NCBI GenBank assembly: GCA_963666735.1 | Contig: OY762926.1 | Coordinates: forward strand, 3,552,001-3,616,000 | DNA length: 64,000 nucleotides | DNA from: Gemmatimonadota bacterium | GTDB lineage: Bacteria > Gemmatimonadota > Gemmatimonadetes > Palauibacterales > Palauibacteraceae | Reading direction: 5' to 3' | In this document: positions 1-64,000 of the stretch, in pieces | How the letters are laid out: each line of letters begins with the position of its first letter | Numbering within the stretch: position 1 is the stretch's first letter | Translations under genes and position numbers: made by a program | Notes under the pieces: model-generated | Database searches by the model: none | Told to the model about the DNA's origin: nothing | The model's input: the letters and a program-made list of their open reading frames with translations, nothing else

Positions 1-272
1 CCGCGCGGAAAAGCGCCGGCCGGGATGTCTTCGGAGATCGGGAGGACCACGGGCCGTTCCGGGCTTGCGCCGCGGACCTCCTCGATGCGCACGGCGAATC
101 CGTCCATGGCGCTGTTGTTCCACGGCGGGTGCGGGGCGACGGCTTGCACGTCGCGCGCGAGCGAGCGGCCGAGGGCGGCGGAGAGCGGAACTCGCTCCGT
201 TTCCAGCGGCGACACGGCGTCCAGCACGAGAGCCAGGGCCTCGTCGAAGGAGACCCAGTCCGCGTCGTTCAT
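1..272 (-). CDS. moeA: Molybdopterin molybdotransferase MoeA, N-terminal part (runs off window edge)
   Basis: Manual minus-strand translation from ATG 272: MNDADWVSFDEALALVLDAVSPLETERVPLSAALGRSLARDV...PPWNNSAMDGFAVR; the SAMDGFAVR motif is typical of MoeA. Not in the ORF track. Confidence 0.9.
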   Translation of the reverse strand, partial: MNDADWVSFDEALALVLDAVSPLETERVPLSAALGRSLARDVQAVAPHPPWNNSAMDGFAVRIEEVRGASPERPVVLPISEDIPAGAFPR

Positions 273-315
273 GCCCGGTTCATGCCCGGCCGCCGCGGAG
301 GCTCGTCACGGGAGG

Positions 316-1038
316 CTAGAAGTAGTACCAGATGGAGATGCTGAACTCCGGGTTGTGGCCCCACACGGAACTCTGCGGCGCCGGCGCGCCGGAGGCGTCG
401 AACAGCTCCAGGGTGGTTCCGAAGAGGAATCCGTCCGGAGACGTCACGCGGACCAGGTAATCGCGGACCTCGAAGCCGATCCCGATCGTCTCCGCCGGAA
501 AGATCTCGAACCCCAGCCCCGCGAAGATGTGCGGAGCGGTGGAGATGTCGTACCGGAAGGGTTCGAGAGCCTGGTCGGCGAGGAACTCGGAGGCGCCCTC
601 GTCGATCCCGAACACGAAGCCGCCGCCGATGAGCCCGTAGGGGTGGATCCCGTTCCACGTCCGCGCTCCGGTGAGGCCGACCTGCGCGCCGATATCGGCC
701 CGCAGCCAGCCCGCGGCGACGGTGTCGACGACCATCGGTCCTTCCGCGTCGAGGACATCCAGTGTCCAGCGGTCCGCCGCCCCGTAGGTGGCTCCAAGCT
801 CGAGAGAAAGGGGACTCGACGCCCGGACGCGCATTCTGGCGCCCCCCACGGCGGTGGGTCCCTGCGCGAACTCGAGCCGCCCCCGGTTCCCCGCGTGGTG
901 GCCCCCGAAAAGGCCGATGCGGAAGCCCTTCTCGCGCCAGCGAAAGGGTGAATCGATGCGTTCGGCCTGCGCCTCGACCGTCGCCGGGACTCCGGCGAGC
1001 AGGGCGAGTCCGACGACGAAGATCAGTTTGTTTGACAC
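316..1038 (-). CDS. Outer-membrane beta-barrel protein (hypothetical)
   Basis: Signal peptide ending VEA-Q, alternating aromatic/Gly beta-strand pattern, C-terminal aromatic SISIWYYF. Confidence 0.65.
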   Translation of the reverse strand: MSNKLIFVVGLALLAGVPATVEAQAERIDSPFRWREKGFRIGLFGGHHAGNRGRLEFAQGPTAVGGARMRVRASSPLSLELGATYGAADRWTLDVLDAEGPMVVDTVAAGWLRADIGAQVGLTGARTWNGIHPYGLIGGGFVFGIDEGASEFLADQALEPFRYDISTAPHIFAGLGFEIFPAETIGIGFEVRDYLVRVTSPDGFLFGTTLELFDASGAPAPQSSVWGHNPEFSISIWYYF

Positions 1039-1138
1039 TGGGTTGACGCGGGTTCCATATCTTGGATGAGTCGGATCTCGAACGGGAACGGCCCCGTCTC
1101 ACGAATCTCGCGACGGGGCGGCGGCGCGAGGAATGTAG

Positions 1139-1972
1139 GTGGAGGACCGGGTCCTTACCAGAAAAACGTCTTGTCGCCGTCGCTTGCGACGCCGGCTTCT
1201 CCTGCCGGTCGTCCTGGCGTGTGCGCATGCGCCGCCCCCCACGGCCGCGCAGGTGCGCGAAGTCGTCATCGACGGCGAGGTCTTCCGGAGGACGGCGGAC
1301 GGCCGCCGTCTGGCCGAACTCGCGCTGCGCACGCCGGTCGTCCTCAAGCGTACGGAAGGGGTCTGGGCGGAGGTGGAGGTCGAGGGCTGGGTCCCGTCCG
1401 GCTCGGTCGCGCCGGCCACGCGAGAGGGCCACAACGGCGTCATCGCCAGCTTGGGAGGCGAACCTCTCAGGTCCGAACCCGCCGGGTCCGTGACCGGGTT
1501 CCTGCTCGAGGGATTCCTCGTCGACCGGGTGGAGGAACGGGAAGGCTGGAGCCGGATTCGCCGCTCGGGCTGGGTTCGGGAGGCCGCGCTCGGGCCCGGC
1601 GGCGGGGATGGTGTCGGCCCCGGCGATGTCCGCCCCGGCGGTGTCGAGGCCGTCCTGCCCGGCGTCTCGGCTGCGGCGTTGCGCGCGAACCCGGATGAGT
1701 ATGCCGGCGCGCGCCTCCGCTGGACCGTTCGGTTTCTGTCGCTGGAACGGGCGGAACCGGAGCGGATCGACTTCTACGAAGGCGAGCCCTTCCTGCTCGC
1801 GCGCGCCCCCGATCCGGGAGATGGGCTCATCTACGTCGCCGTGCCGCCGGAACTCCTGGCGGCGGCGGAAAAGCTCCGGCCCCTCCAGACCCTCGACATC
1901 CTCGTGAAGGTCCGGACGGGCCGGTCGGTGCTACTGAGGGTCCCGATACTGGATCTGCTCGCGCTCTACTGA
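1139..1972 (+). CDS. Secreted hypothetical protein with two SH3b-like repeats
   Basis: Hydrophobic leader; repeated 'EGVWAEVEVEGWV' / 'EGWSRIRRSGWV' motifs resembling SH3b. Start uncertain. Confidence 0.55.
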   Translation: MEDRVLTRKTSCRRRLRRRLLLPVVLACAHAPPPTAAQVREVVIDGEVFRRTADGRRLAELALRTPVVLKRTEGVWAEVEVEGWVPSGSVAPATREGHNGVIASLGGEPLRSEPAGSVTGFLLEGFLVDRVEEREGWSRIRRSGWVREAALGPGGGDGVGPGDVRPGGVEAVLPGVSAAALRANPDEYAGARLRWTVRFLSLERAEPERIDFYEGEPFLLARAPDPGDGLIYVAVPPELLAAAEKLRPLQTLDILVKVRTGRSVLLRVPILDLLALY

Positions 1973-1985
1973 GCAGAACCCGTCG

Positions 1986-3593
1986 CTACCGGTTCCCCTG
2001 GTTCCCCTCGCTCTCGGCCTCGTTCAGGAAGGCCTCGGCCTCCATCAGGCCGGCGTGCGCAAGGCCGCTCCACAGGTCGGCGACCTTCGCATAGGCCTCG
2101 GCGGCGAGCACCGCGTCGCCGTTGGCGGCGTGCGCCCGGGCCAGGCCGAGCAGCGAACGCGGCCGGTTCGGCATCCGCAGCAGCGAGGTCTCGAACTTCT
2201 CGACCGCCTTGTCCGGCATCCCGAGTTCGAGCAGCAGTTCGCCGTAGAGTTCGTGCAGAGGCTTGACCGGGCTCGCCGAACCGCGCGGCGGCGCCATGCT
2301 CATGACCTCCGCCTCGGCCTCGTCCATGAGTCCGGTCGCCACGTCGGGATGGCCCATGGCGGCGTGCCGGAGCGCCCCGACCTGCTTGTGCATGACGTGC
2401 GTGTAGCCCTCGCCGTCCGACAACTCCTTCAGCGCGGCCTCCGCCTCGGTGACGGTCGCCTGGTCGCCCATGCGGTGGGCGCTCAGTCCCGTGGCGAGGA
2501 GTTCGTGCGCCGGGGAGTCTTCGGTGATCGGCTGGGTCTCCCACTGCTCGGTCTCGACGATGTAGCGCGCCCTGAGGAGCGAAACGGCGCCCTGCGCCCG
2601 CGCGATGCCCGCTGCTCCGCGCGCGCCGGTCGCGGTGCCGAAGCCCTCGTTGTCGACCATGTCCCCGAGCCGGTCCATCCACAGCCGCGCCTTGTCGTAG
2701 TCCCCGCGCTGGAGGTCGCCGTACTGGCCCCAGTCGAGCGCGTGCACCGCGTCGCCCACCGGGTCGCCCGGCTGCCACAGCTCCTGCGCCACGTTGTAGG
2801 CGGACTGGTTGTTGCCGGACACGCGCTCCCACATCCCGTGCTGGATGAAGATGTGCGTCGGCATGTGCCGCGCGTGGGAAACCGCCGGAGCGATGTCCGC
2901 GAAGGCGTAGGCCGCGTCCAGCGCGAGCGGGGCCATGATCGGATTGTCGAACGAGTGGATCGTGTAGTGCGCCGCGCCCGGGTGCATCGGATTGTCGTTG
3001 AACAGCCGGAGCGCGATCGTCCCCGCCATCACGTTCCAGCGCTGGCTCAGATCGCGCGTCGCCGCCGTCGCGCTGAGGAGGGAGAGCGCGTAGAAGGCCG
3101 AGATCTCCGGGTCCTCCGGATAGGCCTCGTACAGGTCGCGCATCGCCTCCATGTACCCTACGCGCCGGTCGACGTGGTCGGCCTCGCTCCACAGGATTTC
3201 GACCGCCCTAAGGAAGCCCTTCTCGCGATCCGTCGGCGCCTTGGCCATGCGCTCGGCCGGCGTCGCGCCCAGCCTCTCGAGCGCCTTGCGCGGCTCCGTC
3301 GGGTCCATCTGCGACACGAGCGGATGATTGTAGGCGAGCGACTCGCCCCAGTACGCCATCACGAAGCCGGGATCCAGTTCCTGCGCCGCGTGGAACTGCT
3401 CCCTCGCCTGCTTCCAGCCGAAGCTGTGCAGGATCGCCACGCCCCGGAGGAAGTGCTGCTGCGCCTCGCCTGTGGCCGAGGTCGGGAAGGTGATTGAGCC
3501 GACCTCATCGAACTGTGCCTCGACCGGCGCGGGAACCGTCGACAGCATCGCGCCGAGGAGGAACGCCGGGAGCATCATGGACCATCTTTTCAT
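1986..3593 (-). CDS. Secreted TPR-repeat protein
   Basis: Signal peptide; FLRGVAILHSF, HPGAAHYTIH, HARHMPTHIF motifs; helical TPR-like C-terminus. Confidence 0.7.
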   Translation of the reverse strand: MKRWSMMLPAFLLGAMLSTVPAPVEAQFDEVGSITFPTSATGEAQQHFLRGVAILHSFGWKQAREQFHAAQELDPGFVMAYWGESLAYNHPLVSQMDPTEPRKALERLGATPAERMAKAPTDREKGFLRAVEILWSEADHVDRRVGYMEAMRDLYEAYPEDPEISAFYALSLLSATAATRDLSQRWNVMAGTIALRLFNDNPMHPGAAHYTIHSFDNPIMAPLALDAAYAFADIAPAVSHARHMPTHIFIQHGMWERVSGNNQSAYNVAQELWQPGDPVGDAVHALDWGQYGDLQRGDYDKARLWMDRLGDMVDNEGFGTATGARGAAGIARAQGAVSLLRARYIVETEQWETQPITEDSPAHELLATGLSAHRMGDQATVTEAEAALKELSDGEGYTHVMHKQVGALRHAAMGHPDVATGLMDEAEAEVMSMAPPRGSASPVKPLHELYGELLLELGMPDKAVEKFETSLLRMPNRPRSLLGLARAHAANGDAVLAAEAYAKVADLWSGLAHAGLMEAEAFLNEAESEGNQGNR

Positions 3594-3715
3594 CGTACTA
3601 TCCCTCTCAGGAAGAAACGCCGGCCTACCTCGTCCGGCATCGCATTGAAGTTACGGTGCCAAAACCAGAAGCGGGCGGCAAGGTGTAGCGCCGGGTCACG
3701 GCGTCTCGCGCCGCC

Positions 3716-4135
3716 TCATGCGTCCGGGAGATCGTAGTCGATCGTCAGCGTGTGCGAGCCGCCGTCCACGGCGATCTTGACCGAGCCGGTCAGGCCCTCA
3801 AGATCGCCGGTCGCCGACCCCGGGACGATCTGGCCGCCCGTCTGCTCGTGGCCGCTCGCGCTCAACCCCCAGTGTTGCATGACGAACGTCCCTTCCCGTC
3901 CGCCGAGCGCCCCCCGCACGACCTCGCGGGCGATATAGCCCGCTCCCGCGGCGATATCCGCCACATCCGCCTGGCACATGAGGAGCCGGGCCTCGCTCTC
4001 CGCCACGAGGTCCCCGCCGAAACGCTTGAGGACGGTGGCGTGGGAGAGCGTCGGCCCCCCGGGGCCGCCTGCGTCGGGTTCGGCTTCCCCCTGGTCCCAT
4101 CCGGTGACCTCGAAGGAGGCGATCGCGCGCGCCAT
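3716..4135 (-). CDS. DUF3224 family protein
   Basis: ASFEVTGWD...KRFGGDL...GREGTFVMQHWG...IVPGSATGDLEGLTG pattern. Confidence 0.8.
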   Translation of the reverse strand: MARAIASFEVTGWDQGEAEPDAGGPGGPTLSHATVLKRFGGDLVAESEARLLMCQADVADIAAGAGYIAREVVRGALGGREGTFVMQHWGLSASGHEQTGGQIVPGSATGDLEGLTGSVKIAVDGGSHTLTIDYDLPDA

Positions 4136-4175
4136 GCCGGGCTTCTCTGCTGCCGGATTCCCGCCGGGTCCGCTC

Positions 4176-5561
4176 CTAGAGCGCCGCGACGGCGGTGGAC
4201 AGGTTGTCGAGGGCGCGCTTCACGAGCGTGCGCGACGTCGCGATGTTCATCCGCATGTGCCGCTCGCCGCCGGTCCCGTAGCTGGGCCCGCTGTTGAGGT
4301 AGATGCGTGCGTTCTCGGCGAGCCAGCGCTGCAGGACGCTCTCCGGCGACACCGGCTCCGCAGCCGTCCGGTTCTCGTAGTCCGCCTTCCCCTGCGCGTC
4401 GATCCTGTCCATCAGGTCGCCCATGTCCAGCCACGCGAGGAAGGTGCCCTGCGCCTTGGTGTACTTCACGAGCGGGATGTTCTCCCGGATATAGGCCTCG
4501 GTGTAGTCGTGGTTGCCGTCCAGGTAGACGAGAAGCTGGTCGAGCCACTCGTCGCCCTCGTTGTTGGCGGCGCGGGCGGCGTACATGCCCAGCGTGCTGA
4601 GGTCCGCCCGCGTGTTCTGGCGCAGGCGTGTCATGAAGGAGGGGTTGGTCGAGAAGTACCAGGCCACCTTGTTGGCCGCGAGGCTGAACGTCTTGCTGTT
4701 GGATTTGAAGGTGACGCTGTTGTCGACGACCTTCGGATCGAGGCTGGCGAACGGCGTGTACTTCTGTCCCTTCGTCACGAAATCGCAGTGGATCTCGTCG
4801 GAGAGCACCGGCACGCCGTGTTCGAGACAGATCTCGCCCATGCGGGTCATGTCTTCCGCCGACCAGCAGTTTCCGGTCGGGTTCTGCGGGTTGCAGAGGA
4901 CGAAGGCGTGGACCCGTTGCACGCGGCGCTCGAAGTCATCCCAATCGATCTCGTAGACGCCGTCGACGACCTTCATCTCGCTGTCCTCGGCGACGTTCCG
5001 CGCGAAGCGCAGATCCGAGTAGAAGCCGTTGTAGGTCGGCGTCGTCATGAGGACCCGGCTGCCCGGAGGGGCGAAGGTGTGCAGTCCCGCGATGATTCCC
5101 GGGTGGACGCCCGACGTCCAGACGATGGTCGAGGGGTCGATGTCGAGGTCGTAGCGGCGCTGGTTCCAGGCCACGACCGCGTCCGTGAACGAACTGTCGC
5201 GGTGCTGGTAGCCCCAGTTCTCGTGCTTGCTGCGCTCGGCGATCGCCTGCGTGATGCACGGTGCGGCGCGGAAGTCCATGTCGGCGATCCCCATGCCGAC
5301 CTCGATCTCGGGGCCGAACTGCTCGATGGCGCGATCCCACTTGACGCAGTCGGTTCCGCGCCGGTCGTAGATCTGGTCGAAGTCAAACTCCTCGGGTGCG
5401 CCGGCGAATCCGGCCGCGGCGACATCGGTCCCCGCCACCTCGCTCGCGAGCGCCGAACGCGCGCCGACGGCGCCCAGAACGGCGGTGGCTCCTGTGCTCT
5501 TGAGAAAGGCCCGACGGTTCAGCCCGTGATTCCGCAGCATTTGCACGCCCTCCTTCGACAT
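4176..5561 (-). CDS. MalY/PatB-family PLP-dependent C-S lyase/aminotransferase with Tat signal
   Basis: RRGTDCVKWD, MGIADMDF, LCNPQNPTG, SDEIHCD and SKTF (PLP lysine) motifs; N-terminal NRRAFLK twin-arginine motif plus hydrophobic stretch ending ALA. Confidence 0.85.
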   Translation of the reverse strand: MSKEGVQMLRNHGLNRRAFLKSTGATAVLGAVGARSALASEVAGTDVAAAGFAGAPEEFDFDQIYDRRGTDCVKWDRAIEQFGPEIEVGMGIADMDFRAAPCITQAIAERSKHENWGYQHRDSSFTDAVVAWNQRRYDLDIDPSTIVWTSGVHPGIIAGLHTFAPPGSRVLMTTPTYNGFYSDLRFARNVAEDSEMKVVDGVYEIDWDDFERRVQRVHAFVLCNPQNPTGNCWSAEDMTRMGEICLEHGVPVLSDEIHCDFVTKGQKYTPFASLDPKVVDNSVTFKSNSKTFSLAANKVAWYFSTNPSFMTRLRQNTRADLSTLGMYAARAANNEGDEWLDQLLVYLDGNHDYTEAYIRENIPLVKYTKAQGTFLAWLDMGDLMDRIDAQGKADYENRTAAEPVSPESVLQRWLAENARIYLNSGPSYGTGGERHMRMNIATSRTLVKRALDNLSTAVAAL

Positions 5562-5662
5562 TTCCCGCGTACGGTTCGTGACCGCTGTTCCGAATCAGGG
5601 TGGTCGAAACGTCCCGCTCTGGCAAGACTGGCGGCGTGCCGGGCGGCGTGCCGGGCGACCTG

Positions 5663-6244
5663 TCAGCCGAGGCGTCCGAGGCGGGCCGAACTCTCCGCCA
5701 CGCCGGCCTCGACGCCCGCCTCCCGGTACAGGTCCCGGGCCTCCCGCCACAGCCCCCGGGCTTCGTCGCGCTCGCCGAGGGTCTCGCGCAGGATGGCCAT
5801 CGGCCGCACCGCGTTGGCAAGATCGAGCGCCTGGCGCGCAGGGTGCGCGCGGTAGATGGCCAACGCCTCCGCGTAGCAGCGCTTGGCCTCCCGGGGGTCG
5901 TCCGTCTCCCGGAGCACGTCGCCGAGGTGGCGTACGGTGTGAGCGAGCGCGAGCGGATCGTCTCCCCGGCGGCAGAGCGGAACGGCTTCGCGATACAGCC
6001 GGAGGGCGATATCGAGCCGTCCCAGGTCGCGTTCGACGTTCGCGCGGCCATGCAGCGCGCGGGCGAGCGCAACCGGATCGTCATGCTCCCGCGCGAGCGC
6101 GGCCGCCGCCTTCATGTGCCGCAGCGCCTCGCCTGCCCGCTCCGCGCGCCGTGCGGCCATTCCCCGCCGGACGCGCGACTCGACGGCGTCCCGGGGCGCG
6201 GCGCAGGTCTCCGGGGGAACCCCGGGGGGAACCCTGTCCGGCAT
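5663..6244 (-). CDS. Tetratricopeptide repeat protein
   Basis: Repeated ARALHGRANVERDLG / AHTVRHLGDVLRETD / ANAVRPMAILRETLG TPR-like units; start chosen at ATG 6244 just below the upstream gene. Confidence 0.7.
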   Translation of the reverse strand: MPDRVPPGVPPETCAAPRDAVESRVRRGMAARRAERAGEALRHMKAAAALAREHDDPVALARALHGRANVERDLGRLDIALRLYREAVPLCRRGDDPLALAHTVRHLGDVLRETDDPREAKRCYAEALAIYRAHPARQALDLANAVRPMAILRETLGERDEARGLWREARDLYREAGVEAGVAESSARLGRLG

Positions 6245-6252
6245 GGGGCCCT

Positions 6253-6744
6253 CTACCCTCCGCGCGGTACCGGAGCCGAGGAGTGGCCGGTCAGGATCCG
6301 CCATCCCCCCGTCTCGTGGACCCACAGCATGGTCACCGCGCCTCCATAGCCGAACTCGGATCCGTCCTCCGTGCGAAGCGTGCTCTCGAACCGGGACCGG
6401 ATCTGGGCGACGCCGGGGGCCAACGGCTCGATGTCCGTATCCGAGTACTCCGTCGTAATCTGTGTCCCCGGACCGAGATCCGCGAGGGCGGCGCGCACGT
6501 CGTCGGCCGACTCGTAGGCCAATTCCCCGTTCTCGTAGAAGCGGAACGCAGGGGATTCCGAATAGAAATCGCCGGCGGCCTCCCAGGTCGACGCGATCCC
6601 CATGGCCCGGAACGCCTCGAGCGTCGCCGACAGGCTGTCGCGCATCGCCGCGGCATGCGGTTCCGTCAACGGCTCCGGCTCCGACCCGCACCCCGGCCCC
6701 GCCAACACGGCGAGGCACAGGCAGAACTTCGTCACGTTCGTCAT
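6253..6744 (-). CDS. NTF2/SnoaL-like (DUF4440-like) probable lipoprotein
   Basis: Lipobox-like GPGC; C-terminal TMLWVHETGGWRILTGHSS typical of the NTF2-like fold. Confidence 0.7.
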   Translation of the reverse strand: MTNVTKFCLCLAVLAGPGCGSEPEPLTEPHAAAMRDSLSATLEAFRAMGIASTWEAAGDFYSESPAFRFYENGELAYESADDVRAALADLGPGTQITTEYSDTDIEPLAPGVAQIRSRFESTLRTEDGSEFGYGGAVTMLWVHETGGWRILTGHSSAPVPRGG

Positions 6745-6861
6745 ATTTCCTCGATCACAGTACGGACCGATACGTTAACCTGTACGTGCAAACGGCCAAA
6801 GTTCGCAGCCCGTTTCAACCTCGCTTGGGGTCAACCAGGCGGTTGTGCCAACACCGGTGCC

Positions 6862-8109
6862 ATGAATCCGAGCAATCTACAAGTCAATCGTGAGGGCGGT
6901 CACATTCGCATCGTCGGCGACCTGGTCCCGGGCTCGTTCCGGCCTGTCCTGGCGGCACTGCACCAAGCTACGCGAGTCAAGGGGTTCGAGGATGTCAAGC
7001 TGGACTTCTCCGACACCACGCTCGCGTTCCCCGGACCGATGCTTGCGGTGCTCGCGACATGCGGGCGGCTGCGCGACGAGCTCGACGTGGATCTTACCGT
7101 GATTCGTCCCACGGAAGGAAGGTTGCGGCGCCTGTTTTCCAACGCCAACTGGGCGCACCTGGCAGCTCCGCGGAAGTTCGAGAGGTCGACGTGGCAACCC
7201 ACCGATGTTTTGCCGGCGCGGCGGTTTACATCCCCGGAGGAACAGGAGGAGATCGTACGTCAAATCAATGACGCGATACTCTCTTCCTCGGCCGAACTGA
7301 CGAGACGGGACTTGGCCGCATTCGAATGGACGGTGTTCGAGGTTGTGGACAACGTACTTCGGCATGCGGATTGTTCCCAAGGGGGACTTGTTCAACTGAG
7401 TCAGTATCCGGCAAGGCAGCAGTTGGAGTTCGTCGTCGCAGACGGGGGCCGGGGGATCCCACGCGCGATGAGAACGACGAGGCCTGGAATATCCGACGTT
7501 GAAGCTCTCGAACTCTCCATTGAGCGCGGGATCACCAGTACCGCCGAGGGAATGGGGCACGGTCTGTTCGGCACCCACCAAGCCTCGAACGTGGGTACGG
7601 GCACCTTCGCCATTCACTCCGGTTACGCCAGTATCGGCTCCGAGTCCGGCGCCCGCGACGAGAGCACCCCCGTCAGCGGCACGCTCGTGATTGTCCGATT
7701 GGACTACTCGGAGCCGGAGGCGTTGTGGCGCGCCCTCGAGAATCCAGAGCGGCTTGACTCAGCCGATTACGTGGAGCTTCGCTACGAAGACGCGACCGAC
7801 GACGTTCTCAACTTCGTCGTTAGGAAGGAAGCTGGTTCGGTGGGGTCGCGGTTCTCGGGGAGATCGACCCGCACGAAGATCGAGAATCTCATGACGATGT
7901 ACCCGGATTATCCAATCAACGTGGACTTCGACGGTGTATCCATCGTTTCCAGCAGCTTTGCTGACGAGTTTCTCGGCAAGCTCTTCGTGCGGATCGGGGC
8001 GCTGCGATTCATGAACGCGATCCGGCTGAGAGGCGTCTGTCCGACGGTGCGTTCCGTGGTCGATCAGGCGATCTTCCAAAGAGTCAAGCACGACGCGGAG
8101 ACCGGCTGA
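6862..8109 (+). CDS. STAS-like / HATPase_c (RsbW-like) / DUF4325 STAS-like fusion protein
   Basis: ATG 6862 within ORF 5578..8109; GHKL boxes EVVDNVLRHA, DGGRGI, GMGHGL; C-terminal VDFDGVSIVSSSFADEFLGKL; visibly more AT-rich than flanks. Confidence 0.75.
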   Translation: MNPSNLQVNREGGHIRIVGDLVPGSFRPVLAALHQATRVKGFEDVKLDFSDTTLAFPGPMLAVLATCGRLRDELDVDLTVIRPTEGRLRRLFSNANWAHLAAPRKFERSTWQPTDVLPARRFTSPEEQEEIVRQINDAILSSSAELTRRDLAAFEWTVFEVVDNVLRHADCSQGGLVQLSQYPARQQLEFVVADGGRGIPRAMRTTRPGISDVEALELSIERGITSTAEGMGHGLFGTHQASNVGTGTFAIHSGYASIGSESGARDESTPVSGTLVIVRLDYSEPEALWRALENPERLDSADYVELRYEDATDDVLNFVVRKEAGSVGSRFSGRSTRTKIENLMTMYPDYPINVDFDGVSIVSSSFADEFLGKLFVRIGALRFMNAIRLRGVCPTVRSVVDQAIFQRVKHDAETG

Positions 8110-8223
8110 CTACACGCGACCGGCGGGTAACCCAATCCGGGCGCAGAAGTTCCGCTTGCGGAGCATCGTTCGCACGGTCCAGCTTGAACGTTCAAGCTCG
8201 CCCCCCCGTCCAGGAGCCAGACC

Positions 8224-10848
8224 ATGAGGGTCTTCCACCATCTTCGTTCCGCCCTGCCGTCGCTCTTGCTGGCGATCTCGGCCGCCACGGTGTCTCCGGT
8301 CGCGGCTCAGAACGCGTCCGATGAGACGCCGGGGCTCGACATCCCGCAGGGGTACATCCTGCCCGATGCGACGGTGCGGGACCTCTTCGCGACCGACCCG
8401 AACTACGCGACGCTGGACCAACTGAGTCCGGACGGCGATCACTTCGTCGTGCCGCGCTCCACGGAACTTTCGACGCTGGCCGAGGTGGGGGAAGAGACGC
8501 TGCGTCTGGGGATGCTGGAACTGCGGGCGCGCGCGGACCGCCCGTGGCACCTCGACATCTACGGCCTGTACGGCTTCCGCTTCTACTCGCTGAGCGAGCG
8601 CGCCTACATCGATGTGGACTTGCCGGACGGGATGTACGTGAGCGACCTCATGTGGTCGCCGGATGGATCGCGCCTCGCCTTCCTGGCGCACCTCGAGGAG
8701 CGCACGGAGGTGTGGATCGCGAACACGGGCGACGGGAGCGTGACGCCGGCGGGTGACGCTCGCGTCATCGCGACGATCGGGACGTCGTCGCGCGGCCAGG
8801 GATCGGCGCCCTCGCGCATGCTGCAGTGGACGCCCTCGGGCTCGATTCTCACGCTGGCGGCCCCGGCGGACCGCGGATCCCCGCCGCCGGCTCCGGCGCT
8901 GCCGCCGGGACCGACGATCCGTCACACGCGGGCGGAGGCGACGCCTACGCGCACGATGCCTTTCCTGCTCGAGGACGAGCACGGCGCGGACCTGTTCGAG
9001 TACTACACGCGCAGTCAGATTGTGGAGTTGACGCCCGGCGGGTCGCCGCGGCCGGTCGGCGAGCCGGGCATGTACGAGTCGCTGTCGGTGAGTCCCGACG
9101 GACGTCATGTGATGGCGACGCGCCTCGCGCGGCCGTTCTCCTACATTGCGAGTTACACGGGCTTCCCGCGCGTCACCGAGGTCATCGAGGTGGAGACCGG
9201 TGACGTGCTGGCCACGCTGGAGGAGCGCGAACTGCGGGAGAGCGGGCGTGGCGGCGGGCCGGGCGGAGGAGCGGGCAACGACCCGCGCGCCTGGACGTGG
9301 CGTCCGGACGGGAGCGGGATCTCCTATTTGCAGCGCGCGGAGGCCGAAGACGACGGGGCCGGGGACGACGGCGGGGACGGCGGAGAGGGGCAGGACGAAC
9401 GGCCCGACCGCATCATGCTGCTGCGCGCCCCGTTCGGCGACGGCGATGCGGAGGTCGTCGCGACGAGCGATGATCGGATCTCGGGCGTCACCTACTCCGC
9501 GGACGGCCGCCACGCCTTCGCCGACGTGCGGCGCGATGGCGATGCCGCGCTCGTGCACTACGGGCTGGGCGGGAGCGACCCGGAGGGGCACACTCTCGTC
9601 CCCTTCCACGATCCCGGCGACGCGCTCGAACTGCCGGGCGACCTCCTCACGGCCCGCACCGGGAACGGGATCGAGTACGCGTGGATGTCCTCCGGCGGGG
9701 CGAGCGCCCACCTGCGCGGCGACGGATGGAAGGAGGACTTCCGGCCGCAGCCCTTCGTCGACCGGGTGTCGATTCCCGAGGGGGCCACGGAGCGCCTGTT
9801 CGAGGGGTCGCGCGACAGCTTCGACCGGCCGCTGGTCCCGCTCGACGCCGACCTGGAGCGCATGGTCGTGAGCCGGGAGGGGAAGAACACGTTCCCGGAC
9901 AGCTACCTGTGGAGCCGCGGCGGCGGTATGGAGAACCTGACGCGGAACGTGGACCCGTTCCCGCAACTCACCGCCGCGCGCCGTATCGACTTCGAGTTCA
10001 CCCGCCGCGACGGGCTCGAAATACAGGGGCGGGTGTCGCTGCCGGTCGGCTACGTCGAAGGCACGCGGGTGCCCGCCATCTTCTGGACCTATCCCCGCGA
10101 ATACCGGAGCGAGGACGACTTCGACAACGCGACGATTCGCGCGCGGAACCACAACGCCCATACGCACCTCACCTGGCTGCGCTGGTCCGACATCTGGCTC
10201 ACGCAGGGATACGCGCTCGTCTATCCCGACATCCCGATCGTGGGCGAGAACTACAACGACTACTACATCTCGAACATGGTCGACGGGATGTACGCGGCGA
10301 TGCGCGCGGTCGACGCGCTCGGCGTCATCGACATGGACCGGATCGGGCACGGGGGGCACAGCTACGGCGCCTTCGCGACGGCGAACTTCCTCGCCCACAC
10401 GCCTTTCTTCAGGGCGGGGATCGCGGGGGACGGGGCCTACAACCGCTCGCTCACGCCGATGGGGTTCCAGGCCGAGCCGCGCGACATCTGGGAGGCGCCG
10501 CATATCTACATGGAGATGTCCCCGTTCTTCAAGGCGGACCAGATCAACACCCCGCTCCTCCTGTACCACGGAGCGGACGACAACAACTCCGGCACCTATC
10601 CCATCCAGTCGAGGCGGATGATCCAGGCGCTCACCGGGCTCGGGAAGACGGCGGCGCTGTTCGAATACCCGTTCGAGTCGCACACGCCGCGCGCGATCGA
10701 GAACAACCTCGACATGTGGGCGCGCTGGATCGACTGGTTCGACCGCTACGTGAAGGGCGCCGGGGCGGGGGACGCGCGCACGACGACCGACGGCGGTCGC
10801 GGGGGAGACGGCGGCGCTCCGATGGGCCCGGGCGAGACCGGGGAGTAG
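8224..10848 (+). CDS. Secreted S9 (prolyl oligopeptidase family) peptidase
   Basis: Signal peptide, propeller-like N-terminus, GGHSYGA nucleophile motif, LLLYHGADDNN Asp and ESH His. Confidence 0.88.
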   Translation: MRVFHHLRSALPSLLLAISAATVSPVAAQNASDETPGLDIPQGYILPDATVRDLFATDPNYATLDQLSPDGDHFVVPRSTELSTLAEVGEETLRLGMLELRARADRPWHLDIYGLYGFRFYSLSERAYIDVDLPDGMYVSDLMWSPDGSRLAFLAHLEERTEVWIANTGDGSVTPAGDARVIATIGTSSRGQGSAPSRMLQWTPSGSILTLAAPADRGSPPPAPALPPGPTIRHTRAEATPTRTMPFLLEDEHGADLFEYYTRSQIVELTPGGSPRPVGEPGMYESLSVSPDGRHVMATRLARPFSYIASYTGFPRVTEVIEVETGDVLATLEERELRESGRGGGPGGGAGNDPRAWTWRPDGSGISYLQRAEAEDDGAGDDGGDGGEGQDERPDRIMLLRAPFGDGDAEVVATSDDRISGVTYSADGRHAFADVRRDGDAALVHYGLGGSDPEGHTLVPFHDPGDALELPGDLLTARTGNGIEYAWMSSGGASAHLRGDGWKEDFRPQPFVDRVSIPEGATERLFEGSRDSFDRPLVPLDADLERMVVSREGKNTFPDSYLWSRGGGMENLTRNVDPFPQLTAARRIDFEFTRRDGLEIQGRVSLPVGYVEGTRVPAIFWTYPREYRSEDDFDNATIRARNHNAHTHLTWLRWSDIWLTQGYALVYPDIPIVGENYNDYYISNMVDGMYAAMRAVDALGVIDMDRIGHGGHSYGAFATANFLAHTPFFRAGIAGDGAYNRSLTPMGFQAEPRDIWEAPHIYMEMSPFFKADQINTPLLLYHGADDNNSGTYPIQSRRMIQALTGLGKTAALFEYPFESHTPRAIENNLDMWARWIDWFDRYVKGAGAGDARTTTDGGRGGDGGAPMGPGETGE

Positions 10849-10860
10849 GGGAGCAGCGCC

Positions 10861-11649
10861 GTGTGGGGAGCGATCATCGGAGACATCGTGGGCTCCGTGT
10901 ACGAGGGACGAGGGAAGAAGATCAAGACCAGGGACTTCGACTTCTTCAAGCCGTACTGCCGATACACGGACGACTCCGTGTGTACGGCCGCGGTCGCGGA
11001 GATTCTGCTGGATGACCGGCCCGCCGCATCGACGATGCAGCGATGGTGCAGGCGCCATCCGCGGCGTGGCTACGGAGGTTGGTTCGGACACTGGATCCAC
11101 GATGCGGACCCCCGGCCCTACTGGAGCTTCGGGAACGGGGCGGCCATGCGCGTGGCGCCCGCAGCGGTTGTGAACCGCGACCGCTCGACCGAAGAGGCGC
11201 TCGCGGACGCGGATCGGGTTACGGCCATCACGCACAATCATCCCGAGGGTTACCGGGGGGCGCAGGCGACGACGCGCGCCATCTGGCTCGCCCTCCAGGG
11301 CGGGGGTCCGGCCGAGATCCGTGCCAGGATCACGAAGGAGTTCGGATACGATCTCTCGCGGTCCGTGGACGAGATTCGTCCCGGTTACCGGTTCGACGTG
11401 ACATGCCAGGGAACGGTGCCGGAAGCGATCACCTGCGCGCTCGAATCGGAGAGCTTCGAAGACGCGGTGCGCAACGCGGTGTCCCTGGGCGGCGACTCCG
11501 ACACGCTCGCGGCCATCGCGGGGCCGGTCGCCGAGGCGATGCACGGCCTTCCGGAGGACATGATTGCGGAGGCGAAGACGCGGTATCTTTCCGAGGCGCC
11601 GGATATCGTCGACGTGATGGAGAGAATGCGGGAGGCGGCATGCGGGTGA
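10861..11649 (+). CDS. ADP-ribosylglycohydrolase (DraG-like) family protein
   Basis: GAIIGDIVGS, YTDDS, SFGNGAAMRV, SLGGDSDTLAAIAG motifs. Confidence 0.92.
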   Translation: MWGAIIGDIVGSVYEGRGKKIKTRDFDFFKPYCRYTDDSVCTAAVAEILLDDRPAASTMQRWCRRHPRRGYGGWFGHWIHDADPRPYWSFGNGAAMRVAPAAVVNRDRSTEEALADADRVTAITHNHPEGYRGAQATTRAIWLALQGGGPAEIRARITKEFGYDLSRSVDEIRPGYRFDVTCQGTVPEAITCALESESFEDAVRNAVSLGGDSDTLAAIAGPVAEAMHGLPEDMIAEAKTRYLSEAPDIVDVMERMREAACG

Positions 11650-12272
11650 AGCCGCTTCCGGCTGCGGCGCTGGGTCTTCTTGTCGGCGGCGTCGTGGGCG
11701 GCGCCGCCGGAACCGCACTGGGTGGCTTCGGCGGGTTCGGCCGCGGGAGTGCGGAAGGCGGCGGCGCGACTGCGGACATCCTCGCGGGGATGGCCGAGCG
11801 GCAGGACGAGCGTCTCGGACAACTCGCGCAGGCCGCGGATGAATCCTCGCAACTGCAGCGCGAACTCGCGCTCGCCCTCTTCTATCGCCTGCAGGAGTTC
11901 CGGCGCTTCGGGCTAGAGGGCCAGATCGTGACCTGGATCGTACCCGGTGCGTCGGCGGGCTCCGCCGACCCGCTCGGCGGCTCGCTGGCCGGAGCCTTGC
12001 GCCTGCCCCAGTTGGCCGCGGACGCGGCGACGCGGGCGGAGTGGCGCGCCGTCTCCGAACGTCTCGCCTCGATCGGGGCCGAGGTGGACCCCACCGTGTT
12101 CTCCGCTTTCGAGGACGTGCTGGAGTTCGTCGACGCGCGCCCGTGGCCCGAAAGTTCGGGGCTCGCGGCGGCGGCCGCCTCCGGCTGGACGGATCCCGCC
12201 ACGGTAGAGATGTGGCTGTCCCTGAACCGGGCCCTCGTCGGCCGCGCGGATGCCATCCTCTCCGGATTCTGA
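11646..12272 (+). CDS. Hypothetical protein with N-terminal Gly-rich membrane anchor
   Basis: GTG overlaps the upstream TGA (GTGA); hydrophobic ALGLLVGGVVGGAAG segment. Confidence 0.55.
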   Translation: MKPLPAAALGLLVGGVVGGAAGTALGGFGGFGRGSAEGGGATADILAGMAERQDERLGQLAQAADESSQLQRELALALFYRLQEFRRFGLEGQIVTWIVPGASAGSADPLGGSLAGALRLPQLAADAATRAEWRAVSERLASIGAEVDPTVFSAFEDVLEFVDARPWPESSGLAAAAASGWTDPATVEMWLSLNRALVGRADAILSGF

Positions 12273-15200
12273 CCGCCTCTTCCCGGCTCCGGTCGTCGCC
12301 TGCCTGCTTCTGGCCACCGCCGCCGCCTGCGGTCCGGCGGACTTCTCCGCGCCCGCGCAGCCCGACGCATGGACGGAGGTGGCGGGCGCCCGCTGGCGGC
12401 CCCTCGCGGTGGAGGGTGGCAACGCCGGGTTCTCGGCGGTACCGCCCTCCTGGTCCGGGGTCGACTTCGGCAACGTGCTCTCGGACGCGAGCTTCCTCGA
12501 GAACCAGATGCGCGGCAACGGCTCGGGGGTGGCGGCGGGCGACGTGAACGGGGACGGCCGGCCCGACATCTACCTGGCCCGCCTCGAGGGCCCGAACGCC
12601 CTCTACATCAACCTCGGGGACTGGCGGTTCCGTGAGACGGCCGCGGAGAGCGGGGTCGCGGCGGGGGACCGCTTCTCGACCGGCGCCGTCTTCGCGGACG
12701 TGGACGGAGACGGCGACCTCGACCTCCTGCTCACCTCCATCGAGGGCCCGAAGTCTCTCTTTCTCAACGACGGAGCGGGGCGGTTCGCGGAGGCACGGGC
12801 GGCCGGACTCCTGGACTCGCGCGGGGGGATGTCGAGCGCGCTGGCCGACATCGACGGAGACGGGGATCTCGACCTTTACCTGACGCGGTACAAGAGCCGC
12901 TCCGTGCTCGATCTCTTCCCCGGGGACGAGGTCGCCTTCCCCAACACGGTGCGGCGCGCGGATCAGGGGTTCGAGGTCGTGGGGCGCTTCGCCGACCACT
13001 ACGAGCTGGCGTGGCGGGCGGACGGTGTCGTGCGGCTCGAAAGGGGGGAGGCCGACGAACTCTATCTGAACGAGTTCAACGAAGGCGGCGGCGAAGACGG
13101 CGGCGGCTTCCGGCACGTCCCGTTCTCCTCCGATGCCTTCCTCGACGCCGACGGCACGCCGCTGGCGGCCGCCCCGGCCGAGTGGGGGCTGGCGGCCCGC
13201 TTCGGGGATCTGGACGGAGACGGGGATCCGGACCTCTACGTCGCGAACGACCTGCACAGCCCCGACCGGCTGTGGATCAACCGGGGGGACGGCACCTTCC
13301 GCCTTCCGCCGCCCCACGCGCTGCCCACGACGAGCGCCTCCTCCATGGCGGTGGACTTCTCGGACGTCGACCGGGACGGGGATGCGGATGTCTTCGTGCT
13401 CGACATGCTGGCCCGCGACTCGCGCGCGAGGAAGACGCAGGACCCGGTGTCGCGCGTGGAGCACACGCCGCCGGGCGAGGCCGCCGGGGCGCAGCAGGTG
13501 AACCGCAACACGCTGCTCGCGAACCGCGGGGACGGCACCTGGGCGGAGATCGGGCGCCAGGCGGGCGTCGAGGCGTCCGGGTGGTCGTGGTCCGCGCTCT
13601 TCCTCGACGCGGACCTGGACGGATTCGAGGATCTGCTCATCCCGAACGGCCACATCCGGGACCTCATGGACGCGGACACCCAGATCTCGATCCGGGAGGC
13701 GGGCCTCTCGGGCGAGCGCGAATCCACCCTACTGTACCGTCCTCTGCCGCTGCGCAACGTGGCCTTCCGAAACCTGGGCGGGACCGGCTTCGAGGAGGTG
13801 GGCCGGGCGTGGGGCGTGGCGCCGGAGCCGGACGTGTCGCACGGGGCGGCGCTGGCGGACTTCGACGGGGACGGAGACCTGGACGCGGTCGTGAACCGGC
13901 TCGACCGCCAGGCCCTGCTGCTGCGTAACGACGCCGCGGCCCCCCGGCTCGCCGTCCGCCTGCGGGGGGAGGCGCCGAACACGGCCGGGATCGGGGCGAT
14001 GGTGTGGCTGGAGGTCCCGGGACTCCCCCGCCAGACGAAGGAGGTCGCGGCGGGCGGCGGCTATCTCTCGGGTTCGGAGGCGCTCGTCTCGTTCGCGATG
14101 GGGGACGCCGCCGAGGCCACGCTCGGCGTGGACTGGCGCGGCGGAGCCCGGTCGGCGGTGCGGGTCGAGGGCGCGAACCGGCTGTACGAGGTGTTCGAGC
14201 CGGAGGCGTCCGGGCCGCAGGCGGCGGCCGACGGCGGTGCGGGGGCAGGCACGGGGGCGGCGGTCTCCGGCGCCGCACCCTCTCCGGACGCGGCGATGCA
14301 GCCGCCGTGGTTCGAACTCGACGAGGGCTTCGGGCCGATCCACGACGAGCCGCCCTTCGCCGAGGCGGCGCGGCAGCCGCTCCTCCCGCTGCGCCTGTCG
14401 CGGATGGGGCCCAGCGTCGCGTGGCACGATCTGGACGGCGACGGGGATCCCGACCTGCTCATGGGGTCGGGGGCGAACGCGGCGCCGGCGCTGTTCCGGA
14501 ACGACGGGGGGACGCTGGTCCGGGTGACGCTGGCGGGGCCGCGGGCACCCGTCGACCAGGTGGCGGTGATCCCGCTCCCGGCGGCGGACACCGTCAGGGT
14601 GCTGCTCGGGCTGTCGAGCTACGAAGCGCCGCCGGCCGAGGTGACGCAGGTGCCGGCGGTCGTGTCCGCCGAATGGCCGGGAGCCGCCATGACGGGTGTG
14701 GCGGTGACGCCGGTCAACCGCGGCGTCGCGCCGGGGGCATCGGGCGCGGTGGGCCCGCTGGCCGTCGCCGACTACGACCTCGACGGACGGCTCGATCTTT
14801 TCGCGGGCTCGCGGGTCGTGCCGGGCGGCTACCCGCTCGCAGGCCCCTCCCGGCTCTTCCGGGGCCGCCCGGGCGGCGGCTTCGAGGAGGACCGGCGGGA
14901 CGCGGCGGTCTTCGAGCGTCTCGGCATGGTGACCGGCTCCGTGTTCACGGACTACGACGCGGACGGCGACCCGGATCTCGCACTCTCCATCGACTGGGGC
15001 CCCGTCCGGCTGCTGCGGAACGACCGGGGGCGGTTCTCCGACGTGACGCGGGAGGTCGGCCTGTCCGGGCACGCCGGGCGCTGGAACGGCGTGTCCGCGG
15101 GCGACTTCGACGGGGACGGACGTCCGGACCTGGTGGCGGTGTCATGGGGAGACAACACCGAGTACCGCCCCGCAGACGGGGCCCCGCTCGAACTCCATTT

Positions 15201-16050
15201 CGGCGACGTGGACCGCAACGGCACCCTCGACCTCGTGGAAGCGCAGCGGGACGAGCGCCTCGGCGCGGCGGCGCCGCTGGCTTCGCTGGGTCGTCTCGCC
15301 GAACACATCCCTCTCGTCGACGAGCGCATGCCGACGCGAGCGGTTTACGCGGAAGCGGATCTGGAGGAGGCGCTGGGCTCCCGGCCGGAGGGACGGCTGG
15401 AGGCGACGGAACTCCGGCACATGGTGTTTCTGAACCGGGGCGACCGCTTCGAGGCGGCCCCGCTGCCGCGGGAGGCGCAGCAGGCTCCTTCGCTGGGACT
15501 CCTGGTGGCGGACGCGAACGGGGACGGTCGCGAGGACCTGTTCCTGTCCCAGAACTTCTTCGCCACCGACGAGGACACGCCGCGCTACGACGCGGGCCGC
15601 GGACTGTGGCTGGAGGGGGATGGACGCGGCGGGTTCCGTCCGGTGCCGGGGCAGGAGTCGGGCGTCGCCGCCTACGGCGACCAGCGCGGCGCCGCGGCCG
15701 CGGACATCGACGGCGACGGCCGCCTCGATTTCGTGCTCGGGATCAACGGCGGTCCGGCGCGCCTGTTTCGCGGGAGCGGAAGCTCGCCGGGCCTGCGGGT
15801 GCGCCTCGCGGGACCGGCCGGAAATCCCCACGGAATCGGGGCCGTCCTGCGCGTGGTGTACGCCGACGGCCTCGGCCCCGCGCGCGAAGTGAGGGCGGGG
15901 TCCGGGACGGGCTCCCACGACGATCCGGTGCAGATCCTGGGCCTCGCGGCCGGTCCCATGGCCGTCGAAGTCCGGTGGCCCGGCGGTTTTGTCGAGCGCA
16001 TCGAGGTCCCCCCGGGCGCCCGAGAAATCAGGATCGGTTCGCAGCGGTGA
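12250..16050 (+). CDS. FG-GAP/VCBS repeat, ASPIC/UnbV-domain lipoprotein (CRTAC1-like)
   Basis: Lipobox TAAAC; many GDVNGDGRPD / ADVDGDGDLDL repeats; ASPIC/UnbV-like segments (NTAGIGA..GGGYLS; NPHGIGA..EVRWPGG). Confidence 0.88.
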   Translation: MPSSPDSDRLFPAPVVACLLLATAAACGPADFSAPAQPDAWTEVAGARWRPLAVEGGNAGFSAVPPSWSGVDFGNVLSDASFLENQMRGNGSGVAAGDVNGDGRPDIYLARLEGPNALYINLGDWRFRETAAESGVAAGDRFSTGAVFADVDGDGDLDLLLTSIEGPKSLFLNDGAGRFAEARAAGLLDSRGGMSSALADIDGDGDLDLYLTRYKSRSVLDLFPGDEVAFPNTVRRADQGFEVVGRFADHYELAWRADGVVRLERGEADELYLNEFNEGGGEDGGGFRHVPFSSDAFLDADGTPLAAAPAEWGLAARFGDLDGDGDPDLYVANDLHSPDRLWINRGDGTFRLPPPHALPTTSASSMAVDFSDVDRDGDADVFVLDMLARDSRARKTQDPVSRVEHTPPGEAAGAQQVNRNTLLANRGDGTWAEIGRQAGVEASGWSWSALFLDADLDGFEDLLIPNGHIRDLMDADTQISIREAGLSGERESTLLYRPLPLRNVAFRNLGGTGFEEVGRAWGVAPEPDVSHGAALADFDGDGDLDAVVNRLDRQALLLRNDAAAPRLAVRLRGEAPNTAGIGAMVWLEVPGLPRQTKEVAAGGGYLSGSEALVSFAMGDAAEATLGVDWRGGARSAVRVEGANRLYEVFEPEASGPQAAADGGAGAGTGAAVSGAAPSPDAAMQPPWFELDEGFGPIHDEPPFAEAARQPLLPLRLSRMGPSVAWHDLDGDGDPDLLMGSGANAAPALFRNDGGTLVRVTLAGPRAPVDQVAVIPLPAADTVRVLLGLSSYEAPPAEVTQVPAVVSAEWPGAAMTGVAVTPVNRGVAPGASGAVGPLAVADYDLDGRLDLFAGSRVVPGGYPLAGPSRLFRGRPGGGFEEDRRDAAVFERLGMVTGSVFTDYDADGDPDLALSIDWGPVRLLRNDRGRFSDVTREVGLSGHAGRWNGVSAGDFDGDGRPDLVAVSWGDNTEYRPADGAPLELHFGDVDRNGTLDLVEAQRDERLGAAAPLASLGRLAEHIPLVDERMPTRAVYAEADLEEALGSRPEGRLEATELRHMVFLNRGDRFEAAPLPREAQQAPSLGLLVADANGDGREDLFLSQNFFATDEDTPRYDAGRGLWLEGDGRGGFRPVPGQESGVAAYGDQRGAAAADIDGDGRLDFVLGINGGPARLFRGSGSSPGLRVRLAGPAGNPHGIGAVLRVVYADGLGPAREVRAGSGTGSHDDPVQILGLAAGPMAVEVRWPGGFVERIEVPPGAREIRIGSQR

Positions 16051-16094
16051 GTCCGGGCCGCGCCGGCGTCAGCCTCTCGGGCCATATGTCCGAT

Positions 16095-17331
16095 TGTACA
16101 AGCACGGTAATCACCTGACACCCGGCTTCGCCGAGGTCAGCGCTTCAGGCTGCGGTCTTCACCTCCTTTTTGGTTGACTTCTTCGGGGTCCTGGGCTTCC
16201 GGATCCCCTTCTTGAACACCTGGTAGGGCGTCCGCCCCTTCATGCCGCGGCCGCGGTGGGGTCGGTTCCGGTTGTAGGTCTCGATGTAGGCGTCGAGATC
16301 CTCCTGCATCTCGCTGACCGACTCGTACCAGGTGGTGCGCCCCTTCACCCTCAGGTGCTCGTCCAGGAGCGTGCGGTGGAAGCGTTCGATGTACCCGTTC
16401 GACTGCGGCCGGCCCACCTGCGTCCTCCGGTGCTCGATCTCCTCGAGCTGGAGGAACAGCTCGTAGGGGTGCCGGTCCTCCCGGCCGCGGAACTCGCGCC
16501 CGTTGTCGCTCAGGACCGTCTCGACCTTCACTCCGTGTTCCTCGAAGAAGGGCAGTACGTGGTTGTTCAGGATCTGGACGGCGGTCACGGGCATCTTCGA
16601 GGTGTAGAGCCGGGCCCACACGTGGCGGCTGAAGCAGCCCGGCACCGTCTGGATGTAGACCTTGCCCACCCCCTTCAGCGTGCCCGCGAAGAAGGTGTCC
16701 ACGGCCACGAGTTCGCCCGTCTTCTTCACCTCGATGTGACGCTCCCGGTACTCGGGGTCGAAGCGCTCCAGCGCCAGGATCTGCTCCTCGGTGAGCTCGA
16801 AGTCGCTCTCACGGACTGTCTTCTCCAGCCTGAGCAGCCGCTCGTGCCTCGTCTTGAGGCCGCCCTCGGATCCACACCCCGCGAACGCCGCCCGAGCTCA
16901 CCTGCACGCCGCGGAGCATCAGTTCGTCGGCCACCCGCTGTGCCCCGTGCGTCGGGTGCGCCAGGGCGTGGGCCAGGATCGCCTCCTCCACCTCCGAGGC
17001 GACCCGGTTCGGGTGAGGGCCTCGAGCCCCCGGCATGCGGTCCAGGAGACCTTCGGCCCCGTACACCTGGAAGTTCCTTCGGATCTCGTAGAACTGCTGT
17101 CGGCTGTAGCCCACGATCCGGCACGCCTTGGAGACGTTGCCCAGTTCCTGAGCGAGTTCTAGCAGCGACAGCTTGCGCCGAGCTATCTTCTCGGCCTGGA
17201 CGGTGGTCATTCTTCTCTCCTCCGTGGTTGTCGAGTTGTTTAGAGCACTTCTCAACTAACCTCGTTGGAGGCCGGGTGGCCACCGTCCCTTTTTTCAGGA
17301 GCAGCTGTCAGGTGATTACCGTATCAGAACA
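16095..17331 (-). mobile_element. IS481-family insertion sequence
   Basis: 26-bp imperfect terminal inverted repeats with TGT..ACA ends: tgtacaagcacggtaatcacctgaca (16095-16120) and tgtcaggtgattaccgtatcagaaca (17306-17331), enclosing a DDE transposase. Confidence 0.9.
16145..17210 (-). pseudogene. IS481-family transposase, frameshifted near 16862
   Basis: N-part MTTVQAEKIARRKLSLLELAQELGNVSKACR (HTH) shifts frame after GGVRGVWIR into GLKTRHERLLRLE...VAVDTF...SDNGREF...NGYIERFHRT (DDE core). Confidence 0.88.
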
Positions 17332-18503
17332 TCCGGCATCGTCCGTTTCAGGTACTGGTCAAAGAGGGGGACGGTGAAGGCCGTGTCCCCGTGGGCGGGG
17401 CTGTAGATCATGCCTTTCCGGATGAGGTTCGAGCGAGTGGGTGCGACCGTCTGCACCAGGCGGTCGAGGACGCCTGCGATCTCCCCGGAGCGGTGGGGGC
17501 CCGGGCCAAGGTCGGCCATGGCGCGCAGGTAGCGCCTCTCGAACGGGGTCGTACGCTCGAAACGTACGCGGAAGAAGGTGCTGTCGAGCTCGCCGATAGC
17601 GAGGGGCGAAGCCGCCTCCACAACGGATCGCGTCACGGTCGGTCCATCGGCGACCGTCCAGCATGCGCTGCCCCACTCCTGGAGGAAGTATGGGTATCCC
17701 TCCGTCATGCGCAGGATTTCTTTGAGGGCGGCCGGGGAGTAGGTGACGCCGAGGCGGCTCGCCGGCGCCTCGAGCGCCTGCTTGGCCGCGTCGTGGGGGA
17801 GCGGACCGATCCGGGGGAACGAGAACATGCGCTCGGCATAGGATTTCGCGACGCCGATGTGGCCCACGAGTTGGGGCAGGCCGGATCCGATGAGCGCGAC
17901 CGGCAGCTGGCGCTGCGCGACCCGGTGCAGGGCCGTGATCAGGGCGCGGAGCTGCCTTTCTGGCACGTACTGCATCTCGTCGATGAAGAGGATGAGCACC
18001 GTCTTTCGGGCGCGCGCCGCCTCGCCCGCGATTTGAAACAGGGCGGTGAGGTCGGTGTCGAGGTCTCCGCTGTCCGCAACGCCTTCTTCCGCGTCCAGAT
18101 CGACGGAGAAGGTGATGTCCTCATAGCTGACCTTCATCGCGCGGACGAACCCGGCCAGCGACCTCCGCGCCTTCCGGGCCAGATCTCTTGCGGCGGCGCT
18201 TCGGCTGAGCTGCAAGAGGGTGGAGTTCAGCGGTCCCGCGAGCGCTGCGGGGAGGGATCGGTCCTCCGGCGCTTCGATCAACACAGACGCAAAACCGCGG
18301 GCTTCGGCATCGAGGAGGATCCGGTTTAGGAGAACCGTCTTTCCGACGCCTGGCAGACCGACCATGAGAAGACTCTTGGCCGCGAGGCCGCCGCGTAGCC
18401 GGTCGAGCGCGATCTCGGCGTCCTCGATCAGTGCGTCGCGGCCCACGAGTTCAGGTGGCGGCGTGCCTGCTCCAGGTGCGTACGGGTTCGTTCGTCGGTC
18501 CAT
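17316..18503 (-). CDS. AAA-family ATPase (AAA_16-like) with C-terminal wHTH; 3' end interrupted by IS481
   Basis: NPYAPGAG...LVGRD, Walker A GLPGVGKT, Walker B LFIDEMQ, GYPYFLQEWG; stop codon lies inside the IS inverted repeat. Confidence 0.88.
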   Translation of the reverse strand: MDRRTNPYAPGAGTPPPELVGRDALIEDAEIALDRLRGGLAAKSLLMVGLPGVGKTVLLNRILLDAEARGFASVLIEAPEDRSLPAALAGPLNSTLLQLSRSAAARDLARKARRSLAGFVRAMKVSYEDITFSVDLDAEEGVADSGDLDTDLTALFQIAGEAARARKTVLILFIDEMQYVPERQLRALITALHRVAQRQLPVALIGSGLPQLVGHIGVAKSYAERMFSFPRIGPLPHDAAKQALEAPASRLGVTYSPAALKEILRMTEGYPYFLQEWGSACWTVADGPTVTRSVVEAASPLAIGELDSTFFRVRFERTTPFERRYLRAMADLGPGPHRSGEIAGVLDRLVQTVAPTRSNLIRKGMIYSPAHGDTAFTVPLFDQYLKRTMPDVLIR

Positions 18504-18616
18504 TTATGCCAAAGTTACCTTAGTTTATCTCGACAAGCAACGATTATCTTCGATGTTCTTCGATGTTCGTCGTCGCTCGGGGTGTCGAGCGGCACACGGC
18601 GAGCGAGCCGTGCACC

Positions 18617-19882
18617 TCAGCTCGAGGACGTGAGCCTCGCTCGCACCACGTGCTGGACACCGAGCGCGTCGGTGACGATGGCCCAGAACTCATCGCCGCG
18701 GACGATGGTCGGCAGGAAGGGCAGGGCATTGAGCGCCGTAGCGGTCGCCGTCCCGGCATAGGTCCCGTCCGCCGAGAAAACGTCCCAGGTCGCCTCCTCG
18801 CCCGTCAAAGGAATGCGGACCCAGATATCGCCTTCCGCCGAGGTGAAGAGGTTGAGGATGGAGGGCTTGACGTCGGGGATCTTGGACCAGTCGCGGTCGG
18901 TGTCGGCACCCTGCTCCCGGAGGCGTTCCCGGATCCCCTCGATCGCCGCGTCCCGCTCTGCGCGCGAGACGGAGATGTGAGGTTTCCGAGCCTCCACAAT
19001 CAGCGCCGTGTCTCCGGCCAGGTGCCGCCGCGCAATGCGGTAGCCGGCCGGTTCAGTCTCGTGAGCGCCGATCCAGACCGTCCCCTCGCGATCATAGTAC
19101 CGGACGCCTCGGGGATAGTAGGGGACACCCATGAAGCCGGAGCGGCTCCCGTCACGGGACTGCCAGGCGAAACTGGAGGGAGTGGCGTCTTCCCCCTGCT
19201 GTAGGGCCTCCCGGGCCGAGAGCCCCCTGCTTCCCTCGTCGGGCCGGGAGAACGACTCCACGAGTTCCATGTTCAGGTCGTAGACCTCGAAGCCCTGCCG
19301 CGACCGGGTGGGACGCACGATCCGGCCATCCGCCGTCATGGTACCCTGCCAGATGTAGGCGTAGAAGGCGAAGTTGTGGCGGAAGGACTCCACGAACCCG
19401 CTCTCCGGATCGAACACCGACAGTCGGCCGTTGGACGGGTCCGTGACCCAGAGGCGGCCGTCCGGATCGAGCATGAGCCCGTGGGCGCCGCGGAGTTCGC
19501 CGGGGCCTTCTCCCTCACCACCGTAGGTGGCCCGGTGCGAGCCGTCCGCCGCGAACACGCGGACTTCCTGCGCCTGCGAGTCCAGCACCGCGAACACGCC
19601 ATCGGGCAGCACGACCAGCCCCCTCAGTTCGCCGAAGACGTCGGGGCCGTCTCCGTCTGCGGATCCGACCCGAAGCTCTTCGACAAGCGTCCAGGTCGGC
19701 GGCGGATCGTCGGGAAGCGTGTTCGTGACGCGCTCGATGCCCGAGGGCAGCGTGTCTCTGGTCGCGACCGCGCCGACACTCGTTGGTCGCTGTGGATCGC
19801 AGGCGGTCGCGACGAACGTCAGGCCCGCGGTCGCGGCCGACACCAGCGCGTTCCGGATTCTTTTTGTGCTCCGTGCCGCCAA
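18617..19882 (-). CDS. 6-bladed beta-propeller (NHL-like) lipoprotein
   Basis: Lipobox ATAC; ELRVGSADGDGPDVFG, GGEGEGPGEL, LWVTDPSNGRLSVFD repeats. Confidence 0.8.
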   Translation of the reverse strand: MAARSTKRIRNALVSAATAGLTFVATACDPQRPTSVGAVATRDTLPSGIERVTNTLPDDPPPTWTLVEELRVGSADGDGPDVFGELRGLVVLPDGVFAVLDSQAQEVRVFAADGSHRATYGGEGEGPGELRGAHGLMLDPDGRLWVTDPSNGRLSVFDPESGFVESFRHNFAFYAYIWQGTMTADGRIVRPTRSRQGFEVYDLNMELVESFSRPDEGSRGLSAREALQQGEDATPSSFAWQSRDGSRSGFMGVPYYPRGVRYYDREGTVWIGAHETEPAGYRIARRHLAGDTALIVEARKPHISVSRAERDAAIEGIRERLREQGADTDRDWSKIPDVKPSILNLFTSAEGDIWVRIPLTGEEATWDVFSADGTYAGTATATALNALPFLPTIVRGDEFWAIVTDALGVQHVVRARLTSSS

Positions 19883-19985
19883 TTCCCCGCTCCTCGGTGA
19901 GGGTCTCGGAAAGTAGGACCGACGAGCCGCGTTTTGGTTCCCCGCCGCCCCGGGAAAGGCGTGTCAGGCGCTGGTGACGGGGGTC

Positions 19986-20534
19986 TCAGACGCCGAGGAC
20001 GGGGCCCGCCAGTGCGCGCAGGTCCCGTCGGTGCTGCGGATCAAGTTGGCGGAGATGCTGGCGGAGCTCGAGCGTTGCGTTGATCGCCCCCCGTACATGG
20101 CCGCCGGAAGACCAGGTGGTCCCGTTCATCGCCGCGCTGAGCCAGTCTTTCACATCGGACCAGCGCCAGAACCTGTACCGGCTGCCGGGGTCATTCGCCG
20201 GCGGCGGAAACCCACCCGGTCCGCGGGCGCCGGTCACCCACAGTCGGACACACTCGCGGGACCGCCCGATACGCGCCGCGATCTCGGACATCGAGAGCAG
20301 GTCCAGATCGTCGACCCGAACTACCCGGAGGCCTTCAACCGACTCGGCATGCGCAATCGCGGATAGAATCGCTGCGTCGAGCTTCGGCGCCTCGCGGGAA
20401 AAATCCATGACCTGGATCCCATCCGTGGTGCCAATGGTCGCATCGTCGCAGCCCGCTTCGTAGAGGGCATCGAACACGTCCGGATCGTGGATATCCACTC
20501 CCTCGACGATCAGCGTAAGGCTATGGGTCGTCAT
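19986..20534 (-). CDS. HicB-like antitoxin with C-terminal HTH (unit D, orphan)
   Basis: MTTHSLTLIVEG...ALYEAGCDDA...MDFSREA...LSMSEIAARIGRSRECVRLW...FPPP...WRWSDV; paralog of units A and B. Confidence 0.75.
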   Translation of the reverse strand: MTTHSLTLIVEGVDIHDPDVFDALYEAGCDDATIGTTDGIQVMDFSREAPKLDAAILSAIAHAESVEGLRVVRVDDLDLLSMSEIAARIGRSRECVRLWVTGARGPGGFPPPANDPGSRYRFWRWSDVKDWLSAAMNGTTWSSGGHVRGAINATLELRQHLRQLDPQHRRDLRALAGPVLGV

Positions 20535-20631
20535 TTCTCTGCTTCCTTTCCTCCTCCGTGATGACGACCATGGGCGGAATGTCTGTGTCTCGGCGGGATC
20601 TGGCGAAGGGACGGTGGTCGAAGGCCGGCGG

Positions 20632-20913
20632 TCAACCCCCGAGGACAGGGCCGGTGAGGGCGCGCACGCCGGATCGATCCTTCGGCTGGGCGATGCGTTC
20701 GACCCGAACGCCTTCAACCGTCTCGATATCTCTGACCGCCGAGAAGATTGCCTCGTCGAGGGTCGCGGCCTCGCGGGTAAAGTCCATGTACTGGGTCCCG
20801 TCCTTGCTTCTGAGCAGGGCGTCGTCGCACCCGGCTTCATACAGGGCGTCGAACACGTCATCCTCGTGGATGTCGCGCCCTTCGATGATGAGCGTGAAGT
20901 CATGGTTTGCCAT
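20632..20913 (-). CDS. Short HicB-like antitoxin lacking the HTH domain (unit C)
   Basis: MANHDFTLIIEG...ALYEAGCDDA...MDFTREA...VERI joined directly to the shared C-terminal tail RALTGPVLGG. Confidence 0.7.
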   Translation of the reverse strand: MANHDFTLIIEGRDIHEDDVFDALYEAGCDDALLRSKDGTQYMDFTREAATLDEAIFSAVRDIETVEGVRVERIAQPKDRSGVRALTGPVLGG

Positions 20914-20927
20914 TCGAAGGTGTCCCC

Positions 20928-21161
20928 TCACCGTGGGTGATCGCATTTTCTGATTGCTTGCCGGAGATGCTTGGCGAAGTTGCCCGGGTTACGCGGCGTC
21001 GACGCGATGGGAATCCGACACCTCGACGTCCCGGCTGACGGGCAGCGCAACTCGCCCCAGCGATGTCCCGATGCCGTCGGTATCACGGTCCAACCGGCTT
21101 TGCGGGCGATGGCCAGCGCCTTCTCGATGTCCTTCTTCGGATGCCTCCGGAGCCTGATCAT
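20928..21161 (-). CDS. HicA-like putative toxin (unit C)
   Basis: 77 aa basic protein: HPKKDIEKAL..ARKAGW..SGHRWG..CP..STPRNP. Confidence 0.7.
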   Translation of the reverse strand: MIRLRRHPKKDIEKALAIARKAGWTVIPTASGHRWGELRCPSAGTSRCRIPIASTPRNPGNFAKHLRQAIRKCDHPR

Positions 21162-21251
21162 GCCCCACGGTGTTGTATCGTGTCAACGCGATATCAACGG
21201 GATAGCATGAAGGAGACGGGAAGGCGGGTCAGGCACCGGGGACGGAGTGGG

Positions 21252-21800
21252 TCAGCCGCCGAGGGCGGACCCGGCCAGGGCGCGCAGGTCCGGGCGGTCC
21301 CGCGGATCGAGTTGGCGGAAGTGGTGGCGAAGTTCGAGCGCCGCGTTGATCGCCGCCCGCAGGTGATCCTGGGATGACCACGGTTCGCCTCCGAGGACTC
21401 CCCTCAGCCAGCCCTCCACGTCGGACCAGCGCCAGAACCGGTACCGGTCGTGAGGACTGTTGAGGGGCGCCGGGAATCCGCCCGGTCCCCGCTTTCCGAG
21501 CACCCACAGCCGGACGCACTCGCGCGAGCGCCCGATCCGGGCCGCGATCTCGGACATCGACACGAGATCGAGGTCCGCGATCCGAACCACCCGGAGACCG
21601 TCGACCGATTCGGCATCCGCGATGGCCGAGGAGATCGCTTCGTAAAAGCTCGCTGCCTTGCGGCTGAAGTCCATGACTGGGATTCCGACGGTGGTTCCGA
21701 TCAGCGCGTCGTCGCAGCCGGCTTCGTAGAGGGCGTCGAACACGTCCGGATCGTGTATATCCACTCCCTCGACGACCAGCGTAAAGCTATGGGTTGTCAT
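21252..21800 (-). CDS. HicB-like antitoxin with C-terminal HTH (unit B)
   Basis: ATG 21800 overlaps the toxin stop (ATGA); same motifs as units A and D. Confidence 0.78.
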   Translation of the reverse strand: MTTHSFTLVVEGVDIHDPDVFDALYEAGCDDALIGTTVGIPVMDFSRKAASFYEAISSAIADAESVDGLRVVRIADLDLVSMSEIAARIGRSRECVRLWVLGKRGPGGFPAPLNSPHDRYRFWRWSDVEGWLRGVLGGEPWSSQDHLRAAINAALELRHHFRQLDPRDRPDLRALAGSALGG

Positions 21801-22048
21801 TTCTTTACGTCCTGTCCTCCTCCGTGAGGGCATCGGCGCACGGTCTCCCGCAGATCTCTGGAATAGTCACCAGGGTTCCGCGGCGTGGAAGCGATGAACT
21901 TCCGGCAGGCGCTCCTTCGGGTCGCCGGGCAGTACATCACGCCCCAGCTATGCCCGGAGGATTTCGGTATGACCGTCCACCCGGCTCTTCGTGCGACGGC
22001 CAGCGCTTTCTCGATGTCCTTCTTCGGATGCCTCGGGAGCCTGATCAT
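21797..22048 (-). CDS. HicA-like putative toxin (unit B)
   Basis: 83 aa paralog with GW..SGHSWG..YCP..STPRNP. Confidence 0.72.
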   Translation of the reverse strand: MIRLPRHPKKDIEKALAVARRAGWTVIPKSSGHSWGVMYCPATRRSACRKFIASTPRNPGDYSRDLRETVRRCPHGGGQDVKK

Positions 22049-22138
22049 GCCCCACGGTGTTGTATCGTGTCAACGCGATATCAACGGGATAGCATGAAGG
22101 AGACGGGAAGGCGGGTCAGGCGCCGGGGACGGAGTGGG

Positions 22139-22687
22139 TCAGCCGCCGAGGGCCGAACCGGCGAGGGCGCGCAGGTCCGGGCGGTCCCGCGGATCGAGTT
22201 GGCGGAAGTGGTGGCGCAGTTCGAGCGCCGCGTTGATCGCCGCCCGCAGGTGATCCCGGGATGACCACGGTTCGCCTCCGAGGACTCCTCTCAGCCAGCC
22301 CTCCACGTCGGACCAGCGCCAGAACCGGTACCGGTCGTGAGGACTGTTGAGGGGCGCCGGGAATCCGCCCGGTCCCCGCTTTCCGAGCACCCACAGCCGG
22401 ACGCACTCGCGCGAGCGCCCGATCCGGGCCGCGATCTCGGACATCGACACGAGATCGAGGTCCGCGATCCGAACCACCCGGAGACCGTCAACCGATTCGG
22501 CATCCGCGATGGCGGAGGAGATCGCTTCGCAGAAGCTCGCAGCTTCGCGGTCGAAATCCATGACCGGGATACCGTTCGTGATGCCTATGGCCGCATCATC
22601 GCATCCGGCTTCGTAAAGGGCGTTGAACACCTGCGGATCGTCCATTTCCACGCCCTCGACGATCAGCGTGAAGCTGTGGGTCGTCAT
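22139..22687 (-). CDS. HicB-like antitoxin with C-terminal HTH (unit A)
   Basis: ATG 22687 overlaps the toxin stop (ATGA); 182 aa. Confidence 0.78.
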   Translation of the reverse strand: MTTHSFTLIVEGVEMDDPQVFNALYEAGCDDAAIGITNGIPVMDFDREAASFCEAISSAIADAESVDGLRVVRIADLDLVSMSEIAARIGRSRECVRLWVLGKRGPGGFPAPLNSPHDRYRFWRWSDVEGWLRGVLGGEPWSSRDHLRAAINAALELRHHFRQLDPRDRPDLRALAGSALGG

Positions 22688-22935
22688 TTCTCGACTTCTC
22701 GTCTCTCTCCGTGATGACATCGGCGCACAACCTGTCGGAGTCGCTTGGCATGATCGACGGGGTTCCGCGGCGTGGACCAGATCGGCATCCGGCAGCGGGG
22801 CGGGACGGTCGCCGGGCAGTACATCACGCCCCAGTTGTGCCCGGAGGATTCCGGTATGACCGTCCACCCGGCTTTGCGGGCGACGTCCAGCGCCTTCTCG
22901 ATGTCTTTCTTCGGATGCCTCCGGAGCCTGATCAT
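22684..22935 (-). CDS. HicA-like putative toxin (unit A)
   Basis: 83 aa paralog with GW..SGHNWG..YCP..WSTPRNP. Confidence 0.72.
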   Translation of the reverse strand: MIRLRRHPKKDIEKALDVARKAGWTVIPESSGHNWGVMYCPATVPPRCRMPIWSTPRNPVDHAKRLRQVVRRCHHGERREVEK

Positions 22936-22940
22936 GCCCC

Positions 22941-22966
22941 ACGGTGTTGCGTCGTGTCAACACCGT
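22941..22966. promoter_or_regulatory. Candidate antitoxin operator (inverted repeat); degenerate copies at 22054-22079 and 21167-21192
   Basis: acggtgttg-N8-caacaccgt perfect 9-bp inverted repeat 5 nt upstream of the toxin ATG; the left arm and caac core are conserved before the other two toxins. Confidence 0.55.
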
Positions 22967-23042
22967 ATCAACAGGCATTCGCGAGCGAATGGCATGGTCG
23001 TCGAGCGACTGCCCGGCGTCGCGCATCGTCGACTGCTTCGCG

Positions 23043-23507
23043 TCAGCCTTTCTCGTCTCTGCCAAAGCGGCGCGCGAGCCAGCTGTCCAGGCTCAGATGG
23101 TCGTTCTCGAACAGGATGAGGACGATGACGAGCAGCAGCGTGCGCGGGATCACGTGCGCGCTGAAGACATAGAGCGGTTCGGCGAGCAGGTGGCCGAAGG
23201 TGACGAGGATGAGGACGCCGCCCAGCCCCAGCGCGGCGGCCTCGCGCCGCCAGCCCACCAGCATCAGCGCCCCGCAGACCAGTTCCACGAACGGGATCGC
23301 GACCCCGGCGGCCCACAGCGACCAGGCGGGGAGGAACGTGTCGGCGTAGGCCTCCACGAACAGACCCCGCGCGTGCTGGACGGCCCCGAGTTCGAACACC
23401 TTCCAGAACCCGGCCATGAAGAAGATGAGGCCAAGGATGGTCCGCGCCACGAATGCGGCCCAACTCTTCGGTGCGACTACGCCCGGCGGAGTTCGGCCCG
23501 GCGTCAT
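23043..23507 (-). CDS. DoxX family membrane protein
   Basis: ARTILGLIFFMAGFWK...PFVELVCGALMLVG...LSLD; four hydrophobic segments. Confidence 0.85.
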   Translation of the reverse strand: MTPGRTPPGVVAPKSWAAFVARTILGLIFFMAGFWKVFELGAVQHARGLFVEAYADTFLPAWSLWAAGVAIPFVELVCGALMLVGWRREAAALGLGGVLILVTFGHLLAEPLYVFSAHVIPRTLLLVIVLILFENDHLSLDSWLARRFGRDEKG

Positions 23508-25771
23508 CTCGCCTTGTCCGGCGTCTTGCCCGGCGCGGCCGAGACCGCCGCCGCCAGCCGTGCGATGAGGGAGAGGGGCGCTTCATCCCGCTCGCCGGCG
23601 GGCGCGAGCCGCACAAGGGAACGCATGCGGGACACATCCTCGGCGTACTCCGCGAGCCGCCGCTCGTAGCTGGCCCGGTTCTTGGTGCAGATCAGCGTAT
23701 AGGGACGGCCCCGGCGCTCGGTCACATGGTAGAGGTCGAGACCGTGGTCGTCGATCTGGCGGTGCAGGTGGCGGCGCAGATCCTTCCGCAGCGGGAAGCG
23801 CGCCGAGCGGGCGGCGGAGTCTTCGCAGAATGCGCGGAGGTTGGCGCAGTGCTCGCAATCGCACGAAAAGTTCGCCGCGACCGTCCGGTCGCGCGGAGCC
23901 ACCGGCGGCTCGGAACTGCGCGCGAGGAGGGCATCCGCCGCCACCCGCCACAGGTACGCGTAGGCATCCGTGTCGGCCACGCCTTCGCGTTCCCGCATGT
24001 CGGCCAGCGCCGCCGGGAGCACGCGCTCGGGGGCTACCTCCTCCGGATGGCCGGCGATCGCGCGAGCCGCCGTCTCGGCCTCCTCCGCAAGCCCGAAGCG
24101 GTGGGCCAGGATCAACAGATCTCGCACCGCCTCGCGGTCGAACGGCTCGGCGGGCGGCTGGTAGAAATTCGGTGTCGGCCGGGTGTCGGCCGCCCGGGCG
24201 CCAAACGCGGCGGGCAGGCCGAGCAGTACCGCTCTCACGCCGTCCCGCGCCACGTCGCACCACGCCGCCGCCGGAGCGCCGCCCGGCGTCTCGCCGACGA
24301 GAGCGAGGAACGATGGGACCGCCTTCGGACGGAGCGCGAGGTGTTCCCGCACGAGGGCGGACACCACGTCGGCGGCGGCCGCCGGCCCGAGCATGCCCAT
24401 GACGTCGGCCAGGGCTTCGTTCTCGCTGCCGTCGTAGCGCGGGAGAACGACGCGGCGCGCGAAGCGTGCGACGCTCTCGGCGTCGTCCGCCGCTGCGAGG
24501 AAGCGAAGCATTTCCGCCCGTCCGGCGCCATCGCTGTGGCCGCTCGCCACGATGTCCACCGTCTTGGAGCGAGCCCAAACCACGAACGCGGCCAGACGAT
24601 ATGTAAGCGTCAGCGAGGCCCCTTCGTTGCCGGTCGATTCCTCCAGACGCCGCTCATCCGGCTCGGCGTCGTCGAGCGCATCCCGGGGCAGGAGTTCGAG
24701 GTCGTTGAGCGGCACATGCCCGAACGGCGGGCGGCTCCCGTCCCGCGCGCTCCACCCATCGAGCCTCCGCCAGACCTTGCTCACCTCCTCGAATTCCGAA
24801 TCGCTGTGTTCGGCCTCCCACGAGCCGCCCCATCCGCCATCGTGTACGTTCAGCAAGGGCAGGCCGAATTCATCGATGTGGAGAACCGCCGCGTGCAGTT
24901 CGCAGCCCGCCCGGTCCGCGGCGGGTGACAGAACGCGCGCCCGGGTCGCGTCGACCCCCTTCAGCGCCTCGAAGGACAATCCTTCCTCGCTGTATTCGTG
25001 ATCGAGAACCCACACGAGCTTGTCCGTCACCCCCTCCTTCCGCCAAGCCGACAGACTCTCGGCGGCCCGGTCGGCCAGAGCGGCATAGTCGGGCGCCAGC
25101 GGCGGCGACTCGCCCGCGGAGCGGAGACACAGGTTGAAGACGAGCGATATCCGGTACCCGCCGGTCACGGGCCGCACCTCGTGCGGGCAGTCGGCGTAGA
25201 ACGCCGCGAAGGCCACCTCCGATGGTTCCTCCGCGTTCATGTCGAAGACGGTTTCGCGGTTGCCGTGGCGAACGACCAGTTCGCCCCCGGCGCCATGCAC
25301 CGGTAGGGAGACGGACAGCGTCCCGACCATGCCGTCGCTTTTTTCCGTATCGCGGTGCGTCGAAAAGAAGCCTCCGGGCTCGTAGACGAGCAGTTTGTAG
25401 AGTTCGGCGTCGAGGAGGTCGGAAGAGAGACCGAGGCCGCGCGCGACGCGGTCCATGACCTCGTCAAGGGAAACCCGCCATCCCCGGCCGGCAAGGTGGA
25501 TCTTGTCGGCGTCGATCTGCCGGCAGTCGCGGACCGAAGTGTCCACCAGCGTCTTCGGTCCCTTTCCGTACGGCGCGCGGTGCGAGGCGGCGACCAGCGC
25601 CCGTAACTGGGATTCGGGCACGGGAAACGACAGGTCGCCGACGCCCTCCACGGCAAGTACCGGCATCGCCGCGTAAAGCCGCCCGCCGACGCAATAGTCG
25701 CCTGGGCGTTTGATCGAGAGGAGAAACTCCTCCAATCCGCCATCGTTCAAACCGTGTTCGCTGTCGGCCAT
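23504..25771 (-). CDS. Large 2OG-Fe(II) oxygenase superfamily protein
   Basis: APYGKG..TLVDTSVR, LYKLLVYEPGGFF..HRDTEK (HxD), AFYADCPHEVRPVTGGYRISL (distal His and Arg); C-terminal CxCxxC; start ATG 25771. Confidence 0.85.
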   Translation of the reverse strand: MADSEHGLNDGGLEEFLLSIKRPGDYCVGGRLYAAMPVLAVEGVGDLSFPVPESQLRALVAASHRAPYGKGPKTLVDTSVRDCRQIDADKIHLAGRGWRVSLDEVMDRVARGLGLSSDLLDAELYKLLVYEPGGFFSTHRDTEKSDGMVGTLSVSLPVHGAGGELVVRHGNRETVFDMNAEEPSEVAFAAFYADCPHEVRPVTGGYRISLVFNLCLRSAGESPPLAPDYAALADRAAESLSAWRKEGVTDKLVWVLDHEYSEEGLSFEALKGVDATRARVLSPAADRAGCELHAAVLHIDEFGLPLLNVHDGGWGGSWEAEHSDSEFEEVSKVWRRLDGWSARDGSRPPFGHVPLNDLELLPRDALDDAEPDERRLEESTGNEGASLTLTYRLAAFVVWARSKTVDIVASGHSDGAGRAEMLRFLAAADDAESVARFARRVVLPRYDGSENEALADVMGMLGPAAAADVVSALVREHLALRPKAVPSFLALVGETPGGAPAAAWCDVARDGVRAVLLGLPAAFGARAADTRPTPNFYQPPAEPFDREAVRDLLILAHRFGLAEEAETAARAIAGHPEEVAPERVLPAALADMREREGVADTDAYAYLWRVAADALLARSSEPPVAPRDRTVAANFSCDCEHCANLRAFCEDSAARSARFPLRKDLRRHLHRQIDDHGLDLYHVTERRGRPYTLICTKNRASYERRLAEYAEDVSRMRSLVRLAPAGERDEAPLSLIARLAAAVSAAPGKTPDKAR

Positions 25772-25890
25772 GCGTCTCCCCTGTCCCAAATCGAAATTCG
25801 AGCGACAAGGATGATGCTGGACGGCGCGCCACGCGACCTGTTCCGCCATCCCGCGCTCGGATTCGACGGCTGAGACCGGCTTCACTCCTC

Positions 25891-25952
25891 TTGCATCCCG
25901 TTTCGAACCGCCTAGATTGGCCGGTCCAATTTTCGGTTTTTCTTCGATTTTT
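25891..25952 (+). promoter_or_regulatory. Candidate sigma70 promoter and operators for imuB-dnaE2
   Basis: TTGCAT-N16-TAGATT; overlapping palindrome ATTGG-N5-CCAAT (25916-25930); TTCG-N7-TTCG direct repeat (25932-25946) in an AT-rich patch. Confidence 0.4.
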
Positions 25953-25968
25953 GGATGGAAAGGGTCGC

Positions 25969-27267
25969 ATGGACGCAGGTCGCGGGAGCCGGATGGCGCT
26001 CTGCCTCTGGTGGCCGGGGTTCGAGCTGGAACTGGAGCGGGTCCGGACGCCGCCGCTCGCGGACCAGCCGCTCGCACTGCCGGCGGTGGGGGACCGCCGC
26101 CGCATCGAGATGGGGTGCGCGCTCGCGGCCTCCTTCGGGGTCGAGCCGGGGATGATCGTCTCGCAGGCGATCGCGCTCTGCCCCTCGCTCGTCCTCTGCG
26201 AACCGGACCCGGATTTCCACGACGCGGCGCGCGACCGGATCGCGGAAGTCCTCCGCGGCTGGAGTCCGGTCGTCGAGCGGTCGGCGGACCGGGGACGGTT
26301 CTTCGTCGGGGTCGACGGACTCGAACGGCTGTACGGTCCGCCGGAGCGCCAGATCGCGGGGCTCCGGGCGAAGCTCGAGGCGTTGTCGCCGTGGCTCGCG
26401 TCGAGCGCGCGGGTCGGCTACGCGCCGGGGAAGTTCGCGGCGTGGGTCGCGGCGCGGTCCGTGGAGTCCGCCCGGTCGGCGGGGTTGGTGGAGCCCGGGC
26501 GGGCGGGCGCGGACGTCTGCGTGGCGGCGGCCGATCTGGCCGCGTTTCTGGCGCGGCAGCCGGTCGAAGTGCTGCCGGTGTCGCCGCGCATGACCGGGCG
26601 GCTGAAGCGGCTCGGGGTCGGGCGGCTCGGGCAGCTGGTCCGCATTCCCGAGCCGGCGCTCGTGTCGCAGTTCGGGGCCGATGGGCGCCGGGCGTTCGCC
26701 TGGGCGCGAGGGTCGCGCATCGACCGTGTGCGGCCGGAGGCGCCGGCCCGGCCGATCCGCGTCGCGCTCGATTTTCCGAGCCCGATCGGGCAGCTCGAAC
26801 TGCTGCACGCCGCGCTCGACCGGCTCATCGGTCGCGCGCTCGAGCATCCGCGTCGGCGAGGCAAGAGCGTCCGCGGCCTCAGGGTGTCGGCGAGCCTCGA
26901 GGATGGCGGCTCCTGGTCCATACGCGCGATTGCCCGGGAACCCACGAGCGAGCCCGAACGGCTCGGGGCGTTCCTCCGCTCTCGGATCGCGCTCGACCGG
27001 CCCCGGCGCGCGGTCGAGACGCTGCGGCTCGAACTCTTCCGCTTCGGCCCGGCGAGCGCGCAGACCGGGCTCTTCGACCCGAAGGAAGGCGCGCCCCGCG
27101 CCTTCGGTTCGCTGGAGACGAAGGATGGCGAATTGCTGCCCGTGTTCCGGCGCGCAGCGCGCGTGCTGCGGCTGCGGCTGGGAGGCTCCGCGCTGTACCG
27201 GGTGCTCGAACTCGAGCCGAACTCCAGGCTCCCCGAGCGTCGGCATGCGCTCATGGAAATCGCGTAG
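25969..27267 (+). CDS. imuB: ImuB-like catalytically inactive Y-family polymerase
   Basis: GVEPGM..SQAIALCPSL, WSPVVE, FFVGVDGLERLYG, LKRLGV..LGQL, QTGLF clamp-binding-like motif, SRLPERR tail; Y-family catalytic acidic motifs absent. Confidence 0.8.
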   Translation: MDAGRGSRMALCLWWPGFELELERVRTPPLADQPLALPAVGDRRRIEMGCALAASFGVEPGMIVSQAIALCPSLVLCEPDPDFHDAARDRIAEVLRGWSPVVERSADRGRFFVGVDGLERLYGPPERQIAGLRAKLEALSPWLASSARVGYAPGKFAAWVAARSVESARSAGLVEPGRAGADVCVAAADLAAFLARQPVEVLPVSPRMTGRLKRLGVGRLGQLVRIPEPALVSQFGADGRRAFAWARGSRIDRVRPEAPARPIRVALDFPSPIGQLELLHAALDRLIGRALEHPRRRGKSVRGLRVSASLEDGGSWSIRAIAREPTSEPERLGAFLRSRIALDRPRRAVETLRLELFRFGPASAQTGLFDPKEGAPRAFGSLETKDGELLPVFRRAARVLRLRLGGSALYRVLELEPNSRLPERRHALMEIA

Positions 27268-27273
27268 CCGTCC

Positions 27274-27576
27274 GTGGCGAAACCCGGTGTGGCGCCGAGA
27301 ACGCCGAGACCGAAGCCGCCCGCGGGGAAGCTGCGTCCGCTCAACCGGCCGCGGCCGGTGCGGGTCCGGCTCGGCGGCGCCGGGGTGCCCGTGAGCCTCG
27401 AGATCCGGGGGCGCTGGCGGCGGATTGGCGACGTGCTCGACCAGTGGCGGATCGATGACGAGTGGTGGAGGGAACCGATCTCGCGCGCCTACTTCTCGAT
27501 CGTGCTCGAGAACGGCGCCTACCTCACCGCGTACCACGATCTGATAATGGATCGCTGGTTCCTGCAGCCGGAATAG
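27274..27576 (+). CDS. Small conserved mutasome-cassette protein (DUF6504-like)
   Basis: LRPLNRPRPVRV...LDQWRIDDEWWREPISRAYF...YHDL..WF, resembling the ImuB C-terminal domain. Confidence 0.75.
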   Translation: MAKPGVAPRTPRPKPPAGKLRPLNRPRPVRVRLGGAGVPVSLEIRGRWRRIGDVLDQWRIDDEWWREPISRAYFSIVLENGAYLTAYHDLIMDRWFLQPE

Positions 27577-27617
27577 CCGCCGTGGACGCCAGGCCGCTCC
27601 CGGACGTTCCTTCGCGC

Positions 27618-30600
27618 ATGGCCTCGCCGCCGTTCGCAGTCCCCCGGGGGGCCGTCGACTACGTCGAACTGCATGCGCACTCCGCCTACTCCTTTCTCGA
27701 TGGGGCGTCGCGGCCAGAGGAACTCGCGGCGCGCGCGCTCGAACTGGGCTATCCCGCGCTCGCGCTCACCGACCACGACGGGCTGTACGGTTCGATGGAG
27801 TTCGCGCGCTTCGCCCGCGCCCATGGGCTGCAGCCGATCACGGGTGCCGAACTCACCCTCGCCTCGCCGTTCGCCGCCGCCGAACGCACTGAAGGACACG
27901 GGGGAGAGCACAGGGGAGCCGCCGGCGACGTTCCCGCGGGAACGTCCGGAGGCCGCGCGCTGGCGGGACGGGCGGCGAAAACGGCCGACTGTCACGTTAC
28001 GGTGCTGGCGGAGAATGCGACGGGGTACGCGAACCTGTGCCGGCTCATCACGCGGGCGCACATGAAGAGTCCGCGCGGGGAGCCTCGGCTCGACCTCGAT
28101 GCGCTCCTCGAACGGCCGGAGGGACTCATCCTCCTCAGCGGGTGCCGCCGGAGTCCCCTCCTGGCGGCGCTGGAGCGGGGGACGGACGAGGCCGAACGGC
28201 TGGCCGGGCGCCTGCGCGACGCGTTCGGTCCCGGCAACCTCTTCGTCGAACTCCAGAACAACGCGGTCCACGGCGACCTCGCGCGCGGCCGGGCGTTGGG
28301 GGCGCTGGCCGACCGGCTCCGCATCCCCGTCGTGGCCACGGGCAACGTCCACTACCACGTCGCGGACCGGCACCGTCTTCAGGACGTCATGGTCGCGATC
28401 CGGAACCGGACGACGGTCGACGATTCGCACGCGCTCCGCCGCGCCAACGCCTGCTTCCACCTCGCCTCGCCCCGGGAGATGGCGTGGCGCTTCGCGTCGC
28501 GGCCCGACGCGCTCCGCAACACGCGGGCGATCGCCGAGCGCTGCCAGGCGTTCGATCTTACTGCCGACCTCGGCTACCGCTTTCCCGACTTCAACGGGAG
28601 CGGCTTCGCCCCCGCCATGCGGGTGCTTCACCAAGTATGCCGCCGGGCATTCGAAACCCGATATCCCCCCGAAAGCGAATACCGGCAGGAAGCCGAAGGG
28701 CGGCTCGCGGCCGAACTCGCGCTCGTCGACCGCCACGACCTGGCCGGGTTCTTCCTCGTCTACCACGACATCCTCGAACTGGCCCGCGAGGTCGCGCACC
28801 GCGTGCGGGGCGACTCGATGCCGCGCCAACTACTCCCGCCCGGGCGCGGTCGCGGGTCCTCCGTCTCCTCCATCATCTGTTATCTGATCGGACTGTCCCA
28901 CGTGGATCCGGTGCGGACGAACCTCTTCCTCGGCCGCTTCCTGAACGACGCCATGGGAAGCGTCCCGGATATAGACATCGATTTTGCGCGCGATATTCGG
29001 GAGGAGCTGATCCTCGCCGTCTATGAGCGCTACGGGTACGACCACGTCGGGCTCGTGTGCACCTTCCCCACCTATCGCACGCGCTCGACCGTGCGCGAAC
29101 TGGGGAAGGTGCTCGGCCTCCCGGCCGGCGACGTGGAGAAACTGGCCAAGCTCGCCGAGCCGGGAGAGGACGGGTTCATGGCCGAACTGGAACGCATCCC
29201 CGGCCTCGAGGCGCGCGCGAACGCGAGGATCTGGCAGGTATTCGCCGAACTGGCCGAGGAGATCAGGGGGCTCCCGCGGCACATCTCCCAGCACGTGGGC
29301 GGGATGATCATCTCGAGCCGGCCGCTGGTGGAGATCGTCCCGCTCGAGCCCGCCGCGTGGGAGGGACGCGTCCTCTGCCAGTGGGACAAGGACTCCTGCG
29401 ACGACGCGGGGTTCATCAAGATCGACTTTCTTGCGCTCGGGATGATGTCGCTCGTCGAGGAGGCGGTGGAGACGATCCACGCGCGCCACGGCGAGATCCC
29501 GGATCTGTCCCGCATCGACTACGAGGACGAGGCGATCTACGACCGCATCTGTTCGGGAGACACGGTGGGCCTCTTTCAAGTCGAGAGCCGCGCGCAGATC
29601 CAGATGCTGCGGCGGGTGCGGCCCCGGAATCTGGCCGACCTCGCGGTGCAGGTCGCGATCGTACGCCCGGGCCCGATCGTGGGCGGAGCGGTGAACCCCT
29701 ACGTCCGGCGGCGCGAGAAGCTTCGCAAGGACCCGGACTACGTCGTCCCCTACGACCATCCCCTGCTCGAGGAGGCGCTCGGCGAGACCTTGGGCGTGAT
29801 CATCTTTCAGGACCAGGTGCTCCAGGTGTGCAAGGCGCTCGCGGGCTTCAGCGACGGGCAGGCGGAGGGACTGCGGCGTGCCATGAGCCGCAAGCGTTCG
29901 CGCGAGGCACTGCTGGAGTACTGGGAGGCGTTCCGCGACGGCGCGGCGGGGAAGGGGGTCGGCGGCCCCACGGCGAAGAAAGTGTTCGAGCAGGTCGTCG
30001 CGTTCTCGGAGTTCGGGTTCCCGAAGTCGCACGCGGTGGCGTTCGGGCTTCTCGCCTTTCAGTCCGCCTGGCTGCGCGACCGCTATCCGGCCGAGTACTA
30101 CGTGGGGCTCTTCAACAACCAGCCGATGGGGTTCTACTCGCTCGACGCGATCGGGCGCGACGCGCGCCGGCACGGGGTCGGCGTCCGGCTGCCGGACCTG
30201 AACGCCAGCCAGGTCGCCTGCACCGCCGAGGGAGACGATGTCCGGATCGGGCTCGGCATGGTCCGCGACTGGGGGTCCGAGGCGGCCGAACTCGTGGTGG
30301 CCGAGCGCGAGCGCGGCGGACCGTTCGCGTCGCTCCCGGACTTCCTTCGCCGCACCCCGGCCGCGCTCAAGCGGGCCGCGGTCGAGAACCTGGTCTGGGT
30401 CGGCGGGCTCGATGCGCTGGGGATCGAACGCCGCGACCTGCTGTGGCAGACGGGGCTCTGGCTGGGTCCGGAGGTCGAGACGGAGGCGGAGCGCCGGCGC
30501 CGCGAACTCGCGACGAGCGCCGCGGGGCTGGGCGGGGAAGCGCCGCCGGTGCGGGGCCGGCGCAGCACCGACCGCTCGGACCAGGGCCAGATCGAACTCT

Positions 30601-31334
30601 CGCTCGACGACCCGTACGCGGACCTCCGCTTCGGGGGCACGCACGACATGGAGAAGATGATCGCGGAGTACCGCATCCTCTCCCTCGCCGCCTCGCTGCA
30701 CCACCCGTTCGCGCTCGTGGGCGACCACCTGCCCGAACGCACGGTCTCATCGGCCCGTTTCGTCGATCTCCCCAACGGGAGCGAGGTCCGGGTGGCGGGG
30801 ATCGTGGTCGCCCGCCAGCGCCCGCACACGGCCAAAGGCTACATCTTCATCCTCATGGAGGACGAATTCGGGCCCATCAACGCGATCGTGAGGCCCGAGG
30901 TATACCGGGAATGCCGCGCCGCGATCCGCCTCGAACCCTTCCTCTACATCGATGGCGCGCTTCAGAAGGACGGCGCGACGTACAACGTGCTCGCCGAGGG
31001 GGTCTATCCCCTGCGCCTGAGCCCCGAACTCCGGCTGGGCCGCGAGACGATCCCCCCAGTGGAAGGAGAAGCGGACACGGCCGTCGCTCCGGTCGATCTC
31101 GATGTTGCGGCGGAGAGCTCGGTCGAGACGGCTGCCGAGACGCCATCCGAGGTGTCGCCCGACACGCGAGCAGAGCCGCGCCGCCCGGGCTCCCCGAACC
31201 GGATCGCCGCCGCCAACCGGGTCGCGGCCGTGGCCAATGGACTCGCCGGACCCGATCCGTTCGCATACCTGGAGGCGCTACGGCGCGATCCGCCCCCGAC
31301 CATGAGCTGGGGCCGCGGCGGAGGCTGCCGGTGA
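27618..31334 (+). CDS. dnaE2: Error-prone DNA polymerase DnaE2
   Basis: PHP ELHAHSAYSFLDGAS/TDHDG, GRGSS, PDIDIDF, PRHISQHVGG, KIDFLALG, FGFPKSHA, NNQPMGFY, RQRPHTAKG. Confidence 0.93.
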   Translation: MASPPFAVPRGAVDYVELHAHSAYSFLDGASRPEELAARALELGYPALALTDHDGLYGSMEFARFARAHGLQPITGAELTLASPFAAAERTEGHGGEHRGAAGDVPAGTSGGRALAGRAAKTADCHVTVLAENATGYANLCRLITRAHMKSPRGEPRLDLDALLERPEGLILLSGCRRSPLLAALERGTDEAERLAGRLRDAFGPGNLFVELQNNAVHGDLARGRALGALADRLRIPVVATGNVHYHVADRHRLQDVMVAIRNRTTVDDSHALRRANACFHLASPREMAWRFASRPDALRNTRAIAERCQAFDLTADLGYRFPDFNGSGFAPAMRVLHQVCRRAFETRYPPESEYRQEAEGRLAAELALVDRHDLAGFFLVYHDILELAREVAHRVRGDSMPRQLLPPGRGRGSSVSSIICYLIGLSHVDPVRTNLFLGRFLNDAMGSVPDIDIDFARDIREELILAVYERYGYDHVGLVCTFPTYRTRSTVRELGKVLGLPAGDVEKLAKLAEPGEDGFMAELERIPGLEARANARIWQVFAELAEEIRGLPRHISQHVGGMIISSRPLVEIVPLEPAAWEGRVLCQWDKDSCDDAGFIKIDFLALGMMSLVEEAVETIHARHGEIPDLSRIDYEDEAIYDRICSGDTVGLFQVESRAQIQMLRRVRPRNLADLAVQVAIVRPGPIVGGAVNPYVRRREKLRKDPDYVVPYDHPLLEEALGETLGVIIFQDQVLQVCKALAGFSDGQAEGLRRAMSRKRSREALLEYWEAFRDGAAGKGVGGPTAKKVFEQVVAFSEFGFPKSHAVAFGLLAFQSAWLRDRYPAEYYVGLFNNQPMGFYSLDAIGRDARRHGVGVRLPDLNASQVACTAEGDDVRIGLGMVRDWGSEAAELVVAERERGGPFASLPDFLRRTPAALKRAAVENLVWVGGLDALGIERRDLLWQTGLWLGPEVETEAERRRRELATSAAGLGGEAPPVRGRRSTDRSDQGQIELSLDDPYADLRFGGTHDMEKMIAEYRILSLAASLHHPFALVGDHLPERTVSSARFVDLPNGSEVRVAGIVVARQRPHTAKGYIFILMEDEFGPINAIVRPEVYRECRAAIRLEPFLYIDGALQKDGATYNVLAEGVYPLRLSPELRLGRETIPPVEGEADTAVAPVDLDVAAESSVETAAETPSEVSPDTRAEPRRPGSPNRIAAANRVAAVANGLAGPDPFAYLEALRRDPPPTMSWGRGGGCR
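27927..27946. repeat. 20-bp perfect palindrome (parS-like), copy 1, inside dnaE2
   Basis: gacgttcccgcgggaacgtc; encodes DVPAGTS in a low-complexity insertion of the PHP domain. Confidence 0.7.
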
Positions 31335-31439
31335 CGCCGGTTTCCTAATGGCCGACATGTCGTGCCCTCCCCTAAATTGGGATGGCGAATGCTGACTCCG
31401 AGAACGCCGCGTGGCGCTCCGTCGTGGAGGAGATCGAAC

Positions 31440-31565
31440 ATGAATGAACGGAATATCGCGGCCGAGGTGCTTGAGGGGCTCCGGGAAGCCCGGGAGCACC
31501 GGGCGGGAAAGCTCAGCCTTCGAACCATCCGGCTTCCAGAGCCGCTGCCCGGGCTCTCGCCCGGA
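31440..31565 (+). pseudogene. XRE/HigA-like antitoxin, N-terminal fragment
   Basis: MNERNIAAEVLEGLREAREHRAGKLSLRTIRLPEPLPGLSP breaks off before the HTH; preceded by GGAGG and an overlapping ...RSVVEEIEHE* tail. Confidence 0.6.
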
Positions 31566-31864
31566 GTGGCCTCGAGCGTCTCCAGCCAGCGACAGCCGTG
31601 CGCTGGTACATCGGGTGACCCGGTCATGCCTTCGGGGCACATGTCGAACCTCTCGACGCGCAGGCGGTAGCTGGAGTCGTGCGCGGGCTGGAAGCCCACG
31701 ACCTCGCCGCGGTAGGGGGTGCCGTTGACGACCTTGCAGTACCCGGGGTAGCCATCGTCGCACTCGACCCGGTGACGATCGATGGTGATCTCCTCTTCCG
31801 TGCCCGCCGCCTCTGTTCTCGAGACGACTTCGCTCAGAACGTACTGGCCATCGGCATACCGGTT
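31559..31864 (-). pseudogene. Duplicated 3' fragment of the DUF4377 gene (direct repeat of 32618-32923)
   Basis: About 305-bp colinear near-identical match at offset 1059; NRYADGQYVLSEVVS...WLETLEATPG. Confidence 0.85.
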
Positions 31865-31918
31865 TCCGTGTTGCCCGCACGCTTTCCCGCCGGAACCGGC
31901 GGCCGCCACGCGGTCAGT

Positions 31919-32179
31919 TCACTCGAGTGGAGCGATCCTGCCAGGGGCCTCGTGACTTCGTGCGCGGTTCCATGCGGCCAGCAGTTCCGCTTGGTGGAGG
32001 GACGCCCACTCAACCACGAAGCCGAGCGCCCGGGGTGGAAGGCGTCCCCTCAGCACGGAGAAATCCTCGATGCCGATCACGGCTTCTGCGCCGCTGTACT
32101 CGGCATGGAAGTGGGCAGGACCGTGCTCCCGAAAATACATGCGAATGACGATGCCGTAGAACCGGCAGACTTCAGGCAT
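31919..32179 (-). CDS. DUF4160 family putative toxin
   Basis: MPEVCRFYGIVIRMYFREHGPAHFHAEY...GRLPPRAL..VVEWA..HQAELLAAW. Confidence 0.88.
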   Translation of the reverse strand: MPEVCRFYGIVIRMYFREHGPAHFHAEYSGAEAVIGIEDFSVLRGRLPPRALGFVVEWASLHQAELLAAWNRARSHEAPGRIAPLE

Positions 32180-32456
32180 GCGAAACTGACTTGGCGAGTC
32201 CCGGAAACACGTGCTGAGGAGACCTGCCGGTTAGATCGAGGTAGAGCGCGTCGGGACAGAGTTCGATCTCCGCCGACCAGGCGACCGCGCCGTGCGGCGC
32301 CAGGTGGACGGTGCCGAAGAGATCCTGGTTATCCCATGCCCGAAAGACGCCCTTGCCCGCCAGGTCGGAAAGATCGATCTCTCCCGCGCAACCATCCGCA
32401 AACCGGATCCAGATCCGGTACCCTTCGCGCGCCTTCACCTCAGCGACGCTGATCAT
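32172..32456 (-). CDS. DUF2442 family putative antitoxin
   Basis: VAEVKAREGYRIWIRFADG..GEIDLSDL.GKGVF..W...VAW..EIELCPDALY; GGAGG upstream of ATG 32456; overlaps DUF4160 start. Confidence 0.85.
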   Translation of the reverse strand: MISVAEVKAREGYRIWIRFADGCAGEIDLSDLAGKGVFRAWDNQDLFGTVHLAPHGAVAWSAEIELCPDALYLDLTGRSPQHVFPGLAKSVSHA

Positions 32457-32520
32457 CGATCTCTCGTCCTCCATTCTGATGCTCCGTCCGTACCATGCCC
32501 CGAACATACTAGAAACCGGG

Positions 32521-32598
32521 CGCATCCGGCGGAATCACCGCGTGAAACTGATGGCGCGGAAGTACCCCGACACGCTCGACCGGCTGGCGTCGCTATAG
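32521..32598 (+). pseudogene. XRE/HigA-like antitoxin, C-terminal fragment
   Basis: ...VKLMARKYPDTLDRLASL* resembles the C-terminal tail of the family whose N-terminus lies at 31440. Confidence 0.5.
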
Positions 32599-32611
32599 GC
32601 ACGGTGCGGAA

Positions 32612-33403
32612 TCAGGTGCCCGGAGTGGCCTCGAGCGTCTCCAGCCAGCGATAGCCGTAGGCCGGAACATCGGGTGATCCGGTCATGCCTTCGGGGAACA
32701 TGTCGAACCTCTCGACGCGCAGGCGATAGCTGGAGCCGTGCGCGGGCTGGAAGCCCACGACCTCGCCGCGGTAGGGGGCGCCGTTGACGACCTTGCAGTA
32801 CCCGGGGTAGCCGTCGCCGCACTCGACCCGGTGGCGGTCGATGGTGATCTCCTCTTCCGTGCCCGCGGCCCTGGTCTTCGAGACGACTTCACTCAGCACG
32901 TACCGGCCATCGGCATACCTGTTGGCCTCGAGGACGTAGTGGTGGCCCGCTTCGTATTCGAAGCTGGTGATCAGCTCGTCGTACGGCGCGCCGTCCACCA
33001 CCGGGCAGAAGTCGTCACTTCGGTGGCAGATGACCCGCGCCGGACCCACCGGCAGGGTGGCGGGCGTGGAGGGCGCCGGGGTCTTCTCCAGTTGCTCCAG
33101 CAAGCGGTAGGCATACCGGCCGGCATCCTGGGGCGGTTCCCCCCCGTCCCGGGGATCGTACTTGCCGATCCGCAGGCGATAGTCGTAGCCGGGCTCGTAT
33201 TCGAATCCCTCGATGCCGTCGTGGAACACCCCGCCGTTGACGACCATGCATGACCGCAGGCCCACGCCGTAGCACTTGGCCAGCGTGGGGCCGACGGTCA
33301 CCTCCAGCGTCTCGAGGTAGGCGGGCTCGCCCGGCCCCGTGGAACCGCCGCAGCCGGCAAAGACCAGGGCCGGCAGGACGAAAGCAAGCCTTCTGCTGCG
33401 AAT
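32612..33403 (-). CDS. Lipoprotein with three DUF4377-like domains; probable ATT start
   Basis: AAGGAGG 6 nt upstream of ATT 33403; RRLAFVLPALVFAGC lipobox; repeated C..C..V.G...IEGFEYEPGYDYRLR units. Confidence 0.75.
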   Translation of the reverse strand: MRSRRLAFVLPALVFAGCGGSTGPGEPAYLETLEVTVGPTLAKCYGVGLRSCMVVNGGVFHDGIEGFEYEPGYDYRLRIGKYDPRDGGEPPQDAGRYAYRLLEQLEKTPAPSTPATLPVGPARVICHRSDDFCPVVDGAPYDELITSFEYEAGHHYVLEANRYADGRYVLSEVVSKTRAAGTEEEITIDRHRVECGDGYPGYCKVVNGAPYRGEVVGFQPAHGSSYRLRVERFDMFPEGMTGSPDVPAYGYRWLETLEATPGT

Positions 33404-33587
33404 CGGAGTCCTCCTTCGGTTCGGCTGTCGCCGCCACTCCGCAGCCGCGTCGCATCTCAACAGGCCTCTGACGGCTCGATTCGGGAATCTACCCGTCACA
33501 GGCTCCGGGGTTCTCACGCCGCAAACATCCGGCCAGCCCGATTCCGGGCCCGGCGTCGCAGCGGCCGCCGGTGTATCATGTCCCACC

Positions 33588-33998
33588 ATGGAAGGGCATG
33601 CGAAGGGACTCGGGCACGGGCGCGCGCCGGACCCGCCGGACGAGCGGGAGCAAGCGCGCCGGGGCGAACCGCGGATCGTCGACAAGCCCTGGGGACGCGA
33701 GGTGTGGTATGCCCACACCGATCGCTACGCGGGCAAGATCCTGGAAGTCGACGCCGGGCACATCCTCTCGCTGCAGAAGCACGTCGTGAAGCACGAGACG
33801 ATGCTGCTCCAGGCCGGGCGCGTGCGCTTCACGCTCAACGACGAAGTCTTCGAGTGGCTCCCGGGCGAGATCATCTCCATTCCGCCGGGGAACGTGCACC
33901 GCATGGAGGCGCTCGAGGACAGCGTCATCCTCGAGGTGAGCACGCCGGAACTGGACGACCTGGTGCGCCTCGAGGACCGCTACGGACGGGTCCGTTGA
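33588..33998 (+). CDS. Cupin domain protein (mannose-6-phosphate isomerase-like)
   Basis: VDKPWGREVW...LSLQKHVVKHETM...IPPGNVHRM...EVSTPELDDLVRLEDRYGR. Confidence 0.85.
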   Translation: MEGHAKGLGHGRAPDPPDEREQARRGEPRIVDKPWGREVWYAHTDRYAGKILEVDAGHILSLQKHVVKHETMLLQAGRVRFTLNDEVFEWLPGEIISIPPGNVHRMEALEDSVILEVSTPELDDLVRLEDRYGRVR

Positions 33999-34015
33999 AC
34001 GGTCGCGCCGGCCCT

Positions 34016-34037
34016 GGACGTTCCCGCGGGAACGTCC
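34016..34037. repeat. 22-bp perfect palindrome (parS-like), copy 2, between convergent genes
   Basis: ggacgttcccgcgggaacgtcc. Confidence 0.7.
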
Positions 34038-34053
34038 GCCGTCTCAGCCGCCG

Positions 34054-34272
34054 CTAACCCAGCGCGTCGAGGATCTCCTCATGGGATGGGTGTCGGCCCG
34101 TGGCGGCCTTCGAGTAGATGAGCCTTCCATCCGCCACGACCTCGAACCGGCCGCCGCCGGACGGGATCATCTCGATTTCCGGATTGTCGAACCGTTCCCT
34201 GAGAGTTGCCGCCAGACTGGCGGCTTTCGGCTCGTAGTTTCAAGCGGTGCAGTATTCGATCGATATGTGCAT
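34054..34272 (-). CDS. SelT/SelW/SelH (Rdx) family selenoprotein, CxxU
   Basis: MHISIEYCTA-U(TGA 34242-34240)-NYEPKAASLAATLRERFDNPEIEMIPSGGGRFEVVADGRLIYSKAATGRHPSHEEILDALG*; Rdx motifs on both sides of the TGA; hairpin just downstream. Confidence 0.9.
34208..34224 (-). promoter_or_regulatory. Candidate bacterial SECIS hairpin
   Basis: GCCGCCA-GTC-TGGCGGC stem-loop starting 15 nt 3' of the UGA, with G in the apical loop. Confidence 0.65.
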
Positions 34273-34400
34273 GCTGTCCGTCCCCGTCTCGGTTCTTCCG
34301 ATGCTCCGCGCCGGCCCGCGCCGGCCGCGATTCGGTGCTCGATTCGGCACGCGGCACGTTCGCCGTTGACCCTGTGCGGCACAATGGGGTATCTACGGGC

Positions 34401-37400
34401 ATGAAACACAAGCCTGCGCAGCCGTCGGACCTCGGGCCGCTGATCCGCGAGGTCGAATCGCGCCTCCCGGACGCGCCCGGCGAAGCGGTCCGCAATCTCT
34501 CCCGCCGGATCTTCAGCCGCGGCTACACCCACATCGCGGATGGGCGTCCAATCCGCGCTCTGGCAGATGACGTCGCCGCGCTCTATCGCCTCGTCGCCGG
34601 CGCCGCCGACGGCGAAATCGCGATCCGGCTCGCCTGGGACGAGGACGATCCGTCTCGCGGCGTGCTTCAGACGGTGATGGAGGACCGGCCCTTCATCGTC
34701 GACACGCTGCGCGAGTATCTCCACTCCGCCGGAATCGATATTCCGCACCTTCTCCACCCGGTCGTCGTGGTCGACCGGGACGCCTCCGGCCGCGTGCTCG
34801 ACGTCCGCGACCACTCCGCCGACGGCACGCGCGTGTCGGTCGTCCACATCGTGCTCGACGACGCACACCACGCGGAGGTCCGCGAGACGCTGGAAGCCGA
34901 GGTGCGGCAGCGCCTCGAACTCGTCAGGGCCGTCACCGCGGACTTCTCCCCCATGATCGACCAGGTGGGGACGCTCGTCAGCGGACTCGAGGCCAAGCGG
35001 ATCGAGACGCCGTGGCGCAGCGCCGAATTCGAGGAGATCCAGGACCTCCTCCGGTGGCTCGTGGACCCCGGGTTCGTCTTCCTCGGCTATCGCGCCTACC
35101 ACATCGAGACGGACGACGCCGGCCGCGACTGGATTCGCGTCGACGAGGGAAGCGGGCTCGGGATCCTCCGGGACGACGGCAAATCGAAATACCACGAACC
35201 CCGGCCCCTGGACGAACTCCCCGCCTACCTCCGCGCCCGGGTGCTGGGCGGCCCTCTTCTCATCATCTCGAAGACCAACGCCCAGAGTCCGATTCGGCGC
35301 AACGTCCGCATGGACTACGTGGGCATCAAGCGTCTGCGCCCGGACGGGACGGTCTACGGCGAGCACCGGTTCCTCGGCCTGTTCACCGCGAAAGCGTTCT
35401 CGCAGGACGCCTCCTCCATCCCGATCCTGCGCCGCAAGCTGCGCGAGATCCTTCAGCTCGAAGCCGCGCCCCCGGGATCGCACGACTACAACGTCATCCT
35501 GGGGACGTTCAACTCGATGCCGAAGGAGGAACTGTTCCTCGCCTCGGTGGAGGAGATCCGCTCGGTTATCGACGCCGTAATGGCGACGGGAGGCGGCGAC
35601 GACGTGCGGGTCACGGCGCGTCCCGACCAGCTTGGCCGCGGGGTTCAACTCCTGGTCATTCTCCCCAAGACCCATTTCTCGGGGCAGGTGCGGAGGCGGC
35701 TGCAGGCGGCGCTGATCGAAGCTTACCGGGGGACGCTCCTCAACTATCACCTCGCGCTCGGCCAGGGCGACCAGGCGCGCCTCCACTTCTACCTGGCCCA
35801 CGACCCGGACGAGGTCGGGTCCGTCGACCTCGACGCCGTTCAAGCCGAGGTCCGCTCGATCGTCCGCACCTGGGAGGAGCGGCTCGAGGATGCGCTCGAT
35901 GCCGTCCACGGTCCCACGCGGGGCCACGAACTCGCAACGCATGTCGTGCGTTTCTCGACCGGCTACCAGGCGGCGATGGACATCGACACCGCGGTCGAGG
36001 ACGTGGCCTGTCTCGCGCGGCTGGCCGAGACGGGCGAGAGCCAGGTACTGCTCAAACGGTCCGCGGGAGAAGCGGACGAGCGGCACTATCAGCTGCGGCT
36101 GTACGCCCGGAAGGGTCACTACGTCCTCAGCGACGTGATCCCCACGCTCGAGAACCTGGGGCTCCGGGTGCTCGACTCGCTCCGCTTCACGATCCAGCTC
36201 AAGGACGAGACGCCCGGCGCCACGGAAGAGACGTTCGCGGCGCGCGTCCAGTCCTTCGAAGCCGAGGCGATGCGAGCCGGCGACATCGACATCGCGGCGG
36301 CGCAGGACAGGATCGGCGACATGCTGCGGGCCATCCGGGCGGGGCTCGCGGAAGATGACCGGCTGAACGAGCTCATCGTGACGGCCGGCCTGACATGGCA
36401 GGAGGTCTCGGTCCTCCGGGCCTACGCCGGCTACACGTTCCGCATCGGCGCCGTGGCCGCTCCCACGGGCGGCCAGTTTCCGCTCACGGCGTACCCCGGC
36501 ATCGCACGCTGCATCTTCCGGGCCTTCGAGGCGCGCTTCGATCCGGAGGCGCGGGAGGGGGCGGCCGACACGATGCGGCGTCTGAAGCGCGAGTTCACGC
36601 TCGCGCTGGCTTCGGTGCGCGGGATCGAGGACGACCGGACGCTGCGGCGGATGATGGAACTCGTCCACGCGACCGTGCGCACCAACCATTACCGGGACGA
36701 GTTGCGCCGGTCGCCTCTTCTCGCCCTCAAGATCTCGAGCCGCTCCGTCGACTTCATTCCGAAGCCGAAGCCGAAGCACGAGATCTATCTGCGCGGCCCT
36801 CGCACGGAGGCCGCCCACTTGCGCATGGACGACGTGGCGCGCGGCGGGATCCGGTGGAGCGACCGGTACGGTGATTTCCGGGTGGAAGTGCTCGGGCTCG
36901 TGAAGACGCAGAGGGTGAAGAACGCCGTCATCGTGCCCGGCGGCGCGAAGGGCGCCTTCATCGTGAAGGGCCTGCCGGAGGGTCGCGAGGCGCGGCTTGC
37001 GGCAGGGTTGGACAGCTACCGGGACTTCATTCGCGGGCTTCTGGAAGTCTCCGACGACGTCGTCGATGGCGAGGTGACGCAGCCCCGGGGGATGGTGATC
37101 CACGACGGACCCGATCCGTACCTCGTCGTCGCGGCGGACAAGGGGACGGCGAAGAACTCGGATACGGCCAATGAACTCGCGGCGGAAGCGGGCTTCTGGC
37201 TCGATGACGCCTTCGCTTCCGGCGGATCGCAGGGGTACGACCACAAGAAAGAGGGGATCACGGCCCGCGGTGCGTGGGAATGCGTGAAGCGCCACTTCCG
37301 GGAAGCGGACATCGACTACAAGAACGAGCCCTTCACGGCGGTCGGCATCGGGGATATGAGCGGCGACGTGTTCGGCAACGGGATGCTGCTCAGCAAGCAG

Positions 37401-39242
37401 ATCCAACTCGTCGCCGCCTTCGATCACCGCGACATCTTCCTCGATCCGAACCCGGACCCGAAGGCGTCGTGGGGGGAACGGAAACGGCTGTTCGACCTCC
37501 CGGCCTCGTCGTGGGCCGACTACGACACGGAGCTTCTGAGCGAGGGGGGTGGCGTCTACGACCGGACGGAGAAGCAGATTCCCCTCTCACCGCAGATCCG
37601 CGAGCGCCTCGCCATCGACCGCGAGGAGATGAACGGAAACGAGTTGATCCGCGCGATCCTGTCGGCACCGGTCGACCTCCTCTGGAACGGCGGCATCGGC
37701 ACGTACGTGAAGGCGAGTTCGGAACGCCACGCCGATGTGGGCGACCCGAGCGGCGATCCCACACGGGTCGATGCCACGGCCATTCGGGCGCGGGTCGTGG
37801 GGGAGGGCGGCAATCTCGGCTTCACGCAGCGCGCCCGGGTGGAGTACGCGCTTCGCGGAGGGAGCATCAACACCGATGCCGTGGACAACTCCGCCGGTGT
37901 CGACATGTCCGACCACGAGGTCAACCTCAAGATCCTGCTGGGCGCGCCACTGTCGCAGGGGCGGATCGACTACGAGGCGCGAAACGATCTGATGCGGGAG
38001 TGCACGGACGAGGTCGCGTGGAAGGTCCTCCGCAACACGTACAGCCAGAGCCTCGCGATCAGCCTCGACTACATCCGGGCGCGGCGCGCGCCCGCGGCAT
38101 TCCGCGAGGTGATCCAGCGCTTCGAGCGGGAAGGGATCCTGGATCCGGCCCTCGAATACCTGCCGGCCGGCGAGGATCTCATCGAACGGGAGAACACCGG
38201 GGCGCACCTCACGAGGCCGGAACTCGCGACGGTGATGGCCTACTCGAAGCTGCACCTCAAGCATGCGCTCACGGAATCCAGCGTGTCCCGCGATCCGGCC
38301 ATGATGGAACTCGTGGAGGACTACTTCCCATTCGGGGCGCTGAAGGAGGTCGAGACCTCGGACCTCGAGGAGCACCGGCTGCGCCCGAACATCTCGAGCA
38401 TGCTGCTGACGAACCGCTACGTGGACCGCATGGGCGCCACGAGCCATATCCGGCTCATGGAGGAGACCGGCCGCGCCGCCGCGACCGTCGCCCGCACCTG
38501 GTACGTGGCGTCAAGGATCGCGGACTCCGAGGACCTTTACGAGCGGCTGCGTGTCGCCGATGTCCGCATGCGGAGCGGGGCGCAGAACGAATGCTACCTT
38601 GCCATGGCCGACGCGCTGACGCGCGCGACGCGATGGCTCCTGCAGCGGACCGGCCCCACGCAGCCGATCAGCGAGGCGATCGAATGGCTGCACGGCCCCG
38701 TGCGGGCGGTCCGCGAGGCGCTGCCGGAACTGCTCACCGCGGAGCGGCTGGAACGTTTCGAGTCCACCTGCTCGCTGCACAAGATGGACGGACTCGACCC
38801 GGAGGGTGCGGCGCAACTCGCGACCTTCCGCTACGTGGACGAACTGCTGCCGATCGCCAGCCTCATCCGCGAAACGGGCGCCGGCACGCGCGACGTCGGC
38901 GCGGTGTACTTCGGTCTCGCCGAGGAAATCGACTTTCCGTGGCTGCGGAGCCGCGTCTATTCGCTGGCCTCGGACGACCCGTGGGACCAGAGAGCGGCGC
39001 GCATCCTCGTCACGCGACTCGAGCTGGCGCGTTCACGCATGGCGGCGCAGATCATCGCCCTCGCCGATGGGTCGACGACGGCAGACGCGGTGCGGTCCTT
39101 CCGGCGCCGGAACGCGGTGGGGTTGAGCCGAATCCGAAACGTGATCGCCGACGTCCGGAGCACCGGGGCGGAGCTCCCCGGGCTCGTCGTGGCCGTCGAT
39201 GCCGTCAACGATCCGGGGATCCTGGAACCCCCGGACCGCTGA
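34401..39242 (+). CDS. gdhB: Large NAD-specific glutamate dehydrogenase
   Basis: About 1610 aa; ARGGIRWSDR, KNAVIVPGGAKG, YLVVAADKGTA, DAFASGGS.GYDHKK, GDMSGDVFGNG, NTDAVDNSAGV. Confidence 0.95.
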   Translation: MKHKPAQPSDLGPLIREVESRLPDAPGEAVRNLSRRIFSRGYTHIADGRPIRALADDVAALYRLVAGAADGEIAIRLAWDEDDPSRGVLQTVMEDRPFIVDTLREYLHSAGIDIPHLLHPVVVVDRDASGRVLDVRDHSADGTRVSVVHIVLDDAHHAEVRETLEAEVRQRLELVRAVTADFSPMIDQVGTLVSGLEAKRIETPWRSAEFEEIQDLLRWLVDPGFVFLGYRAYHIETDDAGRDWIRVDEGSGLGILRDDGKSKYHEPRPLDELPAYLRARVLGGPLLIISKTNAQSPIRRNVRMDYVGIKRLRPDGTVYGEHRFLGLFTAKAFSQDASSIPILRRKLREILQLEAAPPGSHDYNVILGTFNSMPKEELFLASVEEIRSVIDAVMATGGGDDVRVTARPDQLGRGVQLLVILPKTHFSGQVRRRLQAALIEAYRGTLLNYHLALGQGDQARLHFYLAHDPDEVGSVDLDAVQAEVRSIVRTWEERLEDALDAVHGPTRGHELATHVVRFSTGYQAAMDIDTAVEDVACLARLAETGESQVLLKRSAGEADERHYQLRLYARKGHYVLSDVIPTLENLGLRVLDSLRFTIQLKDETPGATEETFAARVQSFEAEAMRAGDIDIAAAQDRIGDMLRAIRAGLAEDDRLNELIVTAGLTWQEVSVLRAYAGYTFRIGAVAAPTGGQFPLTAYPGIARCIFRAFEARFDPEAREGAADTMRRLKREFTLALASVRGIEDDRTLRRMMELVHATVRTNHYRDELRRSPLLALKISSRSVDFIPKPKPKHEIYLRGPRTEAAHLRMDDVARGGIRWSDRYGDFRVEVLGLVKTQRVKNAVIVPGGAKGAFIVKGLPEGREARLAAGLDSYRDFIRGLLEVSDDVVDGEVTQPRGMVIHDGPDPYLVVAADKGTAKNSDTANELAAEAGFWLDDAFASGGSQGYDHKKEGITARGAWECVKRHFREADIDYKNEPFTAVGIGDMSGDVFGNGMLLSKQIQLVAAFDHRDIFLDPNPDPKASWGERKRLFDLPASSWADYDTELLSEGGGVYDRTEKQIPLSPQIRERLAIDREEMNGNELIRAILSAPVDLLWNGGIGTYVKASSERHADVGDPSGDPTRVDATAIRARVVGEGGNLGFTQRARVEYALRGGSINTDAVDNSAGVDMSDHEVNLKILLGAPLSQGRIDYEARNDLMRECTDEVAWKVLRNTYSQSLAISLDYIRARRAPAAFREVIQRFEREGILDPALEYLPAGEDLIERENTGAHLTRPELATVMAYSKLHLKHALTESSVSRDPAMMELVEDYFPFGALKEVETSDLEEHRLRPNISSMLLTNRYVDRMGATSHIRLMEETGRAAATVARTWYVASRIADSEDLYERLRVADVRMRSGAQNECYLAMADALTRATRWLLQRTGPTQPISEAIEWLHGPVRAVREALPELLTAERLERFESTCSLHKMDGLDPEGAAQLATFRYVDELLPIASLIRETGAGTRDVGAVYFGLAEEIDFPWLRSRVYSLASDDPWDQRAARILVTRLELARSRMAAQIIALADGSTTADAVRSFRRRNAVGLSRIRNVIADVRSTGAELPGLVVAVDAVNDPGILEPPDR

Positions 39243-39273
39243 TCGGCTCAGGCTGCGGGAAGCCGGAAGCGGG

Positions 39274-40674
39274 CTAGTAGTTGACGTACTGTTCGAGTTC
39301 CCACTGGGAGACCGACGCCACGTAGTCGCTCCATTCCGCCTTCTTGCGGCTGATGAACTGCCCGGAGATGTGGTCTCCGAGCGCGTCCCTCATGACGTCG
39401 TTCGCCTCAAACTCCTCCACCGCCTCACCCAGGCTCGCCGGCAGCACCTCGAGCCCGATCCGCTCGCGCTCCTCGTCGGAAAGCTGCCACACGTTGGTGT
39501 CGAGCGGCGGACCGGGATCGATCCGGTTCTCGATGCCGTCGAGGCCGGCGGCGAGCTGGACGGCCAGCGCCAGATAGCCGTTGCACGACGGATCCGGCAT
39601 CCGGAACTCCGCCCTCGTCCCCAGGCCCCGCTGCTCCGGGATTCGGATCATCGGCGAGCGGTTCCGCTGCGACCACGCGATGGAAATCGGCGCCTCGTAC
39701 CCGGGCACGAGCCGCTTGTAGCTGTTCACGATCGGGTTGGTGACCGCGGCGATCGCCCGCGCGTGCTTCTTGAGCCCGCCGATGTAGTGGAGCATGACGT
39801 CGGACAGCTCGTAGTCCGCGTTCGCGTCGTGGAAGATGTTCTTCCCGCCCTTGAACAGCGACTGGTGCGTGTGCATGCCCGACCCGTTCGCGCCGAAGAT
39901 GGGCTTCGGCATGAACGTCGCGTGGAGTCCGTGCGCGCGCGCGACGTTGCGGACGACGAACTTGAAGGTCATGAGGTCGTCGGCCGTGCGCAGCGCCTCG
40001 CCGTACTTGTAGTCGATCTCGTGCTGGCCCTCGGCGACCTCGTGGTGCGCGGCCTCGATATCGAGCCCCATCGACTCCATGACGGTGACCATCTCGCGCC
40101 GCGCCCGCTCGGCGAGGTCCGACGGCGTGAGGTCGAAATACCCGCCCTCGTCGCCCGTGACGAAGTTGCAGCTCCCGTCCTCATTCGTCTTGAAGAGGAA
40201 GAACTCGGCCTCGACGGCGGCGTACATCGTGAAGCCCATCGACTCGGCCTTGGCGACGACGCGCTTGAGCGCCGCGCGCGGGCAACCCCCGAACGGCTTG
40301 TTGTAGGGGCGCCGCACGTCGCAGTACATCCGCGCCACGCGGGCGTCCGGATTCCCCCACGGGAAGATCCGGAACGTGTCCAGGTCCGGCCGGAGGAGCA
40401 TGTCGCTCTCCTCGATGCGGACGTAGCCCGCGATCGACGAGCCATCGAACATGACCTTGGCGTCGAATGCTTCCTCGAACTTGCTCGCCGGGACCTCGAC
40501 ATTCTTGGCGAAGCCGTTGATGTCGATGAAGATGAGACGAAGAAACCGGACGTTCAGCTCCTCGCAGAGCTTCAGGATCGCGTCTCGATCACCCGAGGCC
40601 ACGGTGCCCCCGTAGTCGTCGTATCGAACCTGCGAGGAGACTTCACTGGGTGCCGCGAAAACGGCGTCGGACAT
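39274..40674 (-). CDS. glnA: Glutamine synthetase type I
   Basis: FDGSSI.G..RIEESDM, HHEVAEGQHEI, TFMPKP..GANGSGMH, NSYKRLVPGYEAP, EFRMPDP. Confidence 0.95.
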   Translation of the reverse strand: MSDAVFAAPSEVSSQVRYDDYGGTVASGDRDAILKLCEELNVRFLRLIFIDINGFAKNVEVPASKFEEAFDAKVMFDGSSIAGYVRIEESDMLLRPDLDTFRIFPWGNPDARVARMYCDVRRPYNKPFGGCPRAALKRVVAKAESMGFTMYAAVEAEFFLFKTNEDGSCNFVTGDEGGYFDLTPSDLAERARREMVTVMESMGLDIEAAHHEVAEGQHEIDYKYGEALRTADDLMTFKFVVRNVARAHGLHATFMPKPIFGANGSGMHTHQSLFKGGKNIFHDANADYELSDVMLHYIGGLKKHARAIAAVTNPIVNSYKRLVPGYEAPISIAWSQRNRSPMIRIPEQRGLGTRAEFRMPDPSCNGYLALAVQLAAGLDGIENRIDPGPPLDTNVWQLSDEERERIGLEVLPASLGEAVEEFEANDVMRDALGDHISGQFISRKKAEWSDYVASVSQWELEQYVNY

Positions 40675-40829
40675 GGTGCGACCTCCGGGTCTCTGGAGCT
40701 TGTCGAAAAGGAGGGTTCGTACGTTCGGTTCCGCTTGGGCGGTCGGGCACGACCCGCAATGTCGCGGGGCAGTATCGGCAGGAAGTCCGCACTCGTCAAC
40801 CTCCGTGTCCAGCCCGCTCGGCCGCCTCC

Positions 40830-41537
40830 TCACGGCCAGCTCCACCGCCGTACCGAGGCGGGTCGGCGCGCGCACGCCACGGCGCCGGCGAAACCCTCTC
40901 CCGGGAGGACGTCCGTCAGCCACCACGACCGTCCATCCAGTTCCCCCCGGATCGTGTCGACGCGGTCGAGCGGACGCGAAAGTCCCAGTCCGGCGGCCTT
41001 GAGGATCGATTCCTTCCGGGCCCAGATCCGGAAGAACTCCGGCCGGGCCGCCTCCGTCTCCCAGTCGGACCGGAGGCGCCGCTCTTCAGGGGAGAGGTGG
41101 TCGCGGGCGAGGCCCCCCGGATAGCTGAGCGGCCGGATGCGTTCGATGTCGACGCCGATCTCGCCGAGTTGGCCCACGGCGCACAGTGCGAGTCCGCCCG
41201 AGTGGCTGAGATTGAAGAAGAACGGGGGAGCGTCCCCGTCCCCCCCTCGTGCCGACACCAGCCGGGGCTTTCCATGCTCTCCGTACGCCAGCGCCAACTC
41301 CCCGGGCGGGACGCGCAGGTACTCGGAGAGGAGACATCGCAGCGCGATGCGGGCGCGGCGGAACCGGGCGCGCGCCTTCGCGCTGACGAGCCGCTCGGCG
41401 CGGGCCCGCTCGTCCGGACTCAGGAGTTCGCCGCCGCCGCTCTCGCGGCGGGCCGAGAGGTCGATCCTCCAGACGTGAAGGTCGGGCCCCGGCAGCCCCG
41501 GAGGACGGGCGCCCGCAGGCCAGTCCCCGCTGCTCAG
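40830..41537 (-). CDS. Sfp-type 4'-phosphopantetheinyl transferase; probable CTG start
   Basis: HVWRIDL..LLSPDERARAERL...GEHGKP...FNLSHS...IGVDIE...FFRIWARKESILKAAG; conserved N-terminal part extends to a CTGA overlap with the upstream stop. Confidence 0.82.
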   Translation of the reverse strand: MSSGDWPAGARPPGLPGPDLHVWRIDLSARRESGGGELLSPDERARAERLVSAKARARFRRARIALRCLLSEYLRVPPGELALAYGEHGKPRLVSARGGDGDAPPFFFNLSHSGGLALCAVGQLGEIGVDIERIRPLSYPGGLARDHLSPEERRLRSDWETEAARPEFFRIWARKESILKAAGLGLSRPLDRVDTIRGELDGRSWWLTDVLPGEGFAGAVACARRPASVRRWSWP

Positions 41538-42553
41538 AGGGCGGCGTACCAGTCGAGCGTGGGCCGAAGGCCCTCGAGGAGCGTCCAGCGGGGTTCGTAT
41601 CCGAGCCGTTCCCGAGCCTTCGAGATGTCCGCGTAGGAATGCCGTACGTCACCGGCCCGGAAGCGCTCGTACACAGGTTCCGCGCTTCCCACGTCCGGCC
41701 GCTTCTCCGCGAGCCCCGACCGGATGAGGCCGAACAGTTCGTTCAGCGTCGTCGCATCGCCCGCGGCGACGTTGTAGACGCCGCGGGCCGTCTCCGCCCC
41801 CGCCGTGGCGGCGAGCAGGTTCGCCTGCACCACGTTGTCGATGTAGCAGTAGTCCCGGGTCGTCTTGCCGTCCCCGTAGATCTGGCACGGCTCTCCCGCG
41901 AGCAGCCGCCGGGTCCAGCGCGGTATGACGGCGGCGTATGGTCCGTTGGGAGCCTGCCTCCTGCCGAACACGTTGAAGTAACGGAGTCCGATAATCTCGA
42001 GGTTGTAGCCGCGGCGGTACATCTCGGCGTACAACTCGTTTACGCGCTTCGTGGCCGCGTAGGGCGAGGCCGGGTTCCCGATGCGGGCTTCCGCCTTCGG
42101 GAGGTGGGGCGAATCCCCGTACACCGAACTCGAAGAGGCGTAGACGAGGCGGGAGACGCCGGCATCGCGGGCCGCGTCGAGCACGTTGATGAACCCCGCG
42201 ACGTTGCGGGCATACGTCTCCTGCGGCTCCTTCACGGATCGGGGCACCGAACCCAGCGCGGCCTGGTGCAGCACGATGTCGACCTCGCGGCACGCCTCGG
42301 CCACGGCATCGGCATCGACGATGTCCCGCTCCACGAAACGGCACCGATCCGCGGGGGCGCCCGAGGCCGCCACGGCTTCGTCGATGTTGCCGCGGTGTCC
42401 GGTCGAGAGGTCGTCGAGCGCCACGACCTCCTGTCCCAGCGCCAGGAGCCGCTCGATGAGGTGGGATCCGATGAAGCCGGCGCCCCCCGTGACGAGCCAT
42501 CGGCGAGGGGCCGCCGCGAGTGCTTCGCAGGCGAGAGCATAGGCGGTTTTCAC
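41534..42553 (-). CDS. NAD-dependent UDP-GlcNAc 4-epimerase (WbpP/TviC-like)
   Basis: TGGAGFIG, HQAALGSVPRS, ASSSSVYGD, YAATK, RYFNVFG..Q.PNGPYAAVIP. Confidence 0.9.
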   Translation of the reverse strand: MKTAYALACEALAAAPRRWLVTGGAGFIGSHLIERLLALGQEVVALDDLSTGHRGNIDEAVAASGAPADRCRFVERDIVDADAVAEACREVDIVLHQAALGSVPRSVKEPQETYARNVAGFINVLDAARDAGVSRLVYASSSSVYGDSPHLPKAEARIGNPASPYAATKRVNELYAEMYRRGYNLEIIGLRYFNVFGRRQAPNGPYAAVIPRWTRRLLAGEPCQIYGDGKTTRDYCYIDNVVQANLLAATAGAETARGVYNVAAGDATTLNELFGLIRSGLAEKRPDVGSAEPVYERFRAGDVRHSYADISKARERLGYEPRWTLLEGLRPTLDWYAAL

Positions 42554-42729
42554 GCGCTACATGTTATGCTTGCGGCGGCGGACGACGGAACCCCTCGCGC
42601 CCCGCGTACTTGAAACCTGCCCCCGGTCGGGCGGAGTATGAGGGGGGACCGGCGGAGGGGGACCGGCGATGGGGACCGGCGGAAAGAACGCCGGTCGGGT
42701 TCGGGCGACCGCGGAGTCGGAAAGGCGCC

Positions 42730-43107
42730 ATGGCCGAAGAAGGAATGAACGAGATTCTGAGGAAGAAGATCTGGAGGAAGCTCCAGGCTCTCCCCGAGGA
42801 CAAGCAGTACGAGGTCGTCGATTTCATCGACTATCTCGCTTCGAGGTACGCCTCGCGGCCGGCCGCCGGAGCGGATCCGTTCCAGCACTTCGCCGAATCC
42901 GTCCACCGGGGGTTGCGCAGGACGCGGGCCTCGACGACCGCGGTCAAGGGAACGATGAAGGTGCTCGGCGCGGCCGACCGCGTGATCGACTCGTTCCGCG
43001 AAGCCGGGCGCGGATTCCTCGCCGAACTCGAAGCGGGCAACCCGGAACCGGAGCCCACCGAGGATCGTCCTCCGCCCGAGACGCGCGAGATCGTGGTCGA
43101 CCCGTAG
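42730..43107 (+). CDS. Hypothetical protein (DUF2281-like N-terminus)
   Basis: KLQALPEDKQYEVVDFIDYL motif; typical codon usage. Confidence 0.6.
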   Translation: MAEEGMNEILRKKIWRKLQALPEDKQYEVVDFIDYLASRYASRPAAGADPFQHFAESVHRGLRRTRASTTAVKGTMKVLGAADRVIDSFREAGRGFLAELEAGNPEPEPTEDRPPPETREIVVDP

Positions 43108-43193
43108 CATCGACGACGACGCACGCGATCGTCGCGGCGGTCGAACGGCGGTCCGCTCGTTGACGTCGCGCGGGCCGTCGCCTACGATGGCGC

Positions 43194-44660
43194 ATGGAAG
43201 CCCCCATGCCCCGCTCCAGCCGCGAAGCGCTCACCTTCGACGACGTTCTGCTCGCTCCCGGGCACGCGCTCGTCCATCCGGCGGATGTCGACGTCTCCAC
43301 CCGCCTGACCTCGCGCATCCGACTCCAGATTCCGCTGCTCTCCGCCGCCATGGACACGGTGACGGAGTACCGCATGGCCATCGCGCTCGCGCGCGAGGGC
43401 GGGATCGGCATCATCCACAGGAACATGTCGGTCGAAGCCCAGGCCCAGCAGGTCGACCGGGTGAAACGGTCCGAGAGCGGGATGATTCTGGACCCCATCA
43501 CGCTCGGCCCCGACGCCACGCTGGGCGAGGCCCGCCGGCGAATGAGGGAGTTTTCGATCAGCGGGGTCCCGATCGTGGACGAGGGCGGGGCGCTCGTCGG
43601 GATTCTGACCAACCGGGACCTGGTGTTCGAGACCGACCTCTCGCGGCCGGTGCGGGACGTGATGACGAGCGAGAAGCTCGTTACGGTGCCGACCGGGACT
43701 TCGCTAGAGGAGGCCGAGGAGATTCTCCGCCGTCACAAGATCGAGAAACTCCCCGTGGTGGGAGAGGACGGGCGGCTCGCCGGGCTCATCACGGTCAAGG
43801 ACATCTTCAAGCGCCGGCAGTTTCCCAACGCGACGAAGGATGGCCACGGACGGCTGCGGGTAGGGGCCGCCGTGGGGGCGAGCCGGACCGACCTCGAGCG
43901 GGCGCGGGAACTCGCCGCGGCCGGAGTGGACGTCATCGTCGTCGACAGCGCGCACGGACACTCCGAGGGCGTCCTCCAGGCCGTCGCCCGGGTCCGGGAG
44001 GCGCTCCCCGACCTCGACCTCATTGCCGGCAACGTCGCGACCCGCGAGGGGGCGGCGTCGCTCGTCGAGCGGGGCGTGGACGCGGTCAAGGTCGGTGTGG
44101 GGCCGGGATCCATCTGCACGACGCGCGTCGTCACGGGCGTCGGCGTGCCTCAGGTCACCGCGATCGAGGACAGCGTGGCGGGGGCGGAGGGCCGGGTGCC
44201 CGTGATCGGTGACGGCGGAATCAAGTATTCCGGCGATCTCGTGAAGGCGATCGCGGCGGGAGCGGAGACGTGCATGCTCGGCTCCATGTTCGCGGGCACC
44301 GACGAGAGCCCCGGCGAAGCCTTCCTCCTCGAGGGCCGGCGCTTCAAGGTGATCCGCGGCATGGGTTCGCTTGCGGCCATGCAGGCCGGCTCGGCGGACC
44401 GGTACTTCCAGGAGGGGTCGGCCGCCCGGAAACTGGTCCCCGAGGGGATCGAAGGCCGGGTGCCCTACAAGGGGCCGGTGTCGGACACCGTGTTCCAGAT
44501 GGTCGGCGGTCTTCGAAGCGGCATGGGGTACTGCGGCGTCGCCGCCGTCGACGAACTCCGCCGCGATGCCCGCTTCCTCCGCATCACTCCCGGCGGACTT
44601 CGCGAGTCCCATCCGCACGATGTCGTGATCACGCGCGAGGCCCCCAACTACCACGTCTAG
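43194..44660 (+). CDS. guaB: IMP dehydrogenase
   Basis: [21 protein letters not shown] pair, [25 protein letters not shown]. Confidence 0.97.
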
Positions 44661-44678
44661 CCGAGGATTAGCCGCCTG

Positions 44679-46439
44679 ATGACCCGTCGATTGTCAAGAA
44701 GATCGCCGAGAAGATCATCGAGAACGCCCTTCGGGGCGTGTCTTCATTGGGCCGGTCCGGTGCTCGCGGCGCTCGTTCTGCACGGCTGCGCGTTCACGCA
44801 GCGTCCACCCGATGCCGGCCCGGCGCCGGAGACCGTGAACGTCGAACCGGGGGCGCTCGATACCGGCGCGGCGGATCCATCCGAAGCGATCGCGGCGATG
44901 GGGGACGCTGCGGCGCCGGGCGACGCGCCGGTGCCGGGCGACGAGCTGATGCCGGGCGAGCCGGTCGTGCCGGATCCGGCGGACGAAACGGTCGCGGGGC
45001 CGACGGCGGCGGAGATCGATCGAGCGATCCGCGAGATGCTCGGCGGCGACCCGATGGGCCTCGTCCACAAAAGCGAGGATGCGCGCGTTTTCAGGCTCGA
45101 GATGAACGAGCGCGTCGCGTCGTGGGTCCACTACTTCCAGACCGCCATCGGCGAACGCTTCGCGACCTACCTCGGCCGCAAGATCCGCTACGAGGCCATG
45201 ATTCGCCGGAAGCTGCGCGAGGCGGGGCTGCCGCAGGACCTCATCTACCTTTCGCTCATCGAGAGCGGGATGAACCCCAACGCCTACAGCCGTGCGAGCG
45301 CCGTGGGCCTGTGGCAGTTCATCGCGGGCACGGGGCGCCAGTACGGCCTCGAAATATCCTACTGGATGGATGAACGGAGAGACCCGGAGAAGGCGACGGA
45401 CGCCGCGGTCCGTCACCTCAAGGATCTCTACGACGAGTTCGGTTCCTGGTACCTCGCGGCGGCGGGCTACAACGGAGGGCCGAACCGGGTCCGCCGCGGC
45501 CTTCGCACCGTGCCGGGCGCGACCTTCTGGGATCTCGCCGACCGCCGTCTGCTGCGCCGCGAGACGCGCGACTACGTGCCGAAGATCATCGCGGCGGCCA
45601 TGATCGGACACGATCCCGCGCGCTACGGGTTCCCGGATCCGGAGGGAGAGACGATCCCGGAGCATGTGACAGTCCGCGTGCCCGACGCGACGAGCTTCGA
45701 TGTCCTGGCCGAGGTCGCCGGGACCGACGAGGAGACGATCAACCTCCTCAACCCCGAGTTTCCGCGCGACGTGACCCCGCCGCACCGGGAGGTCGAGGTT
45801 CGGGTCCCGGTCGAGGGGGCCGCCCGGTTCGCGGCGCGGTATGCCGCCGTGCCGGCGGATGAGCGGGTGACGTGGACGTTCCACACGGTCCAGAGCGGTC
45901 ACACGCTGGGGTGGATCGGACAGCAGTACGGGGTGTCGGTGGCGGCGCTGCGCGCGGCGAACGGCAACCTGAACCCGCGTCGCCTGCAGATCGGCCAGCA
46001 ACTCGTGGTGCCCCGGTCGGCGCGAGCCTCCGGCGCCACGATCGCCAGGAGTTCGAACGCTAGCCCCCTCACCGCGCGGACGAATGCCGAGGGGACGACG
46101 GTCGTCACGGTGCAGCGCGGGCAGACGCTGGACGTGATCGCGCAGCGATACGGCGTGTCGGTGGCTGCGTTGCGGGCCGCGAACGGCAACGTAAACCCGC
46201 GTCGCCTGCAGATCGGCCAGGAGCTGCTGATTCCGGGCGCCGGCCGGCGGGCGCCCGGAACGGGGTCGGCCGGGTCCGCGAGCAACGGCGCTGGACCCGT
46301 GACGATCGTGGTCCGGCCGGGCGACTCGCTATGGCTGATCGCCCGCCGACACTCGGTATCGACGCGCGACCTCATCGAATGGAATCGCCTCTCCTCGACC
46401 CGGATCCATCCCGGCGACCGGCTCGAGATTCGGCGCTGA
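44679..46439 (+). CDS. mltD: Lytic murein transglycosylase (MltD-like) with LysM repeats
   Basis: Lipobox LHGC; LIESG, AVGLWQF, AAGYNGG, ETRDYVPK; three LysM domains. Confidence 0.88.
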   Translation: MTRRLSRRSPRRSSRTPFGACLHWAGPVLAALVLHGCAFTQRPPDAGPAPETVNVEPGALDTGAADPSEAIAAMGDAAAPGDAPVPGDELMPGEPVVPDPADETVAGPTAAEIDRAIREMLGGDPMGLVHKSEDARVFRLEMNERVASWVHYFQTAIGERFATYLGRKIRYEAMIRRKLREAGLPQDLIYLSLIESGMNPNAYSRASAVGLWQFIAGTGRQYGLEISYWMDERRDPEKATDAAVRHLKDLYDEFGSWYLAAAGYNGGPNRVRRGLRTVPGATFWDLADRRLLRRETRDYVPKIIAAAMIGHDPARYGFPDPEGETIPEHVTVRVPDATSFDVLAEVAGTDEETINLLNPEFPRDVTPPHREVEVRVPVEGAARFAARYAAVPADERVTWTFHTVQSGHTLGWIGQQYGVSVAALRAANGNLNPRRLQIGQQLVVPRSARASGATIARSSNASPLTARTNAEGTTVVTVQRGQTLDVIAQRYGVSVAALRAANGNVNPRRLQIGQELLIPGAGRRAPGTGSAGSASNGAGPVTIVVRPGDSLWLIARRHSVSTRDLIEWNRLSSTRIHPGDRLEIRR

Positions 46440-47795
46440 GGTGCCGCGCGGCGGGCCGGAAAGCGGATAGAGGGTCGCACCGCCCGCCTCCCGATGCTCT
46501 CCACGCTCCCCGGGCTGTCTCGTCAGGCCGTTACGCGTATCGACGATGATCCGTGCCTTCTCGAGCACGAGACCGTAGTCCACCTGCGGGTGATCCGTGA
46601 TGACGACCGTCGCGTGGCTCGATGCGAGCAGTTCCGCCGTCAGGGGCTGCGATTCGAGGTCTCCGCCCTCCGGCGCGAGCCTCGGCACGAACGGATCGTG
46701 GTATGAGACCTCGGCGCCCTGCCGGCGCAGGAGTTCGATGACGTCGAGCGCCGGACTCTCGCGGACATCGCCGACTCCCGGCTTGTAGGCGACGCCCAGC
46801 AGCAGGACGCGGCTGCCGTTGAGCGGCAGTCGATGCCGGTTGAGCGCCTGCGCGACGCGATCCACGACGTAGCGCGGCATCTCCGCGTTGACCTCGGCGG
46901 CGAGTTCGATGAAGCGGGTTCGGTACTGGAGCGTCCGCATCTTCCAGGCGAGGTATTGCGGGTCGATCGGGAGGCAGTGGCCGCCCAGGCCGGGGCCGGG
47001 CGTGAAACGCATGAAGCCGTAGGGCTTCGTCGCCGCGGCCTCGACGGCCTCGCCGATGTCGATCCCCAGACGATCCGCGATGACCGCCATCTCGTTCACG
47101 AGACCGATGTTCACGGCGCGGAAGGTGTTCTCGAGCAGCTTCGTGAGTTCCGCGACCTCGGGCGACGAAACGCTCACGACCTCGTCGATGACCCGTTCAT
47201 AGAGGCGGGCGGCGAGTTCGCGGCACGAGGCGGTGAGTCCGCCCACGACCTTCGCCGTGTTCGTGAACGTGTAGACGGGGTTGCCGGGGTCGACGCGCTC
47301 GGGGCTGAAGGCGAGGAAGAACTCCTTTCCCGCCGTGAGTCCGCCCTGTTCGAGTTCGGGCTGCAGAAGCTCCCGGGTCGTGCCCGGATAGGTGGTCGAC
47401 TCGAGGACGATGAGTTGGCCGGGCCGGAGGCCGTCTCGGATGTGTCCGAGGGCGTCGAGAATATGGGATACGTCGGGATCCCCGGTCTTCCCGAGCGGCG
47501 TGGGGACGCAGATGATGACGGCGTCCATCTCGCCGAGCCGGCCGAAGTCCGTGGTCGCGTCGAGGAGGCCGCTCTCGACGGCGGCGGCGACGGCCCGCGC
47601 CGGCACATCGCCGATGTGGGATTCGCCGCGCCTCACCCGGTGCACGACCCGATCGTCGATGTCGAACCCCAGCGTCCGGAAGCCGGCGCCCGAGAACGCC
47701 GTGACGACGGGAAGACCGACATAGCCGAGCCCGAGTACGCCCACCCGGGCCGTGCCCGACTCGATCTTCTTCCGGAGCGTTTCTCCGTGGTTCAC
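46329..47795 (-). CDS. UDP-N-acetylhexosamine dehydrogenase (WbpO/WecC family)
   Basis: GLGYVG, CVPTP, ESTTYPGTT, SPERVDPG, KLLENTFR, GPGLGGHCLP, AYKPGVGDVRESP; GTG start 47795. Confidence 0.9.
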   Translation of the reverse strand: MNHGETLRKKIESGTARVGVLGLGYVGLPVVTAFSGAGFRTLGFDIDDRVVHRVRRGESHIGDVPARAVAAAVESGLLDATTDFGRLGEMDAVIICVPTPLGKTGDPDVSHILDALGHIRDGLRPGQLIVLESTTYPGTTRELLQPELEQGGLTAGKEFFLAFSPERVDPGNPVYTFTNTAKVVGGLTASCRELAARLYERVIDEVVSVSSPEVAELTKLLENTFRAVNIGLVNEMAVIADRLGIDIGEAVEAAATKPYGFMRFTPGPGLGGHCLPIDPQYLAWKMRTLQYRTRFIELAAEVNAEMPRYVVDRVAQALNRHRLPLNGSRVLLLGVAYKPGVGDVRESPALDVIELLRRQGAEVSYHDPFVPRLAPEGGDLESQPLTAELLASSHATVVITDHPQVDYGLVLEKARIIVDTRNGLTRQPGERGEHREAGGATLYPLSGPPRGTSAPNLEPVAGMDPGRGEAIPFDEVARRYRVSAGDQP

Positions 47796-47832
47796 GGCGT
47801 CCCCCGAATCCCCTGTACTCCCCGTAGCGGCG

Positions 47833-48333
47833 TCACTTCGCGTCCGCCGTCCAGGCGCCCGATCGTCCCCCGCGCTTCTCGAGGAGTCGAATCGGTCCCA
47901 GCACCATGCCCCGGTCGATCGCCTTGCACATGTCGTACAGGGCGAGCAGGCCCGCCGCGACGCCGGCCATCGCCTCCATCTCGACGCCCGTGCGCCACTC
48001 CGCCGAGGCCCGCACGCTGAGCCGGTAGGCGGGCGGCGACTCCTCGGCCTCGAGGTCGACATCGACCGCGTCGAGGGGGATCGGATGGCAGAGCGGGATG
48101 AGCGCGGACGCCGCCTTGGCCCCCTGGATCGCCGCAAGGCGCGCCACGACGAGCGCCTCTCCCTTCTCGACCTCGCCCTCCCGGATGGCATCGAGCGTCG
48201 CGCGGCGCATTCGGATCCGGCCCTCGGCCACGGCCACGCGTCGCGTGAGAGGTTTCTCTCCCACGTCGACCATTCGCACCCGCCCGTCCGGGTCCAGATG
48301 TGTGAGTCCGTCCACGAAGCTGCCTCCCGTCAC
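47833..48333 (-). CDS. moaC: Cyclic pyranopterin monophosphate synthase
   Basis: LTHLD..G.VRMVDV, LIPLCHP, TGVEMEA, YDMCKAID, LLEKRGGRSG. Confidence 0.93.
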   Translation of the reverse strand: MTGGSFVDGLTHLDPDGRVRMVDVGEKPLTRRVAVAEGRIRMRRATLDAIREGEVEKGEALVVARLAAIQGAKAASALIPLCHPIPLDAVDVDLEAEESPPAYRLSVRASAEWRTGVEMEAMAGVAAGLLALYDMCKAIDRGMVLGPIRLLEKRGGRSGAWTADAK

Positions 48334-49568
48334 AGACTTCTCAGTACCCCCGCAAACTGCGGTGTTCCCGCCGTCCGGCCAGTGGAGCGACCGGCGAAGG
48401 CCGCGCTCATCTCCTCCAGCAGAAGGGCCGTCGTCGCCTGCGGATTCAGGTTGCGGCCCACCCCTTCCATGGCCGCATCGACGGCCCCGAGGGCTTCGAG
48501 CACCGCGCCTTCCGCCGGCCCGCCGCCCGCCCCGGGGGCGCCCGGGCTTCCCGCTCCGCCGGACCCCTTCCTGCGATCCTTCCTGCGATCCGGGTCGAGC
48601 GCCGCATCGGCCGCTCCCGCGGCGACGCAGAGCATGTCCCGAAGGCGGATGCGCAGCGCCTCGAGTGCCGGTTCCAACTCTCCCCGCGCGCCACGGGCGG
48701 AGAAGCGGGACGCGGCGCGATAGCGCGCCTGGGGCGTGCCGTCGAGGGCGGCGGCGAGCAGACCGTCCGCGGCCGCCCCGGATTCGCCGGCCCCGGACTC
48801 GCCGCCCTCGGAGTGGACGAGCGCGCGTGCTCGGTAGACGGCGCCGCCGGCCCGCCGTGCCACCCCCCGCGCCCGGTCGGCGTCGCGAACGCCGAGGTGT
48901 TCCGTTACGTAGGCCGCCACGCGTTCGGTCGGCAGCGGGGCGATGCGGAGCGGCACCGTGCGGGACCGGATCGTCGGCAGAAGGGCGTCCGGACGGCCGC
49001 TCGTGAGCACGATATACGCGAACGGCGGCGGTTCCTCCAGAAGCTTGAGAAAGGCGTTCGCCGCCTCGGGGCTGGCGCTCTGCGGCACCATCCGTTCCGC
49101 ATCCTCGATCACGAACACCGACTTGCGCGCCATCGACGGACGCCGGGACGCCTGGTCCCGGATGTTCTCCACGGCGGCCACATAGAGTCCCGTGACCGCG
49201 TCCGGGTCCAGGCGCGCATGGAGATCCTCCCGCAGGAGCGCGAGACGCTCGTGCCGCTGCGCCTCGATGGCCTCCCGCAGCTTGGCCCGCGAGGCGGCCC
49301 GCTTCGGGCGCGGCATCGGAAAATGGACGTGGATGTCCGGGTGCTCCAGCCGCGCCGCCATGCGGCAGTTGCGGCACGCTTCGCAGGGCACCTCCGCGGT
49401 CTCCACGGCCTCGCACTGGAGCGCGCGCGCGATCCACAGGGCAAGCGAGCGCTTGCCGACGCCCTCCGGGCCGTGGACGAGGAGCGACTGCGGCAGTCGC
49501 CGGCCCGCGACGGCGCCGGCCATGCGTCGCAGGACGTCTTCCTGTCCCCAGGGACGCTCGCCCGTCAC
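48330..49568 (-). CDS. holB: DNA polymerase III subunit delta'
   Basis: GPEGVGK, CEACRNC, HPDIH, AANAFLKLLEEPP, LLPTIRSR. Confidence 0.88.
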   Translation of the reverse strand: MTGERPWGQEDVLRRMAGAVAGRRLPQSLLVHGPEGVGKRSLALWIARALQCEAVETAEVPCEACRNCRMAARLEHPDIHVHFPMPRPKRAASRAKLREAIEAQRHERLALLREDLHARLDPDAVTGLYVAAVENIRDQASRRPSMARKSVFVIEDAERMVPQSASPEAANAFLKLLEEPPPFAYIVLTSGRPDALLPTIRSRTVPLRIAPLPTERVAAYVTEHLGVRDADRARGVARRAGGAVYRARALVHSEGGESGAGESGAAADGLLAAALDGTPQARYRAASRFSARGARGELEPALEALRIRLRDMLCVAAGAADAALDPDRRKDRRKGSGGAGSPGAPGAGGGPAEGAVLEALGAVDAAMEGVGRNLNPQATTALLLEEMSAAFAGRSTGRTAGTPQFAGVLRSL

Positions 49569-50806
49569 CGGCGACCCCTCAGCCACCGGACCGGATCCAC
49601 CGCGCGGGGTCCCACCGCCCCCGGCTCGTAGATCTGGAACTCGATGTGCGGCCGGGTCGTGTCACCGCCCACGTGCCCGATCGCCTGTCCCTCGCCGACC
49701 GGCTGCCCCTCGCGGACCGTGACGTCCAGGAGCTTCTGATAGGACGAGTAGAAACCTCCTCCGTGGTCGAGGATCACCGTCTGTCCCGAGGCGCGGGCCG
49801 CCACGGAGGCGACGGTGCCGCGATCCACCGCGTTCACGGGCGTGCCGCGCGGCGCCGCGATCCCGATCCCCTCGCGCGGGATCGTCGTGCGTCCCTCCCG
49901 CTCAGGCCCGTAGCGCCAGAGGATCTCCCCCTCGACCGGCCAGGCGAGACTCCCGAGATCCCCCGTCGTCAAGGATGAGACCGACGCCGCGCCCGCCTCG
50001 CGTTCCGCCGAGCGGCGTCGTTCTTCGAGCCCCCCGATGAGCGCGCGCAGTTCGGCCTCTTCCCTCGCCAGCCGGGCCAGCGTCGACCGCGCATCGTCGC
50101 GGCGGCCGGCGAATTGCCGCAGCCGCGCCTGTCGCTGCCGCTCCAACCCCGCCAACTCGTCGTATTCCCGGAGGTTCTCCGCCCGCACGCGGGCGATTCG
50201 GTCGCTTTCCCGACTCAATCCGCCGCGCAGATCCGCGAGCGTGTCCTCGAGCTTCTTCACGTCATCGAGGAGTATGCGGTCGAAGACGGCGATGTCGCGC
50301 AGATACCGGTAGCGATTGAGCAGGTCCGAGAACGACCGCGCGGAGAGGAGCACCTCGACGGCGCGGAGGGGGCCGCGCTTGTAGATGTCGCGGAGCCGTC
50401 CCCGCAGCACGGCCTGGCGCGCCGTGAGGTCGTCGCGCGTGAGCAGCATCTGTCGCGTCATCGTCGTCAACCGCTCCGATAGCGCGCGCAGTTGAACGTC
50501 GAACTCCGCCAGGAGACTCGACGAGGCGGCGATCTGTCGTTCGATGTTCAGGAGTTCGGCCGAATCGCCGCTGACCCGGCCGGCGATCCCCTCGAGTTCC
50601 CGCCGCAGCCGCTGTCGTTCCTCGCGGATGAGATCGAGCCGCGCCTGGCTCTCGTCGAGGCGCCGCCGCACATCCGGCGACTCCTGCGCGGTCGCGGGCG
50701 CGGTCCACGCCGGGCTCGCCGCGGCGGCGACGGTCGCGGCCGCCACGAGCCGCGCCGTCCAGGCGCGACCTCGCGCGCCCCCGGTCGCGCGGTCAGGACG
50801 GGCCAT
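49565..50806 (-). CDS. envC: Murein hydrolase activator EnvC-like (coiled coil + degenerate M23)
   Basis: Signal peptide, long coiled coil, WPVEG..GIGIAAPRGTPV..ILDHGGG; follows ftsX. Confidence 0.8.
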   Translation of the reverse strand: MARPDRATGGARGRAWTARLVAAATVAAAASPAWTAPATAQESPDVRRRLDESQARLDLIREERQRLRRELEGIAGRVSGDSAELLNIERQIAASSSLLAEFDVQLRALSERLTTMTRQMLLTRDDLTARQAVLRGRLRDIYKRGPLRAVEVLLSARSFSDLLNRYRYLRDIAVFDRILLDDVKKLEDTLADLRGGLSRESDRIARVRAENLREYDELAGLERQRQARLRQFAGRRDDARSTLARLAREEAELRALIGGLEERRRSAEREAGAASVSSLTTGDLGSLAWPVEGEILWRYGPEREGRTTIPREGIGIAAPRGTPVNAVDRGTVASVAARASGQTVILDHGGGFYSSYQKLLDVTVREGQPVGEGQAIGHVGGDTTRPHIEFQIYEPGAVGPRAVDPVRWLRGRR

Positions 50807-51668
50807 ACGCCCGTCCCACCTCACGGTGCACGGAGAAGGCGGCGGCGAGCAGGCCGAGCGCGGCGGCGGTCGCGACGCCGGCCGCGGTCCAGAGGTGCGG
50901 GAGCCACGCGAGAGATTCGAGGGCCGCGAAACGCGCCGGGAAGACGACGTACGCGAGTCGCGTGACGCCGAGCGCGAGCAGTCCGCCCGCGAGCCCGGTG
51001 ACCGCGCCCTCGAGGAGGAAAGGCCGCTGGATGTAGCCTTCGCGCGCGCCCACGATCTGCATGATCTCGATCTCTTCGCCGCGCGCGAGGATGGCCATGC
51101 GCACCGTCGTGACGATGAGCAGCATCGCGACCAGCGCGAACCCGCCGCCCAGGGCGAGGGCGATTCCCGTCGCCGCGCTGCGCAGGGTGAAGAGCCGCTC
51201 CACCCACTCATCCCCGAACCGCGCCTCCTCGATGAACGGATACGCCGCGAGCAGGCCCGCGGTCTCCGACACCGCTTCCGGAGTTCGGAATCCCTCCCGG
51301 AGCCTGAGGTGAAACGAGGCGGGAAGCGGGTTCACCAGCAGTTCCCCGTAGACGTTCGAGAACTCGACGAGATCGCGCCGCGCCCGCTCCAGCGCCTCGT
51401 CCTTCGAGACGTAGCGCACCGACTCCACCGCCGGCAGCGCCTCCAACTCCCGCCGGGCGGCCCGCACCTGTTCCGAGCCGGCGTCATCGAGCAGGTAGCC
51501 GACGACCTCCACGCGGCGTTCCACGTCGCCGATCGCGCCGCCGATGTTGTGCGCAACGAGCCCGAAGAGGCCGAGGATCACGAGGCTGAGCCCGATCGCT
51601 CCGATCGAGAGGGCGCACAGCAGGGGGGTGCGCCGGAAGCCGGCGAGCGCTTCGCGCAGGGCTCTCAC
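50793..51668 (-). CDS. ftsX: Cell division permease FtsX
   Basis: YVSKDEAL, NPLPAS, EIEIMQIVGA..YIQRPFLLEG; four TM segments. Confidence 0.9.
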   Translation of the reverse strand: MRALREALAGFRRTPLLCALSIGAIGLSLVILGLFGLVAHNIGGAIGDVERRVEVVGYLLDDAGSEQVRAARRELEALPAVESVRYVSKDEALERARRDLVEFSNVYGELLVNPLPASFHLRLREGFRTPEAVSETAGLLAAYPFIEEARFGDEWVERLFTLRSAATGIALALGGGFALVAMLLIVTTVRMAILARGEEIEIMQIVGAREGYIQRPFLLEGAVTGLAGGLLALGVTRLAYVVFPARFAALESLAWLPHLWTAAGVATAAALGLLAAAFSVHREVGRAYGPS

Positions 51669-52333
51669 GCGGCGGAATCTCGGACGAGTCGCCCGTCCTC
51701 CAGTTCGATTCGACGGATCTCCGGATGCCGGCGCACGAAGTCCGCGTCGTGCGTGGCCATGAGCACGGCCGTCCCGAGGCGGTTCAGCATCCGGAACAGC
51801 TCGAACACCCCGCCCGCGGCGCCGGGATCGAGGTTGCCCGTCGGCTCGTCCGCTAGGAGGATCCGAGGTTCCGTGGCGAGGGCGCGCGCCACCGCCACGC
51901 GCTGCCGCTCCCCACCCGACAGCTCCGATGGTCTCGAGCGGGCGCGGGCGGCGAGACCGACCTGGCTCAGCAGCCGCTGGACGCGCCCCGCGATCTCGCG
52001 TCGCGGCGTCCCGATGACCTCGAGCGCGAAGGCCACGTTTTCCGCGGCGGTCAGCCGTTCCAGCAGCTTGAAGTCCTGAAACACGAACCCCACCCGCCGC
52101 CGCAGCGCGGGGATGTCCCGGCGGCGGACCCGCCCCGAGCGGTAGCGCGAGACCTGAACCTCGCCTTCGGTCGGCCGGGTCTGGAAATGGATCAGTTCGA
52201 GCACCGTCGACTTGCCCGCCCCCGACGGCCCGGTGAGGAAGGCGAACTCTCCCTTCCGGAGACGGAACGAAACTTCCCGCAGCGCGTCTCCGGAGCGCGG
52301 GTATGCCTTCGAGACCTTCCTGAGCGAGATCAT
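51665..52333 (-). CDS. ftsE: Cell division ATP-binding protein FtsE
   Basis: GPSGAGKST, VFQDFKLL, LSGGE.QR, LADEPTGNLD. Confidence 0.93.
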   Translation of the reverse strand: MISLRKVSKAYPRSGDALREVSFRLRKGEFAFLTGPSGAGKSTVLELIHFQTRPTEGEVQVSRYRSGRVRRRDIPALRRRVGFVFQDFKLLERLTAAENVAFALEVIGTPRREIAGRVQRLLSQVGLAARARSRPSELSGGERQRVAVARALATEPRILLADEPTGNLDPGAAGGVFELFRMLNRLGTAVLMATHDADFVRRHPEIRRIELEDGRLVRDSAA

Positions 52334-53286
52334 CTCGCGACGGCCCGCGCCGTGCAGAACCGGGCACAGAGGTCGATCGCGGCGCGCATGGCCCCCGGGT
52401 CCGCGATCCCGCGCCCCGCGATATCCATGGCCGTGCCGTGATCCGGAGAGGTGCGCGGGAAGGGAAGCCCGGCCGTCACGTTCACGCCTTCGTTCATCGC
52501 GATCGTCTTCAGCACCGCGAGACCCACGTCGTGGTAGGGCGTCACGATGAGGTCCGCTTCCCCCGACAGCGCCTTCAGGAAGACGGTGTCCCCGGGGAAG
52601 ATCCCGAGGATGTCCACCTCGGCGTCGGAAGCGAGCCGGGCGAGCGCCGGCGCGAACACCTCGATCTCTTCGTCGCCGAAGAGCCCGCCCTCGCCCGCGT
52701 GCGGATTGAGCCCCGCAAAGGCGAGGCGGGGCCGTTCGATCCCCCACCAGACGCGCAGGGCTTCGATCGCGATCCGGGATCTGCGCGCGAAGAGATCCGC
52801 GTCGAGCACGGAGGGTACGTCGCGCAGGGGGAGATGCGCGGTGAGGAGCGCCAGGCGCAGGGATCCGCCGAGCGGCGTGCGCTCCGCGGCCATCATCATC
52901 GTGACCTCGTGCGCTCCGGCCAGTTCCTGCAGGAACTCCGTATGCCCCGGGTGCGGGTACCCCGCGGCCCGCAGGGCGGCCTTGCTGATCGGCGCCGTGA
53001 CGATGCCGTCGATCTCTCCCGTCCGCGCCATCGCGACGGCCCGTTCGATGGCGCGCCCCGACAGCATGCCCGCGAGCCTCTCGCCGCCCGCGGGGTCCCA
53101 GTCTCCCACCGTCTCCCGCGGCACCCCTTCCAGGCGGTCCTCCATCTCGCCGAGCGACCGCGGCCCCACGAGGACCGCTTCGAACCCGTCCGCCCCCGAG
53201 GTCGAGGAGAGCGCCGCCGCGGTCACCTCCGGGCCGATCCCGCGCGGATCGCCCAGCGTGATCCCGAGGCGCGGCATGTGGGTCAT
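52330..53286 (-). CDS. pdxA: 4-hydroxythreonine-4-phosphate dehydrogenase
   Basis: GDPRGIGPE, TAPISK, GHTEFL, LNPHAGE, YHDVG, RTSPDHGTA. Confidence 0.94.
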   Translation of the reverse strand: MTHMPRLGITLGDPRGIGPEVTAAALSSTSGADGFEAVLVGPRSLGEMEDRLEGVPRETVGDWDPAGGERLAGMLSGRAIERAVAMARTGEIDGIVTAPISKAALRAAGYPHPGHTEFLQELAGAHEVTMMMAAERTPLGGSLRLALLTAHLPLRDVPSVLDADLFARRSRIAIEALRVWWGIERPRLAFAGLNPHAGEGGLFGDEEIEVFAPALARLASDAEVDILGIFPGDTVFLKALSGEADLIVTPYHDVGLAVLKTIAMNEGVNVTAGLPFPRTSPDHGTAMDIAGRGIADPGAMRAAIDLCARFCTARAVAR

Positions 53287-54692
53287 CCTCCTCGGAATCT
53301 CACATCGATGTACGTGTTGGCACGCACCTCTTCGAGGATGATGTCGATCTGCTTGCGCGTACGGAGGCTCTGCCGGATCTGATCCCGCACGTCGCCGATC
53401 TCGACCGGGCCCTCGGGACGAAACGTCAGGATGTGGACGAGTCCGAACTCGGTGGGACCGCCGCGCTGCATCGGCAGCGGCCCGTACACCATCCCGGCCG
53501 TCGGGGCGGTGAGCCCGGATTCGGCGCCCCCGCCCGTGAACTGGCTGACCAGACTCCCGAGCGGGACATCGTCGAAGCGGATCGCCTCATCGGCCACCTG
53601 TCCACGGAACACGGCCAGGAGTCGTTCGGGGTCGGCCCCCGCCCGCAGGCTGTCCGCGATCTGAATCGCGAGCGTCCGGGCTTCCTCGATGTCTTCGTCC
53701 TTGATTTCGGGGCGCAGGAGGAGGTGGCGCAGAAAACGCTCCGCCCCCCGCTGGCGCTCGACCTTGATGAAGTGGAGTCCGAACTGCGTCTGCACCGGAC
53801 CCACCGTCTGGCCGGGGCGGGCCCCCCAGGCGGCGTCGCCGAACGGTCTCACGAGCAGTTCGCGGTTCATCCAGCCCAACTCGCCGCCCTGCTCTCTGGT
53901 CCCTTCATCGTCGGAATGGCGGCGGGCGAGGACCGAGAACTCCTCCTCGTTCGCGAAGTCGTTCTGGACGCGAATCGTGCGGGCCAGGACGCTGTCCCGC
54001 GCCGCACCGCTTGGCAACGGTGTGACCACGAGCCGGTTGAACGAGACGAGCGCCGGCCGAGGCGGCTGGTTCTGCACGAACTCGTCAAAGGCCGCTTCGA
54101 CCTCCTCCTCGCTGACGATGACGGGCGGCAGGTCGGTGCGTTGCTCGAGTTCGAACCGGTAGGCCTGGCGCATTCCCTCCGCCTGGGCCTGCGAACGGAG
54201 CATCTGGCGGAACTGGAGCATGTTCATGCCCGTCTCTTCCACCGCCAGCATCATCTCATCATCCGAGGAGAACCGGGATCGCCTCTCCGCAAAGATGTCG
54301 TCCGCCATCTGGGTTACGCGATCCTCGGGCACCGTGATTCCCGCGTTCTTCGCCTGCTGGAGATAGATGAGGTCGTCGATCATCGCCTCGAGCACGTCGT
54401 CGGCGAATGCCTTCCATCGATCCGAACCCTCGGGCGGGATCCGGGCGCCGGCACCCTGCAGCTGGTAGAGCGTGATCTGCAGGTCGGAGAACAGGATCGC
54501 CGTGTCGCCGACCACGGCCACGACCCGGTCCAGCGTTTCCACGCCGGCGGGGAACTCCGTCGCGACGACGGTGTCGGGCACCGCGGGTTCGTTCTCCTGA
54601 AGCGCGGAGAGCGGCGCGCTGAGGGCGAGCGCCGCCGCGAGCAGGCAGGCGCCGGCCCGGAAGGCCTTCATTCCAGGATTGATATCGATCAC
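53283..54692 (-). CDS. surA: SurA-like peptidylprolyl isomerase
   Basis: DRVVAVVG, F..LARRHSDD...GGELGW, GPVQTQFGLH parvulin motifs; precedes pdxA. Confidence 0.8.
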   Translation of the reverse strand: MIDINPGMKAFRAGACLLAAALALSAPLSALQENEPAVPDTVVATEFPAGVETLDRVVAVVGDTAILFSDLQITLYQLQGAGARIPPEGSDRWKAFADDVLEAMIDDLIYLQQAKNAGITVPEDRVTQMADDIFAERRSRFSSDDEMMLAVEETGMNMLQFRQMLRSQAQAEGMRQAYRFELEQRTDLPPVIVSEEEVEAAFDEFVQNQPPRPALVSFNRLVVTPLPSGAARDSVLARTIRVQNDFANEEEFSVLARRHSDDEGTREQGGELGWMNRELLVRPFGDAAWGARPGQTVGPVQTQFGLHFIKVERQRGAERFLRHLLLRPEIKDEDIEEARTLAIQIADSLRAGADPERLLAVFRGQVADEAIRFDDVPLGSLVSQFTGGGAESGLTAPTAGMVYGPLPMQRGGPTEFGLVHILTFRPEGPVEIGDVRDQIRQSLRTRKQIDIILEEVRANTYIDVRFRGG

Positions 54693-54693
54693 G

Positions 54694-57600
54694 CTAGACT
54701 CCTCCCGCGGTCACCGGAACTCTCACTTCCTTCGCCTCCGTGCGCCCCGGCGCCGCCAGGATTCCCAGGGCTTCCACCAGCATCGGCAGGAGGGGCTCGG
54801 TTCCCGCCCGTCGCAGGACCAACGATAACGGTTCCAGCCGCCGTACTTCAACGTGCAGCTGGCGGTCCGCGAGCGCGTTCGTAAGCAGCCTGAGCTGAGG
54901 CGAGGCCGTGGCTTCGAACGAGATGCGGGCGTCGTCGTCGGAGGCCCGGATCCAGTCCGCGCCGATCATCGCCCCGAGAATCCGGAGTTCCGCCGCCGCG
55001 AGCAGACGCGCCGCGGGGGGCGGAAGGCGGCCGAAGCGATCCTCGAGTTCCGCACGAAACGCCCTCACCTCCTCCCATTTCGTGAGACGCGAGAGCCAGC
55101 GATAGAGATGCATCTTCACCGGAGACCCGGCGACGTACGCATCGGGGAGGAACGATTCTCCGTCCACGGAGACGCGGGCGCGTGGCGCGGGGTCCGACGA
55201 CTCCCCCCTCAATCGCCGCAGGGTGCTCTCGACGAGCCGCTGCCAGGTCTCGATCCCGACCGCGGTGGCGAAGCCGCTCTGCTCCCCGCCCAGGAGGTTC
55301 CCCGCCCCCCGCAGCTCGAGATCCTTGAGCGCGACCTGGTACCCCGAGCCCAGTTCGGTGTGGTGCTCGAGCACGCGCAGCCGCTCCGCCGCATCCGGGG
55401 CGACATCGGAGGGGACGACGAGGTAGCAGTAGGCCCGGCGGTGAGAGCGGCCGACCCGCCCCCGCAGCTGGTAGAGCTGGGCGAGGCCGAAGTTGTGGGC
55501 GCGGTGGACGATCATCGTGTTCGCGGACGGGACGTCGAGTCCGTTCTCGATGATGGACGTGCAGATGAGCAGATCGATCTCGCCGTCGACGAACAGGTGC
55601 ATGACGTCCTCGAGTTCGCGCTCCGGCATCTGGCCGTGCGCGATCGCGGCCCGCGCCTCGGGCATCAGCCTCTCGACCCGGCTCGCGACGGCGTGGATCG
55701 TCTCCACGCGGTCGTGGACGAAGAACACTTGGCCGCCGCGGTCGAACTCGCGCCGCAGAGCCTCCTCCAGGATCCCGTCATCCCAGGGCAGCACGTGCGT
55801 GATGATCGGCATGCGGTTACGCGGCGGCGTGCGGATCGTGGAGAGGTCGCGCAGCCCGCCGAGCGCCAGGTGGAGGGTCCGGGGGATGGGCGTCGCCGTG
55901 AGGGTGAGGACATCCACCGTCTCGCGGTACTCCTTCAGCCGCTCCTTCTGGCGAACGCCGAAACGCTGCTCCTCGTCGACGATGAGGAGGCCCAGGTCGC
56001 GGAATTCGACGTCGCGCGAGAGGAGCCGGTGCGTGCCGATGACGATGTCGATGGTCCCGGCTGCGAGCCCCGCGACGACCTCGCGCTGCTCGCGGGGGGT
56101 GCGGAAGCGCGACAGCCCTTCCACGTGCACGGGGAAGCCCGCGAGGCGCTCGCGGAAGGTGGTGAGGTGCTGGTCCGCGAGAATCGTGGTCGGGGCGAGC
56201 ACGGCGACCTGCGCGCCGTCCTGTACGGCCTTGAACGCCGCGCGGATCGCGACCTCCGTCTTCCCGAAGCCGACGTCCCCGCACACGAGGCGATCCATCG
56301 GGACCGGCGCCTCGAGATCCCGGCGGACGGCGGCCCAGGCGCTGAGCTGATCCGGCGTCTCATCGTAGAGGAAGGCGGATTCCATCTCGCGCTGCCAGGC
56401 GGTCTCGGCCGGGAAAGCGCGGCCGGGCGACATCTTGCGCCGCGCGTAGAGTTGGAGGAGTTCGACCGCGGTAGCCTCGATCGCCGCGACGGTCCGGTTC
56501 CGGAGTTGCTTCCACTTCCGCCGGCCGAGCTTGTGGACCGCGGGCGGCCGGGCGTCGGAGCCGGCGGCGCTCCACCGTTCGATGAGGTCCAGCCGATAGT
56601 GCGGAAGTCTGAGGATTTCGCCGTCGGCGTAACGGATCTCCATCGTCTCGATCGTCTCGCCGCGCACCTCGACCCGCTCCAGGCCCATGTAGCGGCCGAT
56701 CCCGTGCTCCATGTGAACCACGTAGTCGCCGGGTTCGATGGCCGCGATGGATTCGATGGTGGCGGCGCCGCGCAGCCGCAGGCGGTGGCGGCGATACCGG
56801 CGCCGGAAGACCTCGTGATCCGTGAGGACGAGCAGGGTGCCGGGGACCCCGACCCTGAACCCGCCGCTGAGCGATCCGATGGCGAGGGCGACATCGCGGG
56901 CGAGCGCGGCGCCCCCGCGTTCGGTGAGGATCTCCTCCATCCGCTCGACCTGCCCGTCGTTGTCGCAGAAGACGATGAGTCGTTCGCCGCGGGCCCGCGC
57001 CGTTCCGATCTCCGCCACGAGCCGTTTCATGTCGCGGTCTATGGAGGGTGGAGGCTCGACCGGCAGCCGAATCGCGACCGGCGAACCCTGCTCCGAACTC
57101 TGCTCCGAACCCTGGTCCGGGGCCGTGAATTCGAGGAGGCGGAACGCCGCGAGCCGCCGTTCCGCCTCGGCCGGCGGGAGGACGAGAGACTCGGCCGGCA
57201 CTGCGGCGGCCCCGACGCGCTTCCTCGCGTCCCGGACCTCATCCCACAGGCGTTCGCGCCCCCGGACGCCCCCCTCCGGATCGAGGACCAGAGCGAGCGC
57301 CGCCGGAGGCAGCGTCTCGAGCAGGGCGCGCCGTTCAACGTCGCCCGCCGTTTCGGAGCCCCGAAGCGAGATCGGCAGGACATCCACGCTCGGCAGGGTT
57401 TCGGTCGAACGCTGGGTGAGCGCGTCGAAGCGGCGCACCGACTCCACTTCGTCGCCCCAGAGTTCGATCCGCAGCGGCGCCGGATGTCCGAACGGGAACA
57501 GATCCACGATCCCGCCGCGGATCGCGTAGTCCCCGACTTCACGCACCGTGTGGGTGCGGTCGAATCCCATCTGTTCCAGGCGTTGGCCGAGCTCGGCCAG

Positions 57601-58017
57601 GGGGTGCGCGGTCCCGCGCCGGATCGTGAGAGCGAGGCTCGTGCCGGGGCCGACCGGGATCGGCGCGCGTTCGGCGAGCGCGCGGGCCGTCGTCGCGAGG
57701 ATGCGGCATTGACCGCCCAGCAGCGCCCCGATGGCGTCCACGCGCTGGGCCTCGATCTCGATGTGAGGGTCCGCATCCTCGTACGGGAGGGCCTCGCGCT
57801 GCGGGTAGCAGCGGGCGCCGGCGGCGCCGAGCGTGCGGAGATCCTCGTGCAGAGCCTCGGCCCGCTCGGGCGTGTCGGCGACGAGGACGATGGGCGCGCC
57901 GACCGCCAGGTCGTCGAGCGCGAGCGCAAGGGCGGCGGATCCCGCCCCCGGGAGCGGGTGGACGGACGCACGGGCGCCACGTCGCGAGAGCGCCTCGGGG
58001 ATTCCGGCGGCTCGCAC
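54694..58017 (-). CDS. mfd: Transcription-repair coupling factor
   Basis: RGGIVDLF, GDYVVH..HGIG, MDRLVCGDVGFGKTEVA, DEEQRFG, TATPIPRT, QLRGRVGR, DLELRGAG. Confidence 0.96.
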   Translation of the reverse strand: MRAAGIPEALSRRGARASVHPLPGAGSAALALALDDLAVGAPIVLVADTPERAEALHEDLRTLGAAGARCYPQREALPYEDADPHIEIEAQRVDAIGALLGGQCRILATTARALAERAPIPVGPGTSLALTIRRGTAHPLAELGQRLEQMGFDRTHTVREVGDYAIRGGIVDLFPFGHPAPLRIELWGDEVESVRRFDALTQRSTETLPSVDVLPISLRGSETAGDVERRALLETLPPAALALVLDPEGGVRGRERLWDEVRDARKRVGAAAVPAESLVLPPAEAERRLAAFRLLEFTAPDQGSEQSSEQGSPVAIRLPVEPPPSIDRDMKRLVAEIGTARARGERLIVFCDNDGQVERMEEILTERGGAALARDVALAIGSLSGGFRVGVPGTLLVLTDHEVFRRRYRRHRLRLRGAATIESIAAIEPGDYVVHMEHGIGRYMGLERVEVRGETIETMEIRYADGEILRLPHYRLDLIERWSAAGSDARPPAVHKLGRRKWKQLRNRTVAAIEATAVELLQLYARRKMSPGRAFPAETAWQREMESAFLYDETPDQLSAWAAVRRDLEAPVPMDRLVCGDVGFGKTEVAIRAAFKAVQDGAQVAVLAPTTILADQHLTTFRERLAGFPVHVEGLSRFRTPREQREVVAGLAAGTIDIVIGTHRLLSRDVEFRDLGLLIVDEEQRFGVRQKERLKEYRETVDVLTLTATPIPRTLHLALGGLRDLSTIRTPPRNRMPIITHVLPWDDGILEEALRREFDRGGQVFFVHDRVETIHAVASRVERLMPEARAAIAHGQMPERELEDVMHLFVDGEIDLLICTSIIENGLDVPSANTMIVHRAHNFGLAQLYQLRGRVGRSHRRAYCYLVVPSDVAPDAAERLRVLEHHTELGSGYQVALKDLELRGAGNLLGGEQSGFATAVGIETWQRLVESTLRRLRGESSDPAPRARVSVDGESFLPDAYVAGSPVKMHLYRWLSRLTKWEEVRAFRAELEDRFGRLPPPAARLLAAAELRILGAMIGADWIRASDDDARISFEATASPQLRLLTNALADRQLHVEVRRLEPLSLVLRRAGTEPLLPMLVEALGILAAPGRTEAKEVRVPVTAGGV

Positions 58018-58040
58018 GGTCTGGAGGAACGACGTTCGGA

Positions 58041-60047
58041 TCAGTTCGACGCGCCCGATGTGACCTCGCTCCCTTCACCGTCCGCGCGCGGGTGGCGCGA
58101 CCGGCCCGGCGTCGCCAGGTACAACTCGATTCCGATCAGCGCGAGCGCGAGCGCGATCAGCCAGGGGGCCATGTCCCGGCCCCGCCGCGCGCGGAAGATA
58201 CCATCCTGCCAGGCACCCGCGTCGGGGCCCGCCGTGAATACCGGCCGGCCGGCGAACAGTTCCTCCAGTTCGCGCCGCGCCATCGGCGTGGGATCGGTCT
58301 CCTCCGCCGGCACGTTCGCCGCGAAGTGCGTTTCCGCGGCCGCCCCGTCGCTGCCCGTGCCCCGAACCGCATACACCCCCGCCCTGAGCGGCGTGAACCG
58401 CGCTCCGCCCTCTACGCCCCGGATCGTCCCGTCGGGGGATTCGACCTCGCTCGCCCACTCCGGGAGGGTCAGCGGCCGCCCCGCCCCGAAATCGGCGAAG
58501 GGCCAGGTGGCGAGGTGGGACCAGTGCACGAGGAGCGCTTCGAGGAAGGGGACCATGGCCGGATGCGCGGGGATGTCGCTGGCGCCGGCGGTGAGCGGCG
58601 AGGCGAGGATCAGCGCCAGCCGATCGTCCGACTCCGTGCGGATGAGCCACGGTTCTCCGTCTTCCGTGCGGAGCAGGGCCGTGTCCGCGGCCGACCCGCC
58701 GCCCGTCGCGCGCAGGAGGTAGCGCTGCCGGACCCGAACCCCCGAGAGCGAGAACGCGGCCTCCGGCTCCGTGAGTCCGAGGTCGCCCGATCCGGCATCC
58801 ACGCGTGCCTGCCAGGCGACCCCTGAGGAAGCGAGTCCCTGATTGAAAGCCGCGAGATCGACCGGGTCCGCGGGTGGAACGAAAATGACGGTCCCCGCTC
58901 CCTCCCACGGCGCGCCGACGCTCACATCCCCGTCCACGACCGCTACGGCCCCGTTTCCTCCCGCTCCGAGCCGCCCTCCGTCGCGGAGCGTCTCGATGCC
59001 GAGCCCGGCGAAGCTGGTCGCGTCGCCGTGGAAGCGGACCGTGGGCGGAGGCACGACCCGGATCGCGAAGTAGCGCAGGTCGTCGGCCCGCGCGCCGCCG
59101 GGGTCCACCTCCAGCCGCCCCTCGTGCAGCCCCGGTGCGAGTTCGGGGAGGCCGAGGATGGCGCTCGCTCCCCACGGAGCCCGGGCCGCGCCGGCGAGTC
59201 GCCCGTCGAGTTCCAGGCGGATGTCGGCCTCCGCCGCGGCCGGGTTTGACAGGTCCGGCGGGTCCGACGGATCCGGCGAGTCGCCCGGCCCCGTGCGCGC
59301 GCTCCGCACGATGACGCCGTGCCCCGTCCCCGACGGCGCGGTCGTGCCCCCGGTGAGTTCGACATCGACGAGCGCGCCGTTCGGCTCGGCCGGCGGCGGC
59401 GGCGCGTACGCCACGAGAGGGGCGGCGTCGCCTGCCGCCGTCGGGGCGGTCCGGAGCGCAGACGCCTGGAGGTCCGACAGCAACTGGATTTCGCGCCGTC
59501 GTTCGCCCTCGGCCGGGAGCGCCCCGGCCGCCCGGGCCACGACGGCGGCCAGATCGGCCGCACCGTCCGTCGGCCGGAGCTGCCCGAGAGCCGGCGCGGC
59601 GCGCCCCGCGGAGACGCCGGCCGCGAGCGGTTCTCCCACAGTGGGGAAGAGCCACACGCGGTCTTCCGGGCGGGCCGCGGCGAGCGCCGAGCGGGCCAGT
59701 TCCACGAGCGACTCGAACAGGAGGCGGTCTTCGTCCAGCCGCCCGACGCTGGCCGAGTTGTCCACGATGAGCGCGAGGTCCGTCGGCTCGTGGTCGTGGG
59801 CGCCGCCCCGTCCGATGAGCGGACCCGCCGCGGCGAGCGCGAGTGCGATCAGGAGGCCGATCCGCACGGCGAGCAGCAGCAGGTCCGAGGCCGCGAGCGA
59901 CCTCGAGCGCGCGTCTTCCGCGCGGCTCAGGTAGCGGAGCGCCGGAAAGGACACGCGCCGGTCCGTCTGGCGCCGCCGCAGGTGGAGGATGAGCGGCACG
60001 ACGGCGCTCAGCCCGAGCGCGACCGCCCACAGGTAGAGGAAGCTCAA
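58041..60047 (-). CDS. BatA-domain / vWA-like membrane protein
   Basis: TTG start 60047; PLILHL..FPALRYL..LLLAVR, IVDNSASV, LLSDLQ; C-terminal TM segment. Confidence 0.82.
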   Translation of the reverse strand: MSFLYLWAVALGLSAVVPLILHLRRRQTDRRVSFPALRYLSRAEDARSRSLAASDLLLLAVRIGLLIALALAAAGPLIGRGGAHDHEPTDLALIVDNSASVGRLDEDRLLFESLVELARSALAAARPEDRVWLFPTVGEPLAAGVSAGRAAPALGQLRPTDGAADLAAVVARAAGALPAEGERRREIQLLSDLQASALRTAPTAAGDAAPLVAYAPPPPAEPNGALVDVELTGGTTAPSGTGHGVIVRSARTGPGDSPDPSDPPDLSNPAAAEADIRLELDGRLAGAARAPWGASAILGLPELAPGLHEGRLEVDPGGARADDLRYFAIRVVPPPTVRFHGDATSFAGLGIETLRDGGRLGAGGNGAVAVVDGDVSVGAPWEGAGTVIFVPPADPVDLAAFNQGLASSGVAWQARVDAGSGDLGLTEPEAAFSLSGVRVRQRYLLRATGGGSAADTALLRTEDGEPWLIRTESDDRLALILASPLTAGASDIPAHPAMVPFLEALLVHWSHLATWPFADFGAGRPLTLPEWASEVESPDGTIRGVEGGARFTPLRAGVYAVRGTGSDGAAAETHFAANVPAEETDPTPMARRELEELFAGRPVFTAGPDAGAWQDGIFRARRGRDMAPWLIALALALIGIELYLATPGRSRHPRADGEGSEVTSGASN

Positions 60048-60078
60048 GCCGCTTCGGCTCCCGTCATCTCGGCTCCCG

Positions 60079-61020
60079 TCATCCGCCGGCGCGCCTGCGC
60101 ATGAACTGCCGCAGCGCGAGTCCGAGGGGGGTGTCCGTCGTGAGGAGCGCATAGTCGGCTCCCCAGCGCAGCGCCTCCTTGCGCCAGCCGTCGATCGCGG
60201 CCTCGACCGCCTCCCGGTACTGCCTGCGGAGCGCCGCGGAGTTGGCGCCCAGTTCCTCGCCCGTCTCGGGGTCGAAGAAGATCGCCTCCCCCTCCGCGGG
60301 AAGTTCCCGCTCGCCGGGGTCCATGATGTGGAACAGGATCACTTCATGGCCGCGGTGCCGGAGATAGCGCAGGGACATCCGCGTCGTCTCCGGGTCCACC
60401 AGCAGGTCCGAAATGAGCACGACGAGACCCCGCCGCTGCAGCCGGCCGGCGATCTCCTTGAGCGCGGAACCCGCGTCGGTGCGGCCATCGGCGGAGAGGC
60501 GCGTGAGTTCGCCCAGCAGCCGGCGCCAGTGGCGGCGCGTGGTGCGCGGCGCGATGTGCGCCCGCAGCGCCTCGTCGAAGGCGATGAGTCCCGTCGCGTC
60601 CCCCTGCTGTACGAGGAGCAGCGAGAGCGAGGCCGCGAGCAGCCGCGCGTAGGCGAGCTTGGTCGGAAAGCGCTCCCCGTCCGACACCCACCCCATCGAC
60701 CGGCTCACGTCGACGAGAAGGTAGGCCCGCAGGTTCGTCTCCTCCTCGTACTGCTTGATGAAGAGGCGGTCCGTCCGCGCGTAGGCCTTCCAGTCCAGGT
60801 AGCGGAGGTCGTCGCCGTGGTTGTAGGGCCGATCCTCGGCGAACTCGGCGGAAAAGCCGCGCTTCGGCGAGTCGTGGAGCCCGATGAGAAACCCTTCGAC
60901 GATATGGCGCGCCACGAGCTCGAGGTGCGAAAGGCCCACGATCTCGCGCGGACTCGCGAGGTCGAGGCGCTGTCGGGAAGCTTCGAGAGCGGGGGTGAGA
61001 GTTGCGGTGCCTTCGGTCAT
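60079..61020 (-). CDS. DUF58 family protein
   Basis: GLHDS..RGFSAEFAE.R.Y..GDDLRYLDWK..ARTD...KQYEEET, DVSRSM, ISDLL. Confidence 0.92.
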   Translation of the reverse strand: MTEGTATLTPALEASRQRLDLASPREIVGLSHLELVARHIVEGFLIGLHDSPKRGFSAEFAEDRPYNHGDDLRYLDWKAYARTDRLFIKQYEEETNLRAYLLVDVSRSMGWVSDGERFPTKLAYARLLAASLSLLLVQQGDATGLIAFDEALRAHIAPRTTRRHWRRLLGELTRLSADGRTDAGSALKEIAGRLQRRGLVVLISDLLVDPETTRMSLRYLRHRGHEVILFHIMDPGERELPAEGEAIFFDPETGEELGANSAALRRQYREAVEAAIDGWRKEALRWGADYALLTTDTPLGLALRQFMRRRAGG

Positions 61021-61105
61021 CGGAAAAGACTAGCAGCCCGTGGCGGAGCCCCGCCACACGTCGCGGACTCGCCTTCGGTCGAACGTCTCTCCGGGAAGGA
61101 AGCGC

Positions 61106-62629
61106 ATGAAAAGGAAGCTGCCGGGAATCAGGCCGACCCTGCCGGGCGCGAGGCCCGCCGCGATGTGGCTTCCGGTGCGGGTCCCGCTGTGGGTCCCGCT
61201 GCTGGCACTCGCGGCCTCCCCCGCGGGCATCTCCGCGCAGGCCGGGACCGGGGCCGGAGCGGCGACCATCACCGCGGACGACCTGCGTTTTCGCATCGGC
61301 GCCCTGGCGCACGATTCGATGCGCGGCCGGGCGACGCCGAGCCCGGAACTGGACAAGGCGGCGCGGCACATCGCCCGCCGTTTCGAGGAGTTCGGCCTCC
61401 AGCCGGCGGACGGGGACAGCTATCTGCAGGAGTATCCGCTGACCGCTTCCCGAGCCGGCTCCCCCGGGCGGCAGTTGCTCGAGATCGACGGTCCGGGCGG
61501 CGGGACGATCGACATGTCCGACTACCTCTCCGTTCCCGGCGGCCGCGGCCAGGCCGCAGGTCCGCTCGCGGTCGTGACGCCCGGCGGCGCGGACCCCCCC
61601 TCGGGCGCTGTCGCGATCATGCGGGTGCCGTCCGATGACATGCGGCGGGGCCTCGAATCCGTCCGCGGCATCCTCGATGGCGGTGCCGTCGCCGTTCTGC
61701 TCGCGCTCGATGTTGCGGACGACTACTTCGACGGCATCCGGCGCTTCTACGCGCGGGAGCGGCTTTCCGTCGGCATGCCGGAGGAACTCGGCGCCCCGGT
61801 CGCCCTCGTCCGGATGCACGCGCTCCCCGAGGCGCTGCGTGCGGCCCTCGCTTCCGGAGCGGGCACGAACGTTTGGGAGGCGACGGTGCGCACGCACTCC
61901 GAATTCCGCGAGGAGAGGGCCTACAACACGATCGGCTGGATCGAGGGTTCGGATCCCGGCCTGCGCGGCGAGTTCGTCGTCTTCACCGCCCACATGGATC
62001 ACGTGGGCGTGGGGCGGCCCGTCGACGGCGACTCCATCTACAACGGCGCCGATGACGACGCCTCGGGAACCGCGGCGATCATCGAACTTGCGCAGGCGTT
62101 CGCGTCGCTGGAAACGCCGCCTCGCCGTTCCCTCGTGTTCATGACCGTGAGCGGGGAGGAGCGCGGCCTTCTCGGCTCCGCGTGGTATGCGGAGAACCCG
62201 CTGTTTCCCCTCGGGGCGACGGTCGCCAACCTGAACATCGACATGATCGGACGGAACTGGCGCGACACCGTCGTGGCGATCGGCGCCGACGAATCGACGC
62301 TCGGCGCGACGCTTCGGCAGACGCTGCGGGATCACCCGGAACTCGGGCTCGAGACGATCGACGACCCGTGGCCGGAGGAGAATTTCTACTTCCGCTCGGA
62401 CCACTACAACTTTGCGAGGAAGGGCGTACCCATTCTCTTCTTCTTTACGGGCACGCACGAGGACTACCACGGTCCCAACGACGAACCGGACCGGATTCTG
62501 TACGACAAGACGGCGCGCATCGCGCGTCTCATCTTTCATCTCGGGCAGCGCATCGCCGACGCCGAAGAACGGCCCGAGTGGGATCCGGCCGCATACCGGC
62601 GGGTTGTAGAGGGCGGCGGTGGGTCGTAG
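61106..62629 (+). CDS. M28 family aminopeptidase
   Basis: Signal peptide; AHDSMRGR, AHMDHVG, YNGADDDASG, SGEERGLLGS, RSDHYNF, DYHGPND. Confidence 0.92.
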   Translation: MKRKLPGIRPTLPGARPAAMWLPVRVPLWVPLLALAASPAGISAQAGTGAGAATITADDLRFRIGALAHDSMRGRATPSPELDKAARHIARRFEEFGLQPADGDSYLQEYPLTASRAGSPGRQLLEIDGPGGGTIDMSDYLSVPGGRGQAAGPLAVVTPGGADPPSGAVAIMRVPSDDMRRGLESVRGILDGGAVAVLLALDVADDYFDGIRRFYARERLSVGMPEELGAPVALVRMHALPEALRAALASGAGTNVWEATVRTHSEFREERAYNTIGWIEGSDPGLRGEFVVFTAHMDHVGVGRPVDGDSIYNGADDDASGTAAIIELAQAFASLETPPRRSLVFMTVSGEERGLLGSAWYAENPLFPLGATVANLNIDMIGRNWRDTVVAIGADESTLGATLRQTLRDHPELGLETIDDPWPEENFYFRSDHYNFARKGVPILFFFTGTHEDYHGPNDEPDRILYDKTARIARLIFHLGQRIADAEERPEWDPAAYRRVVEGGGGS

Positions 62630-62716
62630 ACGGCCGCGGCCGTCGGGTTGCGCCGAGCTATCGAGCTTCGCCGAGCCAGCGGATTTTGCCAGGGCGCCAG
62701 CAGGAGAGTGAGTGAC

Positions 62717-63271
62717 ATGTCGGAGTCGGAGCAGGATCAACAGCCGTACGTGATCGTGGAACGCCGGGCGTCCGGGGTCGTCGCATTCGTCTGCGGCGCT
62801 CTGGTGGGCGCGGGCGTCGCGCTGCTTCTGGCGCCGAAGTCCGGACGCGAGACGCAGGCTGACCTGCGGGAGGGGGCCCGCCGGTTCAAGGAGGGGACGG
62901 GGGAGCGACTCACGGACCTCCGGGACACGCTCGGCGACCGCTACGACCGCACGCGCGATCAGGTGGGAACGCGGGTGGGGGCCTTCCGCCGGAACGTCGC
63001 CGACCGCCAGAAGAAGGCCGGGGAGGCGCTAAAGGCGGGGAAGGACGCGGCCCGGCAGGCTCGCTCCGACCTCGAAGCGCGTGTCTCCGAGTCCAAGGAG
63101 GCCTACCGCGCGGCGCTGGCGGAGGGCGCGGCGCCGGAGGAAGGCCTCGAGGAAGCCCCGGAAGATGGGCCCGGGGATGAGGCGGCAGACGGAACCGGAG
63201 ACAAGGCGGGGGAGGCGCCGGGGGCCGATGAGAGCGTCGGCGACGCCGACGGCGAGGCGTCCCGGGAGTGA
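62717..63271 (+). CDS. YtxH domain protein
   Basis: AFVCGALVGAGVALLLAPKSGRET motif followed by coiled coil. Confidence 0.85.
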   Translation: MSESEQDQQPYVIVERRASGVVAFVCGALVGAGVALLLAPKSGRETQADLREGARRFKEGTGERLTDLRDTLGDRYDRTRDQVGTRVGAFRRNVADRQKKAGEALKAGKDAARQARSDLEARVSESKEAYRAALAEGAAPEEGLEEAPEDGPGDEAADGTGDKAGEAPGADESVGDADGEASRE

Positions 63272-63274
63272 GCC

Positions 63275-63748
63275 GTGGGCGATCTCGATGGGGTCCGGGT
63301 CATCGCCCGCAACAGGAAGGCGCGCCACGACTACGAGGTGCTCGAACAGTTCGAGGCGGGGATCGTGCTGCGGGGCGCGGAGGTGAAATCGCTCCGGGAC
63401 GGGAAGGCGAGTTTCACCGACTCGTACGGGCGGATCGACGCCGGGGAGGCGTGGCTCCATAATCTCCACATTCCTCCGTACGACAAGGCGACGATCGACG
63501 CCCCCGACCCGGTGCGTCCGCGAAAGCTCCTGCTCAGGCGGCGGGAGATCGATCGCCTGCGCTCGAAGACGCGGGAGGGCGGGCTGACGCTCGTGCCGCT
63601 GGATCTCCATTTTCGGCGGGGCTTCGCCAAGGTCACGCTGGGGTTGGCGCGGGGGAAGAAGCACCGGGATCGGCGGGAGGACCTGAAGAGGAAGACGATG
63701 CGGCGGGAGGTCGAGCGGGCGACGAGAGAGGCCGCGCGTGGGGGTTGA
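63275..63748 (+). CDS. smpB: SsrA-binding protein
   Basis: NRKARHDY, EAGIVL.G.EVKSLR, RKLLL, GLTLVPL, LARGKK..DRRE. Confidence 0.96.
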   Translation: MGDLDGVRVIARNRKARHDYEVLEQFEAGIVLRGAEVKSLRDGKASFTDSYGRIDAGEAWLHNLHIPPYDKATIDAPDPVRPRKLLLRRREIDRLRSKTREGGLTLVPLDLHFRRGFAKVTLGLARGKKHRDRREDLKRKTMRREVERATREAARGG

Positions 63749-64000
63749 CCGGGGAGCCCGCGGCGAACGCGGACCGGTCGGCGCGGGCGGGCGGCTGGTG
63801 GTTGCCGCCGCCGCCGTCGCCATCGTCGTCGCGCAGGCCGTGCTTTCGGGGATCCTGGCGAGACTCGAGGCGCAGACGCCCCCCGAGACGGTACAGGCGG
63901 AGGTGTCGGGCCGTACCGTGAGTCTCGCCGTCGCGCGGCACCGGGCCTACCCCGCGGTGGAGGCGGCGGATCTGGCGCTCGCACTGGAGAGCGTCCTCGA
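63738..64000 (+). CDS. Secreted protein, N-terminal part (runs off window; possibly an amidase)
   Basis: GTG 63738 open to the edge: ...LVVAAAAVAIVVAQAVLSG..EAQTPPETVQ..HRAYPAV; product is a guess from gene position. Confidence 0.45.
   Translation, partial: MGVDRGARGERGPVGAGGRLVVAAAAVAIVVAQAVLSGILARLEAQTPPETVQAEVSGRTVSLAVARHRAYPAVEAADLALALESVL

What the first reader, a model, noticed from the sequence alone, without database searches (positions are those of the whole stretch)
19951..22975. Tandem array of paralogous HicA-like/HicB-like-HTH toxin-antitoxin cassettes with an exact 887-bp period
Seen: three small basic genes (starts 22935, 22048, 21161), each followed by a HicB-like gene (ATGA-coupled in units A and B), plus a fourth orphan antitoxin. 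Each unit carries its own copy of the upstream element. Established: HicAB are type II TA systems, usually single loci. Inference: an expandable cassette array of one TA family giving several specificities, possibly for anti-phage sensing. I do not know a description of such an array; it is the best candidate for a new system here.
Basis: partly seen in the sequence, partly recalled or inferred. Interest (0 to 1): 0.82.

Follow-up and report, generated by a model that had tools for sequence, protein, structure and literature searches.

The report
Stacked toxin-antitoxin alleles with swappable cores
A marine bacterium carries four different versions of one predicted toxin-antidote gene pair stacked head to tail at a single chromosomal site, and the stretch coding for the parts that likely touch each other varies as one block between near-identical flanks, so it likely moves as a unit by recombination: a natural series for testing how toxin-antidote matching diversifies.

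Summary
The array is real: three small basic genes exactly 887 bp apart, each with its own palindromic upstream element and a downstream partner, plus an orphan fourth partner. Contigs from several sequencing studies and arrays in four related assemblies make an assembly error unlikely. The pair is not a new family: it matches PADLOC's untested candidate PDC-M06A/B, and a homologue on phage Cyrano is already annotated HicA/HicB. The toxin is weakly HicA-like (predicted fold, conserved His). The antitoxin is predicted to be a ferredoxin-like domain plus an excisionase-type winged helix, not HicB, and unit C's partner lacks the helix. What I found undescribed is the organisation. The units are different allele types, not copies. 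Divergence sits in one ~300-bp block (toxin C-half plus antitoxin N-domain) that co-varies across the genus, ignores the host tree and is decoupled from the antitoxin's own C-half. Toxins are lost while antitoxins stay. Best reading: specificity cassettes swapped and stacked by homologous recombination, likely favoured because plain replacement would free the resident toxin. Toxicity, specificity and phage defence are untested. New variant of a known kind; interest 0.52.

The parts
22997..23044 (-). 5' stub of a nucleotidyltransferase (MNT) gene; relatives carry an MNT or MNT-HEPN pair at this spot
   Evidence: blastn to the MNT starts of G020 (92% over 48 nt) and G003; Pfam NTP_transf_2 and HEPN on the G013 pair
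22946..22961 (-). Unit A palindrome GTTG-N8-CAAC containing a TTGACA box; predicted operator
   Evidence: TTGAC in 32 of 47 upstream regions of outgroup homologues
22684..22935 (-). Toxin-like gene A (alpha type), 83 aa, PDC-M06A, predicted HicA-like fold
   Evidence: (E 2.6e-23)
22523..22818 (-). Variable block of unit A: toxin codons 40 to end plus antitoxin codons 1-55
22139..22687 (-). Antitoxin-like gene A, 182 aa, PDC-M06B; predicted ferredoxin-like N-domain, Xis-type winged HTH, helical tail
   Evidence: (E 1.7e-22)
22049..22138 (-). Inter-unit spacer J1 (post-antitoxin flank joined to the next upstream element; palindrome at 22059-22074)
   Evidence: 99% identical to the B/C spacer region and 92% to a G013 junction
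21797..22048 (-). Toxin-like gene B (beta type), 83 aa
   Evidence: E 2.9e-19
21636..21931 (-). Variable block of unit B
   Evidence: 78 of 311 positions differ from unit A in 21625-21935 against 7 of 373 in 21252-21624
21252..21800 (-). Antitoxin-like gene B, 182 aa
   Evidence: PDC-M06B E 2.5e-22
21162..21251 (-). Second copy of spacer J1 (palindrome at 21172-21187)
20928..21161 (-). Toxin-like gene C, 77 aa
   Evidence: E 2e-19; pN 0.06-0.09 against pS 0.45-0.52 versus its G008 counterpart
20632..20913 (-). Short antitoxin-like gene C, 93 aa: N-domain only, DNA-binding part deleted in frame; also present in G008, G017 and L120
   Evidence: N-domain pN 0.04 against pS 0.34 versus G008
20531..20565 (-). 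3' remnant of a deleted toxin gene, supplying the start region of the orphan antitoxin
   Evidence: 92% over 36 nt to the toxin 3' end of G026
19986..20534 (-). Orphan antitoxin-like gene D (delta type), 182 aa; its intact toxin partner is present in G013
   Evidence: (93% to G013 unit 3)

Best explanation
This is a head-to-tail stack of four different alleles of one predicted type II toxin-antitoxin pair (PADLOC family PDC-M06), likely assembled by homologous recombination with relatives' versions of the same chromosomal site. The toxin is predicted to be a HicA-like RNase with an added Cys3-His site. The antitoxin is predicted to bind it through a ferredoxin-like N-domain and to repress the upstream palindrome through an excisionase-type winged helix. 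The gene order puts the two interface-coding halves side by side in one ~300-bp block between conserved DNA (upstream element and toxin start on one side, antitoxin C-half on the other). A crossover in the conserved flanks therefore moves a matched toxin-half and antitoxin-half together, and once an inter-unit junction exists the array can grow, shrink or swap blocks. Inferred driver: each toxin is neutralised best by its own antitoxin, so replacing the resident allele would free its toxin, whereas stacking, or keeping orphan antitoxins, is tolerated (addiction and anti-addiction among alleles). Shown: anatomy, family, mosaic block, co-variation, copy-number variation, toxin-first loss. Predicted: folds and binding. 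Inferred: recombination route, specificity, toxicity, selective driver.
For: Mosaic: units A and B differ at 78 of 311 positions in the block and 7 of 373 in the antitoxin C-part (borders set after seeing the data). Across 16 intact pairs, toxin C-half and antitoxin N-domain identities correlate (Mantel r 0.66, p 2e-4); neither correlates with the equally adjacent antitoxin C-part (r 0.04 and 0.01). Block types are scattered on a tree of the flanking imuB gene (5, 3 and 3 changes for 5, 3 and 3 genomes). One same-type pair (G013 unit 2, G014) has block pS 0.031 against host pS 0.248 (p 1.3e-5), pointing to lateral exchange. None of the 5 arrays (G000, G013, G017, G008, L120) holds one type twice (types assigned by eye). 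Two junction types are shared across assemblies, J1 in G000 twice and G013, J2 in G013 and L120. Toxin helix 2 and antitoxin residue 46 track each other in 18 of 18 pairs (Asp46 with the 7 alpha toxins, Ser/Ala46 with the 5 Asp65 toxins, Gly46 with 4 gamma, Thr46 with 2 C-type). Toxin is deleted or broken with the antitoxin kept in G006, G028, G012, G013 unit 1, G017, G008, L120 and unit D here; all 17 toxin matches in 41 genomes lie directly before an antitoxin match. Toxin model alpha-beta-beta-beta-alpha; 4 of the top 6 structural matches are HicA-family chains (Z 4.0-4.5, rmsd 3.0-4.0, 58-60 aligned); His33 aligns with the HicA GSH His. Complex prediction: weak support, score 0.40 against best control 0.01, contact agreement at least 89%, partner pLDDT at least 71; the mark was reached by 116 of 157 solved and 2 of 215 mismatched pairs, but at 0.60 or under by 18 of 157 solved and both mismatches.
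Against: Nothing functional was tested. HicA likeness is weak: Z under 5 is within background, the top match is unrelated (PafA), Foldseek gave no hit at E 0.001, no Pfam HicA hit in 121 homologues, hhalign probability only 24%. Block co-variation can arise without co-adaptation, because divergence itself suppresses crossovers inside the block. Only 1 of 10 valid same-type comparisons shows block pS significantly below host pS; 3 show it significantly above, which fits an old ancestral array with differential loss as well. The five arrays are not independent (G000, G017 and L120 share the A-C-D layout). L120 unit 1 and G035 are recombinant inside the block, so it is not inviolable. No recombinase-independent route was observed directly, and whether this genus takes up DNA is not known here.
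Confidence: 0.5

Rival explanations
1. An anti-phage array: each unit is an abortive-infection module and the variable block diversifies what triggers it or helps it escape phage-encoded antitoxins, so stacking widens phage coverage.
For: Family is a PADLOC phage defence candidate. For single-copy homologues elsewhere, 30 of 147 nearest ORFs (19 of 38 loci) hit PADLOC at E 1e-12, or 22 of 147 (13 of 38 loci) after dropping 8 doubtful housekeeping or transposon-ATPase-like hits. HicA domains are proposed as anti-phage (PMC10865869). The toxin C-half has the highest pN/pS of the unit (0.245/0.50 between types). Homologues occur on SSU5-like phages and plasmids.
Against: The 145 PDCs are stated to be untested. 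0 of 31 other window ORFs hit PADLOC (one window is a weak control). Frequent toxin loss with antitoxin kept is not what selection for defence predicts. pN never exceeds pS. This rival shares the cassette mechanism and differs only in the driver; both may hold.
Confidence: 0.22
2. A neutral by-product: this genus stacks alternative alleles at many sites, the units cross-neutralise, and the array is simply transient and decaying.
For: Two earlier AI notes report integrase-free stacking elsewhere in this genome (unchecked leads). 15 of 18 related genomes with the gene have one antitoxin only, and 17 of 35 genus members gave no match. Arrays in G017, L120 and G013 hold broken genes.
Against: All types are under purifying selection, including the short antitoxin and toxin C. 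Residue co-variation between toxin helix 2 and the antitoxin hairpin. Junctions carry no stubs of the flanking doxX-like or NHL genes by short-word blastn and are reused across assemblies.
Confidence: 0.19
3. Not a toxin-antitoxin pair: a small metal-binding protein modulating an excisionase-like regulator.
For: PHROG 2620 is labelled excisionase and transcriptional regulator; N-domain resembles HMA/ACT domains (Z up to 7.7); 21 of 76 outgroup loci lack an intact small gene.
Against: One-sided loss of the small gene, translational coupling, HicA-like topology with conserved His33, no metal-binding CxxC motif in the large protein, no integrase seen beside the array.
Confidence: 0.06
4. Misassembly of strain variants into a false tandem.
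For: Units A and B share about 450 nearly identical bases; no laid contig spans the whole array; only assembled contigs, no raw long reads, were available. One or more of the runs may be the source sample.
Against: All 4 runs (4 studies) hold pieces of units A, B, C and D at 99% or more; single contigs span NHL gene to toxin C (X1, X9) and all of unit A into the unit B upstream element (X13, X8). The A/B-shared 454-nt piece has 1.5-2 times the depth of the unique blocks in 3 of 4 runs (33 vs 19-22; 17 vs 8-11; 60 vs 37-40; contig depth is not a copy number). Four other assemblies have arrays, and G013 shares the junction.
Confidence: 0.03

Closest known systems
PADLOC phage defence candidate PDC-M06A/B (Payne et al., 10.1101/2024.01.29.577857; passages read, supplements closed)
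   Same: All three toxins hit PDC-M06A (E 2e-19 to 3e-23) and all four partners PDC-M06B (E 8e-13 to 2e-22), same order
   Different: Single copy in 76 of 76 outgroup loci, 322 of 322 plasmid records and 15 of 15 other matching genomes of a phylum sample; here a mosaic array. The paper's main text does not name M06.
CYRAN_51/CYRAN_50 of E. coli phage Cyrano, annotated 'HicA toxin protein' and 'putative antitoxin HicB' (PMC9928086; passages read)
   Same: Same family (hhalign 99.8%, PDC-M06A/B hits); listed there among expressed prophage morons
   Different: One copy; the passages I saw give an annotation only, no functional test
HicAB classes 1 and 3 (Gerdes 2024, PMC10865869; parts 1-2 of 7 read, plus term search)
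   Same: Small alpha-beta-beta-beta-alpha toxin upstream, coupled antitoxin, palindromic operator; forms with and without a DNA-binding domain, like units A/B and unit C
   Different: Antitoxin N-domain predicted ferredoxin-like rather than partial RNase H; Xis-type winged helix; toxin has a Cys3-His set; the terms cysteine, zinc, ferredoxin, excisionase and paralog do not occur in that text
Polymorphic toxin-immunity cassette arrays (CdiA/Rhs orphans; PMC3482391 search listing only, details recalled)
   Same: Variable toxin C-part and cognate immunity part are adjacent and exchanged by recombination in conserved flanks
   Different: No secretion signal or carrier; intracellular, self-contained units with their own upstream element; same toxin fold in every unit
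Tandem type I TA repeats of E. coli (LDR, SIB; recalled; PMC2943612 search listing only)
   Same: Tandem paralogous TA units with largely cognate-specific antitoxins
   Different: RNA antitoxins; here a protein pair with a swappable interface block

Membership tests
PDC-M06 (PADLOC) | HMM match of gene A and gene B, adjacent and in order | tested here: met
PDC-M06 (PADLOC) | Anti-phage activity | not testable with these tools
   Stated as untested for all 145 PDCs
HicA toxins | alpha-beta-beta-beta-alpha dsRBD-like topology | tested here: met
   AF2 model H10-21 E25-31 E34-39 E49-53 H59-72, mean pLDDT 79; a prediction
HicA toxins | Significant structural or profile homology to HicA | tested here: inconclusive
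   4 of top 6 VIA matches are HicA-family chains but Z 4.0-4.5, rmsd 3.0-4.0, 58-60 aligned; hhalign P 8e-4, probability 24%, reversed control 0.3%
HicA toxins | Conserved His at the beta1-beta2 turn | tested here: met
   His33 conserved in at least 90% of 121 homologues and aligned with the GSH His of 21 Pfam-HicA proteins; its catalytic role in HicA is recalled
HicA toxins | Pfam PF07927 match | tested here: not met
   Not among the 25 families shown for 121 members at E 0.1; the family search of this genome found 3 other HicA genes but not these
HicA toxins | RNase activity and growth arrest | not testable with these tools
   needs expression assay
HicB antitoxins | N-terminal partial RNase H order beta-beta-beta-alpha-beta | tested here: not met
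   The model's element order is E2-11 H18-26 E32-37 E40-49 H52-64 E70-75 at pLDDT 84-95 for residues 1-70; rests on the predicted topology, not on absence from a hit list
HicB antitoxins | C-terminal DNA-binding domain (HTH or RHH) | tested here: met
   Residues 76-138 match excisionase/BldC-type winged helices, Z 6.1-7.2, rmsd 2.1-2.6 for most, 52-58 aligned; absent in unit C
Type II TA systems | Direct toxin-antitoxin binding | tested here: inconclusive
   Weak support, 0.40 against best control 0.01
Type II TA systems | Bicistronic coupling with an upstream palindrome | tested here: met
   ATGA overlap in units A and B; palindrome before each toxin; binding not tested
Integron or transposon cassette arrays | Adjacent integrase and recombination sites between units | tested here: inconclusive
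   No integrase among the neighbours scanned; an rve-type IS lies 2.7 kb away and was seen in 1 of 18 related loci; spacers were not tested against attC models

The most novel reading that the evidence does not exclude
A polymorphic, self-compatible type II TA locus: a HicA-like toxin with a non-HicB ferredoxin-fold antitoxin, whose interface-coding halves form one recombination cassette. At least five mutually insulated specificity types circulate among species of one genus, and addiction makes cells stack alleles and keep orphan antitoxins instead of replacing them, much as compatibility loci do.
Probability: 0.3. Interest if true: 0.75.

Novelty: new variant of a known kind. Interest (0 to 1): 0.52.

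Why it matters
How toxin-antitoxin pairs gain new specificities without passing through a lethal mismatch is usually studied by mutating single pairs. Here about 20 natural pairs of five types sit at one orthologous site, 65-93% alike, with a candidate co-varying contact (toxin helix 2, antitoxin residues 46-48), natural recombinants, an HTH-less form and orphan antitoxins. That gives a ready neutralisation matrix and a test of addiction against phage defence as the driver. It would also give the widespread, uncharacterised PDC-M06 family (1069 proteins at 50% clustering) its first function and add a predicted non-HicB antitoxin fold for a HicA-like toxin.

Tried and rejected
Pfam and NCBIfam gave no HicA/HicB hit. 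PDB sequence searches with single proteins and profiles gave nothing significant; the flavivirus envelope rows are chance-level. Foldseek gave no match at E 0.001 for either model. No HicB chain appears among the 50 VIA rows for the antitoxin and hhalign to a small, noisy set of genes downstream of Pfam-HicA hits was null; neither excludes the family alone. ESM Atlas: toxin best 0.89, third row named HicA at 0.88, a lead only; antitoxin clusters have no common Pfam. Tandem Repeats Finder cannot see an 887-bp period. No terminator-like site. Positive selection was not found: pN stays below pS in every block. The G003/G024 row is invalid (imuB frame broken in my extraction) and was dropped. L119 was left out of the paired statistics because my pattern missed its toxin, which is intact and gamma type. 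The one RNA run (X20) gives only scattered, diverged contigs, so expression is not shown. The metagenome scan gave only 3 loci. Ten paper searches found no paper naming PDC-M06 or describing such an array; the library lacks most subscription papers, and the closed bioRxiv supplement of Payne et al. may annotate M06. 'PDC-M06' was also absent from the DefensePredictor supplements searched. Look-ups of earlier findings by sequence, relatives and words were blank. A Pfam scan of a nearby duplicated gene pair was not completed.
Full report
Observation. The minus strand of 19986-22975 carries three toxin-like genes (starts 22935, 22048, 21161) and four partner genes. The toxins are 65-70% identical, the full-length partners 72-93%. 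The third partner is a 93-aa form with the middle deleted in frame. The fourth has no toxin, only about 35 bp of a toxin 3' end. A GTTG-N8-CAAC palindrome precedes each toxin and occurs nowhere else in the window (3 found, 0.31 expected). The genome is one 3.98-Mb contig with no further copy. Close homologues are named Candidatus Palauibacter by their sources, and several runs holding the stretch are labelled sponge metagenome, so the host is likely a sponge-associated Gemmatimonadota.

Is it real? Contigs of 8 of the 24 listed runs were laid. In the 4 runs (4 studies) pieces of every unit are present at 99% or more. Single contigs run from the NHL gene to toxin C and across all of unit A into the unit B upstream element. 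The piece shared by A and B has about 1.5-2 times the depth of the unique blocks in 3 of 4 runs. No contig spans the whole array, depth is not copy number, and a source sample may be among the runs. Independently, 3 of the 18 related genomes with the gene (G013, G017, G008) and metagenome locus L120 also have arrays.

Family. Pfam and NCBIfam are silent, but PADLOC assigns the genes to PDC-M06A and PDC-M06B and PHROGs to 5923 and 2620. PDCs are 145 untested defence candidates (Payne et al., passages read). A homologous pair on phage Cyrano is annotated HicA toxin and putative HicB. The toxin family has 1069 representatives at E 0.001. The pair itself is therefore catalogued, though I found no functional study in ten searches.

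Folds. The toxin model is alpha-beta-beta-beta-alpha. Four HicA-family chains rank in the top six of 48,161, but at Z 4.0-4.5, within background. His33 aligns with the HicA GSH histidine at low profile probability. Cys40, Cys48 and Cys73 are at least 90% conserved and His75 is invariant in the 19 closest homologues, suggesting a metal site (inference). The antitoxin model has a beta-alpha-beta-beta-alpha-beta N-domain matching HMA/ACT/RAM ferredoxin-like domains (best Z 7.7, rmsd 2.5, 67 aligned) and a winged helix matching excisionases and BldC (Z up to 7.2). HicB's N-domain is described as beta-beta-beta-alpha-beta (PMC10865869), so 'HicB-like' fails on predicted topology. Complex prediction of antitoxin A (1-80) with toxin A gave weak support: 0.40 against a best control of 0.01; at 0.60 or under the mark was reached by 18 of 157 solved pairs and both of the 2 of 215 mismatches that passed.

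Distribution. The gene was found in 18 of 35 other genus members and 0 of 25 other relatives, always at one site after a doxX-like gene next to imuB-dnaE2. Of the 18, 10 have one intact pair, 3 an antitoxin with the toxin deleted, 2 only remnants and 3 arrays. Four genomes without the gene have the close doxX orthologue with an empty or otherwise filled site. Seven of 18 carry an MNT gene there, five with HEPN, and the window keeps an MNT stub, so the site is a TA hotspot. Outside the genus every case is single: 76 of 76 loci (from the best 80 of 448 confirmed hits, 21 of 64 parts scanned, 4-kb flanks, 4 own-group loci set aside), 322 plasmid records with one place each, and 15 of 15 other matching genomes among 251 of the phylum.

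Mosaic structure. Units A and B differ at 78 of 311 positions from toxin codon 40 to antitoxin codon 55 but 7 of 373 in the rest of the antitoxin. Synonymous divergence is 0.40-0.50 in the block and 0.02-0.11 in the C-part, so old blocks sit in recently shared flanks. Across 16 intact pairs the two halves of the block co-vary (r 0.66) while neither tracks the antitoxin C-part (0.04, 0.01). Five block types appear (alpha, beta, gamma, delta, C; assigned by eye; beta, C and delta are well-supported groups, alpha and gamma only partly resolved), each found at first, inner or sole position. Types do not cluster on the imuB tree, and two C-part lineages combine with different blocks. One pair shows block pS far below host pS (0.031 against 0.248), but three show the reverse, so both lateral exchange and collapse of older arrays probably contribute. 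Toxin helix 2 and antitoxin residue 46 track each other in 18 of 18 pairs, with Arg65/Gln68 opposite Asp46/Glu48 in most alpha pairs and Asp65/Glu68 opposite Ser46/Lys or Arg48 in beta pairs; this looks like a charge swap but kin share both. No array repeats a type. Two junction sequences are reused across assemblies, giving periods of 887 and 902 bp.

Mechanism. Shown: the anatomy and patterns above. Inferred: rare illegitimate joins created inter-unit junctions; after that, ordinary homologous crossover in the conserved flanks can insert, delete or swap whole toxin-half/antitoxin-half blocks without mismatching partners. If types are insulated, as is typical for paralogous type II pairs (PMC7354431, passages), replacing the resident allele would free its toxin, which favours stacking and retained orphan antitoxins. 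One-sided toxin loss fits this. Phage defence is the main rival driver: homologues elsewhere often neighbour defence genes (30 of 147 ORFs, 22 after dropping doubtful hits), but 0 of 31 window ORFs do (ORFs picked by a crude filter, long ones cut to 450 aa). A neutral reading is supported by earlier unchecked notes of allele stacking elsewhere in this genome.

Regulation. The palindrome is conserved across phyla, often twice around a leaderless promoter. Here the best sigma-70 match places its -10 box on the toxin ATG in all three units (3 found, 0.4 expected). That promoter would yield antitoxin only, recalling the E. coli hicAB P2 transcript. The toxin N-half is nonetheless under purifying selection (pN 0.035, pS 0.25), so toxin is likely made from another start. 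This is speculative.

Verdict. Observation confirmed; interpretation partly supported. Known candidate family, apparently undescribed polymorphic array. New variant of a known kind; interest 0.52; best explanation 0.5; bold case 0.3 probability, 0.75 interest.

Noticed in passing
window 23504-26077 (-): A large 2OG-Fe(II) oxygenase-domain gene between the doxX-like gene and imuB is full length in only 2 of 18 related loci (G013, G010); the other 16 keep a 5' stub of about 60 codons overlapping the imuB upstream region.
   Followed up: partly
window 25891-31334 (+): imuB-like (IMS) and dnaE2-like genes, an SOS mutagenesis cassette, flank the hotspot; imuB is present at all 18 related loci.
   Followed up: partly
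L021:6355-7108 and equivalents in L024, L026-L029, L035, L125: An MNT-HEPN toxin-antitoxin pair occupies the same site in relatives, in several as MNT alone or remnants: the same pattern of toxin loss.
   Followed up: partly
window 31004-33718 (-): Two related lipoprotein-like ORFs share a 307-bp segment at 93% identity about 1060 bp apart, with an unrelated small ORF between: possibly another stacked duplication.
   Followed up: no
window 16145-17255 (-): An rve-type insertion sequence in two ORFs, and next to it an AAA ATPase (17316-18503) whose homologue directly follows the antitoxin in G026.
   Followed up: no
L032 (G006), toxin start to antitoxin: Toxin deletion leaves the first toxin codons fused in frame to the antitoxin; near-identical deletions occur in G028 and G012.
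   Followed up: partly
L044, L051 and L056, L064: Single PDC-M06 homologues sit beside type I-G CRISPR-Cas genes and type I restriction-modification genes in sponge-associated Actinomycetota-like genomes.
   Followed up: no
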